Source: an uncultured delta proteobacterium
GTDB lineage: Bacteria; Desulfobacterota; Binatia; UBA9968
Length of the DNA: 64,000 nucleotides
Direction of reading: 5' to 3'
Assembly: GCA_963727625.1 (NCBI GenBank)
Contig: CAVSHR010000004.1
Coordinates: forward strand, 1 to 64,000
Shown here: positions 1 to 64,000 of the stretch, piece after piece
How the letters are laid out: each line of letters opens with the position of its first letter
How positions within the stretch are numbered: position 1 is the first letter of the stretch
Notes under the pieces: generated by a model
What the model was told of the DNA's origin: nothing
Database searches by the model: none
What the model saw: only the letters and a program-made list of their open reading frames with translations
Position numbers and translations under genes: made by a program

Positions 1-185
1 TGATAATGATCATCCATGAGACAGTAGGCGTGACAGATCCAACGAAATCGCTCGGTGACTTGGGAAAGCGCCGCGAAAAACAATTCTCGGTCGGCATTAT
101 CTTTAAAGATCGCCTTTCGCTCGGTGCCCCCGGAAGTGACGTGGTATAACGCTCCGTCGTATTCGATCCGTAATGGGCGAGCCAT
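1..185 (-). mobile_element. REP-associated tyrosine transposase (RAYT, Y1/HUH), N-terminal part; runs off the window edge
   Basis: Manual translation from ATG at 185: MARPLRIEYDGALYHVTSGGTERKAIFKDNADRELFF...WICHAYCLMDDHY(H). This is a typical RAYT N-terminus ending at the HUH motif. Not in the ORF track. Confidence 0.85.
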
Positions 186-338
186 GGCCGCCAAACTTAG
201 GAGAGCCGATGCAAATTGTCAAGAGTAAAGACCTGACCCTCGGGGGCTTGCTGGTTAAGTGAATCCCATCTCAAAGCGATTGAGCGCGAGCTGAAACGGG
301 GTGCGCAAGCACTGGGGTACGAAACCGATCTATGGACG

Positions 339-545
339 TTGGCCCGTGTGGCCGATCTGATCGAGCAGCGCTGTGGAGTTCGATTCACCGTGGGGCATAT
401 CTGGTGGTTGCTCGGAAAACTCGGCTGGAGTTGCCAGCGGCCCACGGGTCGAGCGCTGCAAAGAGATGAGACTTCAATAGAACGCTGGAAGAAAAAGCGC
501 TGGCCGAAGCTTAAAAAAAAGCCCAGCGGGAGGGGCGCACTATAG
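339..545 (+). CDS. IS630 transposase orfA remnant (winged helix-turn-helix)
   Basis: WT..RVADLIEQRCGVRF..GHIWWLLGKLGWSCQRP motif typical of IS630 N-terminal HTH region. Confidence 0.75.
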   Translation: MARVADLIEQRCGVRFTVGHIWWLLGKLGWSCQRPTGRALQRDETSIERWKKKRWPKLKKKPSGRGAL

Positions 546-1051
546 TGTTCATTGATGAGAGCGGACTGAGCCAGCGTCCGCACCGTTGCAGGACATGGTC
601 GCCGCGGGGACAGACTCCGGTGCTGCAATACTCCTTTAACTGGAAAACGCTTTCGGCCATGGCTGGGGTAACCTGGTGGAATTTTTACTTTCGGCTGTAT
701 CCGGGCAGCATCCGTAGTGCACAGGTCGTTCAGTTTCTCTCTCATCTGATGCGTCACATCCCCAGGGATATGCTGGTGATCTGGGATGGGCTCAAAACCC
801 ATCGCAGCCGATTGGTCAAAGGTTTTGTTGGTCGCCAAAACGGGCGCATTGAACTTGAGTATTTGCCGGCCTATGCGCCGGAGCTCAATCCGGTGGAATA
901 CTTGTGGGGACACTGGAAACACCATGAGCTTCCCAACTTCTGTCCCAAGACCTTTGCGGAGCTCAGCTATCATGCGGTTCGGGCTCTCAAGCGCATGCGT
1001 CGCCGCCCAAGACTGATCACGGCTTTCTGGAAACAAGCGGAATTGTTTTGA
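545..1051 (+). CDS. IS630 transposase orfB (DDE catalytic domain)
   Basis: FIDESG, WDG..H, LPAYAPELNPVEYLW motifs. Confidence 0.9.
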   Translation: MFIDESGLSQRPHRCRTWSPRGQTPVLQYSFNWKTLSAMAGVTWWNFYFRLYPGSIRSAQVVQFLSHLMRHIPRDMLVIWDGLKTHRSRLVKGFVGRQNGRIELEYLPAYAPELNPVEYLWGHWKHHELPNFCPKTFAELSYHAVRALKRMRRRPRLITAFWKQAELF

Positions 1052-1123
1052 CGAAATTCTAGTCACTATATTTTAATAAGCTCAATAGTTGCCGCGTGCG
1101 GCTTTCGTCACTTATTGTATTAT

Positions 1124-1322
1124 CCCGAATTCCGCAGTTTGCTACGAAATATTGCGATCGATAAAGAAATAGATTGTAAATTGCACCTTTGGGCAAAGTA
1201 ACATCATGAGAGATTCACCGATTTCAACTGCGGCGCAGTTAGAATCGTAAGGCACAAGTTGTTGAATAATAGCCGCAATTTTAGTTCGAACTTTTCGCGG
1301 AATTTCTACTGCGGAATTTGGG
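1124..1322. mobile_element. 199-bp MITE (non-autonomous element, possibly IS1634-like ends)
   Basis: TIRs CCCGAATTCCGCAGT (1124-1138) and ACTGCGGAATTTGGG (1308-1322) match 14/15. Both flanks carry the direct repeat ATTAT (1119-1123, 1323-1327). No internal ORF. Confidence 0.75.
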
Positions 1323-1323
1323 A

Positions 1324-2538
1324 TTATTCTTTCACTAAGGTTTGTATAATTTCCTCGATGCCGATCGGATAATAATTGATATCGTCGTCAAACACGGCTC
1401 TGGGGAAGAAAACGGAATATCGGGCTCGGATATCATTGGCCGTGATTAATTGCTTGGTGCTAATTTCATTTGGCATTGCTACGGATGACGATGGTTTACT
1501 TTTAGTGTTTTTTAGAGCTTGCCGACGCTGAGCCTCACTTGGGTCCCAGAGCGCAAGTCGTACTCGTAGGGCTCTTTGTTTCCGGGAGTGATACGCGCGC
1601 AGCAACAACGCACGGATTGCAATATCTTCCATTGGCAGCGAGTATCCGATGAAAATCCATTCGTGTGATAGGCGCAGATCTTCCAAAGCCGCGTTCCAAA
1701 TTGAGAGTAGATGAGGTTCTCTAATGTTGCGAACGAGTGATGGTGTCACAAGTACACTGCGTAGGACACCGCCACAGTGACACGTATTGTAAGGTGTCGC
1801 CTTGGTCCAGAACTCGAGCGTTGCGATACGCTGTCTGTCGTTTACATAGAGTGTTCCACATACCTCACAACGTAGCCAGTTTAAAGAGCCATGAAGTTTG
1901 AAGACAGCAAGCGAAGATATTCGAGGGCGGTGATAATCTAAACCAGAAACAGGGTCACGAACCGTGGTACCCATATCAATCAATTTCAGCGGGTGTCGGC
2001 TTCTACGAGTAAATGCGCGGTACAGTGGAAGTTCGTATGCAACGTCGTAGTTCGTGGATACAAGAGTGATTCGTTCGCTGGTTTTCGCGGTCGTGAGGAC
2101 CCATCGGACAAAGTCGCTAACCAGTTTTCGGTTTTTAGACCCGCGTAATACGCCATTTATCGCTATGCTGAGGAGATGTTTGGCCCTACGAAGCTGCGGC
2201 TCCCTGTAGTTTGAAGCGGATGAGCGACCTTCAGCAATTAGCTGATCGACAATTGAAAGAATGTCAATGACGGAGGCTCCGGCCAACCTCTTACGGCCGA
2301 GTCCCGGCAATATTTGGCGGTAAAGCCCTCTCAGTTCTGGCGTGAACTTTGGGTCTCGTTTATCAGCTTTTACCCTCCAATTTGGTTGCCCCTTGGCAGA
2401 CTTGTTTGCCGAAACGGCTTGCCAAATCCTTTTAAGAATGTCGTCTGTTACGGGGTAGCCGAGCGGGGCTGTTGCGCCGGCACCAAGAAAAACGGTAACA
2501 CGCTTGTTAGTTCGCATGGTTTGTTTTGCTTCTTTCAA
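1324..2538 (-). CDS. SIR2-family (SIR2_2-like) NAD-binding protein with Zn-ribbon insert
   Basis: VFLGAGA..LGYP, STNYD, KLHGSLNW, CEVC...CHC, FIGYSLP..D motifs. Confidence 0.85.
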   Translation of the reverse strand: MKEAKQTMRTNKRVTVFLGAGATAPLGYPVTDDILKRIWQAVSANKSAKGQPNWRVKADKRDPKFTPELRGLYRQILPGLGRKRLAGASVIDILSIVDQLIAEGRSSASNYREPQLRRAKHLLSIAINGVLRGSKNRKLVSDFVRWVLTTAKTSERITLVSTNYDVAYELPLYRAFTRRSRHPLKLIDMGTTVRDPVSGLDYHRPRISSLAVFKLHGSLNWLRCEVCGTLYVNDRQRIATLEFWTKATPYNTCHCGGVLRSVLVTPSLVRNIREPHLLSIWNAALEDLRLSHEWIFIGYSLPMEDIAIRALLLRAYHSRKQRALRVRLALWDPSEAQRRQALKNTKSKPSSSVAMPNEISTKQLITANDIRARYSVFFPRAVFDDDINYYPIGIEEIIQTLVKE

Positions 2539-2623
2539 ATTTGGAGACTATTTCTAAATTGTTGTGATAATTATGCAAACGTGTGATCGATTAGATTGGT
2601 TTTTATACATTGGAAAAAATATC

Positions 2624-3430
2624 CTAAGAAAGTTTCGAATGATCCAGTACAGGCCAGGTGTTCGGACCGACAATACCGTCGGGCACAAGCCCATGTGCGG
2701 CTTGAAAGGCCCGCACCGCAGCTTCGGTTTTAGCTCCGAATTGTCCGTCTACGCTAACGCCGATTGTTGCTTGGATTTCATTCGCTAGCTCGCCGGTGGC
2801 TCCACGACGGAGAGTAGGCCGGCCGCGAGAATTAGTAGGATCGTTTGGGCGTTCAAAAGCCGGAATTAATACAGGCGCTGGCGCTGTTCCATTTATGATC
2901 GCGTTAACCGCAGATCGGAAATCATTCATATCGAAGGTAGGATCGGGTTTGCGGCCTGGTGGCAAGGCATATTCTTTGTGTCCAGCACAAAATTCGGCTC
3001 CACGATTAACGTGTTTTAATATGGCCGCAACGCCACGTTGGTAAGCATTAATTTGGACTGTAGGCCAGCGTGAGTCGTTTGATAGTCCGGTATTCTCCGC
3101 TTCTATGCCTATAAAATTTGAGTTGCCGGTTCTCAGACCTTGCCAAATCCCGTCTCCCGCATGGTTCGCTCTACCGGCGGCGATCACAAAGTAAGTTCCA
3201 TCCCGGCCTAGACCGAGTTGTGCCAGCGGGCCCGATAGATCTGGGCGACCGTTAATGAGGGTATTAAGGCTGGGCATATTCCCAGCCTTTGGGCCCGCAG
3301 TGTGATGACAGATGACCCCGAAAATTTGACCAGCGTCGCCGCGGCCGCGGTTTTCCCAATCATCAACCAATGAAACCTTTAGACCCGCATTCATCAGCAC
3401 GTCCGGCAACCAGGTTAGGGAAAGTGCCAT
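2624..3430 (-). CDS. N-acetylmuramoyl-L-alanine amidase (Amidase_2) with C-terminal peptidoglycan-binding domain
   Basis: VICHHTAG, ANHAG, IGIEAEN, GHKEYA..RKPDP. C-terminal TLRRG...DGQFGAKTEAAVRAFQ...DGIVGPNTW (PG_binding_1). No signal peptide. Confidence 0.9.
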   Translation of the reverse strand: MALSLTWLPDVLMNAGLKVSLVDDWENRGRGDAGQIFGVICHHTAGPKAGNMPSLNTLINGRPDLSGPLAQLGLGRDGTYFVIAAGRANHAGDGIWQGLRTGNSNFIGIEAENTGLSNDSRWPTVQINAYQRGVAAILKHVNRGAEFCAGHKEYALPPGRKPDPTFDMNDFRSAVNAIINGTAPAPVLIPAFERPNDPTNSRGRPTLRRGATGELANEIQATIGVSVDGQFGAKTEAAVRAFQAAHGLVPDGIVGPNTWPVLDHSKLS

Positions 3431-3431
3431 A

Positions 3432-4436
3432 TTACGCCACTCCTCCTACCGTGGGTGGTAGTTCCTCATCCGATGTGACTGACTGAATCGGAACATCGCA
3501 TCCATCAATGTTGCTCTCAGCGTCGCTAGATTCTGGTTTGGCAGCATCCTGTGTTGCAGCAGTAATTGTCATCTTTACTGAACTGGAAGTGCCTCCTCCG
3601 GGCGCGGGATTGAATACCGTCACTGTAATCTCCCCCTCGGTTGTGACATCCTCTGACGTAAGCTTGGCGGTCAACTGAGATGCATCGGTAAATGTTGTTT
3701 CACGGCTAACGCCATTGATCAGTATCACTGCTCCTTTCACGAATCCTGCACCTTTCACACTCACAGCCACGTCTTTAGTTCCGGCTTTAATAGTATGGGG
3801 TTCAAGATCAATAATACTTGGTACCGGGTTGGACAGACTGTCCTTTCGTTTGGAATCTCCCTCATTGGGAGCTGTCCTGAACAGAGTATTGAAAACTTCG
3901 TTTAGCTTGTCGGTAGCTTGCTTCGAGAACATCCCGACGAGCCCAGCTAAGGCCGCAATACCGAAGGGGTTGATGTTGCCCGCCTCGGTCCCCGCAGAAA
4001 GAAAACCACCACGAATGGCAACGTAGAAGATGGCCGCTAAAGCCATGCCAATGAATGGTCGTAATATATACCACCACAACCAGTTAGAATTGAATTTCTC
4101 ATTGCCGACATAATCGCCAAACGAGGTTGCGGCATGGATAAAACTCCCCAAACCTCCCGCCGCCAACACCATTAACAAAAGTCTTTGGTCGAGTGTAACT
4201 CCGTCTAGCAAGTCCAAAAAAGGTATAACTTGCTTAGCGTCGCCTTTTGCTTCTGGATTTAACCCAGAAGGCCATAGTGCCAAGAACAAATACGCCAGTA
4301 AAATACCGAAAGCTACTAAGCTCCACCCCATGAGCGCAGTCTGTTTAGCACTCGCAATTTTGGCTGTTTGTTGCGATGTCGGCTGGTCGTTCATTCTTCC
4401 GTTGCTGACAGTTGGGTTGGTCTCATCTTCTGCCAT
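3432..4436 (-). CDS. Multi-pass membrane protein with C-terminal IPT/TIG (Ig-like) domain
   Basis: About 4 hydrophobic segments (GGLGSFIH...WYILRPFIG...AGLVGMFSKQATDKL), then NPVPSIIDLEP..VKGAGF...ITVTVFNPAPGGGTS Ig-like repeat. Confidence 0.75.
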   Translation of the reverse strand: MAEDETNPTVSNGRMNDQPTSQQTAKIASAKQTALMGWSLVAFGILLAYLFLALWPSGLNPEAKGDAKQVIPFLDLLDGVTLDQRLLLMVLAAGGLGSFIHAATSFGDYVGNEKFNSNWLWWYILRPFIGMALAAIFYVAIRGGFLSAGTEAGNINPFGIAALAGLVGMFSKQATDKLNEVFNTLFRTAPNEGDSKRKDSLSNPVPSIIDLEPHTIKAGTKDVAVSVKGAGFVKGAVILINGVSRETTFTDASQLTAKLTSEDVTTEGEITVTVFNPAPGGGTSSSVKMTITAATQDAAKPESSDAESNIDGCDVPIQSVTSDEELPPTVGGVA

Positions 4437-4649
4437 AGTGGTTCTCCTTAAAAATGTACCGCGAAGCGCTAGTGATCGAAATTATTGTTTTTGTTAGTTT
4501 TCCGAGCGTTGACATTACCCAGAAAATCGACCACCAAGATATTCTTCAGAAAATCAGGGGACACATTGTCAAGTGTTATCCGGTGGATGGTTCGGAAATA
4601 TGTATTATGTCCCGGGAATTCCACGGCCCCGGAATTCGCCCAGCTCGGG

Positions 4650-4796
4650 TCAGTCGAAATGGGCGGTAACGTCCCAGGTTTGCTCTATGTTGTTCTTCAC
4701 TGCACGAATCTCTTTAGCGCCGTCGTTTGAGAAGCTCTGGACGACGGTGCCCAAGCGCTCTCCCGGTACGTCCTTCAGCTTTTCTTCTCTTGCCAT
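4650..4796 (-). CDS. 48-aa microprotein of unknown function
   Basis: Manual translation MAREEKLKDVPGERLGTVVQSFSNDGAKEIRAVKNNIEQTWDVTAHFD*. Strong RBS AAGGAGGT upstream, co-oriented inside the gene cluster, below the ORF-track cutoff. Confidence 0.7.
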   Translation of the reverse strand: MAREEKLKDVPGERLGTVVQSFSNDGAKEIRAVKNNIEQTWDVTAHFD

Positions 4797-4819
4797 GGCT
4801 ACACCTCCTTAATTCACAT

Positions 4820-6163
4820 TTAAGGGATTGAGAGTGCGTCAATGGCTCGCTGCCTCTCGTTAGTGTACTCTCTACCGTAGATGAGAGTTGTTGAGGAGAT
4901 GTTGAGGCCGTTGCTCGCTATCCACTTGTTTAGACGACGGCGTAGAGTGAGATCGGTGCTGAGCGCTTGTTCGATTCGTGCCGTTGCGGCATCCGCCGTA
5001 AAAGTTGCCGTTAGCATTTTTGAAATGACATTCGAAAGAAGTGCGATGCAAAGTTCGCGAACTTGCGCGTAGCCCTCTTTCTGGCCACTATCCCAGTTAT
5101 TATAGTTTCGTGGAATATACGTCAGTAAGTCCATGCAGGAGTCGTGCGTATATTCTTTCGAAAGCACAGTTTGTACGATGCCCTGAACTGCGCTAGCGAT
5201 TGACTCCGTCGCCTCTTTGCTCAGTTCCTTGCGCTGCGCTATTGAAGAATTGAATTGACCTGCTCCGGCGGTATTGGCAATAGCGGAAGTCAGAGCTGAG
5301 TCTTTGATGTTTTCTATGGTCTCGCGGGTCTTCTTCGCTTCGGCAAGGAGCGCCTCGTTAGTTTTTACCTGGTTCTCTGCAGCAGCTAGATCGTTTTTTA
5401 AACGGTTCAAATCGTTTTTCTTATTGTCGGCATCAGCTTTCAGTTTTGCGCGATCCTCATCGGTGCCGGTCGAATTCGCTACTGCTTGCTTGTAAGTCGT
5501 ATCAGCAGCCGTCCATTCCACACGTTTGTCGTCCGCGGCTTTCTTGGCCGCATCGCGTTGCTTTTTAGCGTCCTCAAGACCTTTTGCTTTTGCTTCTTCG
5601 TCCTTGCGTGCGGCGTCTAGAAGTTGTTGGTTCGACAGGAGGCTTGCAGAGGCCCCGGCGCCTGCGGTGTTGGTCAGAATAACCTGATTAGCGGCAATTG
5701 CGCCGGTTAGTTGCTCGACTGCGAGGATGCCGGCTGTGAGGTCCTGGCTTCGGCGTAGGAGGGTTGCGACTTGTATCGGACCGATAGCGCCGTTCAAATA
5801 GGACTCGCAGGTTCGGTAGAGGGCATCGCGCATCAACGTGATTGACTGAGTGCGGAGACCGATACTGCCGGCAGAACTGGACAGAGCTTGGGCTAGTGAG
5901 CCTGCTCCTTGACCGGGGACGCTGATACCCAATCCTAAAGCCGATGCGTAAGCTGCAAGGGCGTCGGGACTAGGTTCAGCACAAAAATCTCCTATTGCTT
6001 TCACCATGACTAGACGTTGCTGCGCGTCGAGATGGATGGCGACGCCGTGGTGGCTTGTGGACTGCGGGAGCCAAGTGCGTCTTTCTATTGTTTGCAGGTT
6101 TGCGCAACCAATTAGGTTGAATACACAAATTGTTAAGATCAGAATTGAGAGCTTGCAAACCAT
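4820..6163 (-). CDS. Predicted lipoprotein with central coiled coil
   Basis: Start at ATG 6163 (GGAGG upstream), lipobox LIGC, CAEPSPDA...RDALYRTCE motif, long Ala/Lys/Glu-rich heptad region. Confidence 0.7.
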   Translation of the reverse strand: MVCKLSILILTICVFNLIGCANLQTIERRTWLPQSTSHHGVAIHLDAQQRLVMVKAIGDFCAEPSPDALAAYASALGLGISVPGQGAGSLAQALSSSAGSIGLRTQSITLMRDALYRTCESYLNGAIGPIQVATLLRRSQDLTAGILAVEQLTGAIAANQVILTNTAGAGASASLLSNQQLLDAARKDEEAKAKGLEDAKKQRDAAKKAADDKRVEWTAADTTYKQAVANSTGTDEDRAKLKADADNKKNDLNRLKNDLAAAENQVKTNEALLAEAKKTRETIENIKDSALTSAIANTAGAGQFNSSIAQRKELSKEATESIASAVQGIVQTVLSKEYTHDSCMDLLTYIPRNYNNWDSGQKEGYAQVRELCIALLSNVISKMLTATFTADAATARIEQALSTDLTLRRRLNKWIASNGLNISSTTLIYGREYTNERQRAIDALSIP

Positions 6164-6302
6164 ATGGACCATCCTCCAGTTAATTACGTCAGCAACTGTA
6201 GTGGTTCGATGCAACACATTTTTTATTGTTACACAGCATGTTTCAGCGGGTTTTGTGCCTGTTGTCTAAGGACGGAATGAAGCAATCCGTCGCGTTTAGC
6301 CC

Positions 6303-7178
6303 TCAAAACTGCCCCGTATTCACCCAATCTGCGGAAATGAGCGTCCACCAGTCTTCTGCCAAATCCTGAGTGACGTACTTGTAAGACATCCAACCGTAGC
6401 CCGCGTTGCCCCAGGTTGTCCCCCATGAATTGCGGACGAGTAGGGCGCCGCGGTCGGTACCGATCATGAGATTGTCGTCATAACCGGCGGCGACGATGGC
6501 GTGGCCGCCGCGGTAGTGGCTGTTCGGAGCGGGGAACGCGATTAGGCCGCCGGGAAGGGGGTTGTCGAACTCGCTATACACGGGAAAACCGAACATGCTT
6601 GGGAAGCCGTGGGCGAGATACGTTTTGATACTCGCGAGAACTTGTGTGGGCGAGGTTCCGGCTGAGTCGAGGCGGAAGTATTTTATGGCCTTGTAGTTCG
6701 CGCCGAAGGCATAACAGAATGCGGGAGGCTCGACATCGTAATGGGTGTTGGTGTTGTACGGGCTCCCGTCGTATGGCCAATATTTTTCCGGCGGGGCGCC
6801 AAAAAGGACCAAGGCTTCCATTGCCGTGCGCAAGTAGGCGCCCGTGTCGCCCGTCCAGTTGAGAAGATTTCGCTCGGTCTTGTAGAGGAATAAGCGCGAT
6901 GCGTCGATGTGGCCGCCCTTGCTGCGTCGCTCGAAGTATTCAAGAAGGCCGACGGCGGCATTTGCCGTGCACGAGCCCAGGGAGCCTTGATCTTCGATGG
7001 GAGAGAACCAGTTGCGCAAGTCAACTTGTGAGGGTGGTACTGCTGGTGGTTGTGCGGGCGTCAAGCGTGGAGCAAGTCGTGTTCGATTCAATAAAGGGGC
7101 AACTTCAGGATGATTCTCTGTATAATCACTTGGCTTGGGCACATCAGGCAACCAGCCGAGGCCGCGAAGTTCTTCCAT
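6303..7178 (-). CDS. Papain-like cysteine protease (peptidase C1A, xylellain-like)
   Basis: DQGSLGSCTANA (Gln/Cys), GGHAIV (His), RNSWG (Asn). Start MEELRGLGWLPD with AGGAGA RBS. No signal peptide. Confidence 0.92.
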   Translation of the reverse strand: MEELRGLGWLPDVPKPSDYTENHPEVAPLLNRTRLAPRLTPAQPPAVPPSQVDLRNWFSPIEDQGSLGSCTANAAVGLLEYFERRSKGGHIDASRLFLYKTERNLLNWTGDTGAYLRTAMEALVLFGAPPEKYWPYDGSPYNTNTHYDVEPPAFCYAFGANYKAIKYFRLDSAGTSPTQVLASIKTYLAHGFPSMFGFPVYSEFDNPLPGGLIAFPAPNSHYRGGHAIVAAGYDDNLMIGTDRGALLVRNSWGTTWGNAGYGWMSYKYVTQDLAEDWWTLISADWVNTGQF

Positions 7179-7346
7179 CGGATTCTCCTTTCCGAATTGA
7201 GTAAACCAGCGATCAGTCACCAAAGTACTACACAAAAATCTGACGCCCTATTGCAGCCTCAATTAGTTTCTCCGGCTGAGACTGCTTGCTCTGCTGCGTC
7301 GCGGTTCTAAATAGCGCGTAGCTCGACAGCTGTCCAATATAAAATT

Positions 7347-7382
7347 CCTATATCAGTGATATAGGTTTTTCTTATATCACTG
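7347..7382. promoter_or_regulatory. Palindromic operator, probable LysR-type binding site between divergent genes
   Basis: Perfect dyad CCTATATCA-G-TGATATAGG (7347-7365), overlapped by a second dyad CAGTGATATA...TATATCACTG. Contains T-N11-A. Confidence 0.55.
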
Positions 7383-7777
7383 GGGTCTTTTTGAGGCTTG
7401 GGTTGGTAAACTGGTGACCGGCCGCAATCAGGGGAAATTGTCACGCAGGCTGGCTCTTTCTTACAATCCCCGGAGCTTGCAGACGCCGCCGATGCGGCAT
7501 ATAGCGTTGCGACAACCAGTGTTGACGGTCAGGCAACCAACGGTTACACAACGTTTCCAAGTGGCGACTTGTCAGAGATCGTACGGCCACGCGTCGAGTG
7601 AATTTTATCAACGAATTGCGGACGTGCACCTTATTGACAGCTTTCCTTGGGTTGGCGCGGTTTTTGATTACTAGTCCGGTGGATTCGAAGCAGCTATTCC
7701 ATGGAACGAGTGAATTGAGGCGTGGGGCTCGACATCGCGTTGGCCGCGTAACTGCGGTGACAACCGGGAGGTTAGGC

Positions 7778-8683
7778 ATGACGCTTAGTCAATATTCCTT
7801 TTTCGCGACGGTGGCCAAGCATCAGAGCGTCACCAAGGCTTCGGAAGAGTTGCGGATCAGCCAGCCGTCCATATCGCAGCAACTGAGGCAGTTGGAAAAC
7901 CGGCATGGTTTTAAGCTCTACCGCCGCTTGAGCCGGGGGATCGAAATCACCGAGCGAGGGCAGGCGTTGCTGCGTGACATCACGCCGATCCTCGAGCAAG
8001 TCTCCAAACTGGAGAGCGGTTTTAGCGCGCGACAGCGCAAGCTTGTTCCTCAGGTTTTAAAAGTCGGAGGGACATACAGCGTGTCGGCGGAGCTGCTGCC
8101 CGCGGCGTTGGCGCGTTTACAGCAGCATAATCCTGAAGCCGAGCTTGAGTGTCGGACCGGAAGATCGGAGCAGTTGGAACGGATGGTGCTGGCCTCGGTA
8201 ATGGACTTGGCGGTGATCGCCCAGAAAGCATCCTCGGAAGCATTGGTTTCCGAACCGTTGGCCCGCGAGAAGGTCGTATTGTTCGTGCGGGCCGATCACC
8301 GGTTTGCGAAAATGACTAGAATGAATCCCACGGACTTGGACGGTGAACATTTTATTGTTCGCGGCGGCAGGGGAATTTCGGGGGTTACGGAAAGCGCGGT
8401 GAAACAGTTGCTGGATCGAGGTTTGGAAATAAAAGTCGGCTTGCGCTGCGATAGTCCCGCGGCGGTCATGGCTGCCGTGCGCCACGGAATGGGTGTGGGG
8501 GTTGCGTTCGAGAATACCGTCAAGGCGGAAGTGAGCAGAGGCGAGTTCGCGATTCTTAAAGTTGCCGGTTTAAAGCTGACCGGGGAGACATTCATCGTCT
8601 ATGCGAAAAAACCGCCGTTATCGCCCTTGGCGCAGGAGTTTCTCAGCCTGCTGCGGGAGGAGCGGCGGAATTCTAAAACATAA
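7778..8683 (+). CDS. LysR-family transcriptional regulator
   Basis: MTLSQYSFFATVAKHQSVTKASEELRISQPSISQQLRQLE HTH plus substrate-binding domain. GGGAGG RBS before ATG 7778. Confidence 0.93.
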   Translation: MTLSQYSFFATVAKHQSVTKASEELRISQPSISQQLRQLENRHGFKLYRRLSRGIEITERGQALLRDITPILEQVSKLESGFSARQRKLVPQVLKVGGTYSVSAELLPAALARLQQHNPEAELECRTGRSEQLERMVLASVMDLAVIAQKASSEALVSEPLAREKVVLFVRADHRFAKMTRMNPTDLDGEHFIVRGGRGISGVTESAVKQLLDRGLEIKVGLRCDSPAAVMAAVRHGMGVGVAFENTVKAEVSRGEFAILKVAGLKLTGETFIVYAKKPPLSPLAQEFLSLLREERRNSKT

Positions 8684-8688
8684 TAGCC

Positions 8689-8905
8689 GTTCCAACGGTT
8701 CCAATGACTCCAGTCGTTCCAGAGCCGTGTGCGGAGCCGGCGTGACCGGACACCAAAGTTCAAGTGTTCAAGGTTCAAAAGTTCAACGTCAGGCCCGTTG
8801 GCCGATCGAATAGTTTCAAGGGTTCCAGTAGTTCCAGCCGTTCCACCGCTGCGCACGGTTCAACGCCGTCGCGCGGTTCAAAGTTCAAGGTTCAATAGTT
8901 CAACG
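8689..8905 (+). repeat. Intergenic GTTC(A/C)A short-period repeat tract
   Basis: More than a dozen GTTCAA/GTTCCA units spaced about 7-9 nt, between convergent genes. Confidence 0.7.
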
Positions 8906-8938
8906 ACAGATCCCGCATATTGTCCAATCCAATAGATT

Positions 8939-10708
8939 TCATCTGCGGCGTCTCGGTGGTTTCATCCACGGGATCGGTTTGCCGAGTAGGGGTTTTGGGC
9001 CGACGAGGGCGGGGGATTGTTTGTAGCCCAGATCGGCTAGTCGTTTGGCGGTCTGCTCGATGAGGGCGGTGAAGCTTGGGTTTCGGCCGCGGCGGCGCGT
9101 GTCGCGCAGCAGTTTCACTAGGCAAAACGTAAACGCACCGTAGGCGTTGGCGCCGTCGCGGTACTCGTAGGCAAGTTCTTGCTCCTGGCAGGCTTCCAGG
9201 ATGATCGGCAGGTAGGCGCCGTGGTGATCCAGCGCTTTGCGCTCCCGGTCGTAGCGGGTGTTGGCCAGGCCCCGCAGGGCGACGCCGCGGCCGATGCGGC
9301 GAGTGACGCCGTTGACGCCGAGATATTCGTTGCCGGCCCGCGAGCGGTCGAGCGAGCGATTGAGCACGTCCATATCGCGCTCGATCCACATTTCCATTCG
9401 GCTATCCCAGCGCAGGGCACGATGACGCACGTCGTCGGGCGGGTTGATGCCGCGGGCGCGCGGGCCGCCGTCGCGGGTCAAGCCGCCGGAGTGGCAGCAG
9501 TCGAAGATCGCCGCGAAGCGCGCTTGGTAGGGAAGCTGGCTGTAAAACTCGACGAACTGGTTATCGGTAAAGGCGTGCTGCGGGCTCCAGTCGAAATCGT
9601 AGGGCACCAGGCATTCGTCGAAGCGGTCGACTTCCTCCTTGGCGCCGTAGGCGGGTATCTGGGCGCCGTGGCCGGAGTAAAACAGCACCCGCTCGTCGCC
9701 GTCTCGCACGCCGTCGAGCAGCCAGTGGAGCCGCTCCAGGATCCCGGCCGTGGTGGCGCGATCGTTCAGCACCACGCGGATGTCCTCGGATTGATAGCCG
9801 CATTCCTGCAGCACCGAGCTGATCAGGAAGTTGTCGTTGACGCAGCCTTCCAGTGCATTCGCAGGATTCGGATAATCGTTGATGCCGATAAGCAGTGCGC
9901 GCCGGTTGGGCGGCGGCGCGACGGTTCGGCTCAAGCGAACCGCTCGCGCCAAAGATCGCGCCGGCCGCGGCGCGGCGATATTGAACCAGACGCGGGCCTG
10001 GCTGTTGGCATGGTTGAAGTAATAAATCGGGTCGTGATTGAGAAAGTCGTTGGGCTTGTCGAAGTGAGTCAGGATCTGGGCAAACCGGGCGCTCTGCACC
10101 CGCAGCTCGGCGGTAAACACATGGTCGTCGTCATTATAGAGGTGGTACCACATGCGGGCATCGAGGGGCTCGATGCGGCCGGCGAAACAGTCGCGTACAA
10201 ACGGGTTGGCGATCTGCGAGCCGAAGGTGATGAATACTTTTCCAGTCAAGGCCGTTGGGTTGCGACGAAAGGTGTCGTAGGAAATCAATGACCCCAAGCT
10301 ATGCGCCGCGATGACATCGTAGGTTTGGCCGCCCAACTGTTTGAGCAGACGGGCGCGCAGTTTGGCGCGCAAGTCGTCTTCCGAGCCCCACTGGGCGATC
10401 ATCCCGGCGGTCCATCGCGCCTGTTCGGGCAGGTCGAAGATGCCCCGCGCACCTGGGAGCAAATCGCCAATGCCGTGGACCACGCCGCTGGCCAGCAGCG
10501 TGGCGAAGGCTTTACCGTAAGTAACTGCGTCGAGCGGCGCATGATCGAAAAGATCGTCATAGGTCAGAAAATCGCAACTTACCGCGGCGCTGGGATTCCA
10601 GCGTTGAATGTTTCCCGTGATCGCCTCGGTCCAGGAAGGGACGAGGGCGGGATCAGCGTCGCCATGGCCGACGCCGTGAACGCATAAAATATTGAACGAG
10701 GATGGCAT
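8939..10708 (-). CDS. Alpha/beta-hydrolase + caspase-like (peptidase C14) fusion protein
   Basis: N-terminal VHGVG, AHSLG, ITFGS, DDDHV. C-terminal ALLIGINDY..LEGCVND, YSGHG (His), FDCCHSG (Cys). Confidence 0.88.
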   Translation of the reverse strand: MPSSFNILCVHGVGHGDADPALVPSWTEAITGNIQRWNPSAAVSCDFLTYDDLFDHAPLDAVTYGKAFATLLASGVVHGIGDLLPGARGIFDLPEQARWTAGMIAQWGSEDDLRAKLRARLLKQLGGQTYDVIAAHSLGSLISYDTFRRNPTALTGKVFITFGSQIANPFVRDCFAGRIEPLDARMWYHLYNDDDHVFTAELRVQSARFAQILTHFDKPNDFLNHDPIYYFNHANSQARVWFNIAAPRPARSLARAVRLSRTVAPPPNRRALLIGINDYPNPANALEGCVNDNFLISSVLQECGYQSEDIRVVLNDRATTAGILERLHWLLDGVRDGDERVLFYSGHGAQIPAYGAKEEVDRFDECLVPYDFDWSPQHAFTDNQFVEFYSQLPYQARFAAIFDCCHSGGLTRDGGPRARGINPPDDVRHRALRWDSRMEMWIERDMDVLNRSLDRSRAGNEYLGVNGVTRRIGRGVALRGLANTRYDRERKALDHHGAYLPIILEACQEQELAYEYRDGANAYGAFTFCLVKLLRDTRRRGRNPSFTALIEQTAKRLADLGYKQSPALVGPKPLLGKPIPWMKPPRRRR

Positions 10709-10806
10709 GGTTCATTACCTCCTTAGGTCGAAACCGGGCGGGTCCTTAGAACGGTGCGCTCTGTCGAGGATGCCTAGTGTTTCGCTGTGGGCCGTGCCGA
10801 GGCCTT

Positions 10807-11619
10807 CTAAATAGTGAACGGTTTCTTTGCTTCGAAAGCGGCGTTGGCAGTTCCGATGAAATAGTAGTTCGGTGTTTGCGTGGACGGCATGAGCGAGACG
10901 ATCTTGTCGCGCAGCTTGCGATGGTTGCCCTTGAATCTGCCGCCGTTCCACACCTTCTTTAACGTGCCGGTGAAGGCGCCGTTTTTTTCTCCATCCATGG
11001 AGGTTTGATTGTCCATGCAACCGGCGATGAGCAGCACGCTGGCGGCGACCCGGGTCTTTTCCGCGCCGCGGGTTCGCTTCTGGATGGCGCGGTAAAGCGC
11101 GCGATTGGCGTTCTCCGTCTTGGCGCCGACCGCACGTGGCATGGCGCGCGGCTTCGAGCCGGCGCCGCGGAAGGCGGGGATATCGCGCGTCACCGTGCCG
11201 CTATGACAGCTGTCCGATAGAACTAAAATACGCACTCCCGCTTTGAACTTGCTCCACAGGCCGTAGAGCTCATCGTCGACCAGTTGGCGGTCGAATAGCA
11301 CCCAGGTCTCGTCCATACGGTCGTTGTCCGTCTCGTCGCCGTTGGTGTCGCGTACCTGGCCGCCATGGCCGGAATAGGTGAGAAGAAAGATATCGCCCTT
11401 GGATAATCTTTTAGCCGCGTCTTGAATCGCGGCGGTGACGGCGGCGGCCGTCGCTTGGTTGTCGAACAGCAGGGTGTTGCCGGTAAATCGTCTCTTTTTG
11501 GCCAGGGCGCGCATGTCTCGGGCGTCGGCGATGCAGGCGTTGAGCGCGCCGTCCCAGCCCTGATAGTGTTTCGGATCGACGCGATTCAAGCCGATATGCA
11601 GGGAAATTCCTTTTGCCAT
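10807..11619 (-). CDS. Stand-alone caspase-like protease (metacaspase, peptidase C14)
   Basis: LHIGLN..LNACIADA, YSGHGGQ, SDSCHSG, GCMDNQTS..NGAFT motifs. Confidence 0.92.
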   Translation of the reverse strand: MAKGISLHIGLNRVDPKHYQGWDGALNACIADARDMRALAKKRRFTGNTLLFDNQATAAAVTAAIQDAAKRLSKGDIFLLTYSGHGGQVRDTNGDETDNDRMDETWVLFDRQLVDDELYGLWSKFKAGVRILVLSDSCHSGTVTRDIPAFRGAGSKPRAMPRAVGAKTENANRALYRAIQKRTRGAEKTRVAASVLLIAGCMDNQTSMDGEKNGAFTGTLKKVWNGGRFKGNHRKLRDKIVSLMPSTQTPNYYFIGTANAAFEAKKPFTI

Positions 11620-11750
11620 AAATGCCTCCCCTTTGAGATCTCTTCAGTGCAGTTCAAAGTGTAGAATCCGATGCTTCTTGCTGTCAAGAAAATATCCCGC
11701 ACCGACGGTGCTCTTGGCAAACTTTTCCACTTTTATTTCATTTCTTCACA

Positions 11751-11935
11751 TCACGGCTTCCAGCCTTGGTTGTCGAGCTGATTTTCGGCGTCGTGGACGA
11801 AGCTGAAATCGTAGACGCGTCGCGGCGGCACCATGTGGATTACTTGGGCCACCAGCTTGACGATGGCGAGATCATTTTATTGGCTCTCTGCGTCGACGTA
11901 GCCGCGAGCGCGGTAGGCCATGCGCACGAGGCGGC
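11751..11935 (-). pseudogene. C-terminal remnant of an ABC solute-binding protein
   Basis: Manual translation ...GYVDAESQ*NDLAIVKL...RVYDFSFVHDAENQLDNQGWKP*. Resembles SBP C-termini, has an internal stop and no start. Confidence 0.4.
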
Positions 11936-12018
11936 AAGACACTCGCTGCGAGTGTCATCGAGCTGCGCCACGGAAATTTTCTTTAGGGCGTCTGGGCGAT
12001 ATGGTATCTTAGGCAATT

Positions 12019-12663
12019 ATGAGTACGCGACTATTGTTGCTTTTCTGTTGTGTTTTCGGCTTATCGGCTTGCACCGCATCGACTACGGTTTCACGGGGCG
12101 CAACGCTTCTCTCCGGGCTTAAGGAGTATCAAGGGGACATGCAGCGTTTCAGCGGCTCGCCGTTACGTTGGCCGGACCGGCAGCGGACCGGCGGCAACCT
12201 GAAAAACGTTATTACCGTGACCGTTGGCGCCTCGCCTGAGTTTTATCGCCTGGTCGACCTCGATATCAGAAAAAGAGAGTTCGAGGTCACCCTGCGCGAA
12301 ACCAATGTGCCCGCCGACCGCGTAAAGGAAATGAAAGACGAGTTGATTCAAATGAACCAAGAGATCACCGCGCTGAAACCGGTGATTCGCACCCAGCTGG
12401 CGTCGCTCCGACTTGACACTGCAGCCGAGCATGGCGTCGAAGAAGTGGCTGCGCGCGGCTTGCTGAGCTTGGCGCTGGAGGAGTTTTCCTCTAACCGCCG
12501 CGCGGGCGGGTTTGAGGCGCCGGCCACCAAGGTGGGGCCCTATGTTGTTAGCGATTTAGGCTCGTTTGCGACGGTGCGTGGCCCGGACGGGCGGAACTAT
12601 CGCTGCGTGGTTTTCGGCGTGGCCGAAGAAGGCGCCGGCATCAAGTGCGAACCAGTGAAGTAA
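12019..12663 (+). CDS. Hypothetical lipoprotein
   Basis: Signal peptide with lipobox LSAC, central coiled coil. Confidence 0.65.
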   Translation: MSTRLLLLFCCVFGLSACTASTTVSRGATLLSGLKEYQGDMQRFSGSPLRWPDRQRTGGNLKNVITVTVGASPEFYRLVDLDIRKREFEVTLRETNVPADRVKEMKDELIQMNQEITALKPVIRTQLASLRLDTAAEHGVEEVAARGLLSLALEEFSSNRRAGGFEAPATKVGPYVVSDLGSFATVRGPDGRNYRCVVFGVAEEGAGIKCEPVK

Positions 12664-12908
12664 AGTTTTTAATTTCTGGTTTTAGGTTATAGCGGCCAGC
12701 CTCTAAAGATTGTTAGACAAATTGTTGCCGCTTCAGCGGTCATACAGGCGCTAGCCAGAACCCCCACTTAATCTCCCCCTTCGCTCTGGGGGAGACAAAG
12801 AGGGGGATTTCGGGTTGTCCTGGGCGTTTACCTGGACAGCCTGCAGGGGCGTTGAATGTATGCCGCGAACTTGTGCGACACCACATCCGGTTAGTCTTGA
12901 AACCGTCA

Positions 12909-13982
12909 TTAGAGCAAGCGGAACGAGCGGGTCTTGATGATCAGAAATACCGGTAAGTTCTCACGCAAGCCGAGGCGCGTGACCGCCGAAGCAGTCAGGC
13001 CGACGAAAAATTCTTCGCCGGCAAAAATGCTCAGCATCGTAGCGCCGTCGAAACTCTCGATTCTTCGAATTGTCCCCGGCAAGACGTTGGCGGCAGAGAT
13101 GCCGTCCGGCCACTGGGTGGCGATCAGGATATCGTCGGCGCTGACGCCGGCTTGGCAAACCGAGCCGGCCGGGCGTGGCGAGTAAGGAATGAACAGTTCC
13201 ACGCCGGAGCGCAATCGGACCCGGGAGGTGCCGGCTGCGGAGTCGGATTCCACAAAAGTCGCCGTCAGGACGTTTTCGAATTGCTCGTCTGGAAGCTGCG
13301 CCATCGCGCTCATCGAGCGCAGCGTGTCTCTCGGAACGCCCTGCGCGACGAGCCGTCCTAGGCGGATCATCAACACCCAATCGGCTAAAGTGAGCACTTC
13401 GGTGAGATTGTGCGTCACGTAAATCATCGGGATCTTGAACTCGTCGCGGACGCGGGCGAGGTAGGGAAGAATTCTTTCCTTGAGGCCGATGTCGAGGGCC
13501 GCTAGCGGCTCGTCGAGCAAGAGCAAGCGCGGCTTGGACAAGATCGCCCGCGCCAGGGCGACGCGCTGGGCTTCGCCTCCGGAAAGTTGAGTGACGGGCC
13601 GGTTCAACAGATTGCCGATCTCCAAAACCTCCAGCACATGGCCGAGCTCGATGGATTGCGCCGGCGGGGCCATGGAGACTCGCCTTGCGCCGAAAAGGAT
13701 ATTGCTTCGCACCGAAAGGTGGGGAAACAGCGCGCCCTCTTGCGGCACGTAGCCGATGCCGCGGGTGCGCGCCGGCCGGTTGATTCTTTGCGCCGAGGAG
13801 AAAATCGCCGCGCCATTGATCTCGATCTCACCGGCATCGATTTGCCGTAAACCGGCGACGGCGTCGAGCAGGGTCGTCTTTCCCGAGCCCGACGGCCCGA
13901 AGATTGCCGTCACCTTGGCATCGAAAGCGGCGTCGATATCGAGCTCGAAACTCGCCAGCGGTATGCGGCAGCGCAATAGCAT
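12909..13982 (-). CDS. modC: Molybdate ABC transporter ATP-binding protein
   Basis: GPSGSGKT, LSGGE, LLLDEP, C-terminal TOBE region; operon with modB and modA. Confidence 0.93.
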   Translation of the reverse strand: MLLRCRIPLASFELDIDAAFDAKVTAIFGPSGSGKTTLLDAVAGLRQIDAGEIEINGAAIFSSAQRINRPARTRGIGYVPQEGALFPHLSVRSNILFGARRVSMAPPAQSIELGHVLEVLEIGNLLNRPVTQLSGGEAQRVALARAILSKPRLLLLDEPLAALDIGLKERILPYLARVRDEFKIPMIYVTHNLTEVLTLADWVLMIRLGRLVAQGVPRDTLRSMSAMAQLPDEQFENVLTATFVESDSAAGTSRVRLRSGVELFIPYSPRPAGSVCQAGVSADDILIATQWPDGISAANVLPGTIRRIESFDGATMLSIFAGEEFFVGLTASAVTRLGLRENLPVFLIIKTRSFRLL

Positions 13983-13983
13983 G

Positions 13984-14658
13984 TTAGGCCGTCTTTCCCG
14001 ATCGGAGCAGCCACTCCGAGCTCCAGACGAGCAGAAACGCTAAGGCAACCGTGATACCGAGCAGGGTGTAGGCTTCTGTGTCCTTACCCAATTGGACGAA
14101 ATTGTAGATCGCTAACGACAGTGTCTGGGTTTCGCCGGGAATATTTCCCGCCACCAGGATGGTCGCGCCGAACTCGCCGAGCGCGCGCGAAAAGGCCAGT
14201 AGCGCGCCGGAAACGATGCCACGGTAGGCTAACGGAATCGTCACGACAAAAAATATTCGCAAAGGGGACGCGCCGAGGGTCGCGGCGATCTGCTCGAGGC
14301 GTGGATTGACCTCGGCAAAAGAAGTGCGGACCGAACGGAAAAGCAGGGGAAAGGACATGACCGACATGGCGATGAGAACGCCTTTCCAGTTGAAGACGAT
14401 CTCGACGCCGCGCTCATAGAGCCATTGCCCGAGAGGGCTGCGCCGTCCGAAGATCTTCAGCAGGATCAAACCGGTGGATACCGGCGGCATGACCAACGGC
14501 AGCATAAAGATGGTTTCCAATATGCTCTTGAGCGGCCATTCCTTGCGTGCGAATAGCCAAGCCAGCGCGATGCCGAAGGGTAGAATTACCAGCGTGCCGG
14601 CAAGCCCGACAGAAAGAGAAAAGAGGGTGATTTGCCAGGTGTCGAAGGAAAAAATCAC
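13984..14658 (-). CDS. modB: Molybdate ABC transporter permease
   Basis: LPLVMPPVSTG, RALGEFGATILVAGNIPGETQT motifs. Confidence 0.95.
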   Translation of the reverse strand: MIFSFDTWQITLFSLSVGLAGTLVILPFGIALAWLFARKEWPLKSILETIFMLPLVMPPVSTGLILLKIFGRRSPLGQWLYERGVEIVFNWKGVLIAMSVMSFPLLFRSVRTSFAEVNPRLEQIAATLGASPLRIFFVVTIPLAYRGIVSGALLAFSRALGEFGATILVAGNIPGETQTLSLAIYNFVQLGKDTEAYTLLGITVALAFLLVWSSEWLLRSGKTA

Positions 14659-14676
14659 GAAATGAAAAATCTCCGT

Positions 14677-15489
14677 TCAATCCAACACGACAAAGCCGTA
14701 TTTCTTGAAAGAATGTTTCGCGCTTGGACTCTGGAGATAGTTCAGAAAAGCGCGAGCTGCGGCCTTGCGTTTCGATTCTTTGACGATCGCCACCGGATAG
14801 GTGATCTTGGGGCCTTTGTCGATGGGAATTTCGTAGGCGATCGTTACTTTGCTGGAAACTGCGGCGTCGGTCTTATAAACGAAGCCGGCTTCGACATTGC
14901 CCGACTCAACTGCGGCGAGGCTGGCGCGGACATCTTGCACGGGCACGACCTTGGCTTTGAGCGGGTCCCACAACCCTTGGTCGGTCAGGTATTTCCGGCT
15001 GTAAACACCCGCCGGCACGGAGGACGGCTCGGCAAGAGCGATTCTTTTGACGTTGGCCTTCATTAGGTCCTCGGACGACGCGATCAAAAGTTTTGAACCC
15101 GCCGGGACGATGATCACCAACTGATTCGATAGCAGATTTTCCCGCGTGCCTGGTTCGAGCCGTCCGTTCTTGTCGAGATTCTCCGTCTGCGCTAGATCGG
15201 CCGAGAAAAACAGATCCACCGGTGCGCCTTCTTCGATCTGCCGTGCCAAGCCGCTGGATGGGCCGAAATTGAATTTTACCCTGTGCTTGGATTTGGACTG
15301 ATAGTCTCTGCCGATTTCTTTCAGGGCATCGGTGAGGCTGGCAGCCGCCGAAACCAGGATTTCATCGGCGCGCGCCGTCATGGGAACGAACCAGATAAAA
15401 GCGCTCAAAATTATTAAGCCTGCGGTTGGGATCCGATGAGGGTTTTTCATCTCAACACTTCGCAATTGCAGCGCATGGAGAAAGTCCAA
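14677..15489 (-). CDS. modA: Molybdate ABC transporter substrate-binding protein (true start may be ~15450)
   Basis: VSAAASL, FGPSSGLARQIEEGAP, SVPAG.Y, GFVYKTDA motifs. Confidence 0.95.
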   Translation of the reverse strand: MDFLHALQLRSVEMKNPHRIPTAGLIILSAFIWFVPMTARADEILVSAAASLTDALKEIGRDYQSKSKHRVKFNFGPSSGLARQIEEGAPVDLFFSADLAQTENLDKNGRLEPGTRENLLSNQLVIIVPAGSKLLIASSEDLMKANVKRIALAEPSSVPAGVYSRKYLTDQGLWDPLKAKVVPVQDVRASLAAVESGNVEAGFVYKTDAAVSSKVTIAYEIPIDKGPKITYPVAIVKESKRKAAARAFLNYLQSPSAKHSFKKYGFVVLD

Positions 15490-15494
15490 ACGAT

Positions 15495-16658
15495 TCAGCG
15501 GCGCAGCTCGACGATTTTCCCGGTGTCGCGGGTGTCGTATCCGCCTAGGGCCTCAAGCTCGGCGCGAAAGGATTTGCCGACGATGAGATCGAGCAAGTTT
15601 CTCAAAGCCGGCAGCGATTGATAATGGGTTTTCGGAATCACCAGATCGTAGCGCTCGCGCTGCAATGCAATGAACCCCAAGCCGCAGATCATCGCCGCTG
15701 CGCGGGCGCCGATGCCCGCGTCAGCCAGACCGGCTCGCACTCGAGACGAAACTTCCAGATGGGATAGAACCTGGTCTGCGTAGCCTTTGACTCGGGCGGA
15801 TGGAATGCCTGCGGATTGAAGCTCGCGATCGAGCAAGCGCCGCGCGCCCGAGCCTCTTTCGCGATTGACAATTCTAATTCCGGGGCGGTTGAGATCGGCG
15901 ACGCCGCGAATCTGTTTCGGATTGCCCTGGCGCACGATGATTCCTTCTTCCCAGTGGGCGAAGGTGACCACCGTGCAGTCCAGTCCACCGATGTTGCGCT
16001 GCAAATCTGGAAGATTCCAAGCTTCGGAACTTTCATTTGTGAGATGGACACCCGCAACGTGCACTTCGCCCCGTTTGAGCGCGGCCAGCGCGGAGCTGTT
16101 GCCCATGACACAAGGCACAAGATTGTCTTCTTCATGCTTTCTCAGGTGCTCGGCGGCAAGGAACATCGCCGGATCGCAGCCGCCGATCGCCACCTGGCGA
16201 ACTATCCTCGCGCGGTCCTTGAAGAGTTGGATTTTCACCTGCTGACTTTTAGAGTTAGTACCAACGATCAGGCCGTCGGCGCGAGCCGTCAAGCTTTTCA
16301 ATTCACCGGCGCCATCCAGCGGCCGCGCCAGTAGCCGACTGCCGACCTGGATCACCTGAGCGCGGAGTTTGTCGCTGCCCTTCGGTAAACCGCCCAACAG
16401 TACACTTTCGATGATCTCACCATCACTCCTGATGCTAAAAAGATCCTCGACCCGGCACCTGAGGGCTCGGGCGAGTTGCAGCGCCACCGACGTGGCGGGG
16501 GAGTATTGGTTTGATTCCACGGCAGAAACCGCCTGACGGGTCATTCCAGCCATGGCGGCGAGCTGCTTCTGCGACAATCCCACCGCCTGACGTTTTTCCC
16601 GGAGTCGGCACTCGATCATCGGCTCGATCGTTTTTATCGTTTTTTGAGGTGCAGCCAT
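15495..16658 (-). CDS. XRE-HTH / periplasmic-binding-protein-like (molybdate-binding) transcriptional regulator
   Basis: N-terminal XRE HTH (LSQKQLAAMAGMTRQAVSAVESNQYSP). C-terminal PBP_like domain (VNRERGSGAR, ERYDLVIP). First gene of the mod operon. Confidence 0.85.
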   Translation of the reverse strand: MAAPQKTIKTIEPMIECRLREKRQAVGLSQKQLAAMAGMTRQAVSAVESNQYSPATSVALQLARALRCRVEDLFSIRSDGEIIESVLLGGLPKGSDKLRAQVIQVGSRLLARPLDGAGELKSLTARADGLIVGTNSKSQQVKIQLFKDRARIVRQVAIGGCDPAMFLAAEHLRKHEEDNLVPCVMGNSSALAALKRGEVHVAGVHLTNESSEAWNLPDLQRNIGGLDCTVVTFAHWEEGIIVRQGNPKQIRGVADLNRPGIRIVNRERGSGARRLLDRELQSAGIPSARVKGYADQVLSHLEVSSRVRAGLADAGIGARAAAMICGLGFIALQRERYDLVIPKTHYQSLPALRNLLDLIVGKSFRAELEALGGYDTRDTGKIVELRR

Positions 16659-16693
16659 GATATCTAACTCAATGTTAATTATAATGGCCTAAC

Positions 16694-16890
16694 GAAGGGT
16701 CCATTGCAAAGTCATTTCCAAGACCCTTCCCGGCTAAAGTGTGAGCGTCGTTCTGGCAAAGCCGGCGACGTGCCGGCGCGATCTGGAATCAAGGAGGCGC
16801 TCGGGGCGTATGGCCACCCCCTTATATGAACACTCGTTGCTGGGATCGATTGAGAGGCCGGGAGACCCATAACGGCGGTTCGACCGTTAT
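16694..16890. other. Structured non-coding element (nested stems); candidate ncRNA or orphan IS end
   Basis: Stems GAAGGGTC/GACCCTTC, TTCCCGGC/GCCGGGAG, GAGCGTC/GGCGCTC, GCCGGC/GCCGGC, GGGG/CCCC, ATAACGG/CCGTTAT. Confidence 0.4.
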
Positions 16891-17156
16891 CGCTTGGACC
16901 GGGTTGCGTTCACGCCGCCGGGAATTTTAAATCTGCGCCAGTGGCGGCTCCAGTCGCAGCCGCAGGTGTTGCAGTGCCACTCGGCCAAACCTTCCCATTC
17001 TTCGCGGTCGGCGCGGATCGCCTTGCCAAGTTCTATCAGCTTTTGCGCCGCACGTGTCGGGATACCATGAACAATGGGCACCACCGCCGTGGCGGCGCAT
17101 TCCGGACAGGGCGGAGTACGCTTTCGAGTTCTGGCTTTTTTCTTCTTCACCGTCAT
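16887..17156 (-). CDS. Small basic Zn-ribbon protein
   Basis: MTVKKKK...CPEC...VVPIVHG.P...WHCNTC (two CxxC pairs). Confidence 0.65.
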   Translation of the reverse strand: MTVKKKKARTRKRTPPCPECAATAVVPIVHGIPTRAAQKLIELGKAIRADREEWEGLAEWHCNTCGCDWSRHWRRFKIPGGVNATRSKR

Positions 17157-17269
17157 AGTGTTATCATCGGTGCCGTGTTTCCGGCCGCCGCCCGGGTCTT
17201 GGGCTTCAAAGGAAATGTGGCGAAGAAAAATCTCTTGCTCCGCTCGGGACCGCAACCAGACTTGGGTGA

Positions 17270-18280
17270 CTAGATCGTTTTCCGCAGCTCACGGGCGACC
17301 TCGACAAGCAGCTTGGCCTTGGCGTTCGCAAGCTCGCGGCTGATCGTCATCAGACCGCAATCAGGCGCGAGCCAGAGGTTGCTCGGCTCGACGTATTTGA
17401 GCGCCGTGCGCGCGCGCTCGAAGACCTGTGATACCGGCGGTACCGGCGTATCGCCGGGATCGACGCAGCCAAACATCACGATTCGCCCTTTGGCGATGGC
17501 TAAAGCCGCCGGGTCGTAACCGCTTCGGGCGAACTCGACGCCGAAGCCGCCGATTTTGGTTTTCATCAGCTCCTGCAGCAGCTCGGGATATTCATATTCA
17601 TGTTGCGTGCCGGCACCGCCGGGGTAACCGTAGCAGAGGTGAACCACGGTGGGGACGTGGATGCCTTCGAGACAACGATCGAGGGCTTTCACGCCGTAAG
17701 CGAAAACTTTTTCGTGGTAGCGGGTCATGGCCGGTTCGTCGATCTCCAGAACATCGCAGCCTGCCGCTTGCAAGTCGAGTAGCTCCTCGTTGAGTGCCGC
17801 CGCCACGTCCATCGCCATGGCGGCCTCGTCCTTGTAGAATTCATCGAGGGTACTGTCGACCACGGTCATCGGCCCCGGCACGTCCATCTTGATCGGCTTG
17901 GAGGTTTGCGCTTTGGCGAAGCGGAGGTCGTCGACGATTGCAGGGGCGCGCCTTCTGATCTTGTCGACCACGCGCGGAACCGGGCGCGGTTGCTCGCGGC
18001 GGCGATAAATCCGTTTCACCGCTTCGTGTTCGAGGTCGATGCCGTCAAAGGCGGCTAGAATGTGATTGATGAAACCGGTGCGCCGCTGTTCGCCGTCGGA
18101 GATAAGGTCCAAACCGATGCGTTCCTGGTTATGGATGCTCAATGCGGTGGCGTCGTCTTGTGCGCATTTGAGCTCTGCGCCTTCGAGGCGAAACGTGGCA
18201 CGGCTGCGGTCGACTTGCGCGAGCCAGGCGGGGCGCGGAAAACTGCCGATGGTGGTCGCGGCGATGGGCGGAAGATTCAT
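17270..18280 (-). CDS. Cobalamin-independent methionine synthase II family protein (MetE C-terminal domain only)
   Basis: TTIGSFPRP, SDGEQRR, PGPMT, IDEP, HLC, PDCGL Zn-ligand motifs. Confidence 0.88.
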   Translation of the reverse strand: MNLPPIAATTIGSFPRPAWLAQVDRSRATFRLEGAELKCAQDDATALSIHNQERIGLDLISDGEQRRTGFINHILAAFDGIDLEHEAVKRIYRRREQPRPVPRVVDKIRRRAPAIVDDLRFAKAQTSKPIKMDVPGPMTVVDSTLDEFYKDEAAMAMDVAAALNEELLDLQAAGCDVLEIDEPAMTRYHEKVFAYGVKALDRCLEGIHVPTVVHLCYGYPGGAGTQHEYEYPELLQELMKTKIGGFGVEFARSGYDPAALAIAKGRIVMFGCVDPGDTPVPPVSQVFERARTALKYVEPSNLWLAPDCGLMTISRELANAKAKLLVEVARELRKTI

Positions 18281-18536
18281 ATTGCTAACCTCTCTCGAAT
18301 TTGTCTTTGGCTATATATCCACGCAGCGGGAAAGACAAGGTTGCTGTGTTGTAGTCTTGGAGTCGAAGATGAAAGTTCGAGGATCGACGATCGCTGCCCA
18401 AATCGGCTCGCCACCGCAATCGTCGCGCGTCTCGTGAATCCAAAATCCAAATCCAATAATGGTGGTGTTTCATTGACTCCGCGGGCTTTTCGGATTACGT
18501 GGGATAGATCAATTCAGAGCAAGGAGCGGATAAAAA

Positions 18537-19526
18537 GTGGCATACGATGACAGCAGTGTGAAGCCGATGAGCGCGAGCTTGATGCGCGCGCGAATTGCAA
18601 CCAAGATTCTCGCCGGACTTTACGAAGACGTGCCGACAATGCTCACCAGCGCCATTCGTCTGATGGTCGAATTGCCGGGAGGCTCGGCGCATTCCGGCCC
18701 GCCCTATCCGTTCACCATCGGTGTGAGCCCGGCATGGTGCAGCGGTTTGAACGGCGCCAAGCTGGTCGCCGCCGGCACGCTTGATCTGGTCTGGCTCAAT
18801 CCATCGATCATTCCTTCCATGGCGGTGCGCGGCGTCGGCCCGTTTCGCAAGGCCCAGCCGCTGCGCGCCGTGGCGGTCTTTCCTTCGTGGGATCGTTTGG
18901 TCATTGCCGTGTCGCCGCGGCTCGGCGTGCGCTCGATGGAGGAACTGATCGCCAAGAAGCCGAAGATGAACGTGTCTATCGCGGTCAACGATTGCGTCAA
19001 CTTTGCGATTAAATATTTGCTCAAGGCCCACGGCATCTCACAGAAAGATTTCGTCGACTGGGGCGGCACAGTCGATGAAGTGGTGCGGCCGAGCAATCCG
19101 CACCGCCGCGAAGGCATCGTTTCCGGCACCCTCGACATGGTCATCGACGAAGGCATGGATTCCTGGGGCGACGTGGCGGTGGCGCACGGCATGGTTTTTC
19201 TATCCTACTCGGAAAAAGTCTTGCGCAAACTGGAGAAATTCGGCTTCCAGCGAGCGCGCCTGGACCATGGTCGGGTCGCCGGCATCGACGAGCCAACCAC
19301 TGTCGTTGACTTCAGCGGCTGGCCGATCGTCGTGCACGAAAAGTTTCCCGACGACTTGGCGTACCACATCGCCGGCGTGCTCGATAAGATTCGCGAAGAG
19401 ATTCCTTATGACGCGGCCGAGACGCCGTCGATGAAACAGCTTTGTTCTAGCAGCGAAGCCGGCCCGCTGGATTTTCCGCTCCATCCAGGGGCCGAGCGCT
19501 ATTATCGGGAGAACGGATATTTGTAA
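18537..19526 (+). CDS. TAXI-family TRAP solute-binding-like protein
   Basis: LRAVAVFPS.DRLVIAV, C-terminal PLHPGAERYYRE.G motif. No obvious signal peptide. Confidence 0.75.
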   Translation: MAYDDSSVKPMSASLMRARIATKILAGLYEDVPTMLTSAIRLMVELPGGSAHSGPPYPFTIGVSPAWCSGLNGAKLVAAGTLDLVWLNPSIIPSMAVRGVGPFRKAQPLRAVAVFPSWDRLVIAVSPRLGVRSMEELIAKKPKMNVSIAVNDCVNFAIKYLLKAHGISQKDFVDWGGTVDEVVRPSNPHRREGIVSGTLDMVIDEGMDSWGDVAVAHGMVFLSYSEKVLRKLEKFGFQRARLDHGRVAGIDEPTTVVDFSGWPIVVHEKFPDDLAYHIAGVLDKIREEIPYDAAETPSMKQLCSSSEAGPLDFPLHPGAERYYRENGYL

Positions 19527-20093
19527 AAAGCCGTGTTCGTGATCGTGGGGCGCGGACGACAACACGGAGTCAGATGCCGACGATCGATCAGCGAAAACGA
19601 TTATTCGTTGCAAATAACAAGGGATCGTCTCAGAGTGCCGAGCTGCACGTTGATGTTATTACCAAATTAACCGAATTGGGCGGCTCGCGAGTGCCGTGGC
19701 AGAAACTTGCTCCCCGTGCCCGCGACATTTCGGCAGGAACGGTAGCGGGTGGCCAAGGAAGAATGTTTTTCACTTCCGTTTGTTAGCGCTCCGCTTTGCC
19801 AGGTAAAAAATAACAGCCAAGATAAGAATCATCGCCACTGGGGGAGCAACAGCACCCATAGAATACCTCCTTAATATGCCAGCCGCCAAAGATAACCCAT
19901 CAATTTTGCGATTCTCCACTACGCTAGGATCACTGTCAACCATGCTCTTGCGATAATCGGCCACGTAGACGAAGCAAAAGACCATTTTCACGACGAGTCA
20001 AAGCCATCTTTGAATGCGGGATGGACTCAATTGTTTTGCATTTACCGAAGATAGGCGGCGTGGTACTTCAATTGGCGAAGGGAGGATAAATCT

Positions 20094-20348
20094 ATGAAGC
20101 TATCTGTAAAGGCGTTGACCTACGCTGGTGCTATCCTTTGGGGTCTTATTGTTTTGCTTGTTGGCGTTGCTAATTTGATATGGCCACCGTATGGAGCGGC
20201 GTTTCTAAGCTTGATGAGTTCGGTCTATCCGGGTTACAAGGTGGCAGCGAGCCTCGGAAACGTTATTGTGGGAACTCTCTATGCCGTCGTGGACGGGGCC
20301 TTTGGCGGCGCCTTGTTTGCGTGGATCTACAACCATTTTGCAAAATAA
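20094..20348 (+). CDS. Small membrane protein
   Basis: Two to three hydrophobic helices, GGAGG RBS, ends FAWIYNHF. Confidence 0.7.
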   Translation: MKLSVKALTYAGAILWGLIVLLVGVANLIWPPYGAAFLSLMSSVYPGYKVAASLGNVIVGTLYAVVDGAFGGALFAWIYNHFAK

Positions 20349-20567
20349 GTTTTTAGTCGAGACGTTGCCTTTATCCACAAGCTTGTCTCGTTCCCTGACG
20401 ATTGAGGCAACACAACGCCTACGTATTCGCTGGATTGGCGACAGGCTGATCGCAGTACTCGGCCATGCGAGAGTCAGCCCTGATTTGATCGACGCTTCCC
20501 TGAAATCTCGGGACTTGGCGGCGACGGGGAGAGTCCCGTAGGGAGTGGGCGAAAAAGAGTTGCTGCA

Positions 20568-21485
20568 TCACTTCAGAGCGTTGTTCAGGACAGCCGCCAG
20601 CCGGACGCCGGATTTGGATAGCTGTTCGCGTACCGCGGGCAGGGCTCGATTGTCGTAGACGGCGTTGAGATGTACGCCCCTGGCGCCGTGATCGCCGGTA
20701 AATTGCTGCACGCCGGTGAAATTATAGGCGACACTCTTCGCTTGTCTAAAAGATTCCTTCGCCCAATCGGTCACCGTTCCTTTCGACCACGCGTCGGCTT
20801 TCGCTTTGGTAATCTGCTTGCCGAGTGCCTCGCCTATTGTTTGCGGATTATTGCCAAGGCGCTGCACAAGCGGGTTGTCCCAGTAGGAGTGAAGATTGTC
20901 CGTCTGAGTGCCGTCGCTGAGGAGCACCGAGACATCATTGCCACCGCGATCGTTGTTATCCGCCACATGCAGCGGTTGGTGCAGGTCGCCGACGAGATGC
21001 AGCAGAAACTTGAGCGCAAGGATCTTTTCAGGTTCAGGGGTGGCGAAGCTGCGTAGTTCGTCGGCGAATTGTTCGATCTTGTCGAGGAGGCAGCCTTGCG
21101 CGGGACCGGCGCTGGCAGCCGTGCCCGGCGCTAGTTTTGGGTGGTGGTTGCAGGGGGAGTCGGTATCGCCGTTGGTGATTTCAATGTCGACGAAATGCCA
21201 GTTGCGCGTAGCGTTGTAACGAATTTTGGTCGTCGATCGGTCGGAGTCGCGATACTTGTCCGCCCAAGTGGCACGGCTGACAAAATCCGCCGCCGTCAAA
21301 TTATCTTTGTCGGCGGCGAGCAGCGTCTCGACTTTCTTTTTGACTGCCGGTGTAAGGCGGGTGTAGGCGATGATGCCGATTATCTGGTGGCCTTCATCGC
21401 CCCAGGAATAGACGGAGGCTGTTGGGAAAACCAACAATATTGCAACGAAGGCGAGAAGGTTGCGGCGAACGAACCGACGAATCAT
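20568..21485 (-). CDS. Secreted S1/P1 nuclease
   Basis: Signal peptide then WGDEGH, ATWAD, WHFVD, HLVGDLHQPLH, NLHSYWD motifs. Confidence 0.93.
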   Translation of the reverse strand: MIRRFVRRNLLAFVAILLVFPTASVYSWGDEGHQIIGIIAYTRLTPAVKKKVETLLAADKDNLTAADFVSRATWADKYRDSDRSTTKIRYNATRNWHFVDIEITNGDTDSPCNHHPKLAPGTAASAGPAQGCLLDKIEQFADELRSFATPEPEKILALKFLLHLVGDLHQPLHVADNNDRGGNDVSVLLSDGTQTDNLHSYWDNPLVQRLGNNPQTIGEALGKQITKAKADAWSKGTVTDWAKESFRQAKSVAYNFTGVQQFTGDHGARGVHLNAVYDNRALPAVREQLSKSGVRLAAVLNNALK

Positions 21486-21541
21486 GATCTTTATCGGTCG
21501 ATAGCTGGACAGGGAACAGGGACCGGCAACTATTCCTGATC

Positions 21542-22087
21542 CTAGGAACGGAAAAAGTCGCCCCTTCCCCATTTCGAGCACACTTCTTTCAACGCAGCTA
21601 GCACATGCTTCGGCGTGAAGGGCCCTTCTATTAGCCGGATGCCGACCGCGTCGTAGATCGAGTTGGCGATCGCTGCCGCCGGAGTTATCGTCGCGCCTTT
21701 GCCAGCGCCAAGCGGCCGCATCTCCGGACGGTTGATCAGGCCGATGTCAATCTCGGGGAGATCGGGAAAACGCATGATCGGATACGTTGCCCAATCCAGA
21801 CTGGTCATGCCATTGCCGTCAAGGGTGACTTTTTCATGAAGAGCGCGGCTCATGCCTTGAACGATATTCCCTTCCACTTAATTCTTGACCCCGTGGGGAT
21901 TGATCATCAGGCTGCAATCATGGGCCGAGACGATCCGCTTCACAGCGACCTGACCGGTAGTTTTGTTCACTTCGACTTCGGCGACGGGCGCGATATAGAT
22001 GTTGGTGCGCCGGGTGGGCGCGACGCCGCGCCCTTTGGCGAAATTTCCATGCGCTGCGGGAATCGGTGAGGGCAATGGCTTGGGCAA
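21542..22087 (-). pseudogene. C-terminal fragment of a xanthine-dehydrogenase-family molybdopterin subunit
   Basis: VAEVEVNKTTGQV..AHDC..INP.GVKN*VEGNIVQGMSRAL...GAG...AAIANSIYDAVGIR. In-frame TAA at 21878-21880; N-terminus missing. Confidence 0.8.
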
Positions 22088-22129
22088 GCATCTCGGAAGG
22101 CATCGCGAAAATTACCAAGGAGCCCAATC

Positions 22130-23401
22130 TCAGACCGCTGGCGCCGGTTTGTTCTCTTCCTTGACGAACATCAACAGCAGCATTCCCGCAATGTAAGTGC
22201 CCGCGGCGATGTAGAAGGCCGGAGTGAAGCCGTAATTCTGCATCACGTAGCCGATGATCAGCGTCCAAATCGGGCCGGAGATGAAGCCGACGAAATAATA
22301 AATCGAAAACGCCGCATCGGTAAGTTCCGGCGTGGCGAAGTCACCGATCATCGTCTGCGTCAAGGCTCCGCGCGCCTGCACGAAGGCACCGTAGAGGATG
22401 AGATTGATGTAGAAAATGATGGTCAGCCCGGAGTGCTGCACGAGCAGAACCGTCAAGACCGCGGACATGAGGAGCGTTGCTTGCGTAATAATGGTGCGTT
22501 TCCCGGTGCGATCCGAAAACCAGGCGATCAGCAACGGCCCGACCAGGCCGCCCGCTTGCATCAGTGTCAAGATAAAGCCGCCACTGGCGGCGCTCACGCC
22601 AAACTGCTTCATGAAGAAGGGTACGAGATAGGTCATGTTGACGCCGGTGCCGCGACCAGCCGCGCCGGCCATCAGCACCAACGACGTGAAAAGGATATTG
22701 CGATTCTTTAAACACTGGCGGTAGGCATCGAAGCCGGCTTGAGCTTTTTTCCTGCCGCCGGTTGTTTCGCTGGCGCCGCCGGCGTGATCCCGCACGATAA
22801 ATAACGTGAGGCCCATGATCAGGCTTATGGCGCCGAACAGGACAAAGGCGCTTCTCCAGCCCATATAGAGCAGGGCGAACGATGCCGCCGCAGGACCGAT
22901 GAAAGAGCCCAGGTTGCCGGCGGAGGTGTGGAACGTCAGCGCCCAGCCGCGCGATTTTGGGTAGTAACGCGATAAGATACTCGACCCCAGCGGATGCTGC
23001 GGGCTGGAACCGGCGTCGATGGCGACCCGCGCGGCGATCAACTGTGGAAAACTGCCGACGAAATATTGCGACATCGCGGTAACACCGACGACGGCGTTGC
23101 CGACCGCGAGCATGGTCGTGCGTTTGAAGAAGTTCGACAAGAAACCGTAAATGACTTGCAGCCCCTGGCCGACGAAGCTCGATAATGCCGAGATGAAACC
23201 CAATCCTACCAGACCGAAGCCGAGCTCGGTCATCATCACCGGAAAAATCACCGAGGTGATGCTGTACTGCAGGTGATTCAATACATGACAGCTGCTGATC
23301 AAGCCGAGCGCCAAGCGTTTTTGCCGCAGACTTACTTCCAGGGCCGGCTCTTCGGCAGATGCCGTGGCGGCTGCGGCGACGGAAGTTGTTGGATCGCTCA
23401 T
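22130..23401 (-). CDS. MFS transporter
   Basis: About 12 hydrophobic helices, MFS-like loop motifs (WFSDRTGKR). Confidence 0.88.
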   Translation of the reverse strand: MSDPTTSVAAAATASAEEPALEVSLRQKRLALGLISSCHVLNHLQYSITSVIFPVMMTELGFGLVGLGFISALSSFVGQGLQVIYGFLSNFFKRTTMLAVGNAVVGVTAMSQYFVGSFPQLIAARVAIDAGSSPQHPLGSSILSRYYPKSRGWALTFHTSAGNLGSFIGPAAASFALLYMGWRSAFVLFGAISLIMGLTLFIVRDHAGGASETTGGRKKAQAGFDAYRQCLKNRNILFTSLVLMAGAAGRGTGVNMTYLVPFFMKQFGVSAASGGFILTLMQAGGLVGPLLIAWFSDRTGKRTIITQATLLMSAVLTVLLVQHSGLTIIFYINLILYGAFVQARGALTQTMIGDFATPELTDAAFSIYYFVGFISGPIWTLIIGYVMQNYGFTPAFYIAAGTYIAGMLLLMFVKEENKPAPAV

Positions 23402-23582
23402 ATAGTTTCCAAGCGCTGGATTGAATAGCTATCCTGTATAAGCAGCAATGCTTGTCTGTCAACCGTTCTTAGGACTGAGTAGCGAGGACTGAGAAGCGTA
23501 GTTTCAAATTTTTTGGGTCGATTCCCCGCAGCTTGCTGCGGTGTTATTTATTACCCAGGCCTCAGCACTCAGCCCCGTTGCT

Positions 23583-25115
23583 CTAATGCGGCTTCGCCGC
23601 GGCCGCAGGCGTGTCACTCGCCATGAACAAGCTCGCCGCCACGCCGAGGACCATGAGCGCGAACCCGACGGTGAAGGCAAGCCAAATGGCGTCGCCGAGA
23701 ATCGCGATCAGCCGCGGCAGGAGCTCGGGCGGAATTTGCATGCGGGTTGCCGGCTCTAAGAGATTCTGTGGATGGGCCAGCTTGTCGAGCAAGTCAGCTG
23801 GCAGCTCGCTGCCTGAGAGAGCGCCCAAGCCGCGCTGCATTTGATTCAACAGCACCGTGCCCATCAGGCTGACGGCGAAGGCGCCGCCGAAGGTGCGAAA
23901 GAGCATGACGGTCGATGTGGCCACGCCGATGCGTTGGTGAGAAACCGAGTTTTGTGCAGCTACCAGTGTGGTTAGGTTCGCCATGCCCATGCCGGCGCCA
24001 ATTAAAATTGCGCTTAAGATGACCCAGGGCACGCTCAACGCGGACGTGAATGCAACAAAGAGCATGAAGCCGAGTGCCATCAGCAACATGCCCAGCACCG
24101 CCACGGCGCGGTAACCGACGCGATTTATAATTTGCCCTGCAATCAGACTCCCCGCGGTCCAGGCCGCGCTTAGGAACAGCAGCACCATCCCCGCGCGTGA
24201 GGCGGTCAGCCCGGTGACACCTTGTAAATAGAGTGGCAAATAACTTATGGCGCCAAACACGCCCATGGCCGCCAGAGTAGCGACGGCGGCGGAAGTTTTA
24301 AAAAGCCGCAAATGGAACAGATCCAGCGGGATGATCGGCTCGGCGGCGCGGCGCTCGATAAAATAAAATATCCCGAGGAGCAAAACCGCGACCGCCATGA
24401 ATCCGGCGAATTCCAGATTGATCGGTTGGCGCGCATGGGCGCTGTGTGACAGGGCGTAAAATACCAGCATGAGCGCCGACAACAGCATGAATGTGCCGGG
24501 GATGTCCAACTTACGGGCATGGCGTTGTTGGCCGGTCTCTTTGAGGCCGACAACGATCAACGCGACGGCCACCGCGGTAACCGGCAGATTGACGAAAAAC
24601 GCCCAGCGCCAACTCCAGTTCTCGACGATAATGCCGCCGGCGAGTGGACCGAGGATCGATGCCACGCCCCAGATGCCGCTGATGATGCCCTGCATTTTGG
24701 CGCGCTCTTGGGCTGGGAACAGAATACCGACAACGATGAACGACAACGCATAGATGGCGCCGCCGCCAAGGCCCTGAACCGCGCGGAACAGCACCAGCGC
24801 CTCCATGCTTTGCGCGGCGCCGCACAAGGTCGAACCGACCACGAAAATCCCGATGCCGATGAGCATCAGGCGCCGGCGGCTGTAGAGGTCGGATAACTTA
24901 CCGAATAATGGCGTGGTCAGTGCGGAGGTCAGCATGTAGATCGAAAAGACCCAGCTGTAGAGCTCCAGGCCGCCGAGCCGGGCGACGATGGTCGGCATCG
25001 CCGTGCTAACGATGGTCGCATCGATCGCGAAGAGAAAAATCACCAGCATCACGCCGAGCGTGGCGACGTTGCGTTTGGCGTTAGCCGCGTGTGATGGTTG
25101 CTGCGGTGAATCCAC
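23583..25115 (-). CDS. MDR/DHA2-family MFS drug transporter (14 TMS)
   Basis: AIDATIVSTAMPTI, GKLSDLYSRR, RAVQGLGGG, WRWAFFVNLP. Probable GTG start at 25115. Confidence 0.9.
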   Translation of the reverse strand: MDSPQQPSHAANAKRNVATLGVMLVIFLFAIDATIVSTAMPTIVARLGGLELYSWVFSIYMLTSALTTPLFGKLSDLYSRRRLMLIGIGIFVVGSTLCGAAQSMEALVLFRAVQGLGGGAIYALSFIVVGILFPAQERAKMQGIISGIWGVASILGPLAGGIIVENWSWRWAFFVNLPVTAVAVALIVVGLKETGQQRHARKLDIPGTFMLLSALMLVFYALSHSAHARQPINLEFAGFMAVAVLLLGIFYFIERRAAEPIIPLDLFHLRLFKTSAAVATLAAMGVFGAISYLPLYLQGVTGLTASRAGMVLLFLSAAWTAGSLIAGQIINRVGYRAVAVLGMLLMALGFMLFVAFTSALSVPWVILSAILIGAGMGMANLTTLVAAQNSVSHQRIGVATSTVMLFRTFGGAFAVSLMGTVLLNQMQRGLGALSGSELPADLLDKLAHPQNLLEPATRMQIPPELLPRLIAILGDAIWLAFTVGFALMVLGVAASLFMASDTPAAAAKPH

Positions 25116-25271
25116 GTGGAAGTAATCCGAAACGTTGCTTTTTAAATTGCAAAAGACAGTTATGAGTTGAACTAGTTGCCGCGGAGAGTCAAGCAAAGGC
25201 GAAATGTCGAGTTGCATTGACAGCCGCTTTGGGTCCAGGCTAAGTAGGGAAATTAGTCCGAGAAGGGTAGG

Positions 25272-26010
25272 ATGTTCGAAAATGTCTTGAGAGTTGTTTT
25301 GATTGGGACGGTGTTCACGTCGTTGACTTGGCCAATCTCTTCGGCCGCGCAAATTACCCCGGAGGTTATCGAAGCGGCAAAGAAAGAAGGTGAGGTGACG
25401 TTGTACGGCGCCATCACGATCAAATCGTCCAAAGCGATCGGCGATGCATTTGAGAAAAATATGGAATTAAACTTAGACACTGGCGCGGCAACGCCACCGA
25501 ATTGATCAACCGGAGCCTGGCGGAAGCGCGGGCGGGTAAGGCGGTTTTCGACGTTACCTTCGGTAACGAAGTGGTGATGACGGCACTGGATGAGAAAAAT
25601 CTCTTTGCCGCCTTTTAGTCGCCGGCGGCGAAGCATTATCCTAGGCAGTTCTTGACCCGGATAATAAGATGACGCCATGGCGGGTGTTGCCTTACGGCAT
25701 CACCTACAATTATGAGGTGCTCAAGGCATCGGAGGCGCCCAAAAGCTGGGAAGATCTATTGGAGCCCAAATGGAAGGGCAAGTTCGGCATGGCCAATTCA
25801 GGGATCCACGTGACCACGCTGCAATTCGTTTTGAATTTGGCCAAACTGCTCGGCCCCAAATGGCTCAAAGTGGTCGAAAGCTGGTCGAAGCAGGAACCCC
25901 GTTTGGGCCGCAGCTTGTCCGACGTGGTTCAACCGCTCACCGCCGGTGAAGTACCGGTAGCGAGCGGCTATATCAAGGACATTGACTTTTATATGACAAA
26001 ACTGCTCTGA
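25272..26010 (+). pseudogene. Frameshifted/truncated Fe3+-type ABC solute-binding protein
   Basis: IEAAKKEGEVTLYG and APKSWEDLLEPKWKGK pieces lie in different frames and resemble the intact paralog at 46798-47781. Confidence 0.75.
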
Positions 26011-26184
26011 AGCAGTTAAATAAGGATCTGCGCTATTTGGGATAGTTGCTTAAATTATATTGAAAAATGAGTAAGTTTTTCGGCTAAGTGATGCTCAATC
26101 GATTTCTACGACTTTAGTCTTGACGGGATTGATTCACTTGCTTATATTCGCTCTACTTTCAGTTGGGAAAGGTGGTGAGGTCGC

Positions 26185-26466
26185 ATGAAAAAGCTGTTGA
26201 GTTTAGCCTCCGCGTTGGTTCTGTCGCTAGTTATGACCGGTGCGCTATGGGCTGCGGATATGGTCGAAGGCACGGTCAGCAAGGTCGAGAATGGCGGGCG
26301 GGTCGTAGTCGTGAAGAGCAAGGACGGCAAAAGCGTGAAAATGAAAATCAGTGGTAGCCGTACCAAGCTTGAAGGCATTGGCGACCGTTCGGAATTTAAA
26401 GCGGGTCAAAAGGTATCGGCGGAACTAGATGGTGATTCGGCGAAGAAGGTGAAGGTATCGAAATAA
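26185..26466 (+). CDS. Small secreted beta-rich (OB-fold-like) protein
   Basis: Signal peptide MKKLLSLASALVLSLVMTGALWA, Lys/Val-rich mature part. Confidence 0.75.
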   Translation: MKKLLSLASALVLSLVMTGALWAADMVEGTVSKVENGGRVVVVKSKDGKSVKMKISGSRTKLEGIGDRSEFKAGQKVSAELDGDSAKKVKVSK

Positions 26467-26496
26467 TTCCTAGCACGATTTGCTGAATTCTCGGGT

Positions 26497-26537
26497 AAAA
26501 AGGGGAGGATGGTTGAAAGCCGTTCTCCCCTTTTCTG
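26497..26537 (+). terminator. Intrinsic terminator
   Basis: AAAAGGGGAGGATGG-TTGAAAG-CCGTTCTCCCCTTTT hairpin plus T tract. Confidence 0.7.
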
Positions 26538-26620
26538 TTTGTTAGGGGAAGCCACCCCGGATAATCAAAAGCCTATCGCTATTTTACCTAAGTTGCTTTT
26601 CGTGGGACGGAGGAACGACC

Positions 26621-27412
26621 ATGCGACGTTTGGCAGAGCTACCTTTTACGGAGATTGAACCTTTGGTTCGCTCTGGCAAGTCGATTGTGATCTTGCCCGT
26701 AGGCGTGGTCGAGGAGCATGGTGCGCACCTGCCGCTGGGCATGGATTCCTTCGCCGCTGAAGCTTACGCCGCGTCCGCGGCGCTTCATCTTGAAGAGAGG
26801 GGCTATGAAGTCCTCGTCGCGCCCACCATCAACTATGGCGTGGCCCGCGCCGCCATCGATTTCCCGGGGACACTCTCGCTGGAGCCGGAGACGTTGCGCT
26901 CGATGATTGTGGAAATCGGCCGCTCGCTGGCGCGCCATGGCTTGAATCGTCTGGTGATCTTAAACGGCCACCGTGACTTGCATCACATGAAAGCGCTGGA
27001 CGGCGCGCGGGGGATATTGGTGCAAGAGAACCTCGCTCGGGTTCTCTGTGTCGGTTTCGCCAGCGACCCGGAAATGACCGCAGCCTGTTATCGCGACGGC
27101 GTTAAACAATTTTATCAGAGCCCGCGGCCGGACCGGGAAGGCCACGGCGGCGAGTCGGAAACTTCGGTGGCGCTCTACAGTTTTCCTAAACTCGTAAAGC
27201 AGGAGATCATCAAAACTCTCGATCCGAATTTTGACTACGATGTCGAAGCCTTCCGCAACGAAACCAAAGACTACGGGAGCATCAGCGGCGGGCGAGGTTA
27301 CTTCGGCTGGCCGCAAGCGGCTACAGCGGAGACCGGCAAGCAATTGGTCGCTGTGCGCGGTCGAAATATCGCCAACGTCATTCTAAAGGCGTGGGGCGCG
27401 CTGATGTCGTGA
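26621..27412 (+). CDS. Creatininase-family amidohydrolase
   Basis: GVVEEHGAHLPLGMD, FPGTLSL, LNGH, HGGESETS metal motifs. Confidence 0.9.
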   Translation: MRRLAELPFTEIEPLVRSGKSIVILPVGVVEEHGAHLPLGMDSFAAEAYAASAALHLEERGYEVLVAPTINYGVARAAIDFPGTLSLEPETLRSMIVEIGRSLARHGLNRLVILNGHRDLHHMKALDGARGILVQENLARVLCVGFASDPEMTAACYRDGVKQFYQSPRPDREGHGGESETSVALYSFPKLVKQEIIKTLDPNFDYDVEAFRNETKDYGSISGGRGYFGWPQAATAETGKQLVAVRGRNIANVILKAWGALMS

Positions 27413-27642
27413 AGCGTGTTCGCGGCTCGTGCTCGAAAACAAACGCGACCGTGTGACACGAGCCTGCTTTCTACTACGCCAACAAAATTACAAATACGCC
27501 GGCGACCATATTGTCGCTCATTAAGCTGTTGTCTTTCTTTATTCTCTTCATTGGTGAGCCTTCGACTTGTCGAGAACGTCCTTTTGGGCTGTTCCTTGCT
27601 ATGATAGCGTTTGGTTTTCTTCTTGATTAGTCGACGACTGCG

Positions 27643-28503
27643 ATGACTCCCCAGTTTTTGGCACTTTGCACCGCCCTTTCTTATGCAGCCGCCAATGTCT
27701 CCGTCAGGCGGGGGTTGCATCATTCCAGCGCCGCTACCGCGACTCTGGTTTCGTTGATCGTTCACACCGTGGTACTATAGTCGGCCGTTTTTTTGACCGG
27801 TGGTGTTCCGGAATTTGCGGCGACGGCCATTATTTTGATCGCTATTACGGGAATTCTCCAGACGGGCATGCGCTTGTGGCATTACACCGGCATCGAAAAG
27901 GTCGGCACCTCGCGGGCGGTGACGCTGCGCAGCACGCATCCGATAGTCAGCGTCGCGATCGGCGTCACCATTCTCCAGGAGCAGGTAACGCCCGAGATCC
28001 TCTTGGGGACATTTTGGGTGGTCGCGGGGATCGTTACGACTTCGTGGCGGGTTGAAGAGCAAATCAGCACGTTCCGCTGGCAGCACCTGCTATTTCCGAT
28101 GGTCACCGCGCTGATTACCGGGATCGTTCATCCGATCCGCCGCGCGGCGATGCTGATTTCCGACGAGCCGCTATTTTTTGCGGCCGTCGTCGGGCCCATA
28201 TCGCTCTTTTGCTTTGCCAGCACGTTGACAATTCCGATCATGCGAAGCCGGATCGTTTGGAACCCCAAATCTTTGCTGTCATTTATCTCGGCCGGCGTGT
28301 TTGAAACCCTGGCGGTTCTATTCATGCTCAACGCCTTTGTTACCGGGCCGGTGGTCCTGGTATCGCCCATCGCCGCGACATCGCCGATCTGGACGCTGCT
28401 CATGGGCGCCCTTTTCTTGCGCGACCTGGAACGCATCAACCGCTTCGCGGTGATGGGAACCCTATGTGTCGTTGCCGGCGTGATCGCCATTTACCTGGCC
28501 TAG
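27643..28503 (+). pseudogene. EamA/DMT transporter interrupted by in-frame TAG
   Basis: ATG 27643 MTPQFLALCTAL...HTVVL*SAVFLTGG. The TAG at 27778-27780 aligns with Trp in the neighbouring paralog (HSVVLWTAVFVTGG). Confidence 0.75.
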
Positions 28504-28722
28504 AGCGGGATGAAAGCTGTTGCCCGCGTAGTCGTACGCAAGCCCAGGCGTTAGAAAGATTGACTCGCGGGCGCCAACCATACAACGTTCGCTTAGATGG
28601 GAATATAAGAAATTAAAAACTGCGCCTATTTCACTATGGGAAAATAAAGTTCGTTGAGTTTGGCAAGCCAGACATCGTTTTTTCCCACTTGACTGATAAA
28701 GCCCGCCCATCGATTAAAATTA

Positions 28723-29583
28723 CTACACCAGCGATATCGTAATCACGCCGGTGACGACGGTGATCGTGCCGATCACACTGGCCGCGTCCACCTTTTCAAA
28801 TTCACGCAGGAAGATCGCGCTCAAAATCATCGTCCAGATCGGCGCGGTGGCGGTGATAGGCGAGACGACGACCACCGGGCCGGAAGCGAACGCGTTGAGC
28901 ATCAATAGAATCGCGGCCGTTTCAAACGCGCCGGAGAGCGCGATGGGCCAGAACGCGCGCCGATCCCAGACAAGTTTCTCATCGCAGGCGGGCGAGAGAT
29001 AAAATGCCGTGAACGAGAGCAGCGCCGTCGGGCCGACCAAGGCGGCAAAAAACAACGGCTCGTGAGCTTGCAGGAGCGCGTAACGCCGGAGCGGGTGGAC
29101 CATGGTCGTCAACAGCACGGTGGCGATAGGGTAAAAAAGATAGGCCCACCGGAAGGAGGGAACGCTTTTGTCGATGCGCCACGACGTTAATACAATGCCT
29201 GAAACAATCAAAAGCGTGCCGACCATTCCGGGTAAAGTCAGCGGCTCGCCAAGAAACAAGATGCCCGCAAACACGGTAAGAAACGGATAGGAATTGCGCA
29301 GCGTGACGGCCCTCGCCGTGCCGATCTTGTGAATGCCGGTGTAGTGGAAATGGCGGATCGCTGGCTGCAGTAGTCCGGTGGCGGCGATCGCCAGGACGCC
29401 GGCGATCGCCACTTGCGGAATGCCGCCGGTGACGAATACCGCGGTCCAGAGAACGACGCTATGGATGAGCAATGATACGAAAGTAGCGGTTAGCGGGGTC
29501 GAATACCTGAAGGCCCGCCTCACCGAGGCGTTCGAAACAGCGAAGGCGAAGGCGGTGAGCAAAGCGAAAAGTTGCGCGGACAT
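28723..29583 (-). CDS. EamA/DMT transporter
   Basis: About 10 TM helices, FLGE, GPVVVVSPI, FLRE motifs. Confidence 0.88.
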   Translation of the reverse strand: MSAQLFALLTAFAFAVSNASVRRAFRYSTPLTATFVSLLIHSVVLWTAVFVTGGIPQVAIAGVLAIAATGLLQPAIRHFHYTGIHKIGTARAVTLRNSYPFLTVFAGILFLGEPLTLPGMVGTLLIVSGIVLTSWRIDKSVPSFRWAYLFYPIATVLLTTMVHPLRRYALLQAHEPLFFAALVGPTALLSFTAFYLSPACDEKLVWDRRAFWPIALSGAFETAAILLMLNAFASGPVVVVSPITATAPIWTMILSAIFLREFEKVDAASVIGTITVVTGVITISLV

Positions 29584-29798
29584 GGTTAGCAAGGCAGTAG
29601 GATAAAGGCAAAAAGATGAAATGGGATCCGCTTCAAGTCGGGTTATCTTCCGTGCAAACGATGCGCGCGATTTCGCTTAACTTACATGAGATAGGTTTTC
29701 GGCGAAACCATGCAGGCGATGCCGTTTCTGCCATTGCTTTTTAACCGGCGACAAGGGTAATAAGGGCACCAGGAGCACTCGTAAAATAGGAGGATGCC

Positions 29799-30191
29799 AT
29801 GGCTTTCAGAATCAACCATCTCCATCTCAAGACACCCGATCCAAAAAAGACCGCAGATTTTTACGTCGAGTACGCTGGCGCCAAGGTCGTCAAGGAGACC
29901 CCCCGGCCCGACGGCGGCAAGAACTATCGCCTCGATCTTCACGGCGTGGAGTTAAACGTAACGACATTTTTGGAAGAACAGAAATTGAGCCAGTTTCATG
30001 GCCTCGAGCATGTCGCCATCGACACCAACAACTTCGACGGCGAGGTCGGCAAGATCAAATCCGCCGGCATCAAAATCCTCGAAGAGCGGGTTTTACCCGA
30101 CGGCCGGCGGGTTTGCTTCTTCGAAGGGCCGCAGGGCGTGCGCTTGGAGTTTTTGGAGTGGAAACAAGAGGCCCCGAAGACATTGGAGTAA
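29799..30191 (+). CDS. VOC/glyoxalase family protein
   Basis: INHLHLK, GLEHVAI, FFEGPQGVRLEF. Confidence 0.88.
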   Translation: MAFRINHLHLKTPDPKKTADFYVEYAGAKVVKETPRPDGGKNYRLDLHGVELNVTTFLEEQKLSQFHGLEHVAIDTNNFDGEVGKIKSAGIKILEERVLPDGRRVCFFEGPQGVRLEFLEWKQEAPKTLE

Positions 30192-30244
30192 TGGAGTATG
30201 GGAATGATGGGTTTTTGAAAACTCCAGTACTCCAAGACTCCAAT
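30183..30244. repeat. TGGAGT/ACTCCA repeat hairpin between convergent genes
   Basis: TTGGAGTAATGGAGTATGGGA...ACTCCAGTACTCCAAGACTCCAA. Confidence 0.6.
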
Positions 30245-30253
30245 TTTATGTTT

Positions 30254-31231
30254 TCATTTTTGCTTTAACGCCTTCTCCAGCGGACCATTTTCGCGGAACG
30301 GTTCGGGCCGGCCGATGTATTCTTTGAATTCAGGCCGCGATCGGAGCAAGTCATGAACCACGCTGTCGATGCCTTTATCCGGAACATAGGGCGCGGACTT
30401 GAACAGCCGGGCATAGGATTCGACGGTTTTCATGGTCACGGCCGAATCCTTCTCACGCATCCATTTGGTAAACGACTTCTCCGCAAAGCGGAGATCTTTT
30501 TTGATGCGCAGGATACCGGCGATATAGGCGCGCAAAAGGTCTTGGGTGATTTTTGGCTCGGCGCGGATAAACGCCCGGCTGCTGGTCACGCAGGACGACG
30601 GGTAGACGAGATCGGTGTGGCTTAGGTCGACCAGGACGGGCCAGCCGCGTTGAAGAAACGGGATCGCGTAGCGCGTGTTCAGCGCCGCGGCGGCGATGGC
30701 GCCGCGGTCCAGGGCGGCGACAATCTCCGGGCCGGCGCCCATTTGCAAGATCGTCATGTCACGGTCGGGGTTGAGGCCGACGTGCTTCAGCGCGGCGCGC
30801 AGATAAAAATGCGTCGTCGAGCCGTAACGGGTGACCGCGCTCGCTTGGCCTTTGAGGTCTTGGGCAGATTTAATTTCGGGTCGGGTGATCAAGTAAACCG
30901 GGTCCGCGTCCACCGGACAGGCAAGCAAGATGATGTCGCCGCCGGCGGCGCGAGCCGCGACGACGGACTCGGCCCCCGCGCCAGAGAATGGCAAATTCCC
31001 CGTGATGATCGCTATGGTGATCAACGAGCCGCCGCGGATATGCACCGGTTCGACGTTGAGGCCGTATTTTTCAAAATAGCCGGCGTCTTTGGCGACCCAG
31101 ACCGGCAGGTGGGAAGGCGATGCGGTGGTGCCGTAAAGGATTCGGCGCAGCTCTTCGGCACGGCTCGCGCGGTGATTCGATAATACCGCAGCGAAGATAA
31201 AAACTACCGAAAGCGCGCGGATTGCAATCAT
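30254..31231 (-). CDS. ABC solute-binding protein (NMT1/THI5/SsuA-like)
   Basis: Signal peptide, LPVWVAKDAGYFEKYGL, DLKG..VTRYGS motifs. Confidence 0.88.
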   Translation of the reverse strand: MIAIRALSVVFIFAAVLSNHRASRAEELRRILYGTTASPSHLPVWVAKDAGYFEKYGLNVEPVHIRGGSLITIAIITGNLPFSGAGAESVVAARAAGGDIILLACPVDADPVYLITRPEIKSAQDLKGQASAVTRYGSTTHFYLRAALKHVGLNPDRDMTILQMGAGPEIVAALDRGAIAAAALNTRYAIPFLQRGWPVLVDLSHTDLVYPSSCVTSSRAFIRAEPKITQDLLRAYIAGILRIKKDLRFAEKSFTKWMREKDSAVTMKTVESYARLFKSAPYVPDKGIDSVVHDLLRSRPEFKEYIGRPEPFRENGPLEKALKQK

Positions 31232-32196
31232 GATTTCGGCAGAGCTCTCTCCAGTGGGCTGTTGTCGCGAAATAGCTCCGGGTGGCCGAAAAGTTCCTTC
31301 GGCACCGGGCGCTGACGCGCCAGATCATTGAGGATATTTTCTATCCCCTTGTCCGGAACATTGGGCAGGGGCTTGAATAAACGGACAAACGCTTCGATCG
31401 ACTTGGTTAAATTGGCGGACTCTTTTGCCTTTAGCCATTTGACCAACGTTCGTTCAGCGAGTTTGTGATCCTTCTTGATCAGGCGGATGGCGCTCACGTA
31501 GGCGTTCAGAAATGCGTTGACGGTTTTCGGGTCGGTTTTGACAAACGCCCGCGTGCTGGTTACGCACGACGATGGATAGACAAGATCGGATTTGCTCAAA
31601 TCGACGAGCACCGGCCAACCGCGCTGCATGAAGGGCAAAACATCTTTTATAGTCAGCGCGGCCGCTGCGATTCGCCCGGCTTCGAGCGCGCTGGTAATCT
31701 CTGGGCTCCCGCCCAACTGCAGCAGCGTCATTTCCTTATCGGAATCCACCCCAACCATTCTTAACGCCGACCGTAGATAAAAATGGATTGACGAATTTCG
31801 CCGGGTGATTCCGGCGGCTTTACCCTTGAGATCGGCTGCGGAGTTGATCTCCGGCCGGGTGATGAGATAGACGGGCTCCAGGTCGGCGGGACACGCGAGC
31901 AGCACAATGTCGCCGCCCTCGACGCGGGCGGCGACAACCGATCCGGCGCCTATCCCCGAAAGCACCGACTGGCCGCTCATGATGGCCATGGTGCTGACCG
32001 CGCCGCCGCGGATCTGCACCGGTTCGATGTTCAAACCGTTCCTGGCAAAGAGGCCTGTGTCCTGGGCGACCCACACGGGGAGATGCGAAAAGGAAGTCGA
32101 GACACCGTAAAGAATCCGTCTCGGCTGCTGCGAATGGGCCGGGGCTTGGCTTGCCAGCAATAGGACAACAATCGAAACTAACCGAGCAATATTCAT
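31228..32196 (-). CDS. ABC solute-binding protein (NMT1/THI5/SsuA-like), tandem paralog
   Basis: Shares LPVWVA, LLACP, GWPVLVDLS, YPSSCVTS with the adjacent gene. Confidence 0.88.
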   Translation of the reverse strand: MNIARLVSIVVLLLASQAPAHSQQPRRILYGVSTSFSHLPVWVAQDTGLFARNGLNIEPVQIRGGAVSTMAIMSGQSVLSGIGAGSVVAARVEGGDIVLLACPADLEPVYLITRPEINSAADLKGKAAGITRRNSSIHFYLRSALRMVGVDSDKEMTLLQLGGSPEITSALEAGRIAAAALTIKDVLPFMQRGWPVLVDLSKSDLVYPSSCVTSTRAFVKTDPKTVNAFLNAYVSAIRLIKKDHKLAERTLVKWLKAKESANLTKSIEAFVRLFKPLPNVPDKGIENILNDLARQRPVPKELFGHPELFRDNSPLERALPKS

Positions 32197-32485
32197 CAGT
32201 GGGAAAGCGCTTTCTCCAGCGGTCCGTTGTCGCGGAAGAGATCGGGCCGATTCAAGATCTCTTTCGGCACCGGCCGTCGGTCCATGAGGTCATTTATAAC
32301 GTTCGCGAGGCTATTGCCAGGCGCATGCAGAGCGGTTTGCACCCCTTCCGATAAGCTTCGGCGCAGCGGTCACCAGCGCCCCGGGACCGGGAAACTGCGG
32401 TTGGCGGTTCTGTTGCCCCTGGTGATCAGCGAGCCGCCGCGAATTCGCACCGGATCGACAGCAAGACCGGTTTTTTCGAAGTAGT
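32196..32485 (-). pseudogene. Internally deleted third paralog of the tandem SBPs
   Basis: Minus-strand pieces YFEKTGLAVDPVRIRGGSLIT and VPKEILNRPDLFRDNGPLEKALSH match the N- and C-termini of the neighbours. Confidence 0.65.
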
Positions 32486-32626
32486 GGGTGACTTTTGCTC
32501 GGCTACAGCGGCGAATGCGCCGGGGATCTGATCTGTGGTCGTGAATGCGACGAAGATCTTGGGCAGCTGCAGTAAAAGCTTAAGACCCATGGCGAGCGCC
32601 GCGAAAAGTTTAATTCCAACCGAATT

Positions 32627-33100
32627 TTAGGACTTGCCAAAACAGTTTGCCTCCGCTGCTTCCTGATCGAAGGGCACGAATTGATTTGTTCCCGGACCGC
32701 GGATCGCCGGTGTTTCACCGTCATCAAATAGCGCGGCGGCGCTGGCACCGGCACGCCCGCCGATCAGTCCGGGAGAGTGAGCCTCAGCGACGGTGGCGTC
32801 TTTGTCCGAGCGGTTGAACGCCCAGTGAACCGTATTGGCCGGGATGCGATGGAAGTCGCCTTTTTTACAGAGATATCCTTGGTCTTTGACGAAAAACCAG
32901 ATTTCGCCGTCCAGGACATAATTGATCTGTTCGGACTCGTGTTGGTGCGGCTTGGTGTGATAGCCCGGCCGTCTGGTGGCGATCATCAGGCTGCATTCGT
33001 TGCCGTAACCTTTGCGCACGACCATGGCGCCGGTGCCGGCTTCGCCGCTTTGGACGCGGTTGTATTCGGGAACATCGGTGCTTTTGACATGTAGGGACAT
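32627..33100 (-). CDS. Cupin domain protein
   Basis: PHQHESEQINYVLDG and GD..RIPANTVH cupin motifs. Confidence 0.88.
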   Translation of the reverse strand: MSLHVKSTDVPEYNRVQSGEAGTGAMVVRKGYGNECSLMIATRRPGYHTKPHQHESEQINYVLDGEIWFFVKDQGYLCKKGDFHRIPANTVHWAFNRSDKDATVAEAHSPGLIGGRAGASAAALFDDGETPAIRGPGTNQFVPFDQEAAEANCFGKS

Positions 33101-33233
33101 AACGGTACCTCCTCGGACTTTAAGATTGAATGGCTTCCTTCGTATGACAGCTACAGCCATTGGTCAAGCCGCATGAGCGTGGTTTATTTCTTCCCTATAA
33201 GTTTAAGTGGGCGGGATGAACTGCCGTTGACAG

Positions 33234-33452
33234 GTGATGGCTTTGGGAAGTAAAGGGAATGGCGTGATGGCGGTGAAGTTACCCTTGCTGTTGCTGATCG
33301 TCCTCTTAGCTCCGGGTCTCGGCGACCGGGCGACCAGCGAAAAATTGACAATTGCCCACGTCGCGATGAATCCCAGTCAAGGTATGCTTCACTTGGCCAA
33401 GGATTTCGGGATACTGGCGAAGTACGGCTTCATCGACGGGCTGAATAAATAA
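33234..33452 (+). pseudogene. N-terminal fragment of an ABC solute-binding protein
   Basis: Signal peptide plus EKLTIAHVAMNP...LAKDFGILAKYG, then premature stop. Confidence 0.55.
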
Positions 33453-33465
33453 AGAGGAGGATTGA

Positions 33466-33834
33466 GTGATGGCACAGATCCGGCATATTGCGATCAAGGT
33501 GGAGGACCAGGAGAAGTGCGCGGAGTTTTACAAGCAGACCTTCGGCATGACCGAAGCATGGCGCGGCCCGGTGCGCGACGACGGCAACCGAGCGATTTAC
33601 CTCACTGACGGTTACATCAACATGGCGGTATTGCCGGCGCGCGGAGGCCGGGAAGGGATCGATCACTTCGGCTTTCAAGTGGATAACATGGACGAGACGC
33701 TCAAAACTGCGCAGGCCACCGGCGCCAAGAACGAAGCGGACAAAAAGCCGCGCGACGGCCGTTTCGCCGAAATGGGCGTCCGCGACCCGGTGGGCCAACT
33801 TGTGGACGTCACCGTGCATGGCTGGAAGTCCTAG
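33466..33834 (+). CDS. VOC/glyoxalase family protein
   Basis: IRHIAI, YLTDGYINMA, GIDHFGF, RDPVGQLVD. Confidence 0.88.
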   Translation: MMAQIRHIAIKVEDQEKCAEFYKQTFGMTEAWRGPVRDDGNRAIYLTDGYINMAVLPARGGREGIDHFGFQVDNMDETLKTAQATGAKNEADKKPRDGRFAEMGVRDPVGQLVDVTVHGWKS

Positions 33835-34272
33835 CGTTTCGAGACGCGCGAAAAGATAATAAAGCCGCTCGCGCGCTAGTGTAGACCGCCGGGCGGTATT
33901 TTTGTACCCGGTCGCAGCGATCGTTTGTGCGTCGGTCGCTTAAGACAGGCATTTGGATAGCAAATTAAGGCAATGTCCATCAGTAGGTTAAGCGTCCGCT
34001 TTATGAGCTTGAATTGACCTGAATGACTGTAACGCGAACGGTCCCATTCGGCGCGGTGTAATGTCGGTACCGAGCTTCAACCATTCCAATTTAATCTCTG
34101 TTCGTCAAACCGTGCTTCCGGGTCGAGTGTGCTTACGATCGCTTGTCGCAGGATCCATTGAGACAAAAGTCTTCATTCACTCCGCTCACCGAAAGACTCC
34201 GAACAAATACAGTTTTGATGACAAACTGCCTGTCATTTTCCGAATTCCCGAGCTTTTCACGGTTCAGGATCG

Positions 34273-35292
34273 ATGATATTTTGCCTGCAACCAACTGCCG
34301 AGAGATCGTGCACTACCGTCGTGGATTCCTTCGAGAACAATGCAGATTTTGCGGCTAGCGCCGCGCGCGGCTTCATCGTCGGTGTACCTCGCTCTGGAAC
34401 CACGTTGCTCATGAACCTTGTGGCGGGGCACCCGCAAATCGCGCCGGTTTACGAGACCGGTTACTTGCGGAATCTCTTGCTGCTTTGCGAGCGGGTTTCG
34501 CGCGGGTCGAACGGCGGATGGCGCGAGAAAATCTTGTTCCGGATGGGCCGTCATCTTCCCGGCGTTGGCTTGGACAAGATCGCTAAACAATTCGTCGGCA
34601 AGGTGCTGCCCTACTACCAACCGACGAGCACGACCGAACGCGGTAAAACCAGGGACGAATTTTTTCCCTTCGGCAACCTTTGCATCGAATACAATTTTTG
34701 CGAGCTCGTGCGCGAGACTCAACGCTTCGTCGACGGTCTGGTGGCGGGCGACGGCGCGGCCATCGATCCCTTTGTTTTGGGCCGGCGCTACATCGACCGG
34801 CTGTTTGCGATTCATTGCTCGCGGATGAACCGGCCCTTCTGGGTCAACAAGACGCCGAGCCTGGTGCGCCGGCTTGATTTGCTGCGCAAGATGTATCCCG
34901 AATGTGCCATCATTCATATCCTGCGCGACGGGCGGGATGTGGCGTTGTCGACGGTTTCAATGCGGCAGGGCCCGAATAATGTGCGCGACGCGGCGCGCCG
35001 GTGGAAGGACATGATTCTAAGCAGTCGTCGTCTCGATCGTCATCACCGCTATCTGGAAATCCGGTATGAAAACTTGATTGACATGCCGGACCAAGCCATG
35101 GCCGCGGTTTTCACTTTGCTCGACGTAGAGGCGCGCGCCACCCTTAGCCTGCCCGGCTTGGAAATCTACCGGCATCGGGAAAAAATTTGGCGCGATGGCC
35201 TCACTAAGAAAGATAAAATCGAGTTTGCCAATGAAGCCGGCGATTTGCTCATCGAGCTCGGATATGAAAAAGATGATCGTTGGGTGAGATGA
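34273..35292 (+). CDS. PAPS-dependent sulfotransferase family protein
   Basis: IVGVPRSGTTLL (5'-PSB), KTP, LRDGRDVALS (3'-PB), RYENL. Confidence 0.88.
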   Translation: MIFCLQPTAERSCTTVVDSFENNADFAASAARGFIVGVPRSGTTLLMNLVAGHPQIAPVYETGYLRNLLLLCERVSRGSNGGWREKILFRMGRHLPGVGLDKIAKQFVGKVLPYYQPTSTTERGKTRDEFFPFGNLCIEYNFCELVRETQRFVDGLVAGDGAAIDPFVLGRRYIDRLFAIHCSRMNRPFWVNKTPSLVRRLDLLRKMYPECAIIHILRDGRDVALSTVSMRQGPNNVRDAARRWKDMILSSRRLDRHHRYLEIRYENLIDMPDQAMAAVFTLLDVEARATLSLPGLEIYRHREKIWRDGLTKKDKIEFANEAGDLLIELGYEKDDRWVR

Positions 35293-35459
35293 TGGCTGGA
35301 AACCTCCACGTGATTGTTTAGCGGAAAAGAACCGTAAGCATTCGCTGGCCCCATCGCCGATATCTGTGGGAGTGATTTTGATTCATCCATCAGACCTAAT
35401 GAGAGACGATCAGCTTAACTCCGGTTAGTCAAAATAATCTGATAATTTTTGGGGGGAAT

Positions 35460-36458
35460 ATGAAAGCTTTAGCAATAGTCCTTGCGGGGTTTGTCTATTT
35501 TTTAACTTCGCTGGTTTTGCCGCTGAGAGCCGCCGATACCAAGCTGGTGATCGCCCACGGCGCGATTAGCAATAACGTGGAGCCACTATGGATCGCCAAG
35601 GAGCAGGGCATTTTCAAAAAATATGGTTTGGACGTGGAATTGGTCTTCATCATTGCCGGGCGGGCGATGCAAGCGATGCTGGCGGGCCAAGTTCAGGTCG
35701 GGCTGGTCGGCGGCACGCATGTGACCAACGCCAACACGGCCGGCGGCGACTTTCGCATGATTTTGGGCTTGGAGAACCGGCTCGATTACCTCTTCGTGGC
35801 CAAACCGACGATTAAGAGCGGCGAGGATCTGAAAGGCAAGAAGGTCGCTATCGGCACGCCGTCCGGGTCGGCTTCGCTGGCGACCTATGTCGCCCTCAAC
35901 CATCTTGGGCTGGTGCCGCGGCGCGACAATATCGTCCTATTGGGTGTTGGAGGAGTACCCGAGCGCATGAGCGCGCTGCGATCGGGCGCCGTCGAGGCTA
36001 CGAGTTTATCGCCCGAAATCGGCCAAGTGATCGTGAGCGAGGGCTATCGCGTCATGGTCGATCTGGGAAAAGAAAACGTGCCGTTTCAGTCTTCCGGCCT
36101 TGTGGTGCCGCGCAGTCTGATCAAAACCAATCCCCAAATGGTCGAGAATATCGCCAAGGCAACCGTCGAGGGCACGGCGTTCGTGCATAACCCGGCCAAC
36201 AAGGAGATCGTCATGAAGAGCCTCGGCCGCAACCTGCGCCTGGATAAACCGGAGCGGCTGGAAAAAGCCTACCAAGGGCTGATTGCCGGGTTGCCGAAGA
36301 AACCATGCCCGTCGATGGAGGGCGTTGTCTCCATGCTCAAGTTGCTGGCGCAGTATCGACTCAATCCAAAAGCGGCGCAGGTGAAACCGGAAGATATCGT
36401 CGATATGTCCTACTGCAAGAGATTTGAAGAAAGCGGATTCTTCAAAAGACTGTACTGA
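35460..36458 (+). CDS. ABC solute-binding protein (NMT1/THI5/SsuA-like)
   Basis: Signal peptide, PLWIAKEQGIFKKYGLDVEL, DLKGKKVAIG. Confidence 0.88.
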   Translation: MKALAIVLAGFVYFLTSLVLPLRAADTKLVIAHGAISNNVEPLWIAKEQGIFKKYGLDVELVFIIAGRAMQAMLAGQVQVGLVGGTHVTNANTAGGDFRMILGLENRLDYLFVAKPTIKSGEDLKGKKVAIGTPSGSASLATYVALNHLGLVPRRDNIVLLGVGGVPERMSALRSGAVEATSLSPEIGQVIVSEGYRVMVDLGKENVPFQSSGLVVPRSLIKTNPQMVENIAKATVEGTAFVHNPANKEIVMKSLGRNLRLDKPERLEKAYQGLIAGLPKKPCPSMEGVVSMLKLLAQYRLNPKAAQVKPEDIVDMSYCKRFEESGFFKRLY

Positions 36459-36640
36459 TCTTTGCGCTGAACGATCCTTCTAGGGTTTTGCCGGCCCGAC
36501 AATCCCTTGCGCTCATTTCGCGCGCAGCGTATCCGCCGTTTTATCCGCGGTCCGGCCGGTGATAGGGTCTATGTTGACGCTAAAAACCAGATCGGATATT
36601 TTCGCGAAATTGTCGCAGAAGCAGAGGAGAATATTTTAGT

Positions 36641-38251
36641 ATGGCGTATTTTGATTTACACCAACACCTCAAAACTCTTGAGGAACACGGCCTCTTGAGA
36701 CGGGTCACGAGGCTGATCAACAAAGACACGGAGCTTCACCCGTTGGTCCGCTGGCAGTATCGCGGTCTGACCGAAGAGGACCGCAAGGCCTGGCTGTTTG
36801 AAAACGTCACCGACGCTAAAGGCAAGCGCTACACGATGCCCGTGGTGGTCGGCGCCTTGGCGGGCAAGCCGGAGATTTATTATCTCGGTATGGGTTGCAG
36901 CAGCGCAGCGGAGATGGACGCGCTCTGGAAGAAGGCCTTGGCTGAGCCGATCAACCCGGTTGCCGTGACCAAGGCAAAATGCCAGGAAGTGGTGATTCAA
37001 GGCGATGAGCTGGACAAGGAAGGCAATGGTCTGGATCGCTTTCCGGTGCCGATCTCCACCCCTGGGTTCGACAACGGCCCCTACACGACCTGCTCACACT
37101 GGATTACCGCGGATCTTGACACTGGAATTCAGAACATCGGTAACTACCGCGGCGAGATCAAAGCGGGACGGCGCGTCGGTGTGTTCCCGTCCGGATTGGG
37201 CCAGGACGTTTATCTGCATTGGAAAAAGGCCCAGGAAAAGGGTGTTCATCTGCCGGCCGCGTTGGTCATCGGCGCGCCGCCGATCGTGTCTTACGTCTCG
37301 GTGCAAAAAATTCCGTACGGTGTCGACGAGATGGGTGTGGCCGGTGGACTGGCGGGCGAGCCCATCCCCATGGTCAAGTGCAAGACCCACGACATCATGG
37401 TGCCCGCGGACGCCGAGATCGTCATCGAAGGATACTTGAACACGGAATATATCGAGCCGGAAGGACCGTTTGGCGAGTCGCATGGCTATATGCATCCACG
37501 CCAGCTCAATCCGTTCATGGACGTGACCGCGATCACCCACCGCAAGGACGCGATCTACGTTTCATGGCTCAGCCAGTTGACGCCCAGCGAATCCTCGGTG
37601 ATTCGCAAAATTGGCTATGATCGGCTGATGCTGGTGCATCTGCGTGACGAATGCCGCATCACCAGCGTGCTGCGCGTCGAGATGCACGAGCCGTTGACCA
37701 ACACTTACAAGTTGGTCATCATCCAAATGCGCCGGCCCAACGAAGCGGAAGTCTGGCGCGCTTTGCACGCCGCCTGTTCATTTCATCCCGGCGTCGGCAA
37801 GATCGTGGTCGCGGTCGACGAAGACATCGATCCGTCCAACGAGGCGGCGGTGTTTTGGGCGATGTGCTATCGCATGAAGCCGCACAAGGACGTGCAGATC
37901 TTCCCCGGCATGGAGAAGGGGCACGCCCCGCCTTTTCTCTACGAGCATGAGACCAAGGGCACCGACGTGGTTTCCTATCATTTGCCGGCGGATGAATCGG
38001 CGATGCTGTGCAACGCGATTCTCAAAGAACCTTTTCCTCCGGTTTCGCTGCCTAAGCGCGAATACATGGAAAACGCGCGCAAGATATGGGAAGAATTGGA
38101 GTTGCCCAAACTCAGACCGCAGATGCCCTGGTTCGGTTATTCGCTCGGTCAGTGGAGCGACGAGCTCGATCAAGAAGCTGAGCTTGCCGTGCAAGGCCGT
38201 CATTTCGAGACCGGCGAGAAACTCAAGGCCGGTAGAGTTAAAGTCAGATAA
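36641..38251 (+). CDS. UbiD-family prFMN-dependent decarboxylase
   Basis: NIGNYR, VPADAEIVIEG, EPEGPFGE, VDEDIDP motifs. Confidence 0.92.
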   Translation: MAYFDLHQHLKTLEEHGLLRRVTRLINKDTELHPLVRWQYRGLTEEDRKAWLFENVTDAKGKRYTMPVVVGALAGKPEIYYLGMGCSSAAEMDALWKKALAEPINPVAVTKAKCQEVVIQGDELDKEGNGLDRFPVPISTPGFDNGPYTTCSHWITADLDTGIQNIGNYRGEIKAGRRVGVFPSGLGQDVYLHWKKAQEKGVHLPAALVIGAPPIVSYVSVQKIPYGVDEMGVAGGLAGEPIPMVKCKTHDIMVPADAEIVIEGYLNTEYIEPEGPFGESHGYMHPRQLNPFMDVTAITHRKDAIYVSWLSQLTPSESSVIRKIGYDRLMLVHLRDECRITSVLRVEMHEPLTNTYKLVIIQMRRPNEAEVWRALHAACSFHPGVGKIVVAVDEDIDPSNEAAVFWAMCYRMKPHKDVQIFPGMEKGHAPPFLYEHETKGTDVVSYHLPADESAMLCNAILKEPFPPVSLPKREYMENARKIWEELELPKLRPQMPWFGYSLGQWSDELDQEAELAVQGRHFETGEKLKAGRVKVR

Positions 38252-38268
38252 ATAAATTAGCGAAGCTC

Positions 38269-38355
38269 GTTCAAGCCGTTCAAATCGTTCAAGTAGTTCA
38301 AGCCGTTCGCGGTTCGGACGTTTGAAACGATTTGCGCGGCTTGAACTTTTTGAAC
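38269..38355. repeat. GTTCAA x4 / TTGAAC inverted repeat tract between convergent genes
   Basis: 9-nt-period GTTCAA units followed by reverse-complement TTGAAC units. Confidence 0.65.
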
Positions 38356-38372
38356 ATCCTTTCTACGGAACG

Positions 38373-39626
38373 TCACGACCTGTAGCGCCACAGTTGCGGG
38401 ATGGCGAAACAGATGCCGAAAATCATCAGGAAACACAAAACACTTCCGATTAGGAGGGTGTTTGGGGCTCCCAAATACTCGGCGGCGATGCCGGCGAGCA
38501 AGGCACCGAGTCCGTTGGTGGTTTGCGCAAATACCGTGATTAAGCTCGCCGCTCGTCCGAGCATGCCGTCGGGCGCAAGCAGCTGTACGACGGTGCGCCG
38601 GATAGCCACGCTGATCGAATCGGCGAAACCCAAGATCATGACTGCTATGATGGCCATCCAGAACCATTGGGAGGCACCCAACAGAGCCAGGGAGGCGGCG
38701 AAAAACAGTGCCGCGATGATAACCAGGACTCCCTTGCGTTTGACATCGCCGGCCATGAGCAACACGACCGTGCCGATTATCGAGCCCGCCGAGGGCGCGG
38801 CGTAAAGCAAGCCAAGTCCCGATGCGCCCATCTTAAAAACATCGGCGGCAAAAATCGGCAGGATCGGCCGATAGAAACCGACTAGAACGACGGCAAAATC
38901 GAGCAAAAAAAGCGAAAGGATAATCCGCTGAATCCAGATAAATTCGATACCCTCGACGATGCTTTTTAAATTGACCCGTCTGCGCTGGCCGATGATCTCG
39001 CCCGAAGTGCGCACTGACAAGATCGCGATGGCCGCGGGTACGAAGAGCAACGTGCTGGCGAAATAGGCCGTTGCCAGCCCGCCGCGATCAATCAAAAAGC
39101 CGCCGATGGCGGGTCCGACGAGAAAGCTTGTTTGGAGGATCATGGTGTTGACCACCATGGCATTCATCAACAAATGTTGCGGTACCAGGCGTGGAATCAA
39201 CGCCGCCCGCGCCGGCCAATTGAAAACTTCGACGAATGCACTGACAAGACCGAGCGTGTAGATATGCCAAACCTGGGCGACGCCGGCGAGCGTTAAAATG
39301 CCCAACGTTAGGTTCGGCAGGATCTGTAGCGAGATCGTCGCGATCAGGAGCTTTTTCCTATTGAAGGCGTCGGCTACCGCGCCGGCGAACAGGCCGAAGA
39401 TGATAAACGGCAGGGTCTCCAAGAATCCCGTCAGGCCGAGCTTAAAAGCGGAACCGGAGATATCGTAAACTTGATAAAGCGTCGAGACGTTGCGAATCTG
39501 ACCGGCAAGGGAGCTCAAGACGCTGGCGACCCAAAGCAGCCGATAGTCGCGAATCAACAGAGACGACCAGGGGCGGACCGGCGCGTCCCGAGTCGCGCCG
39601 GAATTTATTTCTTCGGAGTTAGCCAA
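38373..39626 (-). CDS. MFS transporter (EntS/MFS_3-like)
   Basis: RDYRLLW, GAVADAFNRKKLL, PARAALIPRLVP, GPAIGG. Confidence 0.88.
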   Translation of the reverse strand: MANSEEINSGATRDAPVRPWSSLLIRDYRLLWVASVLSSLAGQIRNVSTLYQVYDISGSAFKLGLTGFLETLPFIIFGLFAGAVADAFNRKKLLIATISLQILPNLTLGILTLAGVAQVWHIYTLGLVSAFVEVFNWPARAALIPRLVPQHLLMNAMVVNTMILQTSFLVGPAIGGFLIDRGGLATAYFASTLLFVPAAIAILSVRTSGEIIGQRRRVNLKSIVEGIEFIWIQRIILSLFLLDFAVVLVGFYRPILPIFAADVFKMGASGLGLLYAAPSAGSIIGTVVLLMAGDVKRKGVLVIIAALFFAASLALLGASQWFWMAIIAVMILGFADSISVAIRRTVVQLLAPDGMLGRAASLITVFAQTTNGLGALLAGIAAEYLGAPNTLLIGSVLCFLMIFGICFAIPQLWRYRS

Positions 39627-39741
39627 AGAGTTAAATCGAGACGGAGTGAGATTTGTGCAGCAATAAAGATTTGCGCAAAAGTTTAATTCGGAAATGGCGC
39701 GGGAGACGGCTGTTTTTCATCCGCCTCCCGCGGTCGGAATT

Positions 39742-40032
39742 TTACCGGTTGGCTGCCTGGTGTTTGTCCTCCAGGACGCCGCGTTGCTCGGCCTGGGCCA
39801 GCACGGCTTCGATGGTTTGAACCAACTTGCGCGCTGCTTCGACGCTCAACTCGACCGCCACCCGGGCGCCGGGTCCGGCGCTTTCGTTGACGAAATCGAT
39901 GTTGAGCGCGTGTTCGAGCGGCAGGTCATAAGGGTGATCGTAGGACACGTTGGCCTCGCGCACCTCGAACCAGTCCTGGCCGCTTTTGCCGCGCCCTTGA
40001 ATCTTCGCTTGATGAGCAATCATCGTGCACAT
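39742..40032 (-). CDS. Conserved hypothetical protein (DUF6295-like)
   Basis: MCTMI...YDHP..LEHALNIDF...GARVAVELS motif; downstream of the DLH gene. Confidence 0.7.
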   Translation of the reverse strand: MCTMIAHQAKIQGRGKSGQDWFEVREANVSYDHPYDLPLEHALNIDFVNESAGPGARVAVELSVEAARKLVQTIEAVLAQAEQRGVLEDKHQAANR

Positions 40033-40058
40033 GGTTGTGCTCCTCTCCTGGTTGAAAA

Positions 40059-40814
40059 CTACTTGAGGGTCTTTTCGCAGAAAGCAAGCAACTTTTTCCA
40101 GCCGTCCACCGCCTGCTCCTGGCGGTAGGCCGCGCGGTCGTAATAAAAAAAGCCATGACCGGCGCCGTCGTAGCGGTGAAATTCATAGTTCTTGCCATGC
40201 TTCTTCAGTTCGGCTTCGTGGAGATTGACCTGTTCCGGCGACGGCGATTTGTCGTCGTTACCGAAGATGCCGATCATCGGGCAGGAGAGATCTTTGGTGT
40301 AATCGATGGGCGCTACCGGTTGCTTGGGCGTGAGCTCTTCCTTCGAGGGGGCTACGCGTCCGCCCCAACATTCGACCAACGCAGAGAAACCCTTCAGCCG
40401 GCAAGCGGCGAGAAAGCCGTGGCGCCCGCCGGAGCAGGTGCCGAACACGCCGACTTTACCGCTTACGTAGGGGAGCGAATGAAGCAGCTTGCCGGCGCCA
40501 TCGAGATCGCCGAGCACCTGCTCGTCGGGCACGCCGCCGCCGGCGCGCACTTTGGCGCCGACGTCTTCCGCCGTCCCGTGGCCGTCGCGGAAATAGAGAT
40601 TTGGCGAGATCGCCACATAGCCATGGTGGGCAAATTTACGCGTGCATTCGCGATACCACTCGTCCCAACCGGGCGCGTGATGGATGACCACCATGCCCGG
40701 AAACGGGCCGGCGCCGAGCGGCCGCGCGACGTACGCGTTTATCGTGTCGCCTTTATGCCCCTGCATGGCGATGGTTTCAGCGATCATCCCTTCATATTGA
40801 TCAGTTTTATACAT
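40059..40814 (-). CDS. Dienelactone hydrolase family protein
   Basis: G-T-C-S-G-G nucleophile, GNDD, YDGAGHGF. Confidence 0.92.
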   Translation of the reverse strand: MYKTDQYEGMIAETIAMQGHKGDTINAYVARPLGAGPFPGMVVIHHAPGWDEWYRECTRKFAHHGYVAISPNLYFRDGHGTAEDVGAKVRAGGGVPDEQVLGDLDGAGKLLHSLPYVSGKVGVFGTCSGGRHGFLAACRLKGFSALVECWGGRVAPSKEELTPKQPVAPIDYTKDLSCPMIGIFGNDDKSPSPEQVNLHEAELKKHGKNYEFHRYDGAGHGFFYYDRAAYRQEQAVDGWKKLLAFCEKTLK

Positions 40815-41165
40815 CGGTGATTCCTCCTTCAGTTAGATAGTAAGATTTGGATTAGCCCTGTTTATACAAAAGCCAAATAAGGTGCAACCACAGAGTGTTT
40901 GCCGGGGTAATGAGGGGCGGGGCTGGCCCCGACTTTTGGACTTGCGTGAAAAGGGGCAATTGAGGTAAGCTTCCAGCAACTCATCAGTATGGGACCTTCT
41001 GATAGAGATGAAGAGTAGAGTTGAAGGTCTGAGGCGTCTTACCTTGTGATTCGGTGCCACGCGGACTATCCGACCAGAGCGTGTCTTACATTCCATGTTC
41101 TGCTTCCAGCGGTAATCAGGTTCTCAGGGAAAAGACCATAACGATTCTCAAGATAAGGAGAGCAC

Positions 41166-41495
41166 ATGAGCAGTAAAATTTACGTCGGCGGACTCCCCTA
41201 TGCGACCACCGACGCGCAGTTACAGGAAATCTTTTCGGCGCACGGGCAGGTTGAATCGGCCCGCGTGATTACCGATAAGTTCACGGGTCGTTCCCGCGGC
41301 TTCGGATTCGTCGAGATGGCGAATGACGATGAGGCCCAGAAAGCGATCCAGGCTCTCAATGGCACAGACCTCGATGGCCGGAATCTGACAGTGAACGAAG
41401 CCCGCCCGCAGGAAAGACGTTCGGGCGGCGGTTTCGGTGATCGGGGCGGCGAGAGACGCGGTGGTGGCGGCGGCGGCGGACGTAACCGCTGGTAG
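41166..41495 (+). CDS. RRM RNA-binding protein with Gly-rich tail
   Basis: RNP2 IYVGGL, RNP1 RGFGFVEM, NEARP. Confidence 0.95.
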   Translation: MSSKIYVGGLPYATTDAQLQEIFSAHGQVESARVITDKFTGRSRGFGFVEMANDDEAQKAIQALNGTDLDGRNLTVNEARPQERRSGGGFGDRGGERRGGGGGGGRNRW

Positions 41496-41521
41496 TAACG
41501 ATCAAAGCTTCATAGTCCGAG

Positions 41522-41552
41522 AAGGGGCGCTAGGTCGGGGCGCCCCTTTTTA
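41522..41552 (+). terminator. Intrinsic terminator
   Basis: AAGGGGCGC-TAGGTCGGG-GCGCCCCTTTTT. Confidence 0.7.
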
Positions 41553-41585
41553 GTACCAACTCTTTCACTTTGTGGAATCTCGCCT

Positions 41586-42134
41586 ATGGAAAGGCTTGCC
41601 GTCGATCAGTTGCCCCTGGTGGATTTGCACGGTAAGCCGGTCGAACTGAGCGAACATTTTGAAAAATATCTTCTGCTGATTTTTTTGCGGCATCTCGCTT
41701 GAATGCCTTGCCAGGCCCACCTCGGCGAGGTGCAATCTGCCAAAGGGGAATTCGACCGGCGCAACGTGGCGATCGTCATCGTGTCATTTGCCGAGCCAGC
41801 CAAGCTGATTCATTATCACAAACAGCACCGCTGGCCGTTCACCATTCTCGCCGATCCGAAGCGGATGGCTTATCGGGCCTTTACCCTCAAGCGCCTGTCA
41901 TGGCTCCGGGTATTTTCACCGGCGACGTTGAAACTTTATTGGACCTTGAGACGCAAAGGCATGAAGCAAGACGCCTACGCCGGCGACGACATTTATCAAG
42001 CTGGCGGTGATTTCCTCCTCGACCGCGAGGGAAATATCCTCTACGCCCATCGAAGCCAAGATCCAGCCGATCGGCCGGCGGTAAAAAGCTTGCTGCGGGA
42101 AATTGACAAGCTGGGGTCGCAGCCGGTGCCTTAA
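41586..42134 (+). CDS. AhpC/TSA (peroxiredoxin-like, SelL-related) selenoprotein with UGA-encoded Sec
   Basis: ATG 41586 ...LLLIFLRHLA-TGA(41700)-MPCQAH continues in frame into ORF 41703-42134, giving a UxxC redox motif. SECIS-like hairpin CACCTC-GGC-GAGGTG at 41718-41732. Confidence 0.85.
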
Positions 42135-42371
42135 CTGCGTCATGGATCCATCTGAAAAATCTTCAGCGATGCATGGAATCATGAAACAACGTGAAACCTA
42201 CTTTAGAGCGGGGTCAACTAACCCCACAGCGGTCTGCGCGTCGAGTAGGTAGGCGGCGTTCAAGACCCCACGGAGCTGCCCGTCGAGGCGTCGCGGCAAT
42301 CGATGATTGCAGCAATTCGACAGAACATGTTATTTATTGCATAACAAAAACTTAGGGGGAGGTGGGTAGTT

Positions 42372-42551
42372 ATGTCAAAGATAAACTTGCTAGTTGCTAT
42401 CGTGCTCTTGGGAGTGACTCTTGCAGCCTGCCAAAAAAAAGAGGGTCCCGGAGAGAAGGCGGGCAAAGAAATCGACAAAGCTGCTAAAGATGTCGGTGAA
42501 TCGGTGGAAAAGGCGGTGGATTCCGTTAAAGATGCGACCGAGTCGAAGTAA
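42372..42551 (+). CDS. Small lipoprotein (59 aa)
   Basis: MSKINLLVAIVLLGVTLAACQKKEGPGEKAGKEIDKAA... with lipobox LAAC and GGAGG RBS; not in the ORF track. Confidence 0.8.
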   Translation: MSKINLLVAIVLLGVTLAACQKKEGPGEKAGKEIDKAAKDVGESVEKAVDSVKDATESK

Positions 42552-42624
42552 GGCCATTTTAACACTCTCGATCGTAGGACGATTTTAAAGGCTCGCCGGC
42601 AAACCAAACCCTCTTGAGGAACAT

Positions 42625-43593
42625 TTGACAAAACCAAAACTGACAATTGCAATTTCACACTACGACCGGCATGTGCCGTTCTTCGACGGTACCGTGGAGG
42701 CCGAGGGTATCGACTTGAATGTCTTGATCGTCGGCCAGTCGGACCGGCAGAGAGACGGCGAGGATCGCCACGAGCGCATGCTGCAGAAAGGCGATTTCGA
42801 CATCGCCGAGCTTTCGCTGTCGTCCTACCTGATGGCCAAGACTCGCGCCATGCCTTTCACAGCGATCCCGGTCTTTCCGCGCCGGCTGTTCAGCCATTCG
42901 CAGATGTGGGTCAACGTCGACGCAAACATCAACGAGCCCAAAGATCTCGTCGGCAAGAAAGTAGGGCTGCATAGCTTTCAAAATACTTTGGCGACGCTGG
43001 CGAAGGGAGACTTGCAAAGCGAGTTCGATGTGCCCTGGCGCAAGATTCATTGGCTGCTCAGCAAGAAAGACAATATCGAGTTCGAACCCGAGAAGGGCGT
43101 GACGATCGATCAGCTATCGGCGTCCGCGAACGTCGGTGAAATGTTGGATAAAGGCGAAATAAACGCAATGATGACGCCGCACCCGCCGAAGCCCGTGCTG
43201 CGCGGTTCGAAGAAAATCAAGCGCCTTTTCACCGATCCGAAAGCCGAAGATCTGCGCTACTACAAAAAGAACGGTTTCTTCCCCATCATGCACGTGGTCG
43301 CCTTCAAAGACGATGTCCTAAAAAAATACCCCGAAGCCGCCCAGAGTTTGTTTAACGCCTTCAGCGAAGCGAAGCGAATCTGCCGAGAGTTTTATGCCGA
43401 CCCCAATTGGTCGTGGCTTGCTTGGGGACGCCAGGCTTTCGAGGAAGAAGAAAAACTCCTCGGCCCCGACCCTTGGCCGTACGGGTTGGAAAACAATCGC
43501 GCGAACCTGGAGCGATTCGTCGGCTATTCTTTGGACCAACGGTTGATGGCGAAGAAGATGGCGGTGGAAGATTTATTTTTGCCGCTTAATTGA
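42625..43593 (+). CDS. 4,5-dihydroxyphthalate decarboxylase-like protein (PBP2 fold)
   Basis: YDR, FDIAELSLSSY, AIPVFPRRLF.HS, FPIMHVV, DPWPYG motifs. TTG start after GAGG. Confidence 0.8.
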   Translation: MTKPKLTIAISHYDRHVPFFDGTVEAEGIDLNVLIVGQSDRQRDGEDRHERMLQKGDFDIAELSLSSYLMAKTRAMPFTAIPVFPRRLFSHSQMWVNVDANINEPKDLVGKKVGLHSFQNTLATLAKGDLQSEFDVPWRKIHWLLSKKDNIEFEPEKGVTIDQLSASANVGEMLDKGEINAMMTPHPPKPVLRGSKKIKRLFTDPKAEDLRYYKKNGFFPIMHVVAFKDDVLKKYPEAAQSLFNAFSEAKRICREFYADPNWSWLAWGRQAFEEEEKLLGPDPWPYGLENNRANLERFVGYSLDQRLMAKKMAVEDLFLPLN

Positions 43594-43669
43594 TGACGGA
43601 AGTACGGATATTGGTGAGCGGCTTTGCCGGTCTTGACCCAATGGTTAGGAACCCTACGGGGAATTGGAC

Positions 43670-44092
43670 TTATCCCCATTTGTCTTGCCAATCGCAAAGG
43701 GTCTTGAGCGCTCGTTCTTTGGTAGGGGTGACCGTGCTGACTGCTGCTCCGTAGCGGTCGACGTTGATGCGGAAGTCAGGCTTTTTGAGGGTGGCCCAAC
43801 TGTCGCGGATGATGTCGCGAAAGTCGGTGTTGGTTTCCGCCTTGCTGATCGTGAGCGAACGCTTCACCTGGAGACTAAGGCGAGCGGGGTTCTTTGCGGC
43901 GTCTTCAAAGTCGACGATTACGTCATCGAGCGGTTCGCCGAAGTCGCGCTGCTGAACGGAAACACGGACAACAGTTCGATCATCAATGCCGGGTGCATAT
44001 GCCTCGGCTAGCAGAGCTGCGAGATAGAACGCAGCCGCTTCGCCCTCGAAGGTAAAACCCTCGCCTCCGGCGAGTTCAGGTGATTGCGGCAT
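43670..44092 (-). pseudogene. Truncated N-terminal PD-(D/E)xK nuclease domain of a large defence-type ATPase
   Basis: SPELAGGEGFTFE...LDDVIV...LSLQVK...DFRDII motif. The ORF ends abruptly at a REP-like sequence. Confidence 0.6.
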
Positions 44093-44371
44093 CGCTAGTC
44101 TGTAAAACTCGTGGATCAGTCATGAGTCGAGGAACCGAATTGGCGGCTGCAGACACTGGCTGCTTGGCATGGTCGTGTCTATGTTTCGTTTGCCTGCCCA
44201 ACTATTGATTATCCGAATTAGTATATCACCCCCTTCCAAGTATCAGCCTAGAGCCATATTGTCTTTCTTGATCAAGAAGCTGTCAATCAATTCTCGCGTG
44301 TCGGATTTTTTAATATACCTGGTCAGTAAATTTCCAATATAGTTGCAATACTCTCCCGATACGGCTGACAA

Positions 44372-46708
44372 TTACAGCTTGAAAACTCGGCATTTCGTTC
44401 CCCGGTGCGCGACCGACGCGCTGATGGCATCGTTGTCAATGTTCGGGATCAAGAGGTTTGTGTTTGCGCCGTCGGGACTGAACGGGGCGTGGCCGGAGAG
44501 TTGCAGCTCCTGACAAGATTGCCACCAACCGTATACCGTTGCGACCACATTTGGATGCAGGTTGTCGTTGAATTTAGCTTTGAGTTTTACTCTTCCACGC
44601 GTGGTTTCAAGGAATAGCCAATCGCCGTCCTTGATGCCTTGAGTGTGTGCTGTTTCAGTATGGATTTCGAGGAAAGGATCCGGGGCGCTGCGGCGCAGCC
44701 GGGAGATGTTGCGGTGCTGTTCGTCGCAGAATTGTATCAGGCGGAAGAAGGTGAGAGTGAGAGGATAGTCGTCTGATTCCACGGTGCTTTGTTGGAAGTC
44801 CGGCAGCGGCGCGTAACCTGTTTCCGCGAATGTTGTCGAATAGATTTCGATCTTGCCGGTCGGTGTATTGAAGCCTTGGGCTTGGCGGCTTTCGGGATCG
44901 ATGTCGGCGTACTTCCGGTAGCGAGAATTTGTCCTTGCGCGAATACCAATCGGGTTGGCGCGCAACTGTTCGGCTGTCAGTCCCGAAGGTGCTAGTTGAT
45001 AATCCAGCGCGGCGTCGATATCGCCGTCGAAAAAATTCGATCCTAAATCCAACCGTTTTGCCAAGTCGAATATAATCTCCGTATCAGGCCGGGATTCGCC
45101 GCGCGGCGTGATGACCGCGGGGCGGAGTTGGACCCAGTTCATCGTATCGTCGGCAATTTCAAAGAACGGCATCAAAGCTTCGCGCTCCCAACAGGTAGAA
45201 GCCGGCAGCAAGAGGTCGGCAAACATGGCGCTTGGGTTGATGGTCGTGTCCACGTGCAGGTAGAAATCCAGGGCTTCGAGAGCGGCTTTGCCGCGCAGCG
45301 GGTCGCCATGGCCGAGCAGGGGATCGGTGCCGAACAACACCAGCGCTTTCACCGGGTAGGGACGCTCGGTGAGAATGGCGTCGTAGACTTCCGCTGCTTG
45401 GACGAGTCCCGGATCGGATTGCGGACCAATCGGATGCTTCTCGGTGCCGAGACGTAATGGCACCATCGCTTTTGGCAAAAGCTCGCGACCGGTGATTGGA
45501 TCCATCTTCGGCGTGTCGAAAAGCACGTTACTACCGCGCTGGTCGAATTGTCCCGTAAGAGCATAAAAGCAACAGACCGCGCGGTTGGTTTGCGCCGCGT
45601 CGCGGTCTTGTTCGAGGCCGACCCAGGTGCAGTAGCAGGACGGTTTTTGGGTCGCGAACAAGCGAGCTGCCTTACGCACTTCTGCCGCGGCAACGGTGGT
45701 GATGCCTTCCGAGTGCTCCGGCGCGAATTCGAAGGCCGTTTCTTTTAATAATTGAAGCGCCGGGCGACATTCGATCGTCTCGCCGCCAACCAATCGAATG
45801 GTATATGACCCGAAGAGCGCTGGTGAAATTGGTTCGGCGCAATGGCTCGTGGCTGCCTTGCTTTGTTCATCCCAAACTATCCAGGTGTCTTTGCTACCGC
45901 TGGCTCGTAATTCGGATTCCGACAGCAATCGGCCGCTGTCGGTGCGAACTAAATACGGAGCATTGGTCCGTTGGCGCACGAATTCTGTATCGAAAAGATC
46001 CTCGTCGATGAGCACGTGGATCATCGCCATCGCCAGCTCGCCGTCGGTGCCGGGTTTGACCTGCAGCCAGCAATCAGCTTTTTCCGCCAGCGTCGTTTTG
46101 CGCGGATCGATGACGATCAGCTTGGCGCCGCGGCTTCTCGCCCGATTGATCCGTAGCGCTTGGGCCGGCGACGTGGCGGTCGGATTGATGCCCCAGAGCA
46201 ACATGCACTGAGTGTTGTCGAAGTCCGGCAGCGGCATCCCCGTGCCGTAGGTGTATTTGGAGCCGACGCGGCGGTTCCACGTACAAATGTGATTTGACGT
46301 CAAAAGATTCGGACTGCCGAAGGCGTTGGCCAAGCGCTGCAACCAGCCGTCGAAGTCGATGGCGGCGGTGCCGGCCGTAGTCGCGCGTGAAAAGACCACG
46401 GCCTGCGGGCCGTAATTGTTATTGATATCGCCCAGCCGGAGCGCGGCGAGATTTAGTGCTTGTTCCCAGGTAACGCGCACCCATCCGGGATCGGGATCAC
46501 CCTTGGGGCGCGTGCGAACCATCGGGTAAAGCAGACGATCGGGCGAATAGACGATTTCCGGAGCAGCAGTCCCTTTTACGCAAACGCATCCGTTGGGATG
46601 ATCGGGGTCCGCGTTGACGGCGACGAGCTTGCCATTATCAACCGTCGCCAAGACACCGCAGCGCGACGTGCACATGGCACAGTAGGCGTGAATTGTTTCA
46701 GTCGCGAT
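44372..46708 (-). CDS. Mo/W-bisPGD oxidoreductase (DMSO reductase superfamily) with N-terminal [4Fe-4S] motif
   Basis: C-A-M-C-T-S-R-C...CVKG, DRLLYP, LWGINP, VIDPR, ADLLLP, C-terminal binding domain. The first Cys lies upstream of the tracked ATG; probable ATC start at 46708. Confidence 0.9.
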   Translation of the reverse strand: MATETIHAYCAMCTSRCGVLATVDNGKLVAVNADPDHPNGCVCVKGTAAPEIVYSPDRLLYPMVRTRPKGDPDPGWVRVTWEQALNLAALRLGDINNNYGPQAVVFSRATTAGTAAIDFDGWLQRLANAFGSPNLLTSNHICTWNRRVGSKYTYGTGMPLPDFDNTQCMLLWGINPTATSPAQALRINRARSRGAKLIVIDPRKTTLAEKADCWLQVKPGTDGELAMAMIHVLIDEDLFDTEFVRQRTNAPYLVRTDSGRLLSESELRASGSKDTWIVWDEQSKAATSHCAEPISPALFGSYTIRLVGGETIECRPALQLLKETAFEFAPEHSEGITTVAAAEVRKAARLFATQKPSCYCTWVGLEQDRDAAQTNRAVCCFYALTGQFDQRGSNVLFDTPKMDPITGRELLPKAMVPLRLGTEKHPIGPQSDPGLVQAAEVYDAILTERPYPVKALVLFGTDPLLGHGDPLRGKAALEALDFYLHVDTTINPSAMFADLLLPASTCWEREALMPFFEIADDTMNWVQLRPAVITPRGESRPDTEIIFDLAKRLDLGSNFFDGDIDAALDYQLAPSGLTAEQLRANPIGIRARTNSRYRKYADIDPESRQAQGFNTPTGKIEIYSTTFAETGYAPLPDFQQSTVESDDYPLTLTFFRLIQFCDEQHRNISRLRRSAPDPFLEIHTETAHTQGIKDGDWLFLETTRGRVKLKAKFNDNLHPNVVATVYGWWQSCQELQLSGHAPFSPDGANTNLLIPNIDNDAISASVAHRGTKCRVFKL

Positions 46709-46797
46709 AAACAGGAACTCCTGATTGGAGGGGAGAAAGACGATTCATCACGCCCGTGGAAAAGACTAAAGTATCTACGGTAAAGATCGCAAAAAGC

Positions 46798-47781
46798 TCA
46801 GCGAAACAGTTCACGAAATGTCTTGTTCACCTCCACGGCTTTTTGCCCGAGGTCGATGTCCGTCATCAGCAGTTTGTGCTGTTTGAGAATCTTACCGTAT
46901 TTCGAGTCGACGTCGTCGCGGATCGGCACCCGGCCGTATTGGTTGATCACTTCCTGGCCCTCCTTGGAGAGCAGCCATTCGATGAACAGTTTGGCCGAGT
47001 TGGGATGGTTTGGCTGCGACGGGAGAGAGACGGCGACGGTGTAGGTGATCACCGGTTCGAGGCCGAACCAGTCCACGGGCGCGCCCTTGGATTTCATGGC
47101 TGCAACGGAATATTCGTAAACCCCGGCGGCAATCGGAAACTCCCCGGCCGCGAGCAGTTGCAAAACCAGCGTATTGCCTTCCCGCAGCGTGGGGTTCAGC
47201 GCGGCAAGCTTTTCCATGTACGGACGGCCCTTGAGCTTGAGCAGCATGGCGAACCACTCGATCTTGTTGGCATCGATGGCGATGGAGTCTTTCCAGCGTG
47301 GATTCAACAGCTCGTCGTAGGTCTTTGGAACATCCGCCCTTTTGACTTGCCGCGAGTTGTAGCCCAAGAGTGTCCCGCTGGCGTAAGCCGAGGTCCAAAA
47401 ACCTTCGGGGTCTTTGTACTGCGCGGGAAACGAAGCTGACTCCATCGGCGTGTAAGGGCTCAGCGCACCGCGCTTCTTCAGAATATCGGTCTCGATGACG
47501 CTGGTGTGGATAACGTCGGCGATGTGCTGTTTGGCCCGTTCCTCGAACAAAATTTTGCTGACCAGCTTTTGCTTGCCGGTGCGGAAGAATTCCGTTTTGA
47601 TAAACGGGTAGCGCTTGTTGAAGACGGCAAAGTACATCTGCAACTGCGGCGCGGTGGCCGAGGCGTAGACGACCAGTTTGCCTTCCTTCTTGGCGCCGGC
47701 GATCAGTTGCTCTTGAGTCTGGGCGCCGGCCAGGGACGCGATAAAAAGCAGAGTCAATAGTCCGACAAACGTTGTTTTCAT
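46798..47781 (-). CDS. Fe3+/thiamine-type ABC extracellular solute-binding protein
   Basis: Signal peptide, AKKEGKLVVY, PKTYDELLNPRWK, HPNSAKLFIEWLLSKEGQ. Confidence 0.88.
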   Translation of the reverse strand: MKTTFVGLLTLLFIASLAGAQTQEQLIAGAKKEGKLVVYASATAPQLQMYFAVFNKRYPFIKTEFFRTGKQKLVSKILFEERAKQHIADVIHTSVIETDILKKRGALSPYTPMESASFPAQYKDPEGFWTSAYASGTLLGYNSRQVKRADVPKTYDELLNPRWKDSIAIDANKIEWFAMLLKLKGRPYMEKLAALNPTLREGNTLVLQLLAAGEFPIAAGVYEYSVAAMKSKGAPVDWFGLEPVITYTVAVSLPSQPNHPNSAKLFIEWLLSKEGQEVINQYGRVPIRDDVDSKYGKILKQHKLLMTDIDLGQKAVEVNKTFRELFR

Positions 47782-48011
47782 CCATCCTCCGTTAGCCGCC
47801 AAGTTAATGGAGTCGGCGTCTCCCTGTCAATGGTGTCACGCGCGCTCAATATTACTCACTGCATTCGAAGTGACGAATAAGGAACTTACCGACGGTCTTT
47901 CCGAGCAAAGCAACAAGGTCACGGGGCCCGACAGTGCAGAGTCCGAGGCGCATCGACAAAGCCGATTTTTTCCATTAGGATTAAGAAAAATTTGCGAGGT
48001 CCCAATAAGTC

Positions 48012-49634
48012 ATGGCTACGCCCGATTTCGTTTATCAAGATCCATTGCCGCTTGAAAAGGATACCACTGAATATCGGCTTCTGACCAAGGAATACGTGTC
48101 CGTCACCAAGTTCGACGGCAAGGAAATTTTAAAAGTCGAACCCGAAGCTTTGACCCTGCTCGCCAACGCGGCGCTACGCGATGTCTCGTTCTTGCTGCGC
48201 ACGGCGCATTTGGAAAAGGTCGCGGCGATTCTCAAGGATCCGCAAGCTTCGGACAACGACCGTTATGTCGCCCTGGCGATGCTGCGCAACGCGGATACGG
48301 CGGCCAAGGGCATCCTGCCGTTTTGCCAGGATACCGGCACGGCGATCATCCTCGGCAAAAAGGGCCAACAAGTTTGGACCGGCGTCAAGGACGAAAAGTA
48401 TATCGCCGAGGGAGTTTATAAAACCTACACGGAAGAAAACCTGCGCTACTCGCAGAGCGCGCCTCTCAACATGTACGATGAAGTTGATACCGGCACCAAT
48501 CTGCCGGCGCAGATCGAAATTATGGCCACGGACGGAATGGCCTATCAGTTTCTGTTCGTCACCAAGGGCGGCGGCTCGGCCAACAAAACGATGCTCTATC
48601 AAGAGACCAAAGCGCTGCTCAATCCGGCGAGTCTGGAAAAGTTTCTTACCGAAAAGATGAAGACTTTGGGCACGGCCGGTTGCCCGCCTTATCATTTGGC
48701 GTTTGTCATCGGTGGTACTTCGGCTGAGGCGTGCCTCAAGACCGTCAAACTGGCCAGCACCGGCTACTTGGATCACCTGCCGACGACGGGAAACGCGCAG
48801 GGGCGAGGGTTTCGCGATACCGATATGGAAAACCGAATGCTCGAACAAGCGTACAAGTCCGGCTACGGCGCGCAATTCGGTGGAAAATACTTCGCGTTGG
48901 ATGTGCGGGTGATTCGCCTGCCGCGTCACGGCGCTTCCTGTCCGGTGGGCATGGGTGTTTCCTGTTCAGCGGATCGCAACGCCAAAGCGAAGATCAACAA
49001 AGACGGTATCTGGCTGGAGGAGTTGGAGCGAAACCCTGGGCGCCTGATTCCGGAAGAATATCGCGGCAAAGTCGCCAGCAACGTGGTTAAAGTCGATATC
49101 AACCGGCCGATGAAGGAAATTCTCGCGCAGCTCAGTAAGTATCCGGTGACCACGCAGTTATCGCTGACCGGCACGATGGTCGTGGCGCGCGATATCGCTC
49201 ATGCGAAACTGAAAGAGCGTTTGGGTAGCGGTCAAGGTTTGCCCCAGTATGTGAAAGATCATCCGATTTATTACGCCGGTCCGGCCAAGACGCCGAAAGG
49301 AATGCCCTCCGGCTCCTTCGGACCGACCACGGCCGGGCGCATGGACTCATACGTCGATCTCTTTCAGTCGCATGGCGGCGCGCTGATCACGCTGGCCAAG
49401 GGCAACCGCAGCCAGCAGGTCACCGACGCCTGCAAAAAATACGGCGGCTTCTATCTCGGCTCCATCGGCGGCCCAGCGGCGATTCTCGCCAAGGAAAATA
49501 TAAAAAAAGTCGAAGTGCTCGAGTATCCCGAGCTCGGCATGGAAGCGATCTGGAAGATCGAGGTCGAAGATTTTCCGGCGTTTATCCTGGTCGACGACAA
49601 AGGCAACGATTTTTTCAAGCAGATCCTGCACTAA
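48012..49634 (+). CDS. fumA: Class I (Fe-S) fumarate hydratase
   Basis: [40 protein letters not shown]. Confidence 0.95.
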
Positions 49635-49640
49635 TGAAAT

Positions 49641-49672
49641 TGTCCCGCACCGGTTACTTCGGTGCGGGGACA
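49641..49672. terminator. Hairpin between convergent genes (probable bidirectional terminator)
   Basis: TGTCCCGCACCGG-TTAC-TTCGGTGCGGGGACA. Confidence 0.55.
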
Positions 49673-49694
49673 GGCAACTCGCTCGACGCCGACT

Positions 49695-50291
49695 TCAGGA
49701 GAAATCCTCCAATTCGAAGCGGTCTGAGCTCACCGAGCGTCCTTCGACACGAACATCGTCGCCTTCGCGCAGGCGATTGAAACGATCGATCACCGACCGC
49801 GGCGCATTGAAGGGGACCGCAACGACAACCAAGCGATTGCGCCGATCGCGAATCTCGAAGGTGCCGCGTCGTCGATCGATGTATTCGACTCTTCCCTCGA
49901 CGCGGTCAAGCCGTCCGACACCGCCTCTGCCGGTTCGATCCTGCACGCTTTCTCTGACGGTGATTGTGTCGGTGTAATTTCGGCCGTCGCGGCCCTGCTG
50001 AAATCGAGCCGCAATATAGTCGCCTCGTTCCAAATTGGCGACAGGGTAAGTGCGCTGGCGATAAACGACCTGGGTTCTGTCATCGTAGCGAACAACTGCG
50101 TTGCGTCCGGAATCCGTGCGGACGTCAATTTCCCGGGCTTGCGGATCAATATTCTCCACCTCACCGACAATATCGCCGGTGCCGATGCCGCCATAATCGC
50201 CAATGCCGTCTATGTGTCCCAGTTCGTGGCAGCCGGCGAAGGCCACCGCCGCCAGAAAGACGATCCCCAGCCAGCGTATTACTGATTTCAT
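49695..50291 (-). CDS. Lipoprotein with two repeated beta-barrel (DUF5666-like) domains
   Basis: Lipobox FAGC. Repeated GEVENID/GRVEYID...LERGD/LREGD units. Confidence 0.75.
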   Translation of the reverse strand: MKSVIRWLGIVFLAAVAFAGCHELGHIDGIGDYGGIGTGDIVGEVENIDPQAREIDVRTDSGRNAVVRYDDRTQVVYRQRTYPVANLERGDYIAARFQQGRDGRNYTDTITVRESVQDRTGRGGVGRLDRVEGRVEYIDRRRGTFEIRDRRNRLVVVAVPFNAPRSVIDRFNRLREGDDVRVEGRSVSSDRFELEDFS

Positions 50292-50617
50292 CGTTTCCCT
50301 CCTCTGGCGGTGGAATTGTCTGCTCAGTTCCACGCCGTACGGATTGAAAAATTTAACGATTCATTTAAAGCATGAAATCTTTTGAGTCTGAGTAGTTTGC
50401 TCTTAAATTTAGACATAGCTTTAAATCTATCCGATTTCGACAAGACCGACTTATTTCCATTCGACGAACGGCGATCCATGAAGTTACCGCAGCCAAATTG
50501 CTGGGCACGAGTTTTTGCCGGGCGTTCGAAAACGTCAAAAGGGAAAACAGGAGGGACGACCGGGCTGGTCGTCCCTTGATAGATTGACAATTAAAATAAA
50601 CCGCCTGGAGTGGGCGG

Positions 50618-51700
50618 TTACAAACAGTAAAGTTTTGCGGCATTCTCGCCCATGATTTTTGCTTTAAGGGCGTCCGAGAGGTCTTTCCGCTCCATGACTT
50701 CTTCAACGGTGTGGGGAAATTTGGAGTCACTGTGATTGTAGTCGGTGGCGAAGACCAGGCGGCCGGCGCCGACAAACTCCGCAACGTAGGGCAGCATCTT
50801 TTCTTCCATCTCGAAGGCGTAGAACATCTGGCCGCTCTTCATGTATTCGCTGGGCGGCTTGGTGAGCCAGGGCACGGTGGGCTGGAGAATTTCGTAGTGC
50901 TCGTCGAGCCGTTCCATCCAGTAGGGCACCCAGCCGCAACCCGCCTCCATGAAGGCAAATCTCAAGCGTGGAAAACGTTCCAGCAAGCCCCCGGCGACGA
51001 CGCAAAGCGCCGCGATCATTTGCTCGAAAGGGTGCGCCATGGCATGCGTAAACAAGGGATGATCAAAACGCTCGGTGGCCGCCGGCACGCCATCACCGGC
51101 GCCGACATGGATGCACACCGGCACGTTGAGGCGCTCGGCCTCGGCAAAGAACGGAAACAGATCGGGGTCGTCGAGATTTTTCTTCGACGCGGAGGTTGGC
51201 GGCGCAGCGACCGCGACAAATCCAAGCTCTTCCACCGCCCGTCGCAATTCCTTGACCGACTCCACCGGGTCTTGAATGGCGACCGCTGCCACGCCCTTGA
51301 GGCGTCGCGGGTCGGCGCTGCAATAACTGGCCAGCCAATTGTTGTAGACGCGGGCAATGGCGCAGGCGAGATCTTTGTCCTCCGCGAAGGGCAGGCTTAA
51401 AAACGGCGAAGTGCCGAACAGCACCGCGGTATCGATGCTTTCCAAATCCATGTCTTTGAGCCGTTGCTTGGGGTCGACCATGCCGGTCGTGGGTTGGGGA
51501 TGGTGGCTGCGCGGCGCGCCGACGAAGCTGCAACCTTTACCCACCGGCTTGGGCGTCAATTTCCCGTCGATCATCACGAACGTAAAACCGCGATTGTCCT
51601 TAACCGTCCTCGGCGCGCGGTCGCGAAAGGGCGCGTCAATCAGATCCGCCCAAGGGATATCCCGTTCCAGTACATGTCCGTCGGCATCAATAATGCGCAT
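50618..51700 (-). CDS. Amidohydrolase_2 family metal-dependent hydrolase/decarboxylase
   Basis: IDADGH, CIH, FMEAGCGW, FATDYNH motifs. Confidence 0.9.
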   Translation of the reverse strand: MRIIDADGHVLERDIPWADLIDAPFRDRAPRTVKDNRGFTFVMIDGKLTPKPVGKGCSFVGAPRSHHPQPTTGMVDPKQRLKDMDLESIDTAVLFGTSPFLSLPFAEDKDLACAIARVYNNWLASYCSADPRRLKGVAAVAIQDPVESVKELRRAVEELGFVAVAAPPTSASKKNLDDPDLFPFFAEAERLNVPVCIHVGAGDGVPAATERFDHPLFTHAMAHPFEQMIAALCVVAGGLLERFPRLRFAFMEAGCGWVPYWMERLDEHYEILQPTVPWLTKPPSEYMKSGQMFYAFEMEEKMLPYVAEFVGAGRLVFATDYNHSDSKFPHTVEEVMERKDLSDALKAKIMGENAAKLYCL

Positions 51701-51837
51701 AGCCTGTTCCTCGATTACTGTTTAGTTTGAGGTTTTTGTTTATTTCAGCGCGGGCAAAAATTCCAACCGAGCCTCGGCGCGCGCATGCGCCTGCTGGCCG
51801 CATCCACGTTGGCGCCGAATTATTTTAATTCAAAGAG

Positions 51838-52863
51838 CTATTTTACCTGGCCAGGAAAGAGTTTGGCGGCGTAGTCGTGATTTACTTCCTTGATCAGCGT
51901 ATTGTCGTAAAAACGCTCGGTGTCTAACTTGGCGGCTTTGGGATTTTTGGAAAAATCGAGCACCAATCGAATCGCTTCCGGATCGACGGTCATGTCTTTG
52001 TTCCAAACCTTCGCCCCTGCCTGATAGCTTTCTTCCAAGAGCTTGGCATCGTTAATTTTACTTTTCTGGCTGAGAACCTTCCGCGCGTAGGCTGGGTCGT
52101 CGAGGCAGCGCTTGACGCCGTCCAGGTAGCCCATCAGAAATATTCTCAAAGTGTTGGGGTTTTTCTGGACAAAGGATCGCGCCACCCCGGTGCCGGGCCC
52201 GATAATCTTAAGCCCCCGGTCGTAAAAATCGATGATCACCGGGAAGCCTTTGCTGCGCGCCACTTCGGTTTGCGGCGGCGTGATGATCACGCCGTCGGCA
52301 TTACTGACGAGAAAAGTCGACAGAGCATCCGGCGGACCCTTGTGGTAGAGGAGCTTGATGTCTTTGCCGATTTCCATGCCGTGCTCCTTGGCGGTCTTGC
52401 GCATGGCGATCTCGCCGAATGCGCCCACCGAAGTGGTCGCCACCGATTTGCCGCGCAAGCTCTCGAAAGTCGTCAGTCCCTTTTGGCCGAATAATACTAA
52501 AGTGCTGCGGTCCACCGACGCGGCGATATAGATGATATCCGAGCCGCCGACGTGAGCATGGATCGTCGCGGCACCGCCCTGATAGATATCGATTTTTCCG
52601 GATACCAGTGCTTGCGCCGACGCGGTCGCGCTCAACCGGCTGATGTGGACATTGACCCCGCGTTTTGAAAAATCGCCGGCTTCCTGGGCGAGAAGTATCG
52701 GAAGATAAAGCGGTCCGTAGGCCGCGATGGCCACTTCAAGGCGGTTCTTCTCGGGCTTAAGTTCTCCGCTCTCGGCTGCGTTTAGCACGCTGTGGAATAA
52801 TGCCAGAAACCCTAGGGCGATGAGGATTAAGAACTTGAACGATCTTGTGTTAGTTTGCGACAT
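51838..52863 (-). CDS. ABC solute-binding protein (NMT1/THI5/SsuA-like)
   Basis: Signal peptide, YLPILLAQEAG, LRGKSVA, FYDNTLI. Confidence 0.85.
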   Translation of the reverse strand: MSQTNTRSFKFLILIALGFLALFHSVLNAAESGELKPEKNRLEVAIAAYGPLYLPILLAQEAGDFSKRGVNVHISRLSATASAQALVSGKIDIYQGGAATIHAHVGGSDIIYIAASVDRSTLVLFGQKGLTTFESLRGKSVATTSVGAFGEIAMRKTAKEHGMEIGKDIKLLYHKGPPDALSTFLVSNADGVIITPPQTEVARSKGFPVIIDFYDRGLKIIGPGTGVARSFVQKNPNTLRIFLMGYLDGVKRCLDDPAYARKVLSQKSKINDAKLLEESYQAGAKVWNKDMTVDPEAIRLVLDFSKNPKAAKLDTERFYDNTLIKEVNHDYAAKLFPGQVK

Positions 52864-53010
52864 TGCGATTTCTCCAGATAACAATTCCAATTAACTCACT
52901 TGGGCGCCAGGATGGCAGACTGGAACATTAGTTTGAGTCAAGAGCATATCTAAGGCCATACCGGAAGTCGTGCAAAATTGAAAGAGAGTTCAAGATAGTC
53001 TGCGTCCTAT

Positions 53011-53616
53011 TTACAGAATCGCGTCAACCGACGGCCGCGTTTTCATGCGCTCGAGCCAAGCGCCCAGGCGCGGCAATGACGGCGTCGGCAGGGCGCCATA
53101 GCTCTCCGCGCGTAGCAGGCGGGGCAGGATGGCGATGTCGGTAAGACTGAGTTTGCCAAGGAAGAAAGCCTGATCGCCCAGCGCAGCTTCGAGGTATTGG
53201 AGCAGGTCGCGCAAGCCTCGGCGCTTTTCGTCGATTATTTTCGGGTCACGCTCGGCCGCAGGTTTGCGCATCTCGCCGCGCAAATCCCAGTAAGGGGCGT
53301 GGGTGTAGTTGATCGCGTAATCGGTCAGCACGCGTCCGCGCGCGCGCAGGTAGGGGTCGTTCGGCATCAGCGGCGGGGTCGGATATTTTTCGTCCAGATA
53401 TTCGTTGATGATACAGGACTCGAACAGCACCTTGCCGTCCTCGACGAGCACGGGAATCTTGCCATAGGGATTGAGCTTGAGAAAATCCGGCTGCTTTTGC
53501 TCGCGGGCGGCGAGCCGCACCGGCACGCCATCCCAGCTGAGGCCCTTTTCGGCCAGCGCGATTTTGACGCGATCGCAGTTCGATGACGGAACGTCGTGAT
53601 AGAGCGTGATGGACAT
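53011..53616 (-). CDS. Glutathione S-transferase family protein
   Basis: LNPYGKIPVL, LFESCIINEYLDE, SLTDI. Confidence 0.93.
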   Translation of the reverse strand: MSITLYHDVPSSNCDRVKIALAEKGLSWDGVPVRLAAREQKQPDFLKLNPYGKIPVLVEDGKVLFESCIINEYLDEKYPTPPLMPNDPYLRARGRVLTDYAINYTHAPYWDLRGEMRKPAAERDPKIIDEKRRGLRDLLQYLEAALGDQAFFLGKLSLTDIAILPRLLRAESYGALPTPSLPRLGAWLERMKTRPSVDAIL

Positions 53617-53747
53617 AGTTATCCTCCTATCGTGTACGTTGAGGGTCTAAAAGTCGGCCCATTTTTTCTACTATCAAGAAATCCAAGATTTGTAACCAGC
53701 GGGTAGCAATGTCGTTTGGATCGAAAGTGGAATCGCGCCTGAAAAAA

Positions 53748-53815
53748 GATTCCCGGCTCCGCTCGGAATGATATATTTTGTGCGTGGGATGTCACCCCGA
53801 ACAAAGAGAGGGATC
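53748..53815. repeat. REP-like dyad element (copy 1)
   Basis: GATTCCCGGCTCCGCTCGGAATGA...GTCACCCCGAAC..GAGAGGGATC; similar to the element at 59983-60050. Confidence 0.55.
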
Positions 53816-53832
53816 GATAGCCAAGCCAGAAC

Positions 53833-54750
53833 TCACTGGCGCACGCGCTTACTGACCAACAACACGGAGCCGATGATCAAGCCGGCGGCGAGCAAGCTGC
53901 GCAGGGTAAGAATTTCATTGCCGAGAAAATAACCGAGGAGGATTGCCACAAGGGGATTCACGTAGGAATAGGTCGCGACCAGCGTTATCGGTGCGACGCG
54001 GAGCAGCCACGCGTAAGAAATGAAAGCGGCCGGGCCGACCAAGGTCAAGTAGGTCCAAGCATAGACCGAACGCGAAGAAATTGCGCTCCAATCGAAATCG
54101 GCAAATTCGCCGAAGCCGTAGGCAAGCAATATCTGGGCGGCACCGCCCACCATCATTTCGATGCCTGTGGTCAGCAATGGCGAAGTGGGCAGTATAGAGG
54201 CCTTGCCATAGATCGAACCGATGGCCCAGAAGCAAGACGCTACGAGGACGACGATGGCGCCATGAAGATTTTCCACGCTGGCCTGATTGGCGGTCCAGCC
54301 GATCAGCAACACGGCGCCGCAAAAACCGATCATGATGCCGAGCAGAGCGACTCTGCTCGGTTGCTCGCCGCCGGGACGAAGAGCGTCGATCAAAATCATC
54401 CAGAGCGGCACGGTGGCGACCAATAACGCGGCGAGGCTGGAAGGAATGAACTGCGCCGCCCAGACCACGCCGCCATTGCCGCCGACCAATAAAAAGATTC
54501 CGATGATCGAAGCGTTGCGCCAATGGGTTGGCGTCGGATTCGGATCCCCGGCAAGACGGCGCCAAACGTACAAAAATGCGCCAGAGATGGTAAAGCGCGC
54601 CGCAGCCGATAAAAATGGCGGGATGGTTTCTACGGCGAATCGGATGGCGAGATAAGTCGAGCCCCAGATAAGATATACAGCCGCTAGCGCTGTCCATATC
54701 CCCAGCGCGGTCGCGCGATATTGCGCCGCCGGAGCGGCAGCTTGATTCAC
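53833..54750 (-). CDS. yedA: EamA/DMT transporter (YedA-like)
   Basis: VYLIWGSTYLAIR, ATVPLW, TYSYVNPLVA. The GTG start overlaps the ogt stop codon. Confidence 0.85.
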   Translation of the reverse strand: MNQAAAPAAQYRATALGIWTALAAVYLIWGSTYLAIRFAVETIPPFLSAAARFTISGAFLYVWRRLAGDPNPTPTHWRNASIIGIFLLVGGNGGVVWAAQFIPSSLAALLVATVPLWMILIDALRPGGEQPSRVALLGIMIGFCGAVLLIGWTANQASVENLHGAIVVLVASCFWAIGSIYGKASILPTSPLLTTGIEMMVGGAAQILLAYGFGEFADFDWSAISSRSVYAWTYLTLVGPAAFISYAWLLRVAPITLVATYSYVNPLVAILLGYFLGNEILTLRSLLAAGLIIGSVLLVSKRVRQ

Positions 54751-55376
54751 AGGATTGCGCCCTCCAATCGCAGCAGCCAGTGTTTGGCGGGAAGGCCCGC
54801 ACCACCGCTGTAGCCGCCGAGACTGCCGTCGCTGGCGATGATCCGGTGGCACGGGATAACGATCGGCACAGGGTTGCGAGCCAACGCTTGGCCCACCGGC
54901 CGGCTGGATTTCGGCCGTCCCATTTCTTGGGCGACCCGCTGGTAGGTCCAAACCTGGCCCGGCGCGATGCGGCAAGCCACGTCGAGCACGCCACGTTGAA
55001 AAGGGGTGAGTGCGGACAGGTCAACCGGCAGATCGAACGCAACGCGCTTTCCGGAAAAATATTCCGTCAATTGTTCGAGCGTGCGACGCACGGCTTTAGG
55101 GTCTTGATCGAGCCGGGCCTGCGGGTCGAGGCGCGCTAGAAAATCGGCTTCACTTCCACCGAAATCCACTGCACAAAGACCGCGGTCGCTCACCGCGACG
55201 AAAAGCCTGCCCAACGGAGAGTTCATTTCGCCCCAGCGAATCAACGGCGCTTCTTTTGCGAACCAGCGTCTCACTCGTGCCTGGGAATGCGCGAGTGCCG
55301 CCGCTGGCGGTTTGTTGAATGCCGAGCGCAAGCACTTGATCGTTGCCGCTTCGCTAAGCCGGTGTATTTTGGTCAT
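54747..55376 (-). CDS. ogt: Methylated-DNA--protein-cysteine methyltransferase with N-terminal extension
   Basis: TPFQRGV, TYQRVA, NPVPIVIPCHR, LGGYSGG. Confidence 0.92.
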   Translation of the reverse strand: MTKIHRLSEAATIKCLRSAFNKPPAAALAHSQARVRRWFAKEAPLIRWGEMNSPLGRLFVAVSDRGLCAVDFGGSEADFLARLDPQARLDQDPKAVRRTLEQLTEYFSGKRVAFDLPVDLSALTPFQRGVLDVACRIAPGQVWTYQRVAQEMGRPKSSRPVGQALARNPVPIVIPCHRIIASDGSLGGYSGGAGLPAKHWLLRLEGAIL

Positions 55377-55876
55377 AGCTCCTCCTTGAGCGCGGCGCGC
55401 AGGCGCTGGATCGCCTGGTATACGTTGGCGCGCGCGCTCGCTTCCGAACAGTTCAAGATCTCAGCGATTTCGGCGTAGTCCAAGTCTTGCAGATATCGCA
55501 GCGTGATACAGGTTTTTTGTTTGGCCGGTAGACTGCCGACGAATATTCGCACTCGTGCCGCAAGATTTTCTGAATCGGCACTGACGCAAGATTTGATCGC
55601 ATTACGCTCGCGTTCGGTAAACTTCGCGCGCCAATTCTTTACCCGGCGCAACCTGGTCAATGCGCAGTTCGTGGCAATCTTGTAGAGCCACGCTCTGGGA
55701 TTGCTGTCCAGCCGTAGCCGGTCGTAGTTTTCATAGGCGCGCAAGAAAACGTCTTGGACGAGATCTTCCACATCCAACGCTACGTCCGAGCCTCGCTGTT
55801 TTCCCAGGAGCCGCCAAAGATAGGCGAATAGCTCGTCGTGATGCCGGTCGATCAATTGCTCAAAGCGCAATGCCAT
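55373..55876 (-). CDS. ECF RNA polymerase sigma factor
   Basis: EDLVQDVFLRAY, AWLYKIATN (region 2); YAEIAEIL (region 4). Stop codon overlaps the ogt start. Confidence 0.92.
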   Translation of the reverse strand: MALRFEQLIDRHHDELFAYLWRLLGKQRGSDVALDVEDLVQDVFLRAYENYDRLRLDSNPRAWLYKIATNCALTRLRRVKNWRAKFTERERNAIKSCVSADSENLAARVRIFVGSLPAKQKTCITLRYLQDLDYAEIAEILNCSEASARANVYQAIQRLRAALKEEL

Positions 55877-56024
55877 TCCAAGTATCCGATCTATACCGAT
55901 ATAACTATCGACGGGACCCTTTGTGAAAGCGCGCGTTGGATATTGTTAGAAAAAAATGATGAACGCTCTGTGCGAAACGCTGCGCGGCAGGAACTCAGAA
56001 AGCAGGTGACTGCCAGATCAAGTA

Positions 56025-56483
56025 CTAAATTTCGGCCGCCATGCCCTTTTTCTTCAATTCTTCAATGGCGCCGGTGGTCTTGGCGATGGGCACTACACCC
56101 ATGCCCGAAAGTATTTGCGGCGCTTTGGTGAATTGACAGTCGTCGTAGGGCACGACTTCGATGCGGTTGCCCCAGGGATCGAGAATGTTGACGCGCTCGT
56201 TGACGCTTTTGATGCCGAGGCGGTCCATGGCGCGTTTCACGGCTTCCCGATCGTCGACGACCAAGCCGAAGTGTCGCTTGGTGTCGGCAACTTGACTTCG
56301 GCCGAGCGTGAGTTGGATGAACTGGTCGCCCAGATCGATGAACGCGTTGCGATCGCTCTTGCCGCGCAAAGTGAATTCGAAGATCGATCCGTAGAATTCC
56401 AGCGCCTTGTCCAAGTCGTCTACTTCAAGCACGACATGGTTGATTCCCAGGGCCCGCGCTTTGCTTTCGCTTGCCTCACTCAT
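56025..56483 (-). CDS. VOC/glyoxalase family protein
   Basis: GINHVVLEV, RHFGLVVDD, DPWGNRIEVV. Confidence 0.88.
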   Translation of the reverse strand: MSEASESKARALGINHVVLEVDDLDKALEFYGSIFEFTLRGKSDRNAFIDLGDQFIQLTLGRSQVADTKRHFGLVVDDREAVKRAMDRLGIKSVNERVNILDPWGNRIEVVPYDDCQFTKAPQILSGMGVVPIAKTTGAIEELKKKGMAAEI

Positions 56484-56716
56484 GGATTTGGTCCTTTTCT
56501 TGGCTTGCCTATTTATTCATTTGAGGTTGTGCCGGTGAATGCAGAAATCGTTTGATGCACCATCGCATCTCCGGCGTAACCTGCTCGACCCGGCGATTCC
56601 ATCTTCACAGTCGTTTTATACCATGAGGAAAGATGCTTTGGTAAAGAAGATCTTCTTTGAGCGGAAATGGCGTCAAAATCAATGACTGGGTGCAACCGGT
56701 GCGAACGCAAGTGTAC

Positions 56717-56755
56717 ACCGGCGGAGCGCAATCGACCGGTTGAGCTCCGCCGGTG
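56717..56755. terminator. GC-rich hairpin downstream of cpaF
   Basis: ACCGGCGGAGC...GCTCCGCCGGT inverted repeat. Confidence 0.5.
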
Positions 56756-56807
56756 GGTGGAAAACGGCTCTTTCCGAGCGTGTCGAGGCTCTTCGACTCT
56801 ATGTCAA

Positions 56808-58175
56808 CTAAGCGCTCTTCTTTGAACGATTGACATCCTTTGGCAGGAAATAAGCCGGCGGGATTTTGAAGCCGTACCGTTCTACCCGCTTCATGAATGT
56901 AGGCATCACGCCGGTGGCATAAAAATCGCCGATTACTTTTCCATCCTCGTCCACGTCCACCTGGTTGAAGCCGTAGATCGTTTGGGTCGTGATCGCGTTG
57001 CCCTCCATGCCGGTGACTTCAGCCATCTCGACGAGCTTCCGCGTGCCGTCGCTCAAACGAGCCAGCTGGACGACGATGTCCAACGCCGAAGCGATTTGCT
57101 CCCGCAACGCTCGATCAGGGAGGCCGAAGCCGGCCATGAGCATCATGGTTTCCAGCCGGGAGAGAGCGTCACGGGCGCCGTTGGCGTGAATGGTGCTGAT
57201 GGATCCGTCGTGGCCGGTATTCATCGCCTGCATCATGTCGAGCGCTTCGCCGCCTCGCACTTCACCGACAACGATGCGGTCGGGCCGCATGCGCAGGCTA
57301 TTGCGCACCAAATCACGCTGCGTCACCATTCCGATGCCTTCGATATTCGGCGGGCGGGTCTCCAGCCGCAGCACGTGCCTCTGCTGCAACTTGAGCTCAG
57401 CGGAATCTTCGATGGTCACGATTCGTTCTGTGGCCGGAATATAGTTCGATAGGCAGTTAAGTAGTGTGGTCTTCCCCGAACCGGTTCCACCTGAGATCAA
57501 GATGTTCAAACGCGCCTTGACGCACGCCTCTAAGACCTCGGCAATGTGCGGCGGCACGGAATTCAACCTGATCAGGTTGTTCATGGTCAAGCGATCGACG
57601 CCGAACCGTCGAATCGACAAAATCGGGCCGTCCAACGCAAGCGGCGGAATGATGGCGTTTACCCGCGACCCGTCAGGCAGGCGGGCATCAACCATGGGCG
57701 AGTGTTCGTCGACTCGGCGACCGACCGCGGTGACGATTCGTTCGATGATTTGCATCAAGTGCGCATCGTCACGAAAGCGCACGTTGGTCTCTTCAAGTTT
57801 GCCGTGGCGCTCGACATAAATGCTGGCGTAGTTGTTAACCAGAATGTCGGAAATTTCGGGGTCTGCCATCAGCCCTTGCAGCGGACCGAGGCCAAAAATT
57901 TCGTGTTCGATTTCAACCACCAGGCGCCTACGATCGTAAAGGCTCAGTGCCAACGGCTCCGACATGACCATGTCTTCAAGGATGCGACGAACGTCCGACT
58001 CAATTCGGGGGGATTCCCGCCCGGAGATTTTGCTTAAATCGATGGTATCGAGAAGCTTGCGATGAATTCGCAGTTTGAGCTTTTCGTAGGTTTCATGGCC
58101 GAGCGGCGTCCCGGCCAAGCTCAATGGGCCGAGATCGTCTCTTTCGTCGGTTAATTGCTTCAATGGAGTTTTCAT
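56808..58175 (-). CDS. cpaF: Tad/Flp pilus assembly ATPase CpaF/TadA
   Basis: [53 protein letters not shown]. Confidence 0.93.
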
Positions 58176-58681
58176 GTATCGCCTCCGTTCGAGCCGCTCG
58201 TCCATTGGGGAATTGACGCAACGGCCGTGCCATTATCCTAAGGGGAGTTTCGGCATCTTGAAAACGCCATCAAACCGAAGTCACGGGGTGAAGTCGCCTC
58301 GCGCCCCGCGACATCTACAAGGCAAAACAAAAATTCCGGGTATTTAGAATCGTTCCCGAGACCAAGTACGACGTAAAGCCTTCCACGAGTGCCTTCAACC
58401 CTATTGAGTGTGATGAAAGTCAGCCAAGGCTTGAATCGTTCGCGGTATGCTCCCGTGCGTGCGCACATAGCGTTTTGAATACTCTCGTGCTTGACAATTT
58501 AACAGCGCTAAATTCCCATTGTTGCGAGTTAAGCTTCAAGTATTCTCAAAGAATAAGCGGGCGCCTATGGCGATCAAGGCACCACCATCCAGGCACAATT
58601 TACGGTGAAGTCGAAGCGCCCGGGCAGGCCACTCAACCGACCCAGCTGTAACTTAAGCGAGAAAATGCACTGGCAATTCCC

Positions 58682-59554
58682 TTAAAACACGTGGCCGGGG
58701 CTTGGAAGAAAATTCGGCACGGAACTGTCGAGCACGCTGGCGAGCGGGGTAAACAAATCACCTCGATACAGAGTCGCCAGCTCCACTTGGCCGAGATGGG
58801 GCGCGGCACGCTCGTGCCGGCTCTCACGGCTGTAATTCGCCTTCATGCCGAACAGAGACAGTAGATAATTCGCGAGTTCAACGCGCGACAACGCCCGTGT
58901 CGCCGCGACATGCCGGACTCCTGTCTCGCTGCTGTCGGCCAACCGCATGACACGATCCGATAGATCGTCGGCCCAAACCACGGAACGAGACTCGTCGTCA
59001 ACGATGGTGACGGGAAGATTTCGTTGCATGCGATAACGCAGCCAGTCCCAATGGCCGGTGCGACCTGTAGGTGACGGGCCGATGGGCAGGCCGACACGAA
59101 TCACCAGTGATCCCGTCCGTTCGAGTACCAGTGCTTCCGCATTCACGCGAGTCCTGCCGTAAACGCTGATCGGACAGGGTGGTGCTGCCTCGTCGTAAAC
59201 GCCGTCGCCGCCGAACACGTGATCGGACGAAACGTAGACGAATCTGGTTTTCGCCGGTAGCGCAGCCAGCACACGGCGCACATGTTCGACGTTGATTTCC
59301 CGCGCCCAGCCCGGCGCCGCTGTGCATTTCGGCACGTCGCAGACGGCGTGGCAATAAAGCAAGACGTCAGGTTGGTAGTGCTCGAACAGCGCGATAGACC
59401 AAGAAGGGTCCGCCAATTTGAGCATTGGCCAATGACACACGCTCTTCGCACGCGACCCCGGTGTGATGAAGGGCAATATCCGCCGTGGAAACATGCGCGC
59501 GAGATTGAAGCCGAGGATCGATGTGGCGCCGAAGAGCAATGTCGATTGAGTCAC
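58682..59554 (-). CDS. RmlD-like extended SDR (dTDP-4-dehydrorhamnose reductase family)
   Basis: FGATSILG, YVSSDHVFGG, P.SVYGRTR (YxxxK replaced by YxxxR). Confidence 0.8.
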   Translation of the reverse strand: MTQSTLLFGATSILGFNLARMFPRRILPFITPGSRAKSVCHWPMLKLADPSWSIALFEHYQPDVLLYCHAVCDVPKCTAAPGWAREINVEHVRRVLAALPAKTRFVYVSSDHVFGGDGVYDEAAPPCPISVYGRTRVNAEALVLERTGSLVIRVGLPIGPSPTGRTGHWDWLRYRMQRNLPVTIVDDESRSVVWADDLSDRVMRLADSSETGVRHVAATRALSRVELANYLLSLFGMKANYSRESRHERAAPHLGQVELATLYRGDLFTPLASVLDSSVPNFLPSPGHVF

Positions 59555-59655
59555 GAGGGATCAGATGCGGGTGGTTGATTGCTACGACGCATAAGCAGTG
59601 TACCGGATGCCCAGACTGAGAACGAAATCAACCGAAGCAAAGGGCCGAGAGGTGA

Positions 59656-59895
59656 TCATGTGTGGCCGTTCCGTCCATTGAGCAGCGCTTTGCCGTTGGC
59701 GGTAAGAGTGACCTGTGGATCTTGGCAGGTTTCATGCCGGTTGACTTGAATATAACCCTCAATCATGGCGTCTTCCCAGATCGTCTGCCGTGGGCAGTGG
59801 CTCTGCCATGCCTCCATCGCCTCGCTGTAGGTCCGTCGCCGCGATGATAGCCAGGAAAGAAGCTCAATCATCAACAAGTTTTCCGATTCAGGCAT
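59656..59895 (-). CDS. Small conserved hypothetical protein
   Basis: LLSWL..RTYSEAMEAWQSHCPRQTIWEDA...VTLTANG; GGAGGG RBS. Confidence 0.65.
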   Translation of the reverse strand: MPESENLLMIELLSWLSSRRRTYSEAMEAWQSHCPRQTIWEDAMIEGYIQVNRHETCQDPQVTLTANGKALLNGRNGHT

Positions 59896-59982
59896 GGTCC
59901 CCTCCGAGACCCTCGACTAACGCTGAATCCGCGCTACGACATTGGTTCAGTAAGATTTGCCGCATATCGGACTGCAGAGAAT

Positions 59983-60050
59983 GATTCCTCGCTTCCGCTC
60001 GGAATGACAACGAAGCGACCGATGCGTCATCTCGAACCAAGTGAGAGATC
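59983..60050. repeat. REP-like dyad element (copy 2)
   Basis: GATTCCTCGCTTCCGCTCGGAATGAC...GTCATCTCGAAC..GTGAGAGATC. Confidence 0.55.
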
Positions 60051-60110
60051 TTTTGCTGACTCAATCTCGACCTGCGCTACTTTACCAAAAGCGCTGCCCG
60101 AGTGTAAATT

Positions 60111-60458
60111 CTACCGGCTTTTGGGCTCGGCGCGCACGTGGAGCTTGGGCGGAGCTTGGTCGAAATATTTGAACAGCGCCGGGCATAGCCAGCCTTCCAT
60201 GTCGAACTGCGGGCAGTGGTACCAGTTGCCGCCGAGTTCTTCGCGGCGCCACTGCAGCTCCACGGTAGAACCCGGAAACGGCGCGGCGGAAAAGAGCAGG
60301 CGAAAGCCGTTGTCGGCGTCCGGTATGAACGCGACTAGGCGGTCGATCATGCTGTCGATGCCGGAGATGAAGGGCTCGCGCACGAGACCGACGGCAGGGT
60401 CGTCGAAGACCCACATGCCTTCATACTTGTAAGGCGCGATCACGCCGATGTTGTTCAT
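60111..60458 (-). CDS. DUF6717-like conserved protein
   Basis: WVFDD..GLVREPF.SG.D, FSA.PFPG, GWLCPALFKYF. Confidence 0.8.
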   Translation of the reverse strand: MNNIGVIAPYKYEGMWVFDDPAVGLVREPFISGIDSMIDRLVAFIPDADNGFRLLFSAAPFPGSTVELQWRREELGGNWYHCPQFDMEGWLCPALFKYFDQAPPKLHVRAEPKSR

Positions 60459-60486
60459 GGGCGGATCAATGCGCCGGCGGCACTGC

Positions 60487-61908
60487 TCAAGATTTCCGGC
60501 CAGCGAAATATTTGCCGTACTTCTCCGACACTTTATGCTTCAATGCGTCACTCGCCGCCGAGGCTTTGGGAAAATCTTTGGCCCACTCGTAGGGTTTTGT
60601 GGCGTCAATGACGGCGCGGGTGCTGAAGCCCTTCTGATCTTTCGGAATAACCGGGTCGAGCGGGCCGCTCCAGGCGCGCCGAATGAAGTCGGTGTCGTTA
60701 GCCGGGTCCGATCTGGTGCACATGGCCCAGAGCACGTCATTCATGTCGTAGGGATCGATATCGTCGTCGACCACCACGACATAGCGGCCGAGATAAGCGC
60801 CTGATTGGCATTGGGCGGCGATCATCGCCGCCTGCTTGGCGTGGCCGGGGTAGCGTTGCTTGATCGACACGGCGGTGAAAAACCTTCCCTGGTAGCAGCC
60901 CACGCCGCGCACGTCGGGCACGCCGGATTTGTCCAGGTGATCCCAGATAAACGCCGAGCGCAGCAGCCCGTCGTCGGCGCCGCCAGGCGGGCGCGATGAT
61001 GGGGCGGCGGTGATGATCGGACTGGTCCGGTGCATCATCCGTTTCACTTTGAGAATCGGCTCACTGCGCTCGCCACTGGCGTAATAGCCGGTCCACTCGC
61101 CGTAAGGACCTTCCCGTTTCTGTTGGTCGGGAAGAACTTCGCCTTCGATGGAGATTTCGGAGTACGCCGGGATCGGCAGGCCGGTGTGTTTGCCGAGTAT
61201 GACGTCGAACGCGTCGCCGCGGATGCCACCGGCGTAGTCGTATTCGGATTTGCCCCAGGGCATGTGATTAGCGGCGGTCATGAGCAAGAGCGGGTCGTCG
61301 CCGAAGCTGATGGCGACGGGAAATGGTTTGCCTTGGTCGAAATACTTTTGGCGCATGATGCGGCCGTGCTTGCCCGGCGAGATATAGAGCGCGAGAGTGT
61401 CGCGGTCGTGCACCATGACGCGATAGCAGCCGAGGTTGACCCAGCCTTCGTCGATATCGCGCGAGATCACGAGGTGTGCCGTGCCGAGGTAACGGCCACC
61501 GTCGTCTTCATGCCACCGCGGCACCGGCAACGAGAGCATATCGATTTCCTTTCCCTCGAAGATGTTCTCCATCACCGGGCCGCTCTCGACGATGCGCGGG
61601 GGAATGAATCTTTGATTGTTGAGCCGATCTTTCCAGGCTTGGATGAACTGGTTGCGGCCGTAGTCAAGCGGCAGGTGAGTCGTGAGACACTGGCGCTTCA
61701 AAGACTGATGATGCACGCCGACAAGCACGCGATGGTCGGCCGGGTAACCTTTGATCTGGTCGAAGAGAATCGCGGGGTAGGGCTCGTTGCGCGCGTAAAC
61801 TTCGGTGATGGCGCCCATTTCGAGATCCCAATCAGCGCCGGGAACGCGAGTAAGCTCGCCGAACCTTTCGACTTCAGTGATCCAACCGCGTAAATCGGAA
61901 TAAAGCAT
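60487..61908 (-). CDS. UbiD-family prFMN-dependent decarboxylase
   Basis: DGGRYLGT, NLGCYR, EISIEG, EGPYGEWTGYY, VDDDIDP. Confidence 0.92.
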   Translation of the reverse strand: MLYSDLRGWITEVERFGELTRVPGADWDLEMGAITEVYARNEPYPAILFDQIKGYPADHRVLVGVHHQSLKRQCLTTHLPLDYGRNQFIQAWKDRLNNQRFIPPRIVESGPVMENIFEGKEIDMLSLPVPRWHEDDGGRYLGTAHLVISRDIDEGWVNLGCYRVMVHDRDTLALYISPGKHGRIMRQKYFDQGKPFPVAISFGDDPLLLMTAANHMPWGKSEYDYAGGIRGDAFDVILGKHTGLPIPAYSEISIEGEVLPDQQKREGPYGEWTGYYASGERSEPILKVKRMMHRTSPIITAAPSSRPPGGADDGLLRSAFIWDHLDKSGVPDVRGVGCYQGRFFTAVSIKQRYPGHAKQAAMIAAQCQSGAYLGRYVVVVDDDIDPYDMNDVLWAMCTRSDPANDTDFIRRAWSGPLDPVIPKDQKGFSTRAVIDATKPYEWAKDFPKASAASDALKHKVSEKYGKYFAGRKS

Positions 61909-62052
61909 CGCTGATCCTTCCGAAAAATGTGAAATCTTCTACCGGTCAACTCCGCCGAGCGATCATTTTTTATAGGGTTTTCAAGATCGAATAGGGGATT
62001 CGTTTCGATCGTCGATTGCCTGGATAGACACCTGTGTCTGTCCTTTTCGGAC

Positions 62053-62078
62053 GGCGACCCCACCGGGTCGCCCCTACA
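62053..62078 (-). repeat. GTAG-type REP sequence
   Basis: Minus strand TGTAGGGGCGACCCGGTGGGGTCGCC: GTAG tetranucleotide followed by a hairpin. Confidence 0.6.
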
Positions 62079-62175
62079 ATATTTGTCAAACCAAATTTGT
62101 CAAACCAAACCGCTGGGGCTCCCTCACTGTTTCGGATGGGCCGGCGCTTGCCTGCGTGAGGCGCAATTGCGGCAC

Positions 62176-62865
62176 TTACAAAGGGGCGCATGGCCATAGG
62201 CTCTCTCGGGCGTTCCTATAGCACTTCCATCCCGAGTTCCAATCCAGATACTCCAGACCGTGGAAGTTCTTCTTATAATCGTAGGAAAACGGCTCGCGAT
62301 AGGCGTAGCCCGGGTAGTAATAACGAAAGCCCTGCCCGCGCGAGAAATGGATCGAATAAAGCATCATCAGAATTCCCAAGCTACGTTTCGCCTCCACCGG
62401 ATCGAAAATGGCGTAAACTGCCGAGGTCGCGTGTTTGCCGATATCGAGAAAAGTCACACCGACGACTCGCTCATTGAGAGATATACAGAGCTCGAGATTG
62501 AGACAGGGCACGGATCCGGGGACGGGCGATAAAAACTCCTTAAGCGACGCTGGAACATTCTCACGAAAGCGCAGGCTGTGTTTGCGAAACAATTCTTCTT
62601 TGGTTTCGTCGATCGTGGACCGCCGCAAGAGCACTTTTGTGTCTCGATTCTTCACCAGCACGCGCTTCTGGCTTCGCGTCAGCGAAACACGACCCAGATC
62701 GATCCTCAACGGCAGAACGTTGAATTGTTTACCGTCGTGCACCGCAGTTCGATAGCGGAAAAAATAGATGCCGAAATGGCGCCACCCCTCGGCCCAGTAT
62801 TGGTCCATTTCGGCAGGAGAAGCTTCCAGGGTGAGTAAGTTTTGGTCGTCGTTTGCTGAATTCAT
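62176..62865 (-). CDS. Bacterial ATE-like aminoacyl-tRNA-protein transferase (Asp/Glu leucyltransferase, Bpt family)
   Basis: GWRHFG, PLRI, SQKR, SAVYAIFDP..KRSLG, YYYPGY, YKKNF. Confidence 0.85.
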   Translation of the reverse strand: MNSANDDQNLLTLEASPAEMDQYWAEGWRHFGIYFFRYRTAVHDGKQFNVLPLRIDLGRVSLTRSQKRVLVKNRDTKVLLRRSTIDETKEELFRKHSLRFRENVPASLKEFLSPVPGSVPCLNLELCISLNERVVGVTFLDIGKHATSAVYAIFDPVEAKRSLGILMMLYSIHFSRGQGFRYYYPGYAYREPFSYDYKKNFHGLEYLDWNSGWKCYRNARESLWPCAPL

Positions 62866-63026
62866 ATTGAGCCATGCATGATACGATTCATGGGCACGAG
62901 GTATTTTACAGATTGAACGATCATGTCGAAAGAGACGCAGGAGCTATTCGGAAGCGGCCTCGGCACAAATCTCGGGAGCCGGGCTTTCGCTGTCGAAATC
63001 GGACGGAGTTTCGCGGAAACAAATAG

Positions 63027-63686
63027 TCATGGATGGCTGCGCACGAAACTCATGATGCGCCCTCGGGGAAACCGTGACTCGGTGCCTGTGAACTGCTGCC
63101 GCCGTTCCGTGCGGGTATAGCCCTGGGCGGACATCTTGGTATTGAACTGGCCACAATACATGCGTCCCGGATCGGTCATGACCACGTGCGCGGCCATCTT
63201 CGTATGACCGGCGAGAAAGGCGGCAAGCAGCGAGGGGTGATCACGCTCATAAAGGATGTCGCTGCCGATGACGAGGTCAAATCGGCCGAGATCGAGATTG
63301 GGCTCCGCCCATGGGGCATTCCAGAACTTTATCGGCGCCAACCCGTTCAATTCCGCGTTGTAGCGCAGGAACTCTTCCGCCAGAGGATGATAGTCGCTGG
63401 CCGTGATATTCGCGCCGCGCCGCTGCAGTACCAAACTGCTAAGGCCGATGCCGCAGCCGACCTCAAGAATGCTCTTTCCGTCGACGGTAAACCGACTCAT
63501 CTCCTGCGCTAGGGCGATCCCTGCGGGCCAGACGACACCGAACATCGGCCAAGACGCCGAAGAAATACCGGCCCGATCGGCACTGCCGTCAGGGTCCCAG
63601 AACTGTTGCCGGTCGCGCAGTGAACGGATGTGGTAATGGTCGTTGCCGATTCGGTGCGTGACGGTCTCGACCGAGTAACCCGGCAT
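63027..63686 (-). CDS. Class I SAM-dependent methyltransferase (Methyltransf_16-like)
   Basis: WPMFGVVWP, ILEVGCGIGL, ASDYH, GSDILYE, DPGR. Confidence 0.88.
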   Translation of the reverse strand: MPGYSVETVTHRIGNDHYHIRSLRDRQQFWDPDGSADRAGISSASWPMFGVVWPAGIALAQEMSRFTVDGKSILEVGCGIGLSSLVLQRRGANITASDYHPLAEEFLRYNAELNGLAPIKFWNAPWAEPNLDLGRFDLVIGSDILYERDHPSLLAAFLAGHTKMAAHVVMTDPGRMYCGQFNTKMSAQGYTRTERRQQFTGTESRFPRGRIMSFVRSHP

Positions 63687-64000
63687 GGAAGAATCTCCTT
63701 CGGCGTCTTTCAAGGGACGCTCTGCTTTGGGTGGAGATGTGTTGATAAAAATTTCGTTTCGGCGATGCAATTCGACTTCTTCGAGCAACTCGTTGACGCT
63801 AAGATCCAGGGCATCGTCGCGGCGCTTTCGCCGATATGGAAATGCTCAACGTTGGATCAGATAAAGGAGTTGCAAGAAATCCACCGGGCCGAATGTATCG
63901 GCCATCGCCAAAAGGCCGGCTCGTGGATTTCATGTTCAGTGAGCTGCTCAATAGGGTCGTGACCGACTGTGAGTATGGCACGCCGATGCAGCCGGGTAAA

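Follow-up and report, generated by a model that had tools for sequence, protein, structure and literature searches.

A membrane protein with a predicted docking tail and its adjoining phage-type amidase in a mosaic six-gene island of a Binatia bacterium

The window (the whole stretch of DNA analysed, 64,000 nucleotides) carries near its start six co-oriented minus-strand genes for a SIR2-family protein, an amidase, a membrane protein with an IPT domain, a microprotein, a lipoprotein and a papain-family (C1) peptidase (Table 1). The question raised by this locus is whether the six genes form one system. The initial annotation had read them as a single envelope-anchored conflict system, with the lipoprotein and the 4TM/Ig protein as sensors, the C1 peptidase as activator, and the amidase and SIR2 as effectors. 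The cluster is instead a mosaic accessory island of independent units, one of which, the membrane-IPT and amidase pair, is a widespread, undescribed conserved gene pair.

Table 1. Features of the six-gene stretch and its IS630 side.
Feature	Position in window	Strand	Basis and remarks
IS630-family transposase, two frames	339..1051 (339-545 and 545-1051)	+	ORFs; Pfam DDE_3 97.5 bits
MITE-like inverted repeat pair, 1119-1138/1308-1327	1119..1327		20 nt, 90% complementary, 169 nt apart; abuts SIR2 stop codon
SIR2_2-family protein, 397-404 aa	1324..2538	-	Pfam; GAG, TNYD and KLHGS motifs; CxxC...CxC insert
Amidase-SIR2 spacer, AT-rich	2539..2623	-	85 nt (106 nt up to ATG at 2517)
Signal-less N-acetylmuramoyl-L-alanine amidase, phage endolysin type	2624..3430	-	Pfam; Amidase_2 (35-164) + PG_binding_1 (226-260)
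Membrane protein, 334 aa	3432..4436	-	ORF; variable N-terminal tail, four TM helices, IPT/TIG-like domain, C-terminal docking tail (predicted)
C-terminal tail, residues 307-334, predicted amidase-docking and active-site-covering segment	3435..3518	-	Alignment; motif co-occurrence; complex model
IPT/TIG-like Ig domain, residues ~204-293	3558..3827	-	NCBIfam CoaZ_rpt_PGGG; fold matches
4TM domain, residues ~30-187, conserved core of the family	3876..4349	-	Alignment; invariant H101, S105, W119, W121, Y123, P127, N156, K172, Q173
Microprotein/membrane-protein spacer	4437..4649	-	213 nt; GC-rich inverted repeat and TTGACA box (sequence read)
Microprotein, 48 aa	4650..4796	-	Strong RBS; conserved homologs
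Lipoprotein, 447 aa from internal start	4820..6163 (ORF 4820-6217)	-	Alignment; model; conserved N-domain, long coiled-coil hairpin, helical C-domain
Papain-family (C1) cysteine peptidase, cytosolic	6303..7235	-	Pfam; probable start 7178

Composition of the six-gene stretch

The description of the genes themselves was confirmed by the ORFs, Pfam and NCBIfam profiles, fold matches and the lipobox. The catalytic motifs that had been named were found in the translations, namely GAG, TNYD and KLHGS in SIR2 and GSC...GGH...NSWG in the C1 peptidase, and the stop codon of the membrane-IPT gene is indeed followed by the amidase start after 1 nt (position 3431). The stretch is more AT-rich than the remainder of the window, as had been noted, with a GC content of 0.510 as compared with 0.565. 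This is near the bottom of the range for all 5.8-kb segments of the window (mean 0.561, sd 0.016, minimum 0.498), and the stretch is missing in the 60 close relatives compared. The borders were borne out in part. The IS630 element is clear and a MITE-like repeat adjoins SIR2. The RAYT call concerns a gene truncated by the beginning of the contig and is weak (Y1_Tnp, 17 bits as compared with a cutoff of 23, E 0.0064), and on the far side, at 7.2-7.6 kb, no MITE-like element was seen apart from a hairpin at 7347-7383.

Co-orientation, tight spacing and an AT-richer, IS-flanked setting are what a single system would be expected to display; in addition, SIR2 genes recur beside the membrane family, and 2/80 loci of lipoprotein relatives include a C1 homolog nearby. 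However, neighbourhood searches showed that most of the gene pairs never co-occur elsewhere. No C1, lipoprotein or microprotein gene was found in the 80 loci around membrane-protein relatives (kept from 224 genomic relatives), and neither the membrane-IPT protein nor SIR2 was found in the 80 loci around lipoprotein relatives. The pairs that did recur are the membrane-IPT gene with the amidase gene (15/80) and with a following SIR2 gene (3/80). Third-position GC also differs between the halves, being 0.465-0.48 in the SIR2, amidase and membrane-IPT genes and 0.65 in the microprotein and C1 genes, as compared with 0.66 in a host LysR gene. The 213-nt spacer with its hairpin and promoter-like box splits the cluster between these halves, and is likely a boundary separating two units because the flanking units never co-occur in the other loci searched. 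PADLOC found no defence system, giving weak generic SIR2 matches only (best E 8.6e-7). A single six-gene system is hence regarded as highly improbable, and three units are distinguished: the membrane-IPT and amidase pair, the lipoprotein and microprotein pair, and a loosely linked SIR2 gene.

The lipoprotein has at least 607 relatives. The lipobox LIGC follows its internal start, and the lipobox Cys is invariant in the alignment. Its model (mean pLDDT 66.3) is confident in the coiled-coil hairpin only, and its fold matches are generic coiled coils. Homologs of the microprotein were found directly after the lipoprotein gene in seven loci (jackhmmer E 1e-18 to 1e-21), which marks the microprotein gene as genuine, conserved and linked to that of the lipoprotein. 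The two genes also travel alone on small Rep/Mob plasmids and constitute a separate mobile unit. The C1 peptidase belongs to Peptidase_C1 (54.1 bits, cutoff 20.7; QGSLGSC, GGHAIV and NSWG in the translation) and stands outside the lysin module. In a congener, a C1 homolog sits among eCIS genes (43% identical by hmmer, 38% by tblastn). The lipoprotein and microprotein genes and the C1 gene are unrelated cargo that landed beside the lysin module, and the roles proposed for the lipoprotein as an envelope sensor and for the C1 peptidase as an activator received no support.

SIR2 belongs to the SIR2_2 family (PF13289; 28 bits, cutoff 24.5) and has at least 556 relatives; it was found in 1/400 other genomes of the phylum. 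At locus L042, a SIR2 relative 29% identical to that of the window lies 21 nt downstream of a membrane-IPT homolog. The GAGAT, TNYD and KLHGS motifs align with the proteins of L042, L060 and L094, and the SIR2_2 partners in L060 and L094 match ThsA models (E 5e-11 and 2e-17, respectively). The window-type SIR2 was found downstream in 0/15 amidase-type loci. A scan of the amidase-SIR2 spacer detected no terminator-like hairpin. The link between SIR2 and the membrane protein is real but loose. SIR2 probably acts as an effector by consuming NAD, and was most likely acquired together with the lysin module, to which it would be loosely attached as a second effector.

The membrane protein and its amidase partner

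The membrane protein has at least 1142 relatives at E<=0.001, and its family of more than 1000 proteins in at least 10 phyla is wholly uncharacterised. The AlphaFold2 model (mean pLDDT 73.4) places helices at residues 30-54, 82-111, 117-142 and 157-187. The 4TM domain is 50-60% identical across phyla, with invariant His, Asn and Trp residues. No Pfam family was matched above cutoff by the membrane protein, the microprotein or the lipoprotein, the sole Pfam match of the membrane protein being a weak one to MIP (17.8 bits, cutoff 25). Fold searches with the 4TM domain gave generic helical bundles only (GPCR pieces, Z 8-9.4), and its Atlas neighbours are unnamed clusters of 203-236 aa. Relatives were detected neither by a pattern scan of the 2.9 million viral contigs of IMG/VR nor by tblastn in 50,697 phage records, and none was found on plasmids, three partial matches excepted.

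The Ig domain was assigned to the IPT/TIG group by the NCBIfam profile CoaZ_rpt_PGGG (E 1.7e-27, 95.3 bits, cutoff 30) and by Foldseek and VIA matches to the IPT/TIG domains of EBF1 and EBF3 (EBF3: Z 12.1, rmsd 2.1, 86 aligned). PF01833 is present on homologs, the window protein itself being below Pfam reporting. CoaZ_rpt_PGGG is typical of surface proteins, which fits a location outside the membrane. On the whole, a cytosolic position of the IPT domain is more likely than exposure as an outside sensor, since some homologs carry CBS domains, which are cytosolic modules, at the C-terminus (31.3 bits in L070 and 29.2 bits in L094, cutoff 24; five more sub-threshold) and since the proposed cytosolic side is richer in K+R by a factor of ~2.3.

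The amidase matches Amidase_2 with 59.2 bits (cutoff 26) and PG_binding_1 with 52.4 bits. It matches 1081 phage records, the best being a Bradyrhizobium phage amidase (49% identity over 82%) and mycobacteriophage lysin A, and in the PDB it matches 9hna (E 5.5e-22). H42/H43, E110, H151, K161 and D163 show full or almost full conservation in an alignment of 16 sequences; these we take, on the model of AmpD and T7 lysozyme, to be the zinc-ligand and catalytic positions. Together with the Pfam match, they place the enzyme in the Amidase_2, PGRP-type group. No hydrophobic stretch was found in its N-terminus (MALSLTWLPDVLMNAGLKVSLVDDWENRG), and no signal-peptide-like N-terminus among the partner hydrolases of the membrane family.

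A window-type amidase gene (56-72% identity) adjoins the membrane gene in the 15 loci given above, which belong to Pseudomonadota and Acidobacteriota; its start lies from 38 nt ahead of the membrane-gene stop codon to 2 nt past it. The 70 ORFs scanned downstream of membrane relatives included Amidase_2 (n=16), PG_binding_1 with a weak GH19 match (n=3), M15_4 (n=2), PG_binding_1 only (n=1), SIR2_2 (n=3) and EEP (n=1), and GH46 or SpoIID was found upstream of the membrane gene in 3 loci. Amidase, GH19 and SIR2 partners alternate inside one tight clade (98% SH-aLRT, quick tree). Most members of the family scanned (~55/80 loci) have no recognised hydrolase neighbour.

The C-terminal tail of the membrane protein co-occurs with the amidase. 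Nine of its positions are invariant (D311, C313, T321, D323, L326, P327, G331, G332 and V333), as compared with 27-46% identity in the adjoining IPT domains, and the motif is present in 15/15 amidase-linked homologs and in 0/62 others. Complex prediction, which had been suggested as a check for pairs of the six proteins, gave a result for this tail: three runs with a fragment of the membrane protein and the amidase scored 0.87, 0.87 and 0.88, the best control reaching 0.01. The score is a model confidence, and its calibration, in which the mark was reached by 116/157 solved complexes and 2/215 mismatched pairs, holds only roughly here, as in-house 16-row alignments and a zinc ion were included. 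The runs share at least 74% of contacts, with a partner pLDDT of at least 79. The predicted interface comprises only tail residues on the membrane fragment (108-135 in fragment numbering) and residues 42-47, 110, 151 and 160-163 on the amidase, which coincide with the conserved His/Glu/His/Lys/Asp catalytic positions. The tail is thus predicted to clamp the amidase over its catalytic site, and the two proteins are probably physically coupled.

Possible functions of the pair

On balance, the pair is probably a programmed-lysis module of holin-like type, encoded on the chromosome, in which a latent lysin is kept tethered. We infer its topology, inhibition, gating and lysis as follows. An inner-membrane 4TM protein, with the N- and C-termini probably in the cytoplasm, would carry the IPT domain and the 28-residue tail, and the next gene would supply a phage-endolysin-type enzyme devoid of an export signal. 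After its synthesis, the amidase would be docked by the tail on the cytoplasmic side of the membrane, with the tail lying over the zinc catalytic site, and the lytic enzyme would thereby be stored in an inactive form and separated from the murein by the membrane. As with holins, the trigger could be membrane stress or depolarisation; the 4TM domain would then give the amidase access to the murein, and lysis would follow. The 4TM domain is larger and far more conserved across phyla than typical holins, which speaks against the holin reading, and its role may be that of a sensor, a channel or an enzyme instead of a hole-former. A conflict or programmed-death role, including defence by the lysin module, is plausible, the number of defence-gene matches around the family being modest.

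A broader reading is put forward tentatively. The 4TM protein could be the founding member of a class of suicide or immunity modules, as yet undescribed, in which a gate or sensor in the inner membrane, itself conserved, keeps exchangeable cytosolic effectors latent and frees them when the cell is infected or its envelope is damaged. Latency would depend on tails or domains at the C-terminus that are specific to each partner. Among the effectors would be the amidase of phage origin, a GH19-like muramidase, an M15 peptidase, a SIR2 NADase and an EEP-family enzyme; in the window, a single gate would control two of them, the lysin and SIR2.

Use of the pair for a purpose other than suicide is considered unlikely. 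In Serratia, Salmonella and Clostridioides, chitinases and toxins are secreted with the help of holin-endolysin pairs, and local opening of the murein could similarly release cargo, vesicles or DNA in a type 10-like secretion, or the module could remodel the cell wall or regulate a housekeeping amidase. A membrane protein with a signal-less lysin, chromosomal and not found in phages, would have the same anatomy in this case as in a lysis module. Many loci of the family sit among ordinary metabolic genes, and at E<=1e-12 PADLOC matched only 7/125 neighbour ORFs (22 loci), one of them to a desaturase model, while one further upstream gene matches mad3. However, no conserved third or cargo gene was seen beside the pair in the loci scanned, SIR2 and EEP, as alternative partners, belong to effector types that kill cells and not to the enzymes of wall remodelling, and the patchy, horizontally spread occurrence of the module, with its absence from the close relatives, is unlike that of housekeeping functions.

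The tail predicted over the catalytic site, its strict co-occurrence with the enzyme, gene spacing typical of coupled pairs and a mobile, IS-flanked setting would also suit an addiction module similar to toxin-antitoxin systems, in which the amidase is the toxin and the tail of the membrane protein a tethered antitoxin stabilising the island. This is judged improbable, as a murein amidase does no harm in the cytosol before its export and an inhibitor alone would leave the conserved 4TM domain unexplained; furthermore, that domain also pairs with unrelated enzymes and CBS domains, and relatives of the membrane protein were not found on plasmids save for the three partial matches. A decayed prophage lysis cassette amid junk, suggested by the endolysin-type amidase and the mobile-element debris nearby, is hardly credible given the absence of the membrane family from the viral and phage collections, the lack of other phage genes in the first 30 kb of the window, and the intact state of the pair under purifying selection across two phyla.

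If the programmed-lysis reading is true, a phage endolysin has been recruited by cells and joined to a non-phage membrane protein, which stores and disarms the enzyme via a short docking tail; this would be a new way to keep a self-destruct enzyme safe. The membrane protein would further be a modular scaffold, because one membrane domain pairs with several unrelated killing enzymes. At the residue level, it is predicted that D311-G-C313...L326-P...G331-G-V of the tail binds across the catalytic site of the amidase. The tidy-looking six-gene operon, made up of three unrelated mobile units, also calls for caution in adjacency-based mining of defence systems in single genomes.

Comparison with known systems

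The SIR2 protein resembles the SIR2 effectors of Thoeris (ThsA), DSR1/2, SIR2-HerA and SIR2-pAgo in keeping the GAG, TNYD and HG motifs, but PADLOC and Pfam detected none of the partners ThsB/TIR, HerA and Argonaute in the six-gene cluster. Thoeris combines ThsA, a SIR2 or TM effector with a SLOG/Macro sensor, with the TIR protein ThsB, whereas the six proteins were found to include neither a TIR/ThsB nor a SLOG domain. The SIR2 ORF of 404 aa differs from DSR1/DSR2, single proteins of >1000 aa in which a SIR2 domain at the N-terminus is joined to a long sensor region, and matched no Dsr model at E<=0.01. In SIR2-HerA, the SIR2 gene adjoins that of a HerA-type ATPase; here its neighbours are the amidase gene and the MITE/IS630 element, and no HerA or other ATPase domain was found in the cluster.

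As judged from the genes alone, the membrane-amidase pair is similar to type 10 secretion, in which a chromosomal holin-like protein and a peptidoglycan hydrolase are used by the cell itself, and is dissimilar in that no conserved cargo gene was seen in the loci scanned and in showing no homology to known holins. With CidA/LrgA, which are linked to autolysis control, it shares a chromosomal, non-phage 4TM protein; no match of the membrane protein to LrgA (PF03788) was obtained in Pfam at E<=0.01, and Cid/Lrg proteins are small, carry no IPT or CBS domains and have no adjacent dedicated tail-docked lysin.

Phage holin-endolysin cassettes, including the pinholin/SAR-endolysin type, likewise consist of a membrane gene abutting the gene of a murein hydrolase that has no ordinary secretion signal. 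In both, the class of the enzyme varies (amidase, GH19-like, M15) while the membrane partner is constant, and the enzyme is probably latent until a membrane event. Unlike phage holins, the membrane protein is larger than typical at 334 aa, is highly conserved across phyla, has IPT or CBS domains that are probably cytosolic and belongs to a family that is not carried by the phages searched. Unlike SAR endolysins, the amidase has no SAR anchor, and its latency is predicted from the tail of its partner in trans.

AmiA/B/C are exported Amidase_3 enzymes that are inhibited in cis by their own helix and are controlled by a membrane complex through EnvC/NlpD and FtsEX. The module described here is comparable in that a peptide segment would occlude the active site of a murein amidase under membrane control. 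It differs in that the enzyme is a putatively cytosolic, phage-type Amidase_2 predicted to be covered in trans by the tail of its membrane partner.

Gene content and composition of the cluster

The window covers the opening 64 kb of contig C4 in a genome of 6.6 Mb. ORF translation and Pfam searches bore out the initial annotation of six minus-strand genes with the named domains, the ORFs lying between 1324 and 7235, and the higher AT content claimed for this segment was also evident (GC 0.510 vs 0.565 in the remaining window, close to the lowest value among all 5.8-kb windows). The borders proposed for it stood in part, in that an IS630 transposase and a MITE-like repeat were recovered, whereas the RAYT remnant is a weak partial match below the cutoff. 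The reading of the IS630 gene in two frames may reflect a programmed frameshift or decay.

Features of the cluster and its surroundings, with window positions
Feature	Position	Strand	Evidence
IS630-type (IS630-family) transposase	339-1051	+	DDE_3 97.5 bits; split over two frames, 339-545 and 545-1051
Partial RAYT			17 bits; same side of the cluster as IS630
MITE-like inverted repeat	1119-1327		same side of the cluster as IS630 and RAYT
SIR2_2 protein	1324-2538	-	Pfam 28 bits, cutoff 24.5
Amidase_2 plus PG_binding_1 enzyme	2624-3430	-	Pfam 59.2 and 52.4 bits
Membrane protein, 334 aa	3432-4436	-	no Pfam family of its own
Microprotein ORF, 48 aa	4650-4796	-	
Coiled-coil lipoprotein, 465 aa (447 counted from an internal start)	4820-6217	-	
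Peptidase_C1 (C1) protein	6303-7235	-	Pfam 54.1 bits
27-nt direct repeat, beginning GTTCAAGGTTCAA	8766-8792 and 8883-8909		copies 93% identical, 117 nt apart
Caspase-family (Peptidase_C14) gene, 589 aa	8939-10708	-	NCBIfam 'caspase, EACC1-associated type' weak, 37.8 bits (cutoff 140); PADLOC caspase, E 2.2e-17
Caspase-family (Peptidase_C14) gene	10807-11619	-	

A genomic scan with one genome per species gave 224 relatives of the membrane protein, from which 80 loci, including 17 near-identical Pseudomonas loci, were retained. The reverse test started from the lipoprotein and its family (at least 607 matches) and used 80 metagenome loci. The initial annotation had proposed that all six genes form one system. 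The six proteins occur together in none of these 80 + 80 loci (tblastn, phmmer); the proposal was therefore rejected, and the cluster is not one six-gene system. Searches by the same programs around the membrane-protein relatives revealed a full-length amidase in 15 of the 80 loci, a window-type SIR2 in one, and the C1 protease, lipoprotein and microprotein in none. Around the lipoprotein relatives, C1 was found in two of the 80 loci and the amidase as one weak, partial match, and neither the membrane protein nor SIR2 was found in any.

The composition of the genes is divided in the same way. GC3 is 0.47, 0.465 and 0.48 in the SIR2, amidase and membrane genes, respectively, 0.53 in the lipoprotein gene, and 0.65 in the microprotein and C1 genes, close to that of the host LysR gene (0.66). 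The microprotein and membrane genes are 213 nt apart, and this spacer has a TTGACA box as well as a hairpin rich in GC. This split agrees with that indicated by the gene neighbourhoods. The spacer preceding the SIR2 gene is AT-rich and 85-106 nt long.

Judged by sequence comparison, the cluster is accessory. A full-length membrane protein was found in none of 60 related genomes, eight of which have IPT-only partial matches; the same genomes gave three partial matches to the lipoprotein and six matches to C1, the best with 43% identity. A sample of 400 other genomes from the phylum gave a single, weak match to the SIR2 subfamily. The two caspase-family genes adjoin the cluster past the LysR gene, from which they are separated by the direct repeat, and their GC3 of 0.78 is unlike that of the cluster.

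The membrane protein, its C-terminal tail and its partner enzymes

A window-type amidase gene (56-72% identity) adjoins the membrane gene in 15 of the 80 loci, which belong to Ramlibacter, Massilia, Trinickia, Pseudomonas and Pyrinomonadaceae/Blastocatellia, and starts -38 to +2 nt from the membrane gene stop; the gap of 1 nt noted earlier in the window was seen in the sequence. The membrane proteins of all 15 loci end in the motif ..D-G-C-(7 residues)-T-x-D-x-x-L-P-x-x-x-G-G-V-x, which occurs in 0 of the 62 remaining complete proteins of the set, three truncated by contig ends being left out of this count. Nine positions of the tail are invariant in an alignment of the IPT-plus-tail part, and the neighbouring IPT domains are only 27-46% identical.

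The complex of the amidase with the IPT-plus-tail fragment and a zinc ion was predicted from alignments of both proteins. The models scored 0.87, 0.87, and 0.88, whereas the best of three controls scored 0.01. Among 157 solved complexes 116 attain this mark, as do 2 of 215 mismatched pairs; the calibration is approximate here because our own alignments were used and the zinc ion was included. At least 74% of the contacts are common to the runs, and the pLDDT of the partner is at least 79. On the fragment, the predicted interface is confined to residues 108-135, which correspond to residues 307-334 of the protein. On the amidase it includes residues 42-47, 110, 151, and 160-163, where the catalytic site has its conserved His/His, Glu, His, and Lys/Asp, and it also takes in some of the linker and of the PG_binding_1 domain. 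This model is support for binding of the tail to the amidase, not a demonstration of it. The invariant Cys313 may lie near the zinc. The amidase itself is of the phage-endolysin type. It is matched by 1081 phage records, the best being the amidase of a Bradyrhizobium phage, with 49% identity over 82% of the query, and lysin A of a mycobacteriophage.

The membrane-protein family has at least 1142 matches at E<=0.001; none was found in IMG/VR or in 50,697 phage genomes, and plasmids gave three partial matches only. The NCBIfam model CoaZ_rpt_PGGG covers residues 204-291 (E 1.7e-27), and the predicted structure matches IPT/TIG folds (EBF3, Z 12.1, rmsd 2.1, 86 aligned). For the four-helix transmembrane (4TM) domain, fold searches returned generic helical bundles only, and atlas look-ups unnamed clusters only. 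A full-text search of listings and abstract openings gave no literature on the family or on a membrane-tethered chromosomal lysin.

Scanning of 70 downstream ORFs indicates that the partner of the membrane gene is interchangeable. The downstream gene encodes an Amidase_2 enzyme in 16 loci (15 of the window type, and L062 with an SH3 domain instead), PG_binding_1 with a weak GH19 match in three (20-22 bits, below the cutoff of 25.5), Peptidase_M15_4 in two (one at 24.6 bits, just under the cutoff of 25), PG_binding_1 alone in one, SIR2_2 in three (L042, L060 and L094, starting 21-38 nt past the membrane gene), and Exo_endo_phos (EEP) in one. Upstream, GH46 was found in two loci and SpoIID in one. 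Together, the downstream hydrolases and the upstream GH46 and SpoIID genes give a murein-directed neighbour in 25 of the 80 loci; about 55 have no recognised enzyme partner. A quick 4TM-domain tree has amidase, GH19 and SIR2 partners alternating within one tight acidobacterial clade (10 rows; 98% SH-aLRT), and amidase-paired copies occupy at least three places in it. An N-terminus resembling a signal peptide is found in none of the partner enzymes.

In Acidobacteriota, a protein of 560-680 aa recurs directly upstream of the membrane gene (L030, L031, L034, L036 and L044; also L055 and L069). It matches no Pfam, NCBIfam or PADLOC family, its kinship with the lipoprotein was rejected (hhalign probability 0.1%), and it may be a third component in that phylum.

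The SIR2 protein of the window, which has more than 550 relatives, retains three motifs, GAG, TNYD and KLHGS, together with an insert of the form CxxC...CxC. Its relative in L042, 29% identical, lies immediately past the membrane-IPT homolog, and the more distant SIR2_2 proteins of L060 and L094, likewise directly past the membrane gene, match PADLOC ThsA models (E 5e-11 and 2e-17). With an HMM of these three proteins and that of the window, SIR2-like ORFs were found within 6 kb in four more loci, L033, L051 (two ORFs), L057 and L095. The window-type SIR2 occurs in none of the 15 amidase-type loci. We read SIR2 as a second effector, loosely attached and sharing its composition with the membrane protein-amidase module, of which it is not an obligatory part. 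The gene order in L057 and L095 is a SIR2-like ORF, an nSTAND1-WD40 NTPase (821 and 1262 aa, respectively) and a 4TM family member, which in L095 is a protein of 199 aa that lacks the IPT domain.

A defence context of the family is modest. Among 164 neighbour ORFs of 22 loci (at least 170 aa, within 6.5 kb), 125 were scanned, and seven matched PADLOC models at E<=1e-12: TIR, PDC-S05 twice, ThsA-like SIR2, mad2, HEAT, and a desaturase, the last not being a defence model. One upstream ATPase matches mad3 (E 6.8e-33), and L075 has a gene for Type IIG restriction-modification upstream. In a Massilia locus (L022), a TIR-domain gene at 10383-11177 (-; PADLOC TIR effector, E 1.1e-24) lies ~0.7 kb past the amidase gene of the module.

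The lipoprotein, the microprotein and the C1 protease

A strong RBS precedes the microprotein gene, whose start lies 23 nt past the lipoprotein stop. Microprotein homologs were found directly past the lipoprotein gene in L099, L100, L121, L124, L125, L131 and L136 (jackhmmer, E 1e-18 to 1e-21), i.e. in seven of the 65 lipoprotein loci with at least 200 nt of downstream sequence, and in seven of the eight whose lipoprotein matches that of the window through its C-terminus. The lipoprotein ORF of L121 is interrupted, and L124 has a second microprotein copy at 888-1037. Among the loci with the pair are small plasmids that carry genes for Rep, Mob/relaxase, restriction-modification and toxin-antitoxin functions; L121, L124 and L131 are small Rep/Mob plasmids in which the two genes have EcoRII-type and type I restriction-modification genes and an RHH-PIN pair as neighbours. 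Only a long coiled-coil hairpin is modelled with confidence in the lipoprotein; the conserved N-domain has pLDDT <50, and the fold search returned generic coiled coils. Carriage of an envelope lipoprotein on plasmids suggests, speculatively, a role in exclusion or surface protection.

The C1 protease has intact catalytic motifs, no signal peptide and a host-like GC3. A copy 42% identical, split in two ORFs, follows the microprotein in the plasmid locus L121, and L126 has another, 48% identical, at a distance of 3 kb from a remote relative of the lipoprotein. The only good homolog in the genus (43% by hmmer; 38% by tblastn) lies amid genes of an extracellular contractile injection system (eCIS) in L188 (G006:C174, 4051-12539), with an AAA+/WHD ATPase, Pvc16_N and two eCIS_core-domain proteins, one having a sub-threshold M35 peptidase match and the other a DUF922 domain. 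Judged by its location beside lipoprotein relatives and eCIS genes, C1 behaves as mobile effector-like cargo. It may be loosely tied to the lipoprotein pair and has no tie to the membrane protein-amidase module.

Topology, proposed mechanism and relation to known systems

The four long helices of the membrane-protein model span residues 30-54, 82-111, 117-142, and 157-187. The content of K+R per residue is ~0.14 on the side of the N-tail, loop 2 and the post-TM4 segment vs 0.06 in loops 1 and 3. CBS domains, which are cytosolic modules, replace IPT in L070 and L094 (31.3 and 29.2 bits, cutoff 24), and in five more members below threshold. Thus, from the charge bias and these replacements, the cytoplasm is the likely location of the N- and C-termini, of the IPT domain and the tail, and of the amidase, which has no signal peptide. 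The CBS-fused members are those of L070, L074-L076, L086, L093 and L094, and that of L092 shares their C-terminal sequence with no Pfam CBS match. L094 has GH46 upstream and SIR2_2 downstream, and L086 has PG_binding_1 and an M15 peptidase downstream.

In the proposed mechanism, the amidase would be synthesised in the cytosol, and the tail would capture it at the membrane and also cover its active site; sequence, co-occurrence and the complex model support these two steps. The remaining steps are modelled on holins, SAR endolysins and autoinhibited amidases: the enzyme would be kept from murein until the 4TM domain switches state, with lysis as the presumed outcome. Three findings count against this mechanism: the 4TM domain, in which His101, Asn156 and a WxWWYxLRP box are invariant, is more conserved than is usual for a holin; the IPT domain resembles a family named after surface proteins; and most loci have no recognised enzyme partner.

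The initial annotation had invoked the NAD-depleting SIR2 effectors of defence systems; a PADLOC search of the cluster gave weak generic SIR2 matches only. The locus is none of Thoeris, DSR or SIR2-HerA (PADLOC, Pfam), its SIR2 protein being a SIR2_2 member. The membrane protein-amidase module would work like a phage holin-endolysin pair, but the membrane protein is not a member of the phage holin families and has no relatives in the phage collections searched. Nor does it belong to the Cid/Lrg family, or the amidase to that of SAR endolysins. We rate the module as a cellular, modular, tail-docked form of the membrane-protein-plus-lysin theme, and as such it merits bench work.

Follow-up and report, generated by a model that had tools for sequence, protein, structure and literature searches.

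The locus

The window, the whole stretch of 64,000 nucleotides analysed here from an uncultured delta proteobacterium, carries two adjacent genes for caspase-like proteases on its minus strand. The first (10807..11619) encodes a 270-residue metacaspase of the GSU0716 family, made up of p20, linker and p10. The second (8939..10708) encodes a 589-residue fusion protein in which an alpha/beta-hydrolase domain is followed by a linker, a metacaspase domain and a basic C-terminal tail. A sigma-70-like promoter match (11658..11687, minus strand; TTGACA, 18 nt, TACACT; 10/12, a match to consensus only) sits about 40 bp 5' of the small metacaspase gene, in a scan that returned 3 promoter-like sites against 0.7 expected in shuffles. 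The spacer between the genes (10709..10806, minus strand) has AAGGAGG shortly 5' of the fusion-gene ATG, and a search of its minus strand for a terminator-like site found none. Because of the promoter-like site, the 98-bp gap, the AAGGAGG and the outcome of the terminator search, the two genes look like one operon with the small gene first.

By Pfam, these two proteins are the only C14 matches in the whole 6.6-Mb genome. PADLOC 2.0 assigned the pair to its generic 'caspase' model only (E 4e-12 and 2e-17). The GC3 of the fusion gene (0.775) is close to that of its neighbours (0.75-0.77) and there is therefore no sign of recent foreign origin. A papain-family gene (6303-7235; PF00112, E 2.9e-14) lies 1.7 kb from the pair, and the three cysteine-protease genes together span about 5.3 kb, in agreement with a preliminary description of this DNA that had placed three within about 5 kb. 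The same description had put the pair about 2 kb from a papain/SIR2 cluster. A tie to this cluster is not supported: it sits in a lower-GC stretch and was absent beside the pair in all relatives examined. No signal peptide was seen on either protein of the pair. A secreted protease/lipase pair was considered and dropped, since none of the proteins carries a signal peptide.

The small metacaspase

The small metacaspase matches PF00656 (Peptidase_C14) over residues 17-253 (E 1e-23, 84.7 bits against a cut-off of 21.4) and PDB 3bij (GSU0716) end to end (residues 1-270 against 1-277, E 5.9e-87). It has no prodomain and is a bare metacaspase. His85 (SGHG; nt 11365-11367, minus strand) and Cys138 (DSCHSG; nt 11206-11208, minus strand) are invariant in 24/24 aligned relatives, confirming the earlier description of a stand-alone C14 protease with an intact His/Cys dyad. 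The p10 motif AGCMDNQTSMDG (nt 10990-11025, minus strand) resembles the metacaspase consensus SGCxDxQTSADV, as given in PMC3734836. Choi and Berges (2013, PMC3734836) list GSU0716 of Geobacter sulfurreducens (PDB 3BIJ) as a bacterial type I metacaspase without prodomain; in the small metacaspase, as in GSU0716, p20 is followed by a linker of about 50 residues, and the p10 motif is present. GSU0716 is without reported function and its operon, as far as a 2012 survey (PMC3501461) describes it, differs from that of the window in carrying an amidase domain rather than a hydrolase-metacaspase fusion.

The fusion protein

The metacaspase domain of the fusion (aa 269-575; 8984..9904, minus strand) matches PF00656 over residues 269-569 (E 9e-27; 94.7 bits against a cut-off of 21.4). 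Among PDB entries, Arabidopsis metacaspases 9 and 4 (AtMC9 and AtMC4) match it best (E 1e-19 to 2e-20), with a Foldseek E of 5.6e-13. Identity to these plant type II enzymes is 20-23%, yet several features are held in common. Cys405 of the fusion aligns with Cys147, the catalytic residue mutated (C147G/C147A) in the AtMC9 chains; a DEC..P.D motif is shared, which reads DECLVPYDFD in the fusion and is invariant; and a long insert separates p20 from p10, of about 90 residues (409-500) in the fusion as against the approximately 160 quoted for type II. A variant p10 motif, EACQEQELAYEY, begins at aa 505 and aligns with that of AtMC9. Calcium dependence and self-cleavage are known for AtMC9 and AtMC4. 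Metacaspases are described as Arg/Lys-specific (PMC3881575), and the Asp before the catalytic Cys, together with DECLVPYDFD, hints from sequence only at the same specificity and at calcium in the fusion. The domain is followed by the basic tail GKPIPWMKPPRRRR (8942..8983, minus strand); 55 of 80 relatives have at least four Arg/Lys among their last 12 residues, though some of these sequences are truncated where a contig ends.

The N-terminal domain (aa 1-245; 9974..10708, minus strand) is less easily named. Pfam has no family that matches residues 1-260, even with the threshold set at E 10, and the search against NCBIfam gave RutD only, at an E of 0.0044, far below its cut-off. Foldseek against the PDB gave weak mixed matches (E 1e-4) that include flavodoxin-like azoreductases. 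The AlphaFold model of the domain has a pLDDT of 82, and in a structure search with this model alpha/beta hydrolases made up the whole of the best 50 among 48,161 chains, with Z of 10.8-12.7 and 160-218 residues aligned. In the model HG (aa 11-12) follows strand 1, the nucleophile elbow AHSLG (aa 135-139; Ser137 at nt 10298-10300, minus strand) follows strand 132-136, Asp195 follows strand 186-191, and the two candidates for the catalytic His, His225 and His233, both follow strand 209-213. These residues are invariant or nearly so in alignments of 56 and 40 sequences. The fold search and the conserved residues indicate that the domain has an alpha/beta-hydrolase fold. It may be lipase-like, as its distant relatives give weak matches to LCAT, PGAP1, DUF676 and DUF900 and its language-model neighbours are of LCAT/PGAP1/DUF676 type, with scores below 0.9 that make them leads only. 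Ser137 and Asp195, like His347 (SGHG) and Cys405 (DCCHSG) of the metacaspase dyad, are each invariant in 56/56 sequences. The architecture first proposed for the 589-residue protein, an AHSLG hydrolase, an Arg-rich linker and an intact C14 domain, is borne out by the coordinates, by residues 135-139 and 246-261 and by the dyad.

Two Arg-Gly pairs are the best kept of the candidate cleavage sites. Arg88-Gly89 (nt 10442-10447, minus strand), a candidate activating cut site, lies in a low-confidence loop of the hydrolase domain (aa 75-90; 10439..10486, minus strand), where pLDDT falls below 50 at aa 75-90 in one model and 82-90 in another. Arg88 is kept in 55/56 fusion relatives and followed by Gly in 51. 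Arg419-Gly420 (9449..9454, minus strand), a candidate self-processing site, is found 14 residues past the catalytic Cys405, beside a low-confidence loop (407-414), in the inter-subunit linker of the metacaspase; both residues are conserved in 56/56. The two sites are also kept in relatives that have no partner protease, which indicates self-processing at least as much as the action of an initiator. The inter-domain linker itself (23 residues, aa 246-268; 9905..9973, minus strand) contains the Arg-rich stretch APRPARSLARAVRLSR at aa 246-261. Of the linker's basic residues only Arg251 is well kept (49 R and 5 K of 56), and the remainder varies among relatives. The linker is modelled as a helix with middling confidence, and the pTM of 0.82 for the full-length model suggests that the two domains pack together rather than being joined by a free tether.

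The fusion family

Among 8000 scored proteins, 1652 belong to the family at E <= 1e-3. The best 120 relatives are 57-90% identical to the query, and all but two of these align over 98% of its length or more; mean column identity is 54-68%, unusually high for a defence gene. Source names include Methylomirabilota, Nitrospirota, Terriglobia, Usitatibacter, Rhizobium, Bradyrhizobium and Planctomycetota among others, and some records are named Rhizobium sp. LjRoot258 and Bradyrhizobium japonicum. The fusion occurs in 4 of 31 genomes of the genus, in 1 of 400 other sampled genomes of the phylum and, the centre genome counted, in 2 of 401 Pseudomonadota genomes. Identity between phyla of 60-70% fits horizontal transfer of an accessory gene. 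Judged by its sequences, the fusion is a large, widespread, patchy and very conserved family, the N-terminal half of which is without a name or domain model. Literature searches found no description of it, and the supplementary material of the preprint discussed below may show fused forms.

Some fused variants carry a further domain, either a PF04185 phosphoesterase (seen in 6 of the 25 representatives of odd length that were tested) or one that is PLD-like, and at one locus (L016) a PF04185 gene follows the fusion gene. Split forms with a stand-alone hydrolase were considered and rejected: 3 of 7 short proteins cluster with a protein of about 590 residues, and many short matches come from contigs of 1-2 kb.

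Relation to LcHydrolase

The hydrolase-domain profile aligns (hhalign) with a stand-alone 297-residue hydrolase from another locus, L104, over 231 columns with a probability of 97.2% and an E of 4.1e-11. The gene upstream of this hydrolase encodes a 624-residue protein whose match to C14 is weak (E 5.6e-4), its 20.1 bits falling short of the 21.4 cut-off. By these sequence comparisons the hydrolase domain of the fusion is homologous to a caspase-linked stand-alone hydrolase. The L104 protein in turn closely resembles, by eye, LcHydrolase of Lysobacter capsici AZ78 (Table S1 of Evans et al. 2025, bioRxiv, PMC12642450); the link from the fusion to LcHydrolase thus runs via L104 and this comparison by eye, not via a direct alignment. 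LcHydrolase is presented in the preprint as a zymogen that is activated when its partner, LcCaspase, cuts after Arg in Arg-Gly, and whose cut fragments kill E. coli (PMC12642450). In the alignment with the L104 hydrolase, Arg88-Gly89 of the fusion falls on an ERG whose counterpart in LcHydrolase is Arg117|Gly118 (cut site 2).

As far as the preprint describes the Lysobacter pair, the likeness can be summarised as (i) a small alpha/beta fold in common, in which an insert separates strand 4 from the nucleophile strand; (ii) Arg-Gly at the position of cut site 2 and a tie to a caspase-fold protease; (iii) no export signal in either system. The fusion differs in that hydrolase and protease form one polypeptide, in that the protease, with its DCCHSG and a p10, is a true metacaspase and not of the LcCaspase type, in that no sensor domain is present, the 589 residues being filled by hydrolase, linker and metacaspase, and in that an extra partner protease gene often lies beside it. 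LcHydrolase has two conserved Arg|Gly cut sites flanking an inhibitory fragment; the stretch with site 1 is an insertion absent from the fusion family, so the two-cut mechanism, as the preprint sets it out, is not transferable as such.

Model for function

We propose that the fusion is a protease-effector module of the prokaryotic conflict-system kind in a single polypeptide, in which a metacaspase would license a latent lipase-like hydrolase. We give this reading a probability of roughly 0.45. Proteolytic licensing of the hydrolase is in itself likely, to judge from the sequences. The fusion would be a cytoplasmic protein whose hydrolase is kept latent while joined to an Arg-specific metacaspase. 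Once activated by a trigger, the metacaspase domain (acting in cis or from one copy on another), the neighbouring protease, or both would cut after Arg88 in the flexible loop of the hydrolase. A cut after Arg419, in the inter-subunit linker of the metacaspase itself, is probable as well, and one in the inter-domain linker may occur. Such cleavage would be expected to switch on an ester or lipid hydrolase that harms the cell. The small GSU0716-type metacaspase, presumed to be co-transcribed, would fill a partner slot occupied elsewhere by a clostripain-like or astacin-like protease, and could be either an upstream activator or a downstream second executioner.

SAVED-CHAT reportedly activates PCaspase in type III-B CRISPR. 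By analogy, one protease licensing another of caspase fold could explain the partner slot; the fusion locus differs in having no CRISPR or cyclic-nucleotide sensor, and the likeness is in logic only. 'PCaspase' is listed in Evans et al. (PMC12642450).

It was shown only very recently that the licensing of effectors by proteases is a main logic of bacterial immunity, and among these effectors the alpha/beta-hydrolase is the least understood in substrate and activation. A compact variant, sensor-less and in one chain, with a single Arg-Gly kept at a position where cutting is proven, could make both directly testable, while the swapped partner proteases would be a natural experiment on bacterial protease cascades.

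Neighbouring proteases

Partners were counted at 33 non-redundant loci with at least 1.3 kb of flank on both sides. A protease gene is adjacent on the same strand in 14 of these (7 C14, 5 C11, 2 M12) and 18 have no adjacent protease; over all 80 loci, 33 have one. The C11 (clostripain-like) partners match Pfam at E ~1e-50 (6/6 tested) and keep the His/Cys pair in 10/10, and the M12 (astacin-like) partners match at E 1e-10 to 1e-11 (2/2 tested). No signal peptide was seen by eye on any partner protease. The partner types fall in separate clades of the fusion tree, the gaps to the fusion gene range from 3 to about 500 bp and both gene orders occur. In the clade of the window the small metacaspase gene is upstream in 9/9 judged loci; in another clade a small metacaspase gene is downstream of the fusion. 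Neighbouring genes are otherwise mostly ordinary, for example cytochromes, GST and flagellar genes. Known defence genes are scarce among them: a PADLOC scan of 80 neighbour ORFs gave clear matches only at loci L062 and L007 and weak ones at L084 and L029, and assigned two partner metacaspases to the generic caspase model.

The two genes of the window could instead be independent neighbours, the small metacaspase being a resident chromosomal gene of this genus and the fusion a self-sufficient accessory gene downstream of it, with no cross-cleavage. The lack of a partner at the 18 loci would agree with this, as would the retention of the Arg-Gly sites where the partner is absent. In the genus, small-metacaspase orthologues occur in 15 of 31 genomes and 11 of these 15 are without the fusion, which is present in the four genomes already noted. 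At the fusion-less loci fetched (7/7), the small metacaspase belongs to a block of lipoprotein, NMT1-like and metacaspase genes, and the genes 3' of this block vary. Nor do the two proteins co-vary in the clade of the window (Spearman -0.24 between pairwise identities over 21 pairs); the downstream-C14 clade has a coefficient of 0.28 and the C11 partners one of 0.53, so that co-variation is weak or absent except for C11. Against independence stands the recurrence, in separate clades and in both gene orders, of a same-strand second protease from three families. C14 and C11 genes are rare, and this genome has only two of the former. The 9/9 loci and the operon-like spacing in the window also argue for a functional tie, and we regard independence as improbable. 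Neighbourhood conservation of the pair, named as a check in the preliminary description, is seen at the 9 judged loci of the window's clade. When the fusion and the small metacaspase, with alignments of 56 and 24 rows, were put through complex prediction, the score was 0.00 in two runs made with no controls, which counts neither for nor against binding.

A more far-reaching version of the model can be framed, which we consider improbable. The fusion would be a sensor-less, self-contained death switch in which the metacaspase and its own latent lipase-like effector form one tier of a true protease cascade; any of three protease types (type I metacaspase, clostripain-like, astacin-like) would serve interchangeably as the second tier. 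Such a system would parallel, in prokaryotes, the initiator/executioner pairs of caspases, and its trigger might be calcium or membrane damage and not a dedicated phage sensor.

Other interpretations

Some eukaryotic metacaspases are reported to act as chaperone-like or maturation proteases. The fusion might accordingly be a non-lethal housekeeping or stress enzyme, a regulated esterase/peptidase pair serving, for instance, the turnover of lipids, lipoproteins or damaged proteins, with the metacaspase domain as a chaperone-like or maturation protease. The very high conservation across phyla, the mostly ordinary neighbours with few PADLOC matches and the lack of a sensor domain would suit such a role. 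The very patchy spread (4/31 in the genus, 1/400 in the phylum, 2/401 in Pseudomonadota) would not, and the identity between phyla fits a horizontally moved accessory gene. The fusions to phosphoesterase and PLD-like domains, and the homology to a caspase-linked stand-alone hydrolase similar by eye to LcHydrolase, the cut fragments of which are reported to kill E. coli (PMC12642450), also count against a housekeeping role, which we consider unlikely.

The preliminary description had favoured a cascade in which the small metacaspase is the initiator, cuts the Arg-rich linker and frees a membrane-damaging lipase; the linker is there, with a basic residue at position 251 in 54/56, metacaspases are given as Arg/Lys-specific (PMC3881575), the small gene comes first in the operon and the weak LCAT, PGAP1 and DUF676 leads are of lipase type, but this version is very unlikely, as the linker is otherwise variable, sharply conserved Arg-Gly sites lie elsewhere (one aligned with a position at which a related hydrolase has been proven to be cut), the small metacaspase is downstream of the fusion in another clade, some partners are metalloproteases with no Arg preference expected, and the modelled pTM suggests packed domains. 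What stands of the protease cascade is the operon-like layout, the L104 homology and the recurrent protease neighbours. The linker is only moderately conserved and the best-kept sites, Arg88-Gly89 and Arg419-Gly420, lie outside it; the cascade idea is therefore partly supported, and it could run in either direction.

Distant relatives of the hydrolase domain also adjoin proteins of other kinds, a TPR-S/trypsin protein at one locus (L102) and a SIR2-STAND protein at another (L103).

Gene pair and catalytic residues

The only two C14 (Pfam Peptidase_C14, caspase/metacaspase) matches in the 6.6-Mb genome are adjacent genes on the minus strand, a small metacaspase of 270 aa (10807-11619; E 1e-23) and, 98 bp further on and second in order, the 589-aa fusion (8939-10708; E 9e-27 over residues 269-569). 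The preliminary description of two C14 open reading frames, one of them joined to a hydrolase, is borne out by the coordinates, the Pfam matches and the intact His/Cys pairs. The small metacaspase matches GSU0716 of Geobacter sulfurreducens (PDB 3BIJ) from end to end (E 5.9e-87). Choi and Berges (2013, PMC3734836) place GSU0716 among the bacterial type I metacaspases: it has p20 and p10 regions and lacks a prodomain. Its counterpart here has His85 and Cys138, invariant in 24/24 aligned relatives; in the fusion, His347 and Cys405 are invariant in all 56 aligned sequences. Cys405 occupies the column of the mutated catalytic Cys147 in chains of Arabidopsis metacaspase 9, and the p10 motif is likewise aligned. 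A promoter-like site (10/12 consensus positions) lies about 40 bp 5' of the small metacaspase gene, no terminator-like site was found between the two genes on their strand, and AAGGAGG precedes the ATG of the fusion gene. No signal peptide is apparent in any of the proteins, partners included.

The hydrolase domain

Even at an E cut-off of 10, residues 1-260 of the fusion have no Pfam match. When an AlphaFold model of the N-terminal domain (40-sequence input, pLDDT 82) was searched against 48,161 solved chains, the best 50 structural matches were all alpha/beta hydrolases (Z 10.8-12.7), including carboxylesterases, dienelactone hydrolases, acyl-protein and palmitoyl-protein thioesterases, lysosomal phospholipase A2 and a DDHD domain; Foldseek gave weak matches. 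In the model, HG follows strand 1, Ser137 (within AHSLG) follows strand 132-136, Asp195 follows strand 186-191 and His225/His233 follow strand 209-213. All are invariant or nearly so among aligned relatives, and by their order along the modelled strands these predicted catalytic residues occupy the positions expected of the fold. Distant relatives and language-model neighbours provide weak leads towards lipid-directed families (LCAT, PGAP1, DUF676, DUF900).

Candidate cleavage sites and a probable relative of LcHydrolase

Evans et al. (2025 preprint, PMC12642450) have as their subject a stand-alone, caspase-activated alpha/beta hydrolase of Lysobacter capsici (LcHydrolase). A domain profile search of 401 Pseudomonadota genomes turned up weak matches in 13 further genomes, one in each, and nine of these matches were examined. 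One, at locus L104, is a 297-aa hydrolase with both Arg-Gly sites; comparison by eye with the sequence in Table S1 of PMC12642450 places it close to LcHydrolase. The product of the gene 5' of the L104 hydrolase is 624 aa long and matches C14 below threshold (E 5.6e-4). The fusion-family profile matches the L104 hydrolase with a probability of 97.2% (E 4.1e-11, 231 columns). In this alignment, Arg88-Gly89 of the fusion family falls on the ERG of the L104 protein, the counterpart of Arg117|Gly118 in LcHydrolase, whereas the stretch bearing the first LcHydrolase-type site is an insertion in L104 that the fusion family lacks.

Arg88 is present in 55/56 fusion sequences, 51 of which have Gly next; in the model it lies in a low-confidence loop, the one long loop of this kind in the hydrolase domain. 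A second dipeptide, Arg419-Gly420, is invariant in all 56 sequences and sits 14 residues past the catalytic Cys, adjoining another low-confidence loop, a position that corresponds to the usual processing region of caspase-fold proteases. The Arg-rich linker, proposed earlier as the cut site, fares less well: Arg251 is basic in 54/56 sequences, yet the remaining linker positions vary, and Arg88 and Arg419 are the sharper signals.

Among the other distant hydrolase relatives examined, one stand-alone form adjoins a TPR-S and trypsin-like protein (L102:4881-7539) and another a SIR2_2 and STAND NTPase protein (L103:3402-6908); the remaining six have ordinary neighbour genes.

Proposed model for the fusion

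The hydrolase-metacaspase protein is most likely a cis-fused protease-effector module. A cut after Arg88 would license the hydrolase; the protease responsible would be the fusion's own metacaspase domain, predicted to be Arg-specific, or a partner protease, or both. The preliminary description envisaged an initiator protease that frees a membrane-damaging hydrolase. Proteolytic licensing of the hydrolase gains support from an Arg-Gly at an LcHydrolase-type cut position; the direction of that cascade does not, since the Arg-Gly sites persist in relatives that lack a partner. For the same reason, self-processing is no less probable than activation by an outside initiator, and the partner protease could just as well be a zymogen further down the cascade. 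The fusion contains no sensor domain, and its candidate roles include defence, stress-induced death and something milder. Proteolytic licensing is itself already known; having hydrolase and protease in one chain appears to be new relative to the published protease-activated hydrolases. No description of the fusion family was found in the literature searched.

Partner proteases and the question of an obligate pair

From 87 loci collected, removal of seven exact duplicates left 80, with near-duplicates (e.g. L045/46/48, L063/64) retained. A protease gene on the same strand adjoins the fusion in 33 of these. GSU0716-like metacaspases lie upstream in nine, and small metacaspases lie downstream in another nine (that of L007 being of a different subtype). 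Clostripain-family (C11) partners are upstream in eight and downstream in four, and all ten clostripain partners compared keep a His/Cys pair; astacin-like partners occur in three. Short contigs bias this count, so loci flanked by 1.3 kb or more on each side (n=33) were counted separately: 14 of them have a partner, one has a distant partner and 18 are without any. In a quick maximum-likelihood tree of the fusion, partner types fall in separate clades. The clade of the window (99% support) is constant in having a metacaspase upstream, and the clostripain partners fall in the group sister to it.

Several observations speak against fusion and small metacaspase being an obligate pair. Of the 31 genomes of the genus, 15 have an orthologue of the small metacaspase (71% identity or more) and only four have the fusion, and the block of lipoprotein, NMT1-like and metacaspase genes is intact in 7/7 fusion-less loci fetched, with differing downstream genes. 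In the window's clade, fusion and partner show no co-variation in pairwise identity (rho -0.24); the corresponding values for the two other groups are 0.28 and 0.53. The genes around partner-less fusion loci are unrelated, and PADLOC defence models, applied to 80 neighbour ORFs, placed clear defence genes beside two loci only.

The sole clear defence-island setting among the fusion relatives examined is L062, in which the fusion lies 25 bp 3' of a TIR-PASTA protein and adjoins an ATPase with mad3/mad8/AriA-like PADLOC matches (223-2226 and 4180-6327). At L011, two small metacaspase genes (2426-3238 and 4950-5792) precede one fusion gene; they belong to two sub-lineages, about 80% and 70% identical to that of the window. 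Short Arg-/Lys-rich C-terminal tails end the fusion in 55/80 loci (window 8942-8983). Similar tails occur on upstream clostripain partners and downstream small metacaspases (L013, L016, L018, L028, L038, L039, L042, L045); the window's small metacaspase is without one.

Family spread and variants

The full-length architecture is common (1652 matches among 8000 scored, the best 120 being 57-90% identical), and of 1.84 billion cluster representatives the N-terminal domain profile retrieved 249 at E <= 1e-30. By source name the carriers come from many phyla, despite which the distribution is very patchy: beyond the genus, the fusion was present in 1/400 other genomes sampled from the same phylum and 2/401 sampled Pseudomonadota (centre genome G461 included).

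Twenty-five representatives of odd length were tested for extra domains. Six (P0158, P0215, P0227, P0247, P0253, P0257; 1050-1153 aa) carry a PF04185 phosphoesterase N-terminal to hydrolase and metacaspase; at L016 a separate PF04185 gene (4846-6207; E 1.9e-81) lies 34 bp 3' of the fusion gene. One has a C-terminal PLD-like domain and two have FAD-linked oxidase-like parts. A further pair (P0193/P0264) comprises a 699-aa putative clostripain-then-hydrolase protein and an 814-aa protein, hydrolase first, in which a CHAP domain replaces the metacaspase. Since clostripain and CHAP combinations also occur, the hydrolase is tied to cysteine peptidases of three families.

At L105, in a 7.15-Mb single-contig Pseudomonadota genome (G784:C1:3061000-3075000, approximately 6905-9718), the fusion gene is in two frames with a break near residue 85, and the small metacaspase 3' of it is likewise matched in two ORFs, an apparent frameshift. 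These split genes are either pseudogenes or assembly errors.

Surroundings in the window

The papain/SIR2 cluster lies in a lower-GC stretch (197-7235), most of whose genes have a GC3 of 0.47-0.53 against 0.75-0.78 in the pair, and none of its genes was found near the metacaspase pair in the relatives examined. The stretch holds an IS630-like transposase ORF, a peptidoglycan-amidase-like gene, a coiled-coil protein, a papain-family peptidase, a SIR2-like gene (weak PADLOC SIR2 match, E 9e-7) and a membrane protein with a CoaZ repeat (NF058597, E 1.7e-27). On the other side, a lipoprotein gene, a molybdate-type ABC transporter operon and a regulator (12019-16658) make up a block whose synteny extends across the genus. 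In most relatives the lipoprotein and small metacaspase genes are separated by a gene for an NMT1-like binding protein that is absent from the window.
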